DNA from: Intoshia linei
Lineage: Eukaryota; Animalia; Orthonectida
DNA: 40,818 bases
Direction: 5' to 3'
Assembly (NCBI GenBank): GCA_001642005.1
Contig: LWCA01000201.1
Span: 1 to 40,818, forward strand
The notes beneath the pieces are model-generated. The model was not told where the DNA came from. It ran no database searches and worked only from the letters and a program-made list of their open reading frames with translations. Positions 1-40,818 of this stretch are shown here, one piece after another (position 1 is the first letter of the stretch; each line of letters starts with the position of its first letter). The position numbers and the translations under genes were made by a program.

Positions 1-52
1 CCCTCGGCAGAGCTAGGTGCTGTTTGTACGTAGTACAAAACCGCCAAGCTAG
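1..52 (+). mobile_element. 3' terminus of non-autonomous Helitron (rest outside window)
   Basis: Hairpin TTTGTAC-GTA-GTACAAA followed ~10 nt later by CTAG|T (49-53). Same terminus as the complete copies at 23527-24511 and 27568-28814. Confidence 0.75.
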
Positions 53-102
53 TAAATTATAATATTTATTGTATTCCAATTTTGAAAATTATTTATTTCA
101 TG

Positions 103-141
103 GACTGTACTGGTCCACGGACCGGCATTTGGGAACCGCTG
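103..141 (-). mobile_element. Terminal fragment of hAT (Charlie/Buster-like) MITE
   Basis: Reverse complement begins CAGCGGTTCCCAAA...GGTCCGTGGACC, similar to CAGTGGTTCCCAAAGTGGTCCACATGGACC at 21549. No partner end found. Confidence 0.4.
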
Positions 142-299
142 TAATAGTAGATTTCAAACTGGTTTTGTTGAGAATTTGTTAAACTACCCGAGAAGATTTG
201 GAATTAATTAACATTTTAATTTTATTACTCAGACGAATACTGGCAAAGATTACTTTAGGGAAAAATTAATATAAAATAATTCCTGCAAGTTTTAAAAAT

Positions 300-570
300 G
301 TATTCTATCGAGGTGATAAAAAATTTTTTCTATGAAAATATATGTAATATATTGATGCGACGATTAATGTTAGATCTGAGGATATATCGATTCATCGGCA
401 AATTCCAATATTTAACCAAACAACTAAGTACAAAAAAATATATCCGACATTAATTAAAACGTAATTCGCAAATTATTGTCGTACGGTGTATGGTAGTATT
501 CGCCATCGTGGATGGCGCGACACACATGTAAAAAAATTTTCAGAAAGTATAGAAAGTATTTTGTATCATT
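300..570 (+). pseudogene. Possible degenerate non-LTR retrotransposon RT fragment inside a PRIM2 intron
   Basis: Stop-interrupted frame YIDATINVRSEDISIHRQIPIFNQ...TLIKT*FANYCRTVYGSIRHRGW loosely resembles the LINE RT thumb region (YLG..I....DI.RQ....F / LF..YC..FYGS.LW). Similarity is weak. Confidence 0.3.
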
Positions 571-736
571 AAACTATTACAAAAAAAATTCGAACGGTCG
601 GGCTAAATGTTTCTATTCCTACAGAGGTGATACTGAAAAAAAATTGCGATGACTCGTCATTAGTAGTACTTGCTCTCGAGATTTTAAAAATAATTTTAAA
701 ACTAAAATCACCTTTTATAAAATGATAATAAATTAC

Positions 737-1902
737 GGTTAGTGCTTTTAAAAGTTGACATCGAAAACGTTGAGATAAAATTTTTTCAATAAAAATCAGT
801 GGTACGTAAGCATATCCTTTTTTCAAAAATACATTTCTAGTTCGCACAAGGTCGTTGACATGTTCAAATCGAATCTAAATAAAATAATAAACAAATTGAA
901 ACCTATAAAATATGAAAATATATATAATTTTTCTGAAACATTTTATATAGCAGTTTCCCAAATATGTCAATGTCGCCGACCTGCAATTAGATACTTTCTC
1001 ATAAACACCTAAAAGTTTTAATAGTAGTTATAACGAATGGAACGTAATAAAAAGAAATATTAAAATTTCGTCGGACCACCTTTTATAATCCGTTTACCAT
1101 CGGTGGTTCGTGTGGGTTTTAAAACGAAATTTAAAATAAAAAAAAGTTAAAAACACATTATAGGCATACTATCTAATATCTAATGGAATATAAAAAGTAA
1201 AAGATAATATAAGAATATTATCACCTTATATATAGTACTGTTTTTCAATACATCAATTGGAGCTTTGAGACTATCGGAAAGTTGTTGTATTATTTCAATT
1301 TTATCTTCATTAGTTATCTATAAAATATTATTCAATGATAAAATTAAAAAACTTTGATATAATTGAGATTAATTTCAGAAATGAAATAATCGAGGTCATT
1401 TTTACTAGTAATGCTGCAACGATACTTGAATAATTCCAATTCTTGTCTAACTAACCAACGTCGTGATTCCTTTCTATTAAAAATATTAAACTAACCTTTA
1501 ATCTTGAAAAAAATGTATTACGTTTGACAATAATGAAGTCTGAGAAGGAAATGGGAAATGGTATCATGACGAACGTCAATATCAGATTTCAATTTTATCT
1601 TTAAATTAGATTTGCTCAAGTTATCAGTATACTGTTTTTTTATCCATACATTGTAATTTTCGCCAATGTGACCATGTTTTATAAAGGCAGTTTCAAATAA
1701 CTTTAATACTAAAAAGTAATTTTGAAATTTTCAGACAGTATAGATTACACGCAATTCGGTCTGCAGCTAGTTGTTCAAATTCGTCTAAGGAAATTTTCTC
1801 TCGAGGAGGCTTAGAGTATAGAGAAAGATTTCTAAATGTTTTCGTTTCCAATTCACAGATACTTTTATTATTACTTGCAGTAGTAATAAAAGAAACGTCC
1901 AT
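737..1902 (-). CDS. PRIM2: DNA primase large subunit, 5' exons (1902-1749, 1708-1522, 1473-1353, 1317-1225, 874-737); Fe-S domain exons not seen, presumably left of the window
   Basis: Spliced motifs LYSKPPREKISLDEFEQLAADRIALLKLFE, RHDTISHFLLRLHYCQTKESRRWLVRQELELFKYR and DLVRTRNVFLKKGYAYVP. GT-AG introns keep the frame. Confidence 0.92.
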
Positions 1903-1961
1903 TTTATAAAAAATATGAAAGTGAAAATAAGTTTTGTATTCTTTTTAAATTGACCGATAAA
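1903..1961. promoter_or_regulatory. 59-bp divergent intergenic region between PRIM2 and cullin start codons
   Basis: PRIM2 ATG at 1902-1900 (-) and cullin ATG at 1962-1964 (+). Promoter function is inferred from the geometry only. Confidence 0.5.
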
Positions 1962-4114
1962 ATGATAAAGTTAAATTTTTTAACTGACTGGAAATCAGTG
2001 GGTGATTCAATTTTGAAAATCATGTACACTAAAAAATGCACTTGTCGAGAAATGTCTGATCTATATTCAAAAATTTATTCAATATGCTTGTGGGATGAAC
2101 AAAGTATCTGTAAAATAACGAAATGGTTGGAAAATGAATTTATTAAATATTTTAGTTTGCAAGCTCAAAAATTGAACACATTTGTGTGCGACGAATACAC
2201 TTCAGAGTCCAATGAAACAAACACTGAATTGACGAATTGTTATGCTGATATATGGAATGATTTTTTAGGTATTTATGAATGCATACCAAAAGCTTTTCGA
2301 CAGCTAGATTTACAAAAATTGATCCAATTGTCAGGATATCCAGAAATACGGGGAAAGCACAGTTTTGTGGCAGAATTAATGATTGTTTGTTTTTATAAGC
2401 TTGTGTTCTTTAGTTATGAAGACGATTTGTTGAATGTCTATTTTACAGCATTAAATTCCCTCAGAAATGAAACTATCATTGAGGACAAAATGAAAGAAAA
2501 CATTTTTAAAATTATTGAAATTTATGAATATTTACCTGTAAAACAAAAAAGAATGAATTTTCAAATTAAATTTTGGCAAAATATTTTTACCTTTTATAAT
2601 TATTGGATTATAAACAAATTAGATTTATTGACATTTTCTCATTTTATTGAAAAATTATTTCCTTTAGAAGTTTCTTTCTTTCTTTGTTCAAGTTCAAATT
2701 TGACAAAGCATCTTCCTGATTCTGCAATAGAAGACATGCCTAAAAAATCATACAAAGAATTAGAAATCTATATAATTGACAAATCATACAATTTTATTTC
2801 ACCACTCAAATCTAAAAGATCTGCTCTTTCGGATTTTAAACTATTTTTGGTTGATCATTTTATTTTAAAATATAAAAAGTTGATTCCTAATTTACTTTGC
2901 ATCATCAACCTGAAGTGTAAGGATAGGGATATATATAAAATAATCAATTTTTTGTCCTGCTATCCTACCATTTTTGAGGAAACCATTACGAAATTAAAAG
3001 AATATTTTGTAGCTCACCATTTACCACAAATTGAATCCCATGAATTGAATAATTATTTACCGCTTTTGGCCAGTATATTTAAAATTGTTGACAAATTTAT
3101 TAATTTATTTGAAAAAGATTTCATCGATTTGTTTCCCAGTTTAAAACATTTCGAAGAGGATGTAATGGTTTCTTTAATTAATTCAGAAAAGGAATCAATT
3201 GTTTTAAAATTTTCAAAAGAAAGTTTAGTCAAGGCTAAAGTTAGTCAAACGCAATTGATTTTAAACGAAATTTGGAACTATCATTTCGAAAACAAAATTC
3301 TAATCCTACAAAATCCTTCTTGTTTCAATTTTGAAAAACCAAATTACCTCATTTTGACTCGGATATTCAAATATTTTAGATCTAAAGATATTTTTGTATG
3401 TATTTATAAAAGAAACCTCATTTATCATCTAATTAATTGTTGTTATAAAAAAAAATTTTTTAACCAATATTTGGATAAAATATTATTTAAAATCACAGAA
3501 TTCGCTCAGGTATTATTTATTATCATGTTTAATTTAATCTTTACCAAATCCAGTCTGAAAATGAGAATTTAAAAAAATTTATTTTACTATCAAAAACTTT
3601 TGTTTAAAAAGAACAAATCATTTAAATTAATTTTTAAATGATCACAATCAAAAATGTATATTTATTAGATGTGTTTATAATATATTTAGCTATCTAATAT
3701 GACTACTGAAGACTATATGGGTCTGAAATTGGTTATTCTTAATTTGAAAAATTTTGATATCAATATTGAATTTGAATCAATCAAACCATACAATTACATT
3801 ACTGAAAAAACTTGCATTAGTATATTTTTATTTCAATTTTATCAATACTGATTAAAAAAATAAAACATTGGTTGAATTTTCGTTTATGTAGATTGAACCA
3901 TGTAAACTGGTTTTGATGTTATATAATTTTATTTTTTGTAGAACCAATCATTTTTTCTAGCTCTGAATATAACGAAATTCAATCAAAATGGGAATGTAAT
4001 GATGGAATTTTTAGAAATATCACTAATCAATTGGATACCCAATTTTTGACAAAGTACCCAAATCGAAGCATAAATTGGGATTTTCAAAAATCTTATTCTA
4101 TCGTATATTTTTAA
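1962..4114 (+). CDS. CUL5: Divergent cullin-5-like protein (exons 1962-3509, 3690-3819, 3942-4114), lacking the C-terminal winged-helix/neddylation region
   Basis: LYSKIYSICLWD, IWNDF...IPKAFRQLD and FKYFRSKDIFVCIYKRNLIYHLI align with CUL5 (VHAVCLWD, LPKPFCQLE, KYVQNKDVFMRYHKAHLTRRLI). Later exons give LKLVILN and FLTKYPNRSINW of the cullin-homology domain. The 3' structure is uncertain. Confidence 0.7.
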
Positions 4115-4597
4115 TATTGAAATTATAGTAAGATTTATAATTAACTAGGGTGACTTTTATTTACTATTTATTTATTATTTATGATAATGCTGATGATTTT
4201 AAAAAGTATCCCATACTTTATGTTTTATAAATTTTAGGACATGATTAATTTTTAAAACAAGGGTGAAGGGTAATTTGTGTTTTGACCATGAAGGTATGCA
4301 TTTCTGATGCTGCGATTTACGACAATGTTAATTCTTTTAAAACGCGTTTTAGTAATGTATGTTTTACTAAATTTTTGGCCTGATTTTATTTTTAAACAAA
4401 AAGGTAAATTGGGTTTTTTAAATTAAACGACTGTCAATTTAAACTAAAATTAAATCGTAGGCATAAAATTTTTCACGACAACCCCCTCTCACCTCAAATG
4501 TGATTATTGAAATTTATACAAAAATGTTAGGATAACTTTAAAACATTACTTTATTTATGTATAATCAGCTTTTATTTTGTTTCTATAGATAATTATG

Positions 4598-5160
4598 TTG
4601 GTAATTCCTTTGATGCATTTACCATGTTTTGTGTACTATTTTGTTTTTTTAAATTTATTTCTAGCTCATTTATTTTGGTTTTTAATGATGTTTGAATTTC
4701 TCATAATTAACCCAAAAAATATACCTAAAATTTATTATAAACTCAAAATGAATTTCGTAAATAAAATAAAACAAAATCAACTTTTTAAACTACCTTAATT
4801 TGCATTTATGCTAGAAATCCATAGTTCCACCTGCGTAACATTTTTTTGGAAGATATTATTGCATCATCTTTGCTGTTCTTGATTCTTATAATTGATTAAA
4901 ATGTCAAAATAATTAATTTTTTAACAAATTAAATGAAATGTACATTTCTAACCGTATAATATCGTGTGCAATTTTTTTTACAACTGCATAATTAGAATAA
5001 CTCCTGGGCTATACCCAATGGGTATTACCCATGTTGGCATGAATATATTATTTTTTAAATTAGATTGATTTGCAATTAGAAAAATCTAGTATATCTATTC
5101 GATGCACCTGCCTTCAACTTGAAATATTACATTTGGTAATGCAAAAGCCATGTACCCTTA
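4598..5160 (-). pseudogene. Unidentified exon-like decayed coding sequence
   Basis: Phase-consistent GT-AG junction joining ...HANMGNTHWV*PRSYSNYAVVKKIAHDIIR|IKNSKDDAIISSKKMLRRWNYGFLA*MQIK, with several in-frame stops. No family recognised. Confidence 0.25.
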
Positions 5161-5838
5161 AACATTTATCTGATTCCATTCGAATTGACGTAAATTATAT
5201 CAAAACGGCGTTAAATGTAATTATTCATGTCAATTTTAGATATTGAAATGTTTCGCTAAAGTGTTTCAACATGAAAATCTTTTGAAAATCGGTTTTATTG
5301 GCCTTTCACGTAAAAATATGATTTGACTTGGATTTTTCATGGGGACCAAAAAAAATTGAATTAATTCTTGATTGAATTGAATTTCGAAATCATTTTTTTA
5401 GAGTTATTAAGGAAAAGTTTAACGACCTCATAATTAAAAGTGAATTAATGTGATTCAAAATTACAATTTAAAGTTTTTAATTATACTAGTACATTGTACG
5501 TGTACGTTATCCACCATCTGTTGAACTTTTATATCGATTTGTAGTAATCAAAATTGATTTTTGATAATGAAATTTGTACGTTAAAATAAATAAATATAAA
5601 TGTAGGGTCTATGTTTCCACAAATCATATCAAAACCAAATTATAAAAGTTTTTGAAAGCAACAAATTAATCATTTCAAAAACTAAAATGACGCAGGAAAT
5701 GACATTTAAATTAAATTTGGATTATTCAATCAAGTACTTATATTCAAATTAATTAATATATTTATTTAGAAATTCGTCGCAATTAATCAATATAATGTTA
5801 TAATAAATTTAATAAATATTATTGACCTAACAAAATAT

Positions 5839-6916
5839 TCAATCAAAAAAATCTAGTGGGTTGGAATTTCCAAATTTTTGTGGAGTATTTTGCATAAATG
5901 AACTATTGGGTTTATTGGTATTGTCAGGTTTTATAGGTTGAATTGTGTCAGAATTTGAAAAAAGAGTAAAAATTGATGCATTAGTTGAATCTGCCTTCAC
6001 GTGTAACGAAAATATATCGTCAGACTGTGCTGACTTTTTATTTAATAGTAAATTTGATGATTTATCATCAGTTTTGGTTTGAAATATATCAGTGGGTTCG
6101 TTTGAGACGCTTAGAGAAAGCAAATCGGTATTATCTTTTTTAGTACCCAAAGTTAATAAATCATTTGCTGTATTGCTAGTACTCAGTAAACCTAATATTA
6201 ATATAATACAAATGTATTTTAATTACCTTTTGAGCTGTTTGCGTCTGTAAACTTTGTCATGTCAATTTTGATAAGTGAATTGGTGGTAATATTCTTTTTA
6301 CTGACTTTTCCCTAAAAATGAATGTTTTGATACACAACGTGCATTACTAATTTGAGATTTTTCGGTACACAGTATGTTGGATCCAACCATGACTTGTTTA
6401 CATATTTTTCTCTGATATAATTGGCCATTGACCTTAATATAAAAGATACATACAATTTAAATTGACAATTACATTCGAGATCGTCGCCGTACATTGGGTT
6501 TCAAGTTTTTTTCGTAGGCTTGGTTTGAAATTTTATTTCCAATGTGTTGTACTACCTAAATAATTAAATAATAATTAATTAGTATTCAGATATTACTGAT
6601 ACTTGTTCTTCTGTCCAAATGTCAAGATTTACTGATTTTACTTTGGAAATGTGTGCACCTAGATTTCTGTGAATTCCGGCGCATTGTATACATAAAAATA
6701 TTCCAATGTTCCAAGAAGCCCACCTAGCACCTATAATAATTTATGATAAATTGAAAATAATTTACCTCTCTTGTTACAATCACAGCAAACGCTATTTTCT
6801 GGAATCTGTATTAGTTTTGTGAGTATGTACTGAATCTCTTCTTGCTCCCTTTGTTTTTTACTCATATTTTTTGGCGGAGCACTTATCTTGCTACTTTTTA
6901 GGTTTGAGTTATACAT
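5839..6916 (-). CDS. SMAP1: SMAP1/2-type ArfGAP (stromal membrane-associated protein), multi-exon
   Basis: ArfGAP zinc finger [55 protein letters not shown], then [12 protein letters not shown]-terminal DLL motifs; ends LDFFD*. Confidence 0.88.
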
Positions 6917-7084
6917 TAAAAATTAAAATATTTTCAATTAAAATTATGCTTATAATTAAGAATCTCAATAGAGCAATATATAACGTATTAAAATTAGTTA
7001 TTTACATTAATATCATGACTACGAAATAGTTGAGAATTTTTGTAAACTAAATCACATAGAATATAACTATATTGATAACGTGGA

Positions 7085-8422
7085 ATGAAAAAATTGGATT
7101 GTAGATTTTATGAGAAAAAATTTCCATCTGTCGATGAGATTGTGAAAGTCAAAGTCAGATCTATAGCTGACATGGGAGCATATGTGGAACTTTTAGAATA
7201 CAATAATATTGAAGGAATGATTTTGCTCAGTGAACTTTCACGTCGAAGAATCAGATCAATCAATAAACTTATCCGTGTGGGACGATTAGAATGTGTTGTA
7301 GTTATCAGAGTTGACGAAGACAAAGGGTATATTGATCTTTCTAAGAGAAGAGCATCTCCAGAAGAAATTCAGCAATGTGAAGTAAAATACGCTGAGGCCA
7401 AAACAGTAATATGTCTCCCGTTATAGTTGATTATTTATTAATTAGGTAAATAGTATCATTTGTCATGTGGCTTCAAAGTTAGATTATGATAATGATCAAC
7501 TAGAAAAATTATACAACAACACTGCTTGGTTCGTTGATCGAAAGTATAAAAGAATAGGAACTGCCAATGAAGTTTTTAAGCATATTACCACGTATTTTTA
7601 AAATTTACTTTTTTCATTGATTCATAGAAATAAAGCGATTCTTGACGATTTCGTGGATATCAACCCCGAAGAAAAAGACATGCTTCTCAAAGTATTGTCT
7701 CATCGATTAGCTGCTCAAATTCTCAAAGTCCGAGCTGGTAATATTTAGCATAGTGTCATTATTTATTTTTAACTAGATATTGATGTTGCTTGTTTTGGAA
7801 GTGATGGAATTCATGCGGTCAAGGATGCACTAAACGCGGGAAAATTGTTGTCGAATGACTCCATGAAAATAAACGTATTTTTTAAATTTAAATTAACATG
7901 TTCTCTTATTCGCTCAGGTAAAATTTAAAAATTTTGGATGTAATGTAATTTTTTTTCAAAATCAGGCGACTGTACTTGTATAATTAATGATCACTTTCCC
8001 TATAACCTTGGAAATATACTCCATTGAGCAATGCTCTGAGCATGCATACATGGACATTTTTCATTGGACATGAAAACCAAAAATAACTGCATTATTTAAT
8101 ATTTAGATAAATCTAATAGCACCACCATTATACTCAGTTAGCTCCCAATATTACGATTCTGTAAAATGCGTACAAGTGATCGGTGAAGTGTTAGATAAAA
8201 TAAAGGAAAAAATTGAAAGCTATAATCTTGGAACATTTACAATTAAGATGCCTGTAATATATTCATTTTTATTTCATAAATATAATTATTATCTTTTAGC
8301 CTAAAGTGGTAACTGACTTTGAACAAATTCAATTAGAAAAATACCTAGAAAAATTAGAAGAAGAAAATAGAGAAGTTAGTGGAGATGAAAATGATAGTGA
8401 ATTTGAATCTGGTGAGGATTAA
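7085..8422 (+). CDS. EIF2S1: Eukaryotic translation initiation factor 2 alpha (6 exons)
   Basis: [10 protein letters not shown]1 domain with Ser51 loop [56 protein letters not shown], and acidic tail [19 protein letters not shown] (TAA 8420-8422). Confidence 0.97.
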
Positions 8423-8879
8423 TTGTACAAATTTACCAAAATTATTTAATTATATTTTTTTACTGTATTTAAAAATTAAATTGTTTGTCCAACACGTAAA
8501 CCACAATTTTTTAAATTATACATTTTACAATTAGCCAATTGTGTTATTGAATAATAAAATAATATTTTAATATTAGAAATGGTTTATGTAAAAAGTTTAA
8601 ATTCAATTTTTCTAAGTCCTTATAAATATTCAATGATATAACTTTTTTCGTATAAGAATAATTTGTTTACATAGTTTAATTATTAACTTGTAAATATGAA
8701 TGTGATAATTAAAATATTACTAAATATAGCTTCACAATACAAACGTACGTTGGATTCAACTCTTTAATTTTGATACTATTCCACGAAGCTCAACTTTTTA
8801 AAATGTAGAGTTTAAATAATTGACAATATAATTGCAAATTAATAAAATATCTTTTAACTAAACAAATATTGATTTTTCA

Positions 8880-9140
8880 GTAATCTTTGCGCATTAAAAA
8901 CGTTTGACTAAAACTCTATTGTATATCATTAATTTTTTGATTAACCACTTATAGCATTACCATGAACTTCCAATTTTTTTGACATATAGACAATTTTTAT
9001 CAAATAGTAATGATTAATTAGGTCTTTCAAAAAAAATTGTTCTATTTTTAAATTTAACTGTAGAGCTGCAAATATTTTCTGAAACGCGTTTCTAGCCATT
9101 CCAAAAAATTTGATATTTTGTCATTTGTTTAATTCTATAT
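8880..9140 (-). pseudogene. Possible degenerate RTE-type LINE RT fragment
   Basis: GMARNAFQKIFAAL followed by a frameshifted RLI.SLLFDKI-like stretch resembles the RTE C-terminal RIGMA..AF.KL motif. Heavily decayed. Confidence 0.3.
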
Positions 9141-9432
9141 TTATTGATAAATATTGTAGAGGTATTGAATTAAAAATTACATGTACATTGTACAGTATAA
9201 AAAAATATGTGACTCGTGAATCCAGAACAGAATCTACTAAATTCGAGGCCACCCGAAGATGAAAAAAAGGTACCAAAATTTTTTTACTTTTTTGAATACT
9301 CAATTTGGTAAATGATGCCCTCATTGTGTTGGTCCTTTTCTTCCTCATGGTGTAAAGCTTGTATTTCGTCGAATATCCGAAGAGGAGTCTAGGATACTGT
9401 AGGTTTGGCATTACGTGAATCATTGTTATATT

Positions 9433-12400
9433 TCAAATTTGAAAAATGTCACCCTCCTAAAAAGGCAGATACATCCAGTAGTTAATATAATTGAACGTAA
9501 TAAAAATAATGTATTGAATAATGTTTACAATTGACCAAATTATTTTTTTCGTTTTAATTTAATAGTTGATACTTCAGACTAAGTTTGAATAATATAATCT
9601 ATAACTAAATAAAAATAACCTTTAATCTTAATGAAATATTTTCGTAAGCTTTAATATCTAAATCTGGTTTACCGACACCATATAATTCAAAATCATGATA
9701 GGTTTTCTAAAATACCATAAAAAATATAATATGATATAAACTTCTAGTAAAACACTCATAACATTTGATTGGTAATCTGATAGAGGTAGACCAGTTCTTT
9801 CGCATAGCCATCTATTGAGAATTTGTATTTTTCTGAAATACCACATCTAAAAAGACAAATACAAATTATCAACAATAATACTACAAATGTACCTGTAAAA
9901 GTTTAATAACAAAGATGTCGTCTGTTATTAATATTTGTATTTTTTCAATATTAGTACGGACAAAATCAATATATTCAAATTCGAATCCACCATCAAAATT
10001 CTGTAAAAATTGAAAAAAGTTATTCAATGGAATAAACGACTTACTCCAATAGAAAATAATGAATTTTTCAATGTTCCTTTATCATATCTGGATAATTTTA
10101 CTAACATTTTGTTGGTTGTCAAACAAAGCTAATTATTTTATAGAATTAAAAAAATGAAATGTCTACCGTTTCTATTACAGCGTTTAACATTGATGCTTTG
10201 AGGTTATCAATAACAATTATTATTTTTTCATCATTATCAATCTATACTGATTAAAATATTATAATAGAAATGGCATACATGTAATCGCGACAGTTCTAAT
10301 GCGTTGAATGTAATTAACGCACAATTTGGTATGGTAGCTTTAAAGTGAATAGTAAGGTTTTTTAAACTTTGTGTGCAAATATTTTCAAGTCTACATAAAT
10401 ATACGTAATCGTAAATATAATATATTAATATTAATATTTACTTGTTCAGTAACATTTTTATTGATGATTTAGAAACTTGTGCAAATCTTTCAATTAAATG
10501 TTCATTAAAAACTGTATCGCACCAATTTAAATTTTTAACAAATTGATTGTCGAGGATATTTAATATTTTATCGATTGATTTACAGCACAAAGTTGTTGGA
10601 TTCCACTTTTCAAATTCCAAATTTATATTTATTAAATTTTGGGATTCTTCTTCAACAAAATGTATATAATCTACCACTGGCGCAGAAAAGAGATCATACA
10701 CACATTTGTGAAATTTTCCGTTTATTAAATTTTCTAAATATCATTATACATTATATACATTGTAGTAATAATAATATTATAATATAATCATTTCAATGAC
10801 TTGTAAATTTACCGTTGGATATTATGAAATCGTTTAACAAATAAAATAGATCAAAGATAATCCAGTTATTTTTGGGTGTTTTTATTAATACAGATTCCAT
10901 ATCAACTGTATACAAAGCCCACAATTTTTCATTAAATTCTTGTATCATGTCTTTATAAAATTCAAATGCCTAAAATAATAATAATAATATATTTATTAAA
11001 TTTTACTTTTCTGTAGTTGTCGTCAATGTCTTCGTTTATGATTATTATATCTTCAGCCAAGGAATAAATGTCTTCTAACATTAAATTGAAATTTTCGTTA
11101 TCTATAAATTGGTTAAAATTATTTTGAATGTTTTGGGTATTTTTATTTTACATATCAGTGGCTTTTGAACTTTCAAGTGTGCCGACCCTTTATAATGTAA
11201 TACTTTTAACTTAAATCTCCAAATAATTTCGAAGACCCTAAGAAACGTATGCCAACCTCTAATGCATAGCAATGGTTCGCGGTACATTTGAATAATTATG
11301 AAAATTATCTTTAAATCTCATCTAACATATTTAATAGACCCTGGGAAAATTAAATGTATATTTACCAACGAGCAAATATTTTTCAGATGTAGTTGTATAG
11401 ATATTTAAAAATGCTTCCTCCAAACACTGCGATATTATTTTGCAGGTTTCGGTATATGATTCTTTAGAAGAAAAACTTTTTAAAATTACTCTATCCAAAA
11501 GAGTAAACGTGTCTTTGAGCATGTTGGGCGGTCTATTATGTGGAAATCTTTCTCTAATTTGATATAATTAAAGTTTATTTTCAAAAATATTACCTAAATT
11601 CTGTTATTTGAGAAGCTATTGATGTTCGAAGTTTTCCTTTAATAATATTGAAATAATTCCGTTCTTCTTCAAACACAGTCGCTTCATTATCGGGCCTAAA
11701 GACAAGATATAAAAAACCAAGTTATATATACAATGAGCGTTTCATATTACCTATGTCCGTTTGTATGAGAAGCACAAAAAGAATAACTAGTGTTTAGTAC
11801 ATTTGGATTTATCAGTATTCCTTCTTCCATATATCCTAATAATTCTTCAATGATACTAAGATGCCGATAACAACCACGTACACCTAAAATTGATAGTTTA
11901 GTCAAAAAGCAAAAAGCAGTGGGTTAATAAAAAGGGTGTCTACTTAAATCCAACCATTTTTACTATTTCCGACTTAAACTCGATTTTTCATTAAAGGTTG
12001 GTAAAAGTGGATTTTTACTTATGTGTTTGTAAAACCGGTATACCGGTAAAAATGTAAATTTCTGAAAGTCAAATTTATCTTACTCTAACTATATAATTAA
12101 ACCATTCATATTTTTTTTCACGTACAGTCAAAACTGTTTAATTTAAAACATTTATTAATAAACTGCTTATTTTCAAATAAATCTGATTTTGAAACTATGA
12201 ATTTTGAAGTATGAAAGTTACAACTACAATTTTAAAATTTTTTTTACATTTTAAATTGATTTTAAATTAAATTTTACATTTTTTTCTAAATCAAGGTAAT
12301 AACTTTTATCACATCAAATATTTTATTTATAATGATATGGCCGTAATCCAAACATATTTAAAAATTATTTACAAATAAATTTAATCAATTTAACATTTTT

Positions 12401-15400
12401 GTGTAACAATTTAATGTATATTTTTGTACATGTAAATTCCTCAAAAACATTTTTATTTTAAAAATCTCTTTAATTTTAAACAAAATCAAATTTTAACATA
12501 AACAGGTTTGACTGTATAATCAAAATATTGCTTTTTTGATAGTAATATAAAAGTTTCCAAATAAAAAAATAAAATAATACTAAAGTTTCATTTTTGTCCG
12601 TGAAGGCGTCACTTTTTCAGATTGAAATTTTTTGTGTGTGTTAACTGGTTATAGCTGTATCAACTGTAATTTTTTTAAAATTCTAGGACTATTTTCATTT
12701 TTTAAAAAAAGGTAATCTGGAGTTTTTATTGTAAAAATGCAATTTTTTTAGGTTGCCATTCTAATTGCCATGATAATCCTTATGATTTTAAAATTACCTC
12801 AAAATTTAAGTTTTAAATTTTTGGGTTGCATTATTTTTAAAAAAAGGGCAAATTGAAATATGAAATTAAAAGACAAAAATTATAAATAAGTTTTTTAAAA
12901 TAAATATGTAAGATTAATTGTAACCTTCGAGTTTCACATTCACGATGCAAAACGTAAATTACCATATTTTTGGAAAAATGAAAAATATACATCATAATAA
13001 ACAGCCATTCTAACAATTTTTACAAGGTTGATGCAATCTCATCAATTTACTCAACTGAAACTTGTATATTCCCGTTACAAGCCCTAATTATCTATAGGTA
13101 AATGTATTTTAGCCAACACTTATAAGCATTATTTAATTTCAAAATTTCTTATGGGAAAATAAACTATTTCCCAGTAAATATAAGAAAGATTATAATTCCA
13201 AATCCTCAATTTATGGTTTATCTTGATTAAAACTTGATATATCACCAGCTTATACTTTCCTAGCAAAAGAAAATCTATTATTACTACCTTGATCAAAAAA
13301 TGCTTCTAAACAGATAGACAAACGTATTATTTTTTATACCTCAATTAAATACCTTTATTAAAGGTTAATGTTATGATAGTATATGCGGACTTATCAGAAA
13401 AAAATCATTGTTATTGATCCTTAAAAAAAGATGAAAATTTTTTTAAATGTAATTGATCAATTAAATGCCATAATAAAATAGAAAATCTATTCAAACCATA
13501 AAATTTCTTAATTTCTACTTTTTAAATAATTCTGTATAATGTAAATCAGGGATTAGATAATATGAAATTGAAAAATTGCGAAGGAATGAATTATATAGAT
13601 TTTCACCCATAATTCTTTATTAAAAATGTATAGACGTTCAATGCACTTATTTTTTGAAATTGTAGGATCAATATTTACATTTTTAATTTTTGATTTATTC
13701 GAAATATTTGAAAAATATTGGTGGATAATATATTAAAAATTATTTTTCACCTGGAATGAGTAGATTTCTGGGGTTAAAATTTTATATTTATATCAACTGG
13801 AATAAGCTCTATCAGAATAATAATTTTTTTTAAATTACATTTAATTTTCAAACGGTTAATTATTGCAAATTTTTGTTGTATTTATTTTTTTTGTTAATAA
13901 AATATTTGGGTAAAAAAATATATGAATACTAAAATGCTTTTTTGACCGTGAAGGCGTAACTTATTCAGATTGAATTTTTTTGTGTGTGTTAACAGGATAC
14001 AACTGTACTACCTGTAAATTTTTGAAATTCTAGGGCTGTTTTCAAAAAAAAGGAAGGGTAATTTGTGGTTTTTGCTTTGAAGATATAATTTTTTTAAATT
14101 TAAATTTATGATAATGTTTATGATTTTAAAATCCGTATCAGCGTATATATTTTTTTAAATTCTCGAACTCGTTTGATTTTCAAAAAAAAGACAATTGGGA
14201 TATATATTTTTTTAAATTCTCCAACTCGTTTGATTTTCAAAAAGAGGGACAATTTTTTAAATTCTCAAACTCGTTTAATTTTTAAAAAGAAGGGCAATTG
14301 GAGTTTTTGACCCGTAAGATGTGAGTTTGGGAGGTTGAAATTTATCTTATTACATGTCCCGGAAAAGACTGTAATTGAAATGTGTACTTTATAAAATTCT
14401 AAGACGGGTAGTTATTGAAATAAACGATAACACACACAGACAAACAAAGCATATTATATAAGTAAGGACTATATCTTATTTTTGAAAATCGGATTAATCA
14501 GCTTTTCTAATATTAATATTTCATCTGATTTCATATTTTTAACTATAGTCATGTAGAAATGTATGTTAATTTGGATAATTACCGTATCTGGAACAGTATT
14601 CATCAATAATAAATAGTTGAGCAGCAGAGAGGTACCCCTAAAATGTATTTAATTTGTTAATAATGATCCAACTTGTGATGCGGTCCCATCGTTAAACCTG
14701 TGCTTATATATAAACCGCAGTAATACTTTAAACATTCGGTAATGATCTATTTTGATGGGATTTGATTGAACACATTCTTCTAAAACGTTGTTTTTTTTTT
14801 GTAGTTTAGGCTCAAATTTTGATGTAGTATTAGAAATGTCATTATTGGATACTGATGATATGACTGGCTTATCAAGTTGTCCGGTGGCTCGATAAATAGC
14901 TTGTACCCACATTATTCTTTCATTTTGTTCAGCTGTAGCAAATTTATAACTTTCACCTTCTTTAACAACGCTAAAGAAATACAATTTTGAGCTATCCTTT
15001 TCAAATTCTAAAATAAGTGAATTAATATATTGTAAAAACTCAAAAAGGACAAACCACTTAAATCGTCTTGTTCTGAATCACAATAATAAACTGTGAATCC
15101 TTCCAAACTAATAATGTCAATAGGTTGATTTTTCTTTGGTTTATAATTGCATAAAGCAAATTTATACTGCGATATCTAAAATAAATTATGAATGAAGTGG
15201 GTAAAAATACTTGAGTCAATGCGAAATATCTTAATTTCCACTTTTTCCACAGTTTTTTTCCTGCAACGTATAAGTATCTAAAATTGATTAATTTCAATAA
15301 AATTAATTCAATTTCTACCCACAATGTTTCAATTCAGTTGGTCTTTCGACGATAACATTGAGTCCTATATCTATTTTGTCAGTTATGTGCTTTGTATTAA

Positions 15401-18400
15401 TCATTCGGTGAACTTCTGATATTTTTCTTGTATAAGGAGTAATATCCATATGAATCTAATTATATTAATTGAAAATTTTATAAACATACTTTAGCAATCT
15501 CGCGATCATCTATTTTGAGTATATTTGATGATTCCAAAAATAAACGAATCTTTAAATTTGGTAGAGGATAAGAAAATTTAAAATCAGCTTGTACATCAAA
15601 ACTAAATTAACAAAAAATAGTAGTAATATCAGTAGTATGTTAATCAGTTCAAGTCAGTTGGAACGCTGGAGCTAAAAAAAGTCTTCATGTTTCATTTAAT
15701 TTTACGTGTATTATTATAAATATAAAAAGGATATTGGTTTCATGGTTTCGATTAATAAATAATAAATAATTTTAATAAGAACCTTTGCTCTAGAGCAGTG
15801 GTAAACAAATAAAATAAAATGTTAATACAAAAAAAAATAATAATAAAATAAAATATATTTTTTTAAGTTCTCAATTTTTTTTTAAAATGGCCCCTTCCAT
15901 AATTCAAAATAAAAATTTAATAATTTTGGATTGATAAAATTTACTATAGTGAGTATTTTCAGTTACCTGTTAGTAACAAGTTGTTACTGTTACTCAATTT
16001 TTTATAGAATCGACCCATAAAACATCTTAAAAAAATGGTGATATTTTATGTTATTTTATCTATAAATTTAAGGAAAGCATTTTAACATTTTAATAAAATG
16101 ACGAAGAATAATTTTTAACCTTAAAAAAATGATAAGATTATGTATTTTGTGAAATAAAATAGAAAAATCGCTCCCAAGGGGGCAATTCGCCCACCTTTGA
16201 GAATCCCTGTTCTAAAGCGACATAATCATCGATTACACTAATTTATATATTGATTTTTTCAAGAAATTATTGTGGTTTCTTTAGGTAAAATTTTGTCACC
16301 CAATTTTTAAAGAATTTGAAGATAATTTTATGTACAAAATTTGGTTAGTTTTTTAAGCCTTTTTTTTTTTACCAAATTTTTAAAGATTTTTATGATACTT
16401 TTTCGGCCAAAATTTTGAAGGGTTTAATAAGGGAACAATTTTTTTTACCCAATTTTTTAAGGATTTGTAGATACCTTAAAAACCCTGCAAAATTTTATTC
16501 GAAAAATTATGTTGAAAATATTTAAAAAATGTTCTCTTAAAAATCCTACCAAATCTTGACACCAAAATTATCTTCAAAATTTTTAAAAATTGTGTGACAA
16601 AAAACTTCCCTTAAAACCACTACTAAATTTTTGTTGAAAAATTGGGTAAAAAATCAATAACATGATTAATTAGCAAAATCTATTATCATGTCGCTCAACT
16701 AAATGTTCGTCCTATCTATAAATTAAAAAAATTTTTGGTTCAACTATACATTATAAATAATATAATAATTAATGAACAGGTTTGCCAAACTTTTTTTTCA
16801 ACTTTACCTTTCTGAAGTAAAATAATTTCATTTATCGTACGATAAAATTTCTCTAACATCACCCGTTAATTGAGAATAGTTAGACCCCGTCATGATCGGC
16901 CTGTTTCAGTGTTATTATATTATTAATTTTTTATGTATTACATTGGATTGGATATATTTGCTTGCGTTGTTTGAAATTTTTGTCCATTATCTAATTCCAT
17001 TGTACAATAAATGATTTTATTATCTTGGATCGATTTTAGTCCGGATATTTTAATAATTATGACCTAGTAAATTTTTATTTAAAAAAATATATTTACATGT
17101 TTATCTTGAAAATTATACTTTTATTATATACCATAGATGGGGAAAGTGTGGCCTTCTGAACAGTAAATTATTTAAATTTTTTAATTCATTAAACTCCACC
17201 TTTGTTATATACCAAGTATCACGTACCGGAAATTATTTTTATTAAAACTCTAATGTCACTTTGAATTAGGGTTGCCAACTGTGTTATTTTCCCTCTGAGA
17301 TTTCAGGTTTTTAAATTCAACTCAGGGCTCAAGGTTAATTAATATTTCTCAAGGTAATTTAATTATTTCAATCAAAATCATCAGATGAGACATATTTTAT
17401 TTATATTGGATGAATAATTGATATAGAATAGATGAAAATTGTATGTAAACTGTTATTATTTTTTGAAAAAGAGGCCCCCCAAAAAAATTTTTAAAAAACA
17501 AAAAAAAAACACGTATCGCTACGCTTCAGCCAAATTTTGAGCTTCGCTCAAAAATTGGGGTTGACGATAACTTAATGTTGGTAACCCTACTTTGAATGTA
17601 TCAAACCCAGAATTTTTGAATGTGAATAAAAAATATATCCAGTAAAAAAAGATATTTATAGAATGGTGCAATGTATAGTATACAGGAATTCAAATTTATG
17701 TAATAAGTATGAATTAATTTTTAATTACTGCCATTTTAAATTCGAGTATTGCATCATTACGGCGTATACTATTTTTTTCTTCGAGGGATGAAAGCACACG
17801 ACTTAAAGTTTTTGGAGTATTGGCAAGTTTTATTCTAAATTTTTTTATATAAAAATTTAAAAAATTCAATATTAATTATTCAAGATTATCATTACTTTTT
17901 AGTACGTTTCAATTTATTCAGACTTAATCTAGATTCGCTCACGTTTTTTATTATTGGCACACTTTCCAGTGTTTCCATTAAATTATTTATTATTAATCGT
18001 TGTTCTTCTATATACAATAATTCCATCTCTTTAATAACAAATTTCGGGTAGTTTTTTTCCTATAGTTATAATTTAAAATCAATTATTTTTCTATTTATTT
18101 ATAGTTTTAAATTTACAGCATCCATTTGATTTATGAAGTTCATACGATTGACAAGTTCTCGTCTAATTTGAGCAGCCTGTTCATCCATATTATCTAACTA
18201 AATTGATTTACATATTATTTTACATAATATTGCTAATATTAATAATTTTAATGCGAATTTTGAACTAAATGATTGCTACATAAACTTTGATAAACCACAA
18301 AATACACTAAAATATTTAAAATCAAACATTTTAATATTTTTAAAATGAATAAAAAATTATAACATGTAGTGAGTACCATTGTACTCTAAAATATTAAAAA

Positions 18401-20299
18401 CTAATAAAAGTTTAATCAATTCTATAAATTAATCTATGTCTAGGGAATAACTAAATTGAATTATTATAAATAATAATAATATATCATTGCATGTATAGTA
18501 CATTTTATCATTATAAATACATGTTGAGTAATTAAATTTAGGGGTAATTATTCATAATTATGTCCTGATTTGTAAATCGACTGTATATTAAATTTAATTC
18601 AGATTTATCAGGTATTATTGATAATACATTAATAATTATTTAGAATACGAATCATAGAAATTAGACTTTTAAAAATATGTGAATCTAACAAAATTTGTCA
18701 ATTTTCCCACCCACCTCCCCTACTTAAAACCAGCTGTCTAGTCATGAAAATTTTTAATTTTTTAATTTTTTAATCTTTCTCTTGAGAGAATCAAAAAACG
18801 AGAACAATCGATGTACTTTCATATTTTAATTTCAAGACTAATATACTCAAATCTAATTTTTAACCACTCATTTTTTTATTAATGATATTTATTATCAGTG
18901 GATATTTAAAATAACAGTCTCAACTAAACTAGTCCTGTATCATTAGACTTATTTTGAATTTTACCTGGCACAAATTATAAAAAATTTGGTGTTGATATTT
19001 TTTAATTTTTAGCATTTCTTGCACCAGAGAATACATTTGATCTTTCGATAATACATCGGAATCCAAAGCGGATTTTCGTACATCTTCACAGGGTTTGACA
19101 ATTTCAAAATAAATATTCAACCACATTTTTTTCATACTTGATTTTGATAGTCCTTCAATTTCGGGAAGAGAATCGAGGTAATATTTAATGTGATTTTTAA
19201 AAATGGTGTGAAAATCATCGATGGTGAAAGTTTTTGAGTTAATCATTCTTTCTGAAATAGGTTTACATAGAAATCTAGATTTTAAGCTAATTAAATGAAA
19301 TAAATGAAAACTTACTCATTATAATGATATTTACTAGCAGTCATAAATGCGACATCGACATTATCTATCACTAATTGGCCAGTAATGAATTCGCTAAATC
19401 GGTTTTTCATAATATTAAAAGTTTCCCAATTGATGGCCATCGGCTTAGCTGCAAAATTTGTACATTGTTTCGCGTTAAAGGGAGAAGCAATACAGCGAAT
19501 AACTAAAACGTAAAGTTGTAGATTACGTCTAATATGACAATCGGAATCGTTTGCATTGAATAGATTATCAAACGTGTGACAAAAAAGTTCACTGGATTGT
19601 GAAGGAGATGTTTTATTGTGGTTTTGAGCAGTTTCGTGAGATGACTGTTTAGGGAAATCATTACTATCCGTAACGGAAATATTTGAAATATCGGATGAAT
19701 CCATTTGATTTAAACTAATCATTACATTTTCATCCATTTGCTGGTTATTTGGAGATGGTAACAAATCTTTTTCGTTTTTTGAGTTTCTACTTTGATTAGG
19801 AGAAAATAAGGAATACTTTCGATGTTCAGATTTTTTCAAATCGTTAAAATTTAAAATGTTATCATGATTTTCGAAAATATTCATGTGACTGATCGAGAGT
19901 CGTAAACTCTCATTTATGATTTGCGTAGTGTTTCTTTTTAAATTTTTTTTCTCGCCACTTTTAGAAGACGAGGAGGAAATATTATTTCTATCTAATCTAA
20001 AAAAAATTGGTGATGTTGTAGATTTTGTTGATTGACAAAATTGTGATGCGTTCGAAACATTTTTAAAGCTGGATTTTGTCATTTTTAGTTCAATTTCTTT
20101 TTTTTCAGTAAATGGTGTTTCTATTACATTACCTGCAATGTAAAATTAGAAATAAAAATAATTTACTTTTAGGTGTCGTTTGATTTGATGAATTCGTATT
20201 AAACTCTTGGTTCTTAATGTCAAATTGATTATATATTTCATTGTACATTGCCATTTTATTAACGCTCTCAACTTCTTCATCACTCGATTCTTGTAGCAT
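9433..20299 (-). CDS. CADPS: Calcium-dependent secretion activator (CAPS/UNC-31), >20 exons; last two small exons uncertain
   Basis: N-terminus MLQESSDEE (cf. MLDPSSSEE); LQLYVLVIRCIASPFNAKQ; LDNMDEQAAQIRREL; C2 domain IIYCTMEL; PH domain AGKKLWKKWKLRYFAL and ERIMWVQAIYRATGQ; DEYCSRYG|VRGCYRHL; MHD region DLFSAPVVDYI; KTYHDFELYGV. Confidence 0.95.
12125..12514. mobile_element. pogo/Tigger-like MITE in CADPS intron
   Basis: TA|CAGTCAAAACTGTTTAATTTAAAA ... TTTTAACATAAACAGGTTTGACTG|TA. 24-bp TIR (21/24 identical) with TA target duplication. Confidence 0.8.
12590..12860 (-). repeat. Older diverged internal fragment of the Helitron family
   Basis: Matches TTTGACCGTGAAGGCG..CAGATTGAAATTTTTTGTGTGTGTTAAC..TTCTAGG of the 13.9 kb and 28.4 kb copies. 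A weaker fragment also occurs near 4250-4430. Confidence 0.6.
13562..14468 (-). mobile_element. 3'-truncated non-autonomous Helitron copy
   Basis: 5' end TCCTTACTTATATAATAT at 14468. High identity to the 23527 and 28814 copies. An internal ~50-bp unit is triplicated at ~14145-14300. Confidence 0.8.
15796..16209. mobile_element. hAT Charlie/Buster-type MITE
   Basis: Ends CAGTGGT... and ...GAGAATCCCTG, flanked by an imperfect 8-bp TSD ctctagag/ttctaaag that fits the NTCTAGAN Buster target. Confidence 0.7.
16217..16694. mobile_element. Foldback (long inverted repeat) element
   Basis: Ends GCGACATAATCATCGATT... and ...AATCTATTATCATGTCGC. Inverted similarity continues for well over 100 bp inward (GTGGTTT..TTTTGTCAC.CAATTTTTAAA.A.TTTGAAGATAATTTT). 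Confidence 0.75.
17267..17589. mobile_element. hAT Blackjack-type MITE
   Basis: TIRs TAGGGTTGCCAAC / GTTGGTAACCCTA with perfect 8-bp TSD CTTTGAAT (17259-17266 and 17590-17597). Confidence 0.9.
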
Positions 20300-21724
20300 T
20301 TTTTTCAGCTTTACTATATATAAAAATTTAAATATACTGTTTGTGTAAAGAAATAAGATAAAATCAATACTTGATTTCGTAAAGTAAACCATTTTTAATT
20401 AATTTCACAATTTATTGCAAATTAAAACAAAAAACATATGTGATTACAAATCTAAGGTAAAATTTTTAGCAAAATTTAGTGGGTTTGATTATATATACTT
20501 AATTAATATAATCTTGTTTTATAATTGTGTGAATGATTAATAAAATTTGCCATTTCCCTTATTAATATGAAGTATGTAAAATCAAGAATATATGGTTTAT
20601 GATATTATTATGATTTAATCTAAATTTACCTTACTATTTAGAATTTACATTCACCAAGCTGTGATTAAAGTAAAATTCCGGATGCACTAACATGCATTCA
20701 AATAATTACACGTTTTCAATTTAATTTTAATATTGTTTAAAAAATGTAAATCGTTATTTTCGAGTTTAATTTTGTGTCAAAATATGTGTAAATTTCTCTC
20801 ATTGCTAAAATGTACTGGATTAATGTAATACCTTTGGATATATTGTCAATGTCGATTTTTGTTACATATTTTTTATTATACATAACCAGGTCAATCAATA
20901 TGAGCCATATAATCATTCAATCAATAATGTAATATTGATATAAAATATTGATATCTTTTAAATCGATGTATAGTTGGTTATACTTATCATTCATGATCTT
21001 ATTCACGTTATTTAATTAAATTTATCATTCAAAATATGGGAAATTTTTTTAAAATTATCTTAATATTTATTTTCTAAATCCAGTACGCATTATTGCATTA
21101 GGGATGCTTGTTAGTCAAGTTTGAATCTAATAAATACGATTACATAAATATCTATTATCTATTATATTGAAAATCAAATCATGTCAAAAAAATCTTGAAT
21201 TGTATTAAGTTATAGATTATTTATTAAAACAACATTGATTTCGAATGAATACACAATTTATTATAGGGGAATGCCTTCGCTGAGAATTTATTGAGTTGAT
21301 AGTATTGCCAATACTATCACAAATAAATATTCAATATTATACATTTATATGTTGAAAACTTAAGTTTCTGCTAACTTTGTAACTTTGAAAAATTAACCAT
21401 ATTTGTGTCATTAATTACCAGTTAAAATATTTACATAATAATCATAATAATTATTATAATATTTCATAGATTTGATTATAATCAGATAACAATGGACGTT
21501 ATAAAATCAATATAGAATCAACTTATTATAAAAATGTATATTCTAGGACAGTGGTTCCCAAAGTGGTCCACATGGACCAAAGTTTGTGGCCACCCTAAAA
21601 TGAAAAATAAAGTATTTAAAAATTTCGCAAATGCATTGTAGTGTCATATAACCCTATCCATTTCTCTAAGACTGTTGAGTTGACATTTTAAATTTAACAC
21701 ACAAAATTATGATTAGATTATGAT

Positions 21725-22300
21725 TAGGGCGGCCAAAATTTAATAAAATTAATTTTTGTTATATATCTGCATGAAATTACAAGCATTATGATATTAATAT
21801 TATGCATATTAATTAGCTAATAAAAACTTAATAAAGTTACATAGTGAAACAAGTGATTTTAAAGTACATTTTTTTTGTTTTTTAAAATTTAAATATCGTT
21901 ATATCAAAAATTATTTACATTTACTTGCGATTTTACAAGTAATCTTAATATTATATTATTTATATGACAGATTGATATATTATTATTGGAATGCCAAAAT
22001 TTTCTAAAAATCGATCTGAAAAGATACCATTATATGAAAATAAATGTATTAAGGTTATATCCGGGTGAATTTGTGAAACAAGACGAAAATTTGTTTTGTG
22101 TCAAATGTTTCAAACATCCATGTTTCATTTGATAAATTGCACTATGTACAGGTGCATAGAAATTCTGTCAAACACAAAATTAAAGTGGACACTCTTCCTA
22201 TTTGAACTTGTATTAATAAATCTAAGGATTTTGCGTTACAAGTGTTGGAAGCTTTTTTATCAGCAGAAATACCTTTAAATAAACTTAACAATCATAAATT
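21725..22300 (+). mobile_element. Remnant of hAT element with CGGBP1-like transposase N-terminus
   Basis: TAGGGCGGCC end at 21725. Frameshifted ORF from ATG 21991: MPKFSK..YPGEFVKQDENLFCVKC..VQVHRNSVKHK..DFALQVLEAFLSAEIPLNKLNN (zinc finger plus the ANIPL.K motif of CGGBP1-related hATs). Confidence 0.6.
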
Positions 22301-23526
22301 ATTTTATATATATATTTTTTTAAACTAAACTTTTAAAGGGATTTTATGATTTTTTTACACAAACTTTACAAAAGAGAGCATTTACAAAAAAGACCATATA
22401 CAAATAAAACTTTACAAATTGACGCACTACGCGAATACCATTTTAGTTCGAGCGGCCATCTTTTTTGTAATTTTAAAAAATTGTTTTTAATCAAATCTCG
22501 TGTAGATTTTTTAATGGTATACGTTTTGCTTTACTCTTAATTAAATGAAAATAAAGTAATACAAAATTCCTAGAGGTATAGCTTCAAGCTAAACCTTAAA
22601 ATCTCAATTTTTATATCAAAACTTAATCGAATGACCAGTGATGAGTGGAAGCCCTGGATTAATGCATCTCGTGATCATGAATAATAGGACTAATAGGACT
22701 ACAAAGTATTTGTAGAATTCCAAGTTTATTTAGTGAATAAACAAACTAAAACAATACTACCAAATAAATAAAGTCATGATACTGTTTAAAAAAGAATTAT
22801 ATATGGGATATTTTTTCACTATTTTGTCCTCTATCCTGGTAATTAATATTTAATATTTATTTCACAAAATTATATACATTAATAATATCATTAAACATAA
22901 AAATAAACTAATTTTGATAATTTTAGATATTTTCTGGTTGGATGATGAGTTTAATAATTATCGATCATTATGGAATTAAACAAACGAATTATGCATACCT
23001 AAGTGAAATTTTATCAACAACATCAATGATTATGTAATAAGAATTTTAATATATGTATTATTTCATAATATTAGGATAAATTTTGTAAACTATAACGTAT
23101 TGAGTGATACCGACATTTTCGAATTTGACAAGGGTTATTTTGGACAAGGAGGTATGCCAATATATTTAAACTTTTATATTATATTACAGTTAATCAATTT
23201 CTATTTGTTCTTGCCTGTCTATGCAACATTTTTGGATTAGCTGGAGCTATAGAAATTTCAGTTATATCTATATACTCAGGTGAAGATAATTAACTAGTTA
23301 ACAGTTAAGTTAAAATACAATGTACTATCATGACTTGTTTACTATTTAATTAAATGTAAACAGATAGTGCACATTTGAATTTATCTTATGTTTTATTTAA
23401 ATATTGGCTCATACTGTCATAATATTCTTTAACTCGTTACACATACATTAATTAATAAAAATTTTACAAATTTACCAAACTATAAGTACATTATTTGTAT
23501 TTTAAATTAATTGACGATCATTTGTA

Positions 23527-24511
23527 TCCTAACTTATATAAAGGGCTACGCGATTTTTGTTTGTGTGTGTGTTAAGCTTTATTTAAATAACTACCCGTCT
23601 TAGAGTTTTATAAAGACTACTATTCAACTACAGTTTTTCCGGGGTGTTCGCAAACATAATTTCAACCTTCCAAACTCACATCTTATGAGTCAAAAACTCC
23701 AATTGTACCTTTTTTTGAAAATCAAACGAGTTGAAGAATTTAAAAAAATATATATTCCGATACGGATTTTAAAATTATAAACATTATGATAAATTTTAAT
23801 TTAAAAAAATTATATCTTCAGGGCCAAAACCCCAAATTACCCTTCCTTTTTTAATGAAAACAGTTAGAATTTAAAAAAATTTCAATCCGAATAAGTAACG
23901 ACTTCACGGTCAAAAAAAAAATTTTAGTATTCATATTTTTTTTTCGAAATATTTTATTAAAACAAAAAATGTGATGAATAATTTAATTCCGAAAATTCAA
24001 AAAAAAATTATTCTAATATTCCAGTTGATATAAATACAAAATTTCAATCCCAGAAATCTACACATTCCCGGTGAAAAATAAATTTTAATATATTATTAAC
24101 CAATATTTTTCAAATATTTCGATTAAAATCAAAAATTGAAAATGTAAATAATGATCCTATAATTTCAAAAAAAAGTGTGGATTGTACGTCTACACATTTG
24201 CAATAAAGACATATGAGTGAAAATCTATATAATTCATTACTTCGGAATTTTTTTCATTACTACGCAATTTTTAAATTTCAAATTTTCATTTTCAAAACAT
24301 TTTGTATAAACTTTACTTAACTCACTTAAAACTATACATGTAGGAAAATTTTCAATAGAATTATATGAAGTTATGATCTTTTTGTAGCCTTACTTTAATG
24401 GCTTCGCAAAAGTAATTTGAACCATAATAGATTTAATTTTTAATGCTAAAATTAGATATATCTACTGTTGTACTCTAGCTGTTTGTACAAAGTACAAACC
24501 AGCCAAACTAG
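23527..24511 (+). mobile_element. Complete non-autonomous Helitron (~985 bp)
   Basis: A|TCCTAACTTATATAA 5' end, (GT)n near the 5' end, subterminal hairpin GCTGTTTGTAC-AAA-GTACAAACCAGC, and CTAG|T 3' end. Inserted between A and T with no TSD. Confidence 0.88.
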
Positions 24512-25755
24512 TCATTTATAAACCTTTGGCTTTTGATATAACGGCTTTACTTTATTTTACATGTGCGATTTAAGATTAAGTGTATGATGACTCATTGATG
24601 TGGTAATATAATGCAGTGTGATGCTCAAAAAAATTACTAAGAATACTACGGTGTCCCAAAAGTTTAGGAATTCTGTAGATCTGTGGTGGAGAATTAACAT
24701 TTATAATTTAATTATAATGAATGATTAGTGTTGCCTTCATAAAATGACGTAATTTTAATTAATTTTTGAATATAATGTACAATGTAACTTCAAATATAAA
24801 TTTTTAATTTCCCTTTAACATTATGGTATTTTTTATATTTACGTCAAGTTTTCAAAACTAGTTTTATTCTGATAACATTAAAACATGTAGAGTAGTGAAA
24901 GGTCATGAAATATTGTTAAATTTAGAGTTGGAAAATCATTATAATGTTATCGATTCAGAGATAAAATGGAATTGAGTAGAATTATTGACTTCTATTCATA
25001 CATCAAAATGTTCTTAACCTCCAGTAAATGTATAGGTTTCTTAGTCTGATTTTTATTGTCAATGCTAAATTATTTTCATTGGTCCTAAATCTGGAATTTA
25101 AATTTCAATGTAATTATCAACACATTAAATTGTCTAAAAATAACGATCTTTATGGAGGTTTAAATGGGAAATTATGAGTAATATTGATTTACACCTCTAT
25201 TTTAAATGATTTAATGTTTTTTAATTTTAATTATATGTTTTAGGTAAATTGAATACTGGAATAACTTGCTTGCTGTCCAATATATTAATTATAGCATCGT
25301 AATTTTATTTTCTTTTTCTATCCTAAATAATAATATCTGAAATAGATCATTATCTTTGCGCTACGGAACCATTTGTATAAAAAAGCATTTTCGAAAAATT
25401 GCTTTCTTGTAGTAGTCGTAACTGTAAATAGGTTTGTATTATAAAATTGAATAAAATGTTTCGATACAATCTACTAAAAATAATTACTAACCGATAAAAT
25501 GGGTCAAATAATTTTTAATTTTTTTCAATTATGTACTGTATTATCTTCTACTAATGTGTTGCATTTGGACCTTAGCAAATCCACTTTATCAATACTTTAT
25601 AGAAAATTTTCGAGTATATTTTTGTATATTTGTAACAATTTGCAACATCCAATTACGATAAATACATATTAACAAAAAAGTCCAAGTCGGATTTGAAGTT
25701 TGGAATCAACTAGCTATTATTTATTCAGTGACAGGCAGAAAATTAAATTATAAAA

Positions 25756-28700
25756 TTAAAATATTATGTATTGTATAATATTTTTAATAATATATGCATA
25801 GATTATATAACTGAACCAATATAAAAGTTTCATAGATTTTGACGAATTTCGATTATTACATTTCGAATAATTGCAACAAATTGAACAATTCTAAAATAAA
25901 AAATAAAATTTTAAAACTATATTTACCGTATCATTAATAGAACATTCTTTAGTATTTTCTCTTTTACAATAATTGTTATTACAACCATATTTATATTTTA
26001 TTTCTAGTCCAATTTTTGATTTTTGTGTCTAATATAATTCACTAATTACCAATATACAATAATATTGTTAACAAAAAAATGAATAAACCGCTTGATTATG
26101 TCAATAGAATTAATGTATATTGTTCATTAGAGTTATTCCATTTTGGAATTTTTGTGAAATGTAAAAAAGATATAGTCAGACTCGTCATTAATGAACACCC
26201 TCAATAATAAATTTTTTAATAGTGAATGATTTTTTTTAAATTGTGACTACGCTGTTGTAAAGATTATGAAACTTGATTAATTTATTCAAATTATTCAAAT
26301 TAATTTAGAAAAAATAGTTTTTAATTTTGATATTATTGATTTTTTGAACAAATGTTTGGTGGCTTCTTTAAGGGAAAATTTAAGGAATTTTTTCCCATTT
26401 TGTAAATATTTTGAAGATAATGTAAGGTTCAAAAATTTGTAGGGTTTTTATTTTTTAGACTCCAAAAGAAACGTGAAATATACCACATTTATGACAAATT
26501 AAAAGTTTTTTATCATAAGATTTGGTAAAATCGTGGTTTTCAAAAAAATAATAGAAAAAAAAATTTTTTTATAGGAATATTAAAAAATTAAATGGTTTGA
26601 TAAAATCACATTTTTTATATTGGGGTTTGATTAAATGGATTGTTTTAAAAAATATTGATAAAAATCGATTTTGCCTTGAGGGTTTAAAATGGTATTTTTT
26701 ATTAAATTTTATTAATGGTAGGATAAACGTAGGATTGTTGAAATAATAATATAACAATAGTAATAATATAATATAATAATAAGCTAGACTTTTGGATAAA
26801 TTCCCAACATCTGGCAACTCTGTGATGAATATTAAAAATTCTTCTATAAAAATAAACCAAAGTTAAATAAATTTTTTTATATTTTAATTGAATCTCGCGG
26901 ACCCAGGCATAGTTTTAGAGCACCACGGGTTCCAGGGACCCCAATCGTTAACTACTGCTGTAGAATGACATAAAGCATTTTTCAATTATGGTAAAAAAAA
27001 CTCTGTGTCTTTTTATTTAATGTTTTGATTTTATTATTTATATTATTTTAATTATCTTAGTTTATTCATAACATAGTTAAACATCAAAATTTTTTATTCT
27101 GAACAACATATGAATTCAGTTTTTTAAAAAGATATCCAAATTTCAAAAAAGTGCCTAAAATGGGCATATTGATCGGTCATTAAAAATGTTAAATAAAGTA
27201 GAGGGTGTGAGAAAAAAAAAAAGAAAAAAATTTTTAGTAAGAAAGCTCGATGCGCAGTTATTTTTGCAAAGTCAAATAAAAATATTATTAGTAGAAACAG
27301 TAAGTCAATATTAACAATCAAAAAAATTCTAATTTCCAAAAAATCTGTTATATAGTACCTTTATTATATCATATATTATTATAATGCCAAAAATTAAATT
27401 AAAAATTTGTAGCTTACTTTTAATTATCATTAAAGACACCGTAATAACTGTTTTATAAAGGAGATAATCATGCAAAAATTAAATTTTTTTAATCTAGGAA
27501 CGATGGTTCAAAAAATGTTAAGAATACCTGGTGAGAATTTAAATTTTAGATCCATATTATAATGAAACTAGGTTGACTGTTATGTACTACGTACAAACAG
27601 GACCTAGCTTTTGCACATTTTTATTATACTTAAAAAATAAATTTACGTTGAAAATCTAATTCAAAAATCGTACTATTCACTATTATCAACCCTTAAAAAA
27701 AGTGGTTCCCAAATTTGTGTCAGGTGGAACCATCATATCACATTACTTTTTACTTTAAAGTCAATTATTATATCTTAATTTTTTGTTTGTAAATATAAAA
27801 AAAATATAGTAAAAACAGTCCAATCCTAAAAATTGTCATAAATAGCATAAATTCCAGAAAAAATAAAATTATATAAACCTATTTTGCCATTATCAATGTG
27901 ATAATATATATTCAGTACCAATTTAATATTTACTTAAAAATACCAATTATGTATCAATAATTATTATTATTACTTATAATTAACCGAAGCTTCACTTTAT
28001 AAACAAAAATGAGAATTTGAAAATTAAAAATTGCGTAGCAATAAAATAAATTCCGAAGGAATATTTTATATAGATTTTCACCCATATTTTTTTATTCAAA
28101 GTGTGTAAACGTTCACTGTACATTTTTTTTGAAATTGTAAGATCAATATTTATATGTTTATTTTAATCGAAATATTTGAAAAATATTGGTTGATAATATA
28201 TTAAAAAATATTTTTCATCGGGAATGCGTAGATTTCTCGGGTTGAACTTTTGTATTTATATCAACTGGAATAAGTTCTATCAAAATAAGCTTTTTTTTGA
28301 ATTTTTGGACAGTTAATTATTTCACATTTTATGTTTTAATAAAATATTTCGAAAAAAAAATATGCATACTAAAATGCTTTTTTGACCGTGAAGTCGATAA
28401 TTATTCGGATTGAAATTTTTTGTGTGTGTTAACAGGATACAACTATACAATCTGTAAATTTTTTGAAATTCTAGGGCTGTTTTCATTAAAAAAAGAAGGG
28501 TAATTTAGGGTTTTGGCCCTGAAAATATAATGTTTTTAAATTTAAATATATGATAATGTTTATGATTTTAAAATTTGTATCAGTATATATATTTTTTAAA
28601 TTTCCCAACTCGTTTGGTTTTCAAAAAGAGGGACAATTGAGGTTTTTGACCCGTAAGATGTGAGTTTGGGAGGTTGAAATTATGTTTGTTAACACCTCCG

Positions 28701-31700
28701 GAAAAAACTGTAATTGAAATGTGGACTTTATAAAAATCTAAGACGGGTAGTTATTTAAATAAAGCTGGACACACACACCAACAAAAATCGCGTAGCATAT
28801 TATATAAGTTAGGATGATATATTTAAGTATAACGGGGAAGTATAATTATTTTAATCAATACATGGCAATAATTCATACATCCAATTTTTTCTGAAGGTAA
28901 ACATTTTCCAAATCCATACTTTGTGCAATTGTAACATTGAATATTACCGCAATAATCGTTATTTAAGCTAAGATGAAAATTTCCCATACATTTTACACAT
29001 TTCGGTTTCTGGTATATGCAATTTTTACAGTTTTTATCACAAGCTAAGATAAATTAAGACATTATGTATAAATTACCTAAACACTTGGTTCCATTATTAT
29101 TTAATGTCATATGTGGTTGAGAACATTTGATGCATGTTACAATCATTTTTTTGTTGGTGTAACACTCCAAACAGTTTGGAATAATACTACTACATACTAA
29201 ATACAATTCAAAAATATAAAGGTATTTCATAAAAAATACTATAATTAAAATGTAACTGAATATACAATGCAAAAGTTTTATAGAGTAATGTATATGGTTC
29301 ACATTAATTTAAAACCATTTTAATTTTCTATAATTATTACATTGACAAGTTTTATTTGTATTCATGAAAGCATTCACCATACATTTTATGCATTTTTTAT
29401 GAGTACATTCTTTACAGTGTGAAGTGCAGGCTAATATGTGCAATATATTATGAAATGTCATTAATAAATACCCAAACATATATTTAATGTCGAATTATTA
29501 ATATAACCGGATTTGCATTTTAAACAAGCAATATTGTTGCATATATCACAATTATCAATACATTCTAGTTTTGTGTATTGTATATTAAATGAATTTTTAT
29601 TACTGAAACATTTATTTTGATTGAGGTGATAACCTTGATTACATTTCAAACATACGTTTATGTCATTACAATGAATACATCCGTTCATACAAGCTAAAAT
29701 ATACTTTTCTTGAAAATTTAAATTTATATTTTAAAGCAGGGTTTCTTAACCTGTTTTAAATTTAGCACATCCATTAGCCAGATCAATTATTTCCAACACC
29801 ACTGTTAAAAATAAAAAATAATACCTTAAAATTCAACGTAAAAATCGTATTTTAATGACATTTTTAAAAACCACTCTATTAATATCGAATATAATTAATA
29901 ACAATATGAATGAATGGTAAAAATGAATATACATGGTAGAAGCTGTATTTGATCAGATTTAATTTCACTTCAATTTCAAATATTCCACTTATTTGATCCA
30001 TAAAGTAAAAAATAAAAATAGTTTTTATAGCAACCCTGAAATTAATTCTAGCACCGGGCTAAGAAACTCAATTTTAAAGCATCAAATTTAGTAAACTAGT
30101 AAAAGTTTACGTTTGCATAATTGTAACATGTGTCCATCAATACAATCAACACAGCTGATTTTAAAATTTTTGTGTTGAAAGCATAATTTACAGTTTTGAT
30201 TATTTTCTAAAACAATATTTTTACAGTTCAATAGTGTTAAATGTGCAATGCACATTGGGCATGTAATATAAATAATACTGTAAATAATAATAATGTATAA
30301 TATGTAAAGTGGAGAATTTTATTTTTATCATAAATAATAGATATGTCAATTTACTTAAACATGTATTATTTGGTAACAAACAATATCCATTTTTGCATAA
30401 ATTGCATGTTCCTGTGTTAGTACATGACAAACAGTTGTAACCACAATCTTAATTTTTTTATTTTATTTTTATTTATTTAGTCATTTACCTTTGCATAACA
30501 GTTCTCCATTAATTTCAACGAGATAGTATCCATTTTTGCAAATTATACATTTTTTAGATGTAGAACAATTACGGCAATTTTTGATACATTCTAAATTTTT
30601 TTATTCTCAAATTTAATAGTATTAAAATTTTTTATTTCAGTTCAATTTACATTAATGTTGATACCTTTACACTGAATTGTAAATGTTGAATCAAAGTACA
30701 TGTTATCTTTACATTTTGAGCAGAGGTTTTTGGAAGTACATTCAACACAGTTTGATGAGCATGCTAGTCAACTCAATTATATTTTAATAGAAAAAATGTT
30801 AAATTACGCAAATAGTTAGTAAAACCTTTTAATGGTATTATTAATATACCATAAAAAAGGGTTAATACAATAATAATTTTAACATTTGCAACATGTAATG
30901 TTAAAAAATTGCAATGTTAGAGTCTGAGAAAAAGTAAAGGCGTAATACATGAAATGAAGAAAAGATGTATGAATGTTTACTTTTGAATTAACAGTCAACG
31001 ACAGCTAAGTAGATAGAACTTTAAAATCTTTGTTGTTGATTATTTTCTTAAATTTAAAAATGCATCATAATCATATAAACACAGCGCAAATCCTTAAACC
31101 GCTTAAAAAACAATAGAATCAAAAGATAGAGACAATTAACTATTTTAGTACATGCATATAAATAAAGTTATCCTTTACAAATTTCATGTAAAATGAAATG
31201 TACTTGAATATGTATTTATCATTGAAAATAAGTGTCAAATTCTTAATTAAATTGCACGATTTATGAACTCATTGTATTTACAAAATTTAGCAACTATTGT
31301 AATATAGTAAATTTCTTTATATGTTAGCGTACACTAAAGAGTAACTTTACTCAAATATTGTCATTACTGTAATAGTTATTTACTTAACGAGTTAAGATTT
31401 TCCATTCTTTACTTTACGCAAAACGAGTTGATTAATTTACAAGAGTCTTTAAGTAAAGTAAAGTCAATGAAAAAAATTTTGACGAATATAGTAAATCTAT
31501 TTATATTTAGCAAATATGCATTTTAAAAAAATTCATTTATATTTGAAATAAACTAATTTTTCAAAATAACCATAATGGTTTAATGATTTTCATTATCGTC
31601 AATCGAAAATGGAAGTACCACGAGACATAATTACAGACGTAATTTTTGATTGCAAATCTGTATCAATTTACAATAAATGACATGAAAAATTTGTCGAATA

Positions 31701-34700
31701 TATAAAAACAAATAACATTGAAGAGAATTTAGGCAACTGTTATGGCCGATATGGGAGTTAACAAGATATCACTGAAGGTATGACTTATTTTATTTTAGCG
31801 TCAGTTTAGATGAAAAAACGATACTGTTGTAGATGGATAAACAATGAAAAAAGTAAAAATAGCATTAAATTACAATTAAACCATTGTGTATTTAATAATT
31901 GTACATTTAATTAATTTCTGAATTTAAATAAATTATAATTACAAAATTAAGTGCATATAATTTTCAAGGCTAGAATTAACGATAATATATTCAATTGTAT
32001 TATTTAACTAGTTAAATAATTAAATATTATTTTACGCTAAATCATATACATCCCTTAAGTGATTCAACAATGTATGCATTTATTATTGAAATAAATAGTT
32101 GTATAATAGTAATATATATAATAGTATAACATAATAAATAGGTGTTTTAAAGTTAAATGCTATTTTTCTTTTTTCACTTAATTTTTTTATTGTATTTAAA
32201 CAGATATATACTGTTTCTGATGTCTCTCTTTGAGCTAAACACAGTGCAGTTAAGTGGAATGAACGATTGACATCAATAAATCCAAAAACGAGTAAAGGAT
32301 AATCAGGCTTACAGATTTTATATGTAAACTCTATGTTAAAATTCCTAGCATTTTTCAATATTTTTTTCACAAGTTATTAAAAAAAAAATGGATCTTGAAC
32401 AAATTTAATAATAAAAGCTTTATCTGTTTGGTTTTCCCATCGACTATTTGCATGCGTGATTTTCTTTTGTTTGTACATTCTTGCAATTTTTAGCTTATTC
32501 CTATATATTAAAGATCTTTCGATCACAACTCCCATTTGAACGTTTATTATTTCATTAATCTCAGCAGGTCTTGTGATACCTGATTTAATTAATTCTTTAA
32601 TTTTTTTTCTCGCTTTTATCACGTGTGAAATTAAAACGATTCATCTGAAAGTTTACTTCATTATAAATCCCTCTAATGACTCTCATTTCAACTCCACAAG
32701 AAGAATGATTGATACATCTGTACCTCCTTGTGATTCCATGAACTGTTTTCTTACAGTCTCTAATTCTCCACAGTGATTTTATGAAATTAGCTTCGTTATA
32801 GTTAATCAATGTGAACCAATTTGTTCTTATCATTGTTGCCCTTATGTGTCATAAACTCTTATATAAAGAAATCGGAGGGAAATGATATTAAAAATCAATA
32901 AATTTATTTTAATAATGTACCATTTGTATTAGTCATTACAGCATTCAAATGAATTTGAATACATATAAAAGAGTATAAGTAATCATTTTAATTTTTTAAT
33001 ATCCTTTTTCTGATCTTTATTACGTTTATTTTTTTATTGGCGTTATTTTTCAATAATTTGGCGGTTGGTGTTTAATTTGGCTTACGCAAAATAATATAAT
33101 GCTATATAAATGCATAAATTGTTGAATCATTTAAAAAATATATGATTGCGCGTAAAATAATATTTTATTATTTAACTAGTTAAATAACAGAATTGAATAT
33201 ATTATCGCTGATTATAGTTATTTTGAAAAATTAGTTTATTTCAAATATAAATGAATTTTTTTAAAATGCATATTTGCTTTATTAATATACAGTAAATATA
33301 AATAGATTTACTATATTCGTCAAGAATTTTCTCATTGACACTACTTTACTTAAGACTCGTGTAAATTAATCAACTTGTCTTGCGTAAAGTAAAGAATGGA
33401 AAATCATAACTCGTAAAGTAAATAACTATTCTTATACAAATTTGTAAAAACATGACCGATTTCTTTATTAACTTAATATCTTAATATTACTAGTTATGTA
33501 AAAAAACTTTTATCCATAAAATATCATTTTACAATGGATCCCTCAGTATGAAATTTCATGAAATATATGATTTATTATTATTATAAATATTATAATTACG
33601 CAAACATTTTTGTTTCAGAGAATTATACCAAAAACCAGTTTTACATTTGATACAATTGTTTTTGTTATCGCAGCTTTCACATCCGTAAAGGCAACCTATA
33701 ATAATTGTTGATTAGTTAAATATCAGGTGTCCAACTGGTTGTAATACTGTCGCCTAATCAAAGGTAATATTCTTATGCAAAAATTACTTTATTTAGTATT
33801 AATTTGGTGCCGGATAAATTTATTTTAGTGTGTTAAACTTTATTAAATTAAACTTTATTAAATTTTATATATTATAATTAAATTCTATTTAAATTATTAA
33901 CACATTATTTATCGAACTTTATTAAAACTGATTGGGAAATCCTGCACTAATGTAATGGCAATTAAATTAATTTTATTTATTATTACTTTGACATAAATTA
34001 TCCACTTGATTCCAAAAATATCCAAAAGCGTAATTTCTTCTACAATTGAGACATAAAAATTCCGTGGAATGTTTTATTTCACTACAATCTAAATGTTCTG
34101 TATAATCATGTATATTTTTTCTGAACTATAACATATTTTGTCGAAAACAAATGGATAATTATGGGAAGAACATTCCTTGCATATAGAACTGGTAATGTGA
34201 GAACATTCTATATAAATTATATTAAATATATATTTAAAAATAAATCAAATATTATAACAGTTACTGGGATTCTTGATCTCATTGTATTTTGCAATACAAT
34301 GATATTAATATACCAACAAAAATTTTAAATTTTTTGCATGTTTTTGAAATTTAGATGAATGTGTTGAAAATTTATGTTTATAAATTTAAATTCTCCAACT
34401 CGTTTGATTTATATAAAGAGGGACAATTGGGGTTTTTTATCAGTAAGATGTGAGTTTGGGAGGTTAACATTTATCTTATTATACGTGGCGGAAAAAACTG
34501 TAATTGAAATGTGCACTTTATAAAATTCTAAGACTAGTAGTTATTTCAATAAAGTGGATCACACACAAACAAAAATAGCGTAGCATATTATATAAATAAA
34601 AATTAATACGCTGACGTTGACTTAAAGTATAATTTGAATTTTTAGCAATTTCATACCAATGCAGGATAATAACCTGTCTGACCAAAAATAATTTTGATTG

Positions 34701-37700
34701 CATTCTGTACTAAAAATATACAATGAAAAAATGTTAAATTGATTTACCATATATTTGATTCGTAACATAACTTACAGTTTCGTGGACAGGCTATTTTTAA
34801 AGTATAAGGTATATACAAAGTATGTATGAATAAATACCGGTGCATTTATTTGTAATCCAAATTTTGTCTAAGCAGCTATTACATTGACCTTGGGCAGTGG
34901 ATATTGTACATTCTGTTTTAATATTTTATTAATATACTATATCTGATGCTGTTTTCTAAAGTGGTCCACGAATTCTGAAGGTTTATAAACTTCTAGGATT
35001 CTCGAAATTACGAAAAAAATATTCAAGAGGTTTATACTGGAAATTTTACGTGAATATTTTAGACTGCCAAAATTTCATTGGTTTGGGTCACTTCAACTTT
35101 AGTCGGATCATGAAATTATAGGAACCAGTATACATTATGTATTACAGTACATGTGTTTAAATATACCATCACAAGACCAATTGGGTTTATTCCAAAAATA
35201 TCCGGCATTACACGTTACAGTTGAGACATTGCACATTATACTGTTATTGGGACAACCTGAAATCGTACAATGAAAATTAATATACAATTATAATATTAAC
35301 TATAATAAGTTTTCCCTTCTGATTTCCACATTTTATGACACCCAGTACATTTATCTCTGGTATTTAATGGTTCTCTATCACAAAGCACCTCTAAATTTAT
35401 AAAAAATAGTCAACTTTTGTATTACTGTCGCATGTCTTTCTTTTTGTATTCCAATTTGTACCTTTACGTGATTTACAGCCAATTTCTCCCAAATTTGTAA
35501 GATTTTTGTGATCGGTTTCTTAATTAATTAATTAATAATAATGTAATAATAGTGGATTATAAAAATTTATACATTGCATCAATAAATAATAATTTACTAT
35601 AGCAGGATTTTAATTCTTCATTCCAAACAACAGATTCTTTATTTATTTGACATCTTTTACAAGAATATTCTAAAACGTTTTCATGAATTATTGAAAGAAC
35701 ATTTGAACAGTCCAAGTCTAATTTTTATATAACTACACGTTAAAATTTTAAAAATTTTATTCAAGTACTTTGACAATGATATGAATCATATTTCCATACT
35801 GTTGATTGACATGACTGACAAAGTAGCTTTTCGTTTACTAAATTTAAACAAGATATGGAATTAAAAACACAACTATTTCCATTCCAGTAGTGATTTGTAG
35901 CACCACGGCATTTTATTTTGTTATTTAGAATCACGTTTGTTAAACCTATATTATTTTACATTATTAATATGCATACAGAGTTTCTTATAAATGTAAATTT
36001 TATACCTTTTTAATTTCAAAATAAAAATAATAAACTTCAAAACGAGAATAACAAAGTTCAAAATGATAATAGTAAACTTCAAAACGAGAATATCAAATTT
36101 AATTTATCTGTATCAAAAGTTGCAGTTTCCCACTATCTGAACAATCTTTTATACACTCTAAAAACGATACGACATGAACCTGAAAATGCAAACAATGCCG
36201 TAAATAAAGAGAAAAGAAAAAATTTTACTTTAAGGTTACTTGAATTGATTTTACGTGATTTACTTACACTGAATAAGTTTTCAATAGGATTCAAGTCAGG
36301 ACTATAGGGTAATAAGAATATTTGTTTTACATTTTCTCTTCTTAATAAAGAAATTATTTCTGCACTGGTGAAACCTAACATTATCTATTACAATAATCGG
36401 TCTGTTCTCAAATACTCTATAAATCTTACTCTTATTTAAAAATTTCAGAAAGAATCTTTGCATAATTTTAATTCTTGTAAAATTATCATTAACCCATTTT
36501 CTCCCAATGTAACCATATGGTCACACAAAAATAAAATATTAAAAAGGTGAATAAGTTTTAAATTAAACAAAGTAAATATTAATGCATAGCATATTTAGAA
36601 TCGTGTAAGCATTCACAATGTATTTTTGATGGTCATTAGGTTAATAATGTCGTAACTTAGTGTCCACAGGTAAAAACATTTTTTGTTCTGAAATAAAAAT
36701 AAAATTAAAATTAAAGATTTTTTGATCTAGGTTATGCACAACTAGGTTCAATTTTAGATAAAAAATATGGAAAATCACGACTTAACCGATGAGGATTCGG
36801 CGGACTCAGAAGATGAAACGAAAAATTTGCCATCAGTTTTGAGTGGTAATCAGTTGTGTGCTCCAGCTGAAAAAAGACACCTTGTGAATGACTCAGATGA
36901 TGAAAATGTGCCGTTATCGTATTTTTCAAATGTATCTCATTGTTTCGACTGGTATCTCTTAACAAAGAATATGTATTGTTCAGCATTTCCTGAATCTAAT
37001 TATACAAAATACAGAGGATACTCGCCCACCAAATTTTTTGAATTGTGTTTCGATGACGAAGTAGTTAACTATATTATCAATGAATCTAATATATATTCTT
37101 TTTAACAGAATTTATTGAATATACCCATAAATGTTGGAGAGTTCAAAACATTTATTGGTATACTTATTATATCCGGATATAACAATTCGCCGAGTATGTC
37201 ATCTTATTGAAGCATCAGTGATGACCTCAAAAACTTAACTATATTTAATGCAATGCGACGTAATAGATTTAACGAAATAATGAGATCCGTACACTTCAAA
37301 AACAATTTAAGTCTTAATTATGGGGATAAATATACCAAATTAAGACCACTAATATTATTACTGAAATCTTGTTTATGAAACTTTTTGTAATGTCTCAAAA
37401 TATTTCTCACGATAAATCTATGGTGGAATATTTTGGAAGACATGGGTGTACGCATACTATATTAAATAAGTCCATTCGGTTCGGCTATAAAATATGGTGT
37501 CAAAATTTAACAGCTGGTTATTTAGTCAATTTTGAACCATACCAAGGAAGCTGTAATGTTGATGAAACCAGTAAGTTTGGAAAATGCGCTGCGACAGTGC
37601 TTTTAGATTATTAAACGAGTATACCTCATACAAAATCAATTTTCCGTATACCTTTTATATAGATAATTACTTTACCACACTGCCATTAATGATAGAAATG

Positions 37701-40305
37701 AAATCACGTGGCTATAACAGTACTGGTACCATACGAGCTAATCGTATACCGTTTTTAAGCAAATTAACTAATAAAAAGTGAATGGCCAAAAAACCTCGTG
37801 GAACTTACGAATGCGTAATAGGTACAACAGATAAGAACAAAACTGTTTTTCTGACCAGATGGAAAGATAACGCAATTGTCATTGTTGTGTCAACATTAAA
37901 TGACTCCACACAATCTAAAAAAATTCAACGATGATGCAAAAAGGATTAATATGGATAACATATGGGAGGTACTGATAGAATGGGTCAAAACATTAACGCT
38001 TATAGAATAGGAATACGTGGTAATAAGTGGTGGTGGTGTATATTCACATGGATGCTGGATGTTGCTTTGAATAATGCATGGGTATTATGTAAAAAGAGTA
38101 GAATTAATATTACCAATCTGCATTTTAGACATAGAATAGCTATGTACTATTTAGAAAAATATGTTCTACCCCTAAAAAATAAGCGGAAAAGGTATAATTG
38201 CAATTTTTCTGAATTGAGATATGATAATACGTCTCATTTGGTTAGAAATGTTCCACACAATACAAGAAGAAGGTGTGTAATGCTAGGATGTAGTAGTGTT
38301 GGTCGCACTGAATGTTCAAAATGTGACGTAGGTTTANCCTTAAAAAATAAGCTGAAAAGGTATAATTGCAATTTTTCTGAATTGAGATATGATGATACGA
38401 CTCATTTGGTTAGAAATGTTTCACGCAATACAAGAAGAAGGTAATGTGTGTGTAATGCTAGGATGTAGTAGTGTTGGTCGCACTGAATGTTCAAAATGTG
38501 ACGTAGGTTTATGTGTAGCATGTTTCATACCATACCATACCATACAAAATAATTAAGGTAAATTATACTTTTAACTAAATAATTATAATTAATATAAAGG
38601 TAAATTCATTTACATTAATTGTTAATTAATATATTTCATTTAGATATATTCAAAAATTCCATTCNACTTTTAATTAAATAATTATAATTAATATAAAAGT
38701 AAATTCATTTACATTAATTGTTAATTAATATATTTCATATAGATATATCCAAAAATTCCATTCAAAGAAATTATTTTGTATAATTATAAATAAATATATT
38801 TTCAGTTCATTTTTGTACACATATTTTCCCAACGTGACTATATGGTCACATGTAATATCTAAATAACTACTAACGCAAATTCTTTTAAATTTTGTAGGAC
38901 ATAGTTAAATGGTTCAATTAGTAAAATTCTAAAATTTTATTAAAATCGGAAAAAAAAAATTCCAAAATTGGCTTGGGAGAAAATGGGTTAATCACTTCTA
39001 CACTTGTTTTTTTCGTCGAACTTCAAATATTAATTACATTAACTAGTATTTACTTAAAAATTTGTATTATTGAAAAATAAATTTATATTGTTGAAAAATA
39101 AATTTATATTATTGAAAATAAAATTTATATTTATGAGAAACAATGTATGTGATATAATTTATATACAAAATGTATATAGATGGTATTATGTAGTTACAAA
39201 CATTAAAATTATAAACGAATACTCAAGTAATATTCTCCATTCGGATAGGCGGCATTATAACCCATTCCATAGCACGAAGATGACAGTGTAACAGCACATT
39301 TCATTGCTTTGATTGAATATAAAAAGTAAATAAAATACATACGCACCATAACACCGTTACCCCACTCCCTCCCAAAACATTTCAGACACCTCTGCATGAT
39401 TGACTAAAAGAATATAAACGTAATACAAACACATATTGGAATAACCAAGTCAGTTGTACAGGCATAACCTAAATATAAAACCCAGTAAAGATATTAACAT
39501 ATTAATAATATTATTTTCTAAATAAAAATTGTGAACCTGAATGAACACATATGCTAGCATCTATATCCCAATGTAATTCCTCACAAGCACCACATTGAGT
39601 TTTAGATAAATTGTGAAGGTCTTTACAAGAAAAAACTATAATTTTATGTATATATATTTCATATATAAAAACAGGTTAAGCATTTTTCACCATTCCAATG
39701 GTTTTGTAGACGTCTACATCCAATGCATTTATCAATCGTATTTAACAAACTCGAATCATAACAGTTAATTTCTAAAAAATTTATACACTATTGTATGTTG
39801 TATAAGGTAAATGTTACCATCGCGTTGAAGTTAAGGTTGCGAGTCGCGAAATATTAATACGTATATCGCGACTAAAAGTATTAAAATACCTGAATTAAAA
39901 ATCGACGTTTACCAAAGCCCCAGTAAAAATAAACTTTTTTTTTTAAAAATTATTATTGTCTTTTATGGGTGATAAAAGAGGAATCATTGCTATTTACACT
40001 GTACTATAAAATGGGTGAAGCCAGATTTCTTATTTTTTTCAAGCATATTTCTTGGGATAGCATAGTATTGTGCATCATTAAGATTAAAAGAAAATTTCAT
40101 AGATACAGTTTTGGAAAGGTACCGCTGAACAAACTTTGACCAACATAACTAAATGGAGGTCTCTTTTACGATCAGTAAAATTTTATTTTTTCAACAAACG
40201 GTAATATCAATTTATTACTATGACATGATCCATCCCAATAATGATTGTGGCAGCCAATACATTTATCTTTGGTATTTAATAATTCATCAATATCGCAATC
40301 AACAG
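25756..40305 (-). CDS. Large cysteine-rich repeat protein (~890 aa, at least 28 exons): Trp-type Cys repeats + furin/VSP-like repeats + Ly6/three-finger domain + putative GPI signal; leader exon not resolved
   Basis: Manually spliced stop-free GT-AG exons: 40305-40219, 39771-39673, 39635-39537, 39468-39446, 39403-39343, 39306-39223, 35945-35769, 35717-35598, 35518-35426, 35390-35301, 35256-35167, 34912-34838, 34790-34748, 34709-34657, 34207-34127, 34088-33987, 33695-33600, 30763-30665, 30590-30489, 30447-30355, 30206-30111, 29693-29604, 29564-29472, 29430-29341, 29196-29077, 29043-28862, 26028-25927, 25890-25756. Ends CSICCNYSKCNNRNSSKSMKLLYWFSYIIYAYIIKNIIQYIIF*. Confidence 0.8.
26330..26440 (+). 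repeat. Fragment of the same foldback family as 16217-16694
   Basis: TATTGATTTTTT..GTGGCTTCTTTAAGGGAAA..TTTTGAAGATAAT..CAAAAATTTGTAGGGTTTTTA resembles the element arms. Confidence 0.5.
27568..28814 (-). mobile_element. Complete non-autonomous Helitron (~1250 bp) in intron of the Cys-rich gene
   Basis: Minus strand A|TCCTAACTTATATAA at 28814; 3' CTGTTTGTACGTAGTACATAACAGTCAACCTAG|T at 27568. Confidence 0.85.
29737..30071. mobile_element. hAT MITE in intron of the Cys-rich gene
   Basis: Imperfect TIR CAGGGTTTCTTAACC / GGCTAAGAAACTCAA with perfect 8-bp TSD TTTTAAAG (29729-29736 and 30072-30079). Confidence 0.8.
31371..33430 (-). mobile_element. Mutator-like element (MULE) with ~320-bp TIRs
   Basis: 31371-31576 plus 31979-32082 are inverted copies of 33107-33430. 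An internal MULE transposase remnant is present. No TSD seen; the outermost right end is probably lost. Confidence 0.85.
32083..32833 (-). pseudogene. Frameshifted, truncated MULE transposase
   Basis: RRYRCINHSSC zinc-finger-like N-terminus; TYKICKPDYPLLVFGFIDVNRSFHLTALCLAQRETSETV matches the MULE domain. Split over three ORFs. Confidence 0.8.
34377..34595 (-). repeat. 5' fragment of the Helitron family
   Basis: AAGATGTGAGTTTGGGAGG..TCTAAGAC..ACACACAAACAAAAATAGCGTAGCATATTATATAA shared with the other copies. Confidence 0.75.
35976..36488 (-). mobile_element. IS630/Tc1-like transposase remnant (3' part)
   Basis: FLKFLN..RPIIVIDNVRFH, then after a frameshift ..QIFLLPYSPDLNPIENLFS (second D and E of the DDE triad). 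Possible TA|CAGAG terminus at 35974-35980. Confidence 0.75.
36493..38987 (+). mobile_element. Full-length piggyBac element
   Basis: Perfect 15-bp TIR CCCATTTTCTCCCAA / TTGGGAGAAAATGGG, with TTAA on both sides (36489-36492 and 38988-38991). Internal transposase present. Confidence 0.95.
36767..38556 (+). pseudogene. Inactivated piggyBac (PGBD3-like) transposase
   Basis: SP.KFFELCFDD, AMRRNRF, SHDKSMVEYFGRHG..IRFGYKIW, IDNYFTT, GTIRANR, WKDN, MGGTDRM, KWWW.IF, and C-terminal RRRC..C..ECSKCDVGLCVACF..YH. Multiple stops and frameshifts. Confidence 0.92.
39070..39132. repeat. Short tandem repeat, 3 x 21 bp
   Basis: TTGAAAAATAAATTTATATTG repeated three times. Explains the spurious KNKFILL ORF. 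Confidence 0.8.
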
Positions 40306-40818
40306 CTTAAATAATGTATTATTAAATGTACAGTACATGATAGACATTATATGAATACAAAATTTTTATTTGTAATCTCAGCTTTAAAGATGTGCTTTCT
40401 AGGAACACTTTATCAGAAAAAAAATAATTATATATACTATAAATTATAATATAATATATAAAATAAGTATATAAATTAATTAATGTTTTATTGCTATAAA
40501 AATTATAATGTTCTTTTAATAAAAATTGAATTAAACCCAATTAGTATTTAATGTTGTAGGTTTGTCAAATACAACCTTTTTAAATCATTTTTTCAATTAA
40601 TCAAAAATCAAAAAATTTAATTGTTTCCATTAAAAAATGGTAAAACCATTATTAGCGTGCTTTATTTTAATCGTTTTATACTTTTGTATATACAAAACTA
40701 ATTAATATATTTTAATATATATTAACATATTAACATTGACATTATGAACATTAGAGTGTCCCACTTTTTTTATAGAAAAAGTATACCCCGGCAATGTTTC
40801 CCATTTACCTCAAGGGTA

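What the first reader, a model, noticed from the sequence alone, without database searches (positions are those of the whole stretch)
25756..40305. Hidden ~890-aa modular Cys-rich surface protein with one repeat per symmetrical phase-1 exon
Seen: 28 exons splice into a stop-free frame. 21 are phase 1-1 with lengths divisible by 3 (75-177 nt), and two further exon pairs (23+61 and 43+53 nt) are jointly symmetrical, so any repeat module can be skipped, duplicated or swapped in frame. The repeats keep Cys spacing but differ strongly elsewhere. Established: tandem CxxC, membrane-anchored coats are used by Giardia VSPs and ciliate immobilisation antigens, and phase-1 modules typify shuffled extracellular domains. 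Inference: an undescribed metazoan variable surface coat or recognition protein, possibly diversified by combinatorial splicing or exon shuffling. Best candidate novel system in the window.
Basis: partly seen in the sequence, partly recalled or inferred. Interest (0 to 1): 0.9.

Follow-up and report, generated by a model that had tools for sequence, protein, structure and literature searches.

The report
Furin-repeat surface protein gene, Intoshia
This is a real, transcribed gene of the parasite Intoshia linei for a long cysteine-rich rod of furin-like repeats, one repeat per exon, probably anchored to the cell surface; it belongs to a family of about twelve genes, and nothing shows that its exons are mixed to make variants.

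Summary
On the minus strand, 25 exons (40305 to 25756) splice into a stop-free 832-codon frame. Twenty are phase 1-1, each holding one cysteine repeat. Spliced RNA contigs from three 2024 runs confirm every junction from exon 30763 to exon 29043.

The gene is already annotated as hypothetical protein A3Q56_02223 of Intoshia linei (807 aa), so it is not hidden, but that model is wrong in three ways:
- Its N-terminus comes from a mariner relic.
- One mini-exon is not used in the RNA.
- About 1.3 kb of 5' coding sequence lies off this contig, probably on contig C1716.

The real protein is about 1,230 aa. The repeats are furin-like (FU) repeats (profile match to R-spondin FU domains, E 1e-8), plus a four-Cys Trp-containing variant. 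The end looks like a Ly6/uPAR domain with a GPI-type tail, and at least six paralogs share it. However, the RNA contigs stop at 28862-28906 and do not show the tail exons.

The family has about 12 genes with a fixed repeat order. Repeats are old (35% identity). All three runs show one constitutive isoform, with almost no polymorphism. Combinatorial variation is therefore unsupported. The scan found this family before on other DNA (s1-778016).

The parts
40219..40305 (-). Exon, phase 1-1, 87 nt. First W-type four-Cys repeat of a conserved pair.
   Evidence: Predicted. Homologous exon in at least 6 paralog loci. Matches P0001 residues 336-375. No RNA was laid here.
39673..39771 (-). Exon, phase 1-1, 99 nt. 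Second W-type repeat of the pair.
   Evidence: Predicted. Paralog exons. Matches P0001 residues 365-398.
39537..39635 (-). Exon, phase 1-1, 99 nt. W-type repeat.
   Evidence: Predicted. RNA contig X4 runs 93 nt beyond exon 35945 at the 5' end, which fits this exon.
35769..35945 (-). Exon, phase 1-1, 177 nt. Two W-type repeats.
   Evidence: In annotated model P0002.
35598..35717 (-). Exon, phase 1-1, 120 nt. W-type repeat.
35426..35518 (-). Exon, phase 1-1, 93 nt. Degenerate W-type repeat that has lost Cys.
35301..35390 (-). Exon, phase 1-1, 90 nt. W-type repeat that lacks the last Cys.
35167..35256 (-). Exon, phase 1-1, 90 nt. Cys repeat.
34838..34912 (-). Exon, phase 1-1, 75 nt. W-type repeat.
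34748..34790 (-). Exon, 43 nt, phase 1-2. First half of an FU repeat split by a phase-2 intron.
34657..34709 (-). Exon, 53 nt, phase 2-1. Second half of that repeat; the pair is jointly symmetrical (96 nt).
34133..34207 (-). Exon, phase 1-1, 75 nt. An alternative donor at 34127 would give 81 nt.
   Evidence: The boundary is not settled by RNA.
33987..34088 (-). Exon, phase 1-1, 102 nt. An alternative acceptor lies at 34097.
33600..33695 (-). Exon, phase 1-1, 96 nt. FU repeat.
30665..30763 (-). Exon, phase 1-1, 99 nt. FU repeat.
   Evidence: RNA contigs X2-X4. In profile A1.
30489..30590 (-). Exon, phase 1-1, 102 nt. FU repeat.
   Evidence: RNA joint 30665/30590 in three runs.
30355..30447 (-). 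Exon, phase 1-1, 93 nt. FU repeat.
   Evidence: RNA joint 30355/30206. The contig positions leave exactly 93 nt for it.
30111..30206 (-). Exon, phase 1-1, 96 nt. FU repeat that lacks the first Cys.
   Evidence: RNA joints 30355/30206 and 30111/29693.
29604..29693 (-). Exon, phase 1-1, 90 nt. FU repeat.
   Evidence: RNA joint 30111/29693. This contradicts the annotated mini-exon 29801-29751 and the acceptor at 29708.
29472..29564 (-). Exon, phase 1-1, 93 nt. FU repeat. It follows a 39-nt in-frame, stop-free intron.
   Evidence: RNA joint 29604/29564 in three runs.
29341..29430 (-). Exon, phase 1-1, 90 nt. FU repeat.
   Evidence: RNA joints.
29077..29196 (-). Exon, phase 1-1, 120 nt. FU repeat.
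   Evidence: RNA joints.
28862..29043 (-). Exon, 182 nt. Last FU repeat plus the first five Cys of the Ly6/uPAR-like domain. If unspliced, the frame runs on to a stop at 28826-28828.
Evidence: Annotated donor at 28861.
25927..26028 (-). Exon, phase 0-0, 102 nt. Middle of the Ly6/uPAR-like domain.
   Evidence: Annotated model. The Cys spacing across the splice equals that of the uninterrupted domain of paralog P0001. No RNA support.
25756..25890 (-). Last exon. Holds the C-x2-CC-x5-CN motif, a short polar spacer, a hydrophobic GPI-type tail and the stop. AATAAA lies about 40 nt downstream.
   Evidence: Homologous exon downstream of the FU arrays in 6 paralogs. No RNA support in X3 or X4.

Best explanation
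The stretch is most of one transcribed gene of the orthonectid Intoshia linei: locus A3Q56_02223, on the minus strand.

The protein is about 1,230 aa and of extracellular type. It is a long disulfide-stapled rod built from these parts, in order:
- an N-terminal block of furin-like (FU) repeats. This block lies off the contig, probably on the minus strand of contig C1716, positions 3352-177;
- a block of about 12 four-Cys, Trp-containing repeats that look like FU repeats that have lost one disulfide;
- a second block of 11 FU repeats;
- a membrane-proximal Ly6/uPAR-like domain, followed by a C-terminal hydrophobic signal that would be swapped for a GPI anchor.

Nearly every repeat sits in its own phase 1-1 exon. 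This is the footprint of ancient tandem exon duplication, not of a working diversity generator: the mRNA is spliced constitutively.

The gene is one of about 12 diverged paralogs with the same fixed domain order. Most likely they form part of the parasite's outer surface coat or take part in cell adhesion or recognition.

Shown: the exon structure, splicing and expression of the FU block, the FU identity, the family and its colinearity.
Inferred: the 5' part on C1716, secretion, the Ly6 fold, GPI anchoring and the surface role.
For: Species and gene:
- P0002 is the NCBI hypothetical protein A3Q56_02223 of Intoshia linei, on a 40,818-nt contig.
- The window is the whole contig C1281 of a 41.6-Mb assembly.

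Splicing and expression:
- Spliced contigs of 3623, 3597 and 2055 nt in three 2024 runs carry all junctions from 30763 to 29043 with GT..AG ends. None of these joints is in the DNA run.

FU identity:
- 20 repeats align as C-x3-C-x2-C-x5-C-x2-C-x10-12-C.
- Their profile hits R-spondin-1 and R-spondin-2 FU domains at E 1.2e-8.
- Outside Intoshia, several of the best hits carry Pfam VSP or Furin-like_2.

W-type repeat:
- It aligns with the C-terminal half of FU (hhalign E 2.8e-4).

Family:
- W-type exons lie on 12 contigs. There are 101 FU matches on about 21 contigs.
- P0002 and P0001 are colinear over 800 residues (E 4e-44).

Ly6/GPI end:
- The Cys spacing in P0002 equals that in the uninterrupted paralog domain.
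- Homologous tail exons lie downstream of the FU arrays on C2065, C1055, C2611, C1651 and C2509.
- Atlas neighbours of residues 700-807, by features and by structure, are mainly UPAR_LY6, QVR and Toxin_TOLIP clusters.

Secretion:
- Signal-peptide-like N-termini occur in paralogs P0003 and the L015 ORF.

5' part:
- 12 phase 1-1 exons (1191 nt) lie at the low end of C1716 on the minus strand. The last of them precedes exon 40305 in the same order as in P0001.
- The joined frame is stop-free with 180 Cys.
- 3455 nt of coding sequence down to 28862, plus 140-210 nt, equals the RNA contig lengths.
Against: - No RNA contig joins 28862 to 26028. In runs X3 and X4 the last exon (25890-25756) has depth 0 and 0.55, against 44 and 36 for the gene body. 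The three contigs end at 28862, 28879 and 28906. The main RNA in those samples may therefore end in the intron and lack the anchor.
- Pfam finds no Ly6 or FU family above its threshold.
- A single-sequence AlphaFold model of the paralog's Ly6-like domain failed (pLDDT 60, helical).
- No signal-peptide exon was found for this gene.
- The link to C1716 rests on colinearity and a length budget. The repeat shared by the two contig ends matches over only about 12-16 nt.
- Contigs drop rare variants, so minor splice isoforms are not excluded.
Confidence: 0.72

Rival explanations
1. The main product is a secreted or shed, non-anchored protein. The transcript ends by polyadenylation inside the last long intron, shortly after 28862. 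That gives a frame ending at the stop at 28826-28828, without the rest of the Ly6-like domain or the GPI signal. The protein would then be a matrix or cuticle component, not a membrane coat.
For: - All three RNA contigs end at 28862-28906, and none reaches the tail exons.
- An ATTAAA lies at 28857-28852, 24 nt before the in-frame stop.
- The GenBank model of paralog P0005 also ends by read-through at the matching point.
Against: - The tail exons are intact, have good splice sites and an AATAAA, and are conserved downstream of the FU arrays in six paralogs.
- The read-through product would carry a truncated domain and an odd number of Cys (173 against 180).
- The X3 contig ends exactly at the last base before the annotated donor, as a splice branch in the assembly graph would give.
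Confidence: 0.25
2. This is the first reader's idea: a variable surface coat. The symmetrical exons would be skipped, duplicated or swapped by combinatorial splicing or ongoing exon shuffling, to vary the protein in the manner of Giardia VSPs or ciliate immobilisation antigens.
For: - Nearly all exons are phase 1-1, so any skip would stay in frame.
- The gene belongs to a multigene family of about 12 diverged members in a parasite.
- Contigs cannot show rare isoforms.
Against: - There is one identical splice pattern in three runs.
- There are two exonic differences from the reference in about 1 kb, both shared by the 2016 DNA run and the 2024 RNA.
- Repeats are 35% identical, and adjacent ones are no closer than distant ones.
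- The order is fixed and colinear between paralogs at 25% identity.
- An almost intronless paralog has the same architecture.
Confidence: 0.06
3. The exons belong to more than one gene. In particular, the last two exons (26028-25756) would form a separate small Ly6 gene downstream of the FU gene.
For: - No RNA joins them to the FU gene.
- Typical Ly6 genes are small genes of three exons (PMC4839075).
Against: - No signal-peptide exon or N-terminal half of a Ly6 domain was seen between 28826 and 26028.
- The first five Cys of the domain sit in the last FU exon here, in C2065, and in the models P0003 and P0005.
- In P0001 the FU repeats and the Ly6-like domain lie in one uninterrupted exon.
Confidence: 0.07

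Closest known systems
Furin-like (FU) repeat arrays, as in R-spondins and the Cys-rich tails of PCSK5 and PCSK6 (growth-factor-receptor Cys-rich superfamily)
   Same: The six-Cys spacing is the same. The profile matches R-spondin FU domains at E 1e-8. The repeats form tandem arrays with one repeat per exon. The protein is of extracellular type.
   Different: There is no protease, thrombospondin or receptor domain. The array is far longer (about 35 repeats). It includes a four-Cys Trp-containing variant with no match in Pfam or the PDB. It ends in a Ly6-like domain. Pfam thresholds are not reached.
Giardia VSPs and ciliate immobilisation antigens (CxxC-rich surface coats of protists)
   Same: They share CxxC-rich tandem repeats. 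Several of the best non-Intoshia hits carry Pfam VSP or come from Tetrahymena or Entamoeba. Both are multigene families in a parasite. A GPI-type tail occurs here as in ciliate antigens (that ciliate antigens are GPI-anchored is from my own knowledge).
   Different: This is an animal gene with about 37 exons. There is no VSP transmembrane plus CRGKA tail. The repeat order is fixed and colinear between paralogs. There is no sign of switching or variation.
Ly6/uPAR (LU) GPI-anchored proteins such as CD59, Drosophila Ly6 proteins and schistosome Ly6-like tegument proteins
   Same: It has an N-terminal C-x2-C and a C-terminal CC-x5-CN, followed by a polar spacer and a hydrophobic end. The last exon encodes the anchor signal, as in typical Ly6 genes (PMC4839075). 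Its Atlas neighbours are LU families.
   Different: The domain has 12 Cys, where my recollection of typical LU domains is 8-10. It sits behind a stalk of more than 1,100 aa instead of standing alone. No Pfam LU model matches it. I found no paper that pairs furin-like repeats with Ly6.

Membership tests
Furin-like (FU) repeat | Tandem units of about 32 aa with six Cys, spaced C-x3-C-x2-C-x5-C-x2-C-x10-12-C | tested here: met
   In the alignment of 20 repeats, five Cys columns are invariant and one is at 90% or more.
Furin-like (FU) repeat | Significant sequence-profile match to proven FU domains | tested here: met
   The profile hits R-spondin-1 and R-spondin-2 FU domains: 13 distinct PDB sequences, best E 1.2e-8.
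Furin-like (FU) repeat | Pfam Furin-like_2 (PF15913) above its curated cut-off | tested here: not met
   The best single exon scores 20.6 bits against a cut-off of 28. 5 of 20 repeats hit at E up to 0.1. Whole proteins give no hit.
Ly6/uPAR (LU) domain | N-terminal C-x2-C and C-terminal CC-x4/5-C-N motif in a Cys-rich domain of about 80 aa | tested here: met
   Present in P0002, P0001 and the C2065 gene, with matching spacing.
Ly6/uPAR (LU) domain | Match to the Pfam UPAR_LY6, Toxin_TOLIP or QVR models, or to solved LU chains | tested here: not met
   No Pfam hit at E up to 10 and no relevant PDB hit.
Ly6/uPAR (LU) domain | Three-finger fold | tested here: inconclusive
   The Atlas model gives TM 0.48-0.59 to LU clusters. 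My AlphaFold model without an alignment was unusable, at pLDDT 60.
GPI-anchored protein | C-terminal small residues, a short polar spacer and a hydrophobic end with no cytosolic tail | tested here: met
   Seen in three paralogs. Three more tail exons were found.
GPI-anchored protein | N-terminal signal peptide | tested here: inconclusive
   Not found for this gene: the 5' end is off the contig and C1716 holds no good candidate. Present in paralogs P0003 and the L015 ORF.
GPI-anchored protein | The tail exons are part of the mature mRNA, and the protein is released by PI-PLC | tested here: inconclusive
   The RNA contigs end before the tail exons. The biochemistry cannot be tested here.
Giardia VSP | C-terminal transmembrane helix with a conserved CRGKA tail, and a Pfam VSP match | tested here: not met
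   The end is a Ly6-like domain plus a hydrophobic tail. Pfam VSP hits 1 of 20 repeats, at E 0.018.
Giardia VSP | One-at-a-time expression and antigenic switching | not testable with these tools
   This needs single-cell or stage-resolved expression data.

The most novel reading that the evidence does not exclude
The family of about 12 FU-rod/Ly6/GPI genes is the main surface coat of the orthonectid at the host interface. Each gene would switch between an anchored form (spliced to the Ly6/GPI exons) and a shed form (polyadenylated in the last intron), by life stage or by cell type. This would give a highly reduced animal parasite a protist-like cysteine-rich coat.
Probability: 0.12. Interest if true: 0.6.

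Novelty: new variant of a known kind. Interest (0 to 1): 0.35.

Why it matters
Intoshia linei has one of the smallest animal genomes, yet it keeps about a dozen very large genes of this one family. That points to an important role, most plausibly at the parasite surface, and no orthonectid surface molecule came up in my searches.

A stalk of furin-like repeats on a Ly6-like GPI module is an architecture I did not find described. It gives concrete targets for antibodies, in situ probes and stage-specific RNA work.

It also corrects a public gene model: a transposon-derived start, a false exon, and a gene split over two contigs. And it offers a clean contrast for studies of intron loss or gain, since one paralog has an intron per repeat and another has almost none.

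It is not a new mechanism of diversity.

Tried and rejected
- Other genetic codes (ciliate and similar) do not merge the exons into long ORFs, so the standard code with introns applies.
- Pfam gave nothing on single exons, on the whole annotated protein or on paralogs, apart from sub-threshold Furin-like_2 hits and a DDE_3 hit on the false N-terminus.
- A PF15913 search of the genome found nothing, and its controls also found nothing, so it is uninformative.
- phmmer of the last exon against 1.84 billion representatives found only the gene's own model.
- The PDB profile search with the W-type repeat gave only chance CxxCH heme-motif hits.
- The Atlas gave no feature hit and only weak structural neighbours for the W-type block.
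- The single-sequence AlphaFold model of the paralog's Ly6-like domain was unusable, so no fold search was run.
- MAFFT misplaced the exon pieces in an alignment of Ly6 fragments, so I dropped it.
- C1486 and C1670 were examined as possible 5' parts and rejected: C1486 has its own copy of the first W-pair exon, and C1670 holds a different small gene.
- The signal-peptide exon search on C1716 gave one unconvincing candidate.
- The search for a protein derived from the RNA contigs found none in the protein collection.
- The joined (spliced) model was built only inside scripts, to count length, stops and Cys. All searches used single exons by reference or proteins returned by the tools.
Full report
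**What the sequence is.** The window is the whole 40,818-nt contig C1281 of a 41.6-Mb assembly in 3,520 contigs. It is 22-30% G+C. Protein searches identify the organism as the orthonectid Intoshia linei. A paralog ORF is 99% identical to NCBI protein A3Q56_02836. The model of this gene itself is A3Q56_02223 (P0002, 807 aa), recorded on a contig of exactly 40,818 nt. Other genetic codes do not remove the need for introns.

**The observation.**
- Scanning the minus strand for AG...GT windows in phase 1-1 with at least 3 Cys gives a clean chain of exons from 40305 down to 29043.
- Mapping P0002 back on the window reproduces 24 exon junctions.
- My in-window model, corrected by RNA, has 25 exons, 2,501 nt and 832 codons, with no internal stop. 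It has 120 Cys and 16 N-glycosylation sequons.
- Only 13.6% of random windows of the same lengths are stop-free.
- Twenty exons are phase 1-1 with lengths of 75-177 nt. The 43+53 nt pair splits one repeat by a phase-2 intron.

**RNA evidence.**
- One DNA run of 2016 holds 55% of the sampled words of 25750-35700. Three runs of a 2024 study hold 12-20% of them. By my tally, exons make up about 19% of that stretch.
- Laid on 25500-31400, the three 2024 runs each give one long spliced contig: 3,623, 3,597 and 2,055 nt.
- These contigs carry joints at 30665/30590, 30355/30206, 30111/29693, 29604/29564, 29472/29430, 29341/29196 and 29077/29043. All have GT..AG ends on the minus strand, and none is in the DNA run.
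- The positions inside the contigs leave exactly 93 nt for exon 30447-30355. All nine FU exons are therefore present in each run.
- The 39-nt intron 29565-29603 is in frame and stop-free, yet it is spliced out.
- The annotated mini-exon 29801-29751 and the acceptor at 29708 are not used.
- In the roughly 1 kb of exons covered, the 2024 RNA differs from the reference at two places only (28911 and 30419). Both are also seen in the 2016 DNA run.

**The 5' end.**
- In the longest contigs, 2,630-2,700 nt lie 5' of exon 30763. The window can supply only 1,299 nt (exons 40305 to 33600).
- The annotated N-terminus (36381-36240) is a Tc1/mariner relic. It matches Pfam DDE_3 and has 56-83% identical copies on many contigs.
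- The contig ends at 40818 inside a high-copy repeat.
- Contig C1716 carries 12 further phase 1-1 exons (1,191 nt) on its minus strand, close to its low end.
- The last of these exons precedes exon 40305 in the same order as in paralog P0001.
- Joined inside a script, the frame stays open: 1,229 codons and 180 Cys.
- The 3,455 nt of coding sequence down to 28862, plus 140-210 nt of leader, equals the contig lengths.
- I therefore take C1716 as the probable 5' part. This is an inference. The shared repeat at the two contig ends is only weak support.
- I found no convincing signal-peptide exon. Paralog P0003 and the upstream ORF of the A3Q56_02836 gene start with signal-peptide-like sequences.

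**What the repeats are.**
- Ten exons of this gene and ten of the C2065 paralog align as C-x3-C-x2-C-x5-C-x2-C-x10-12-C.
- A profile of them hits the furin-like domains of R-spondin-1 and R-spondin-2 in the PDB, with best E 1.2e-8.
- Pfam's Furin-like_2 is hit only below its threshold. Whole proteins give nothing.
- The best outside proteins are protist or metagenome proteins, several of which carry Pfam VSP or Furin-like_2, at 28-31% identity. That is about as close as the paralogs themselves.
- The upstream block consists of a four-Cys unit: x-D-C-x9-11-C-x2-C-x3-5-Y/W-W-x3-6-C.
- This unit has no PDB or Atlas feature match. It aligns with the second half of FU (hhalign E 2.8e-4, probability 41%).
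- I read it as an FU repeat that lost its second and third Cys.

**The 3' end.**
- The annotated model splices 28862 to 26028, and then 25927 to 25890.
- The resulting domain has the Cys spacing x2, x7, x7, x3, x17, x4, x7, x6, x2, CC, x5, CN.
- The uninterrupted domain of P0001 has x2, x5, x9, x5, x18, x4, x7, x9, x2, CC, x5, CN.
- A short polar spacer and a hydrophobic end without a cytosolic tail follow. AATAAA lies about 40 nt after the stop.
- A profile of this last exon finds matching exons just downstream of the FU arrays on C2065, C1055, C2611, C1651 and C2509.
- Atlas neighbours of residues 700-807 are mainly Ly6/uPAR-type clusters, both by features (0.84-0.87) and by structure (TM 0.48-0.59). 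These are leads, not proof.
- Pfam and PDB sequence searches are negative, and my single-sequence AlphaFold model failed.
- Against the anchored form: the three RNA contigs end at 28906, 28879 and 28862.
  - The last exon has depth 0 in X3 and 0.55 in X4, against 44 and 36 for the gene body.
  - The coverage seen at 25894-26090 is explained by 20-nt chance matches of highly expressed repeat contigs.
- An ATTAAA at 28857-28852 and an in-frame stop at 28826-28828 would allow a truncated transcript.
- Against the truncated form: the X3 contig ends exactly at the annotated donor, and the truncated product would have an odd number of Cys.
- I rate it about 0.75 that the Ly6/GPI exons belong to the gene's functional product. 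Which form dominated in those samples stays open.

**The family.**
- W-type exons occur on 12 contigs. FU exons give 101 matches on about 21 contigs.
- Where both types occur on one contig, the order is FU, then W-type, then FU.
- P0002 and P0001 are colinear over 800 residues at 25% identity (E 4e-44).
- The C2065 gene has the same layout of one repeat per 90-102 nt exon. The A3Q56_02836 gene has only three exons, encoding about 788, 36 and 558 aa.
- Within this gene, FU repeats are 35% identical in protein. They are 59% identical in DNA, against 56 ± 3.5% for shuffled sequence. Neighbouring repeats are no closer than distant ones.
- The arrays are therefore old and stable.

**Interpretation.**
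- The gene encodes a long rod of furin-like repeats. It is probably secreted and held on the outer membrane leaflet through a Ly6-like module and a GPI anchor.
- The layout of one repeat per phase-1 exon is the usual trace of exon duplication in extracellular animal proteins.
- Nothing found here shows that the layout is used to make variants. There is one splice form in three runs, almost no polymorphism, a fixed order among paralogs, and an almost intronless paralog.
- The 'variable coat' idea survives only as a weak possibility at the level of which family member is expressed.

**Known or new.**
- The gene and its paralogs sit in GenBank and UniRef as hypothetical 'EGF-like domain-containing' proteins.
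- I found no paper that describes them or the pairing of FU repeats with Ly6.
- Another agent of this scan reached the same reading on a paralog (s1-778016).
- I class it as a new variant of known kinds, of moderate interest.

**Limits.**
- Only one 5.9-kb stretch could be laid with reads, and only as contigs.
- The spliced model was never sent to a search tool. It was joined only inside scripts, for counting.

Noticed in passing
window 36767-38556 (+): A piggyBac-type transposase relic lies in the 3.6-kb intron (Pfam DDE_Tnp_1_7, E 3e-6). It is broken into several ORFs. About 40 residues of its C-terminal part are duplicated on either side of an N at 38337, which may be an assembly artefact.
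   Followed up: partly
window 36133-36570 (-): A Tc1/mariner transposase relic. The GenBank model A3Q56_02223 uses its ORF (36381-36240) as a false first exon. Copies at 56-83% identity lie on at least 12 other contigs.
   Followed up: yes
window 27470-28815: A high-copy repeat lies in the last long intron. Its word depth is in the thousands in both the DNA and the RNA runs, so the family is transcribed somewhere. A similar element seems to sit in the matching intron of the C2065 paralog.
   Followed up: partly
window 40748-40818: The contig ends inside a repeat found at 85-99% identity on more than 30 other contigs, often near their ends. This element seems to break the assembly.
   Followed up: partly
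L015 / L018 (G000:C1055:8204-13640, minus): Paralog A3Q56_02836 encodes the same architecture in 3 exons. This gene and C2065 have an intron at nearly every repeat boundary. That is a sharp case of intron loss or gain within one family. The annotated start also omits an upstream in-frame signal-peptide-like start.
   Followed up: partly
window 29565-29603: A 39-nt intron that is in frame and free of stops is nevertheless removed in all three RNA runs. Sequence alone could not have told it from coding sequence.
   Followed up: yes
L020-L022 (G000:C1486:21470-28285, plus): A family member has the N-terminal FU block and three W-type exons, but no further Cys-rich exons in the next 7.5 kb to the contig end. 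It may be truncated, or it may have a very long intron.
   Followed up: no
window 1890-3569 (+) and 19315-20145 (-): Two long ORFs (560 and 277 aa) have no usable Pfam match. I did not examine them further.
   Followed up: no
window 32083-32833 (-): Three ORFs of 78-95 aa lie in the 2.8-kb intron between exons 33600 and 30763. They look like another mobile-element relic, but they were not identified.
   Followed up: no
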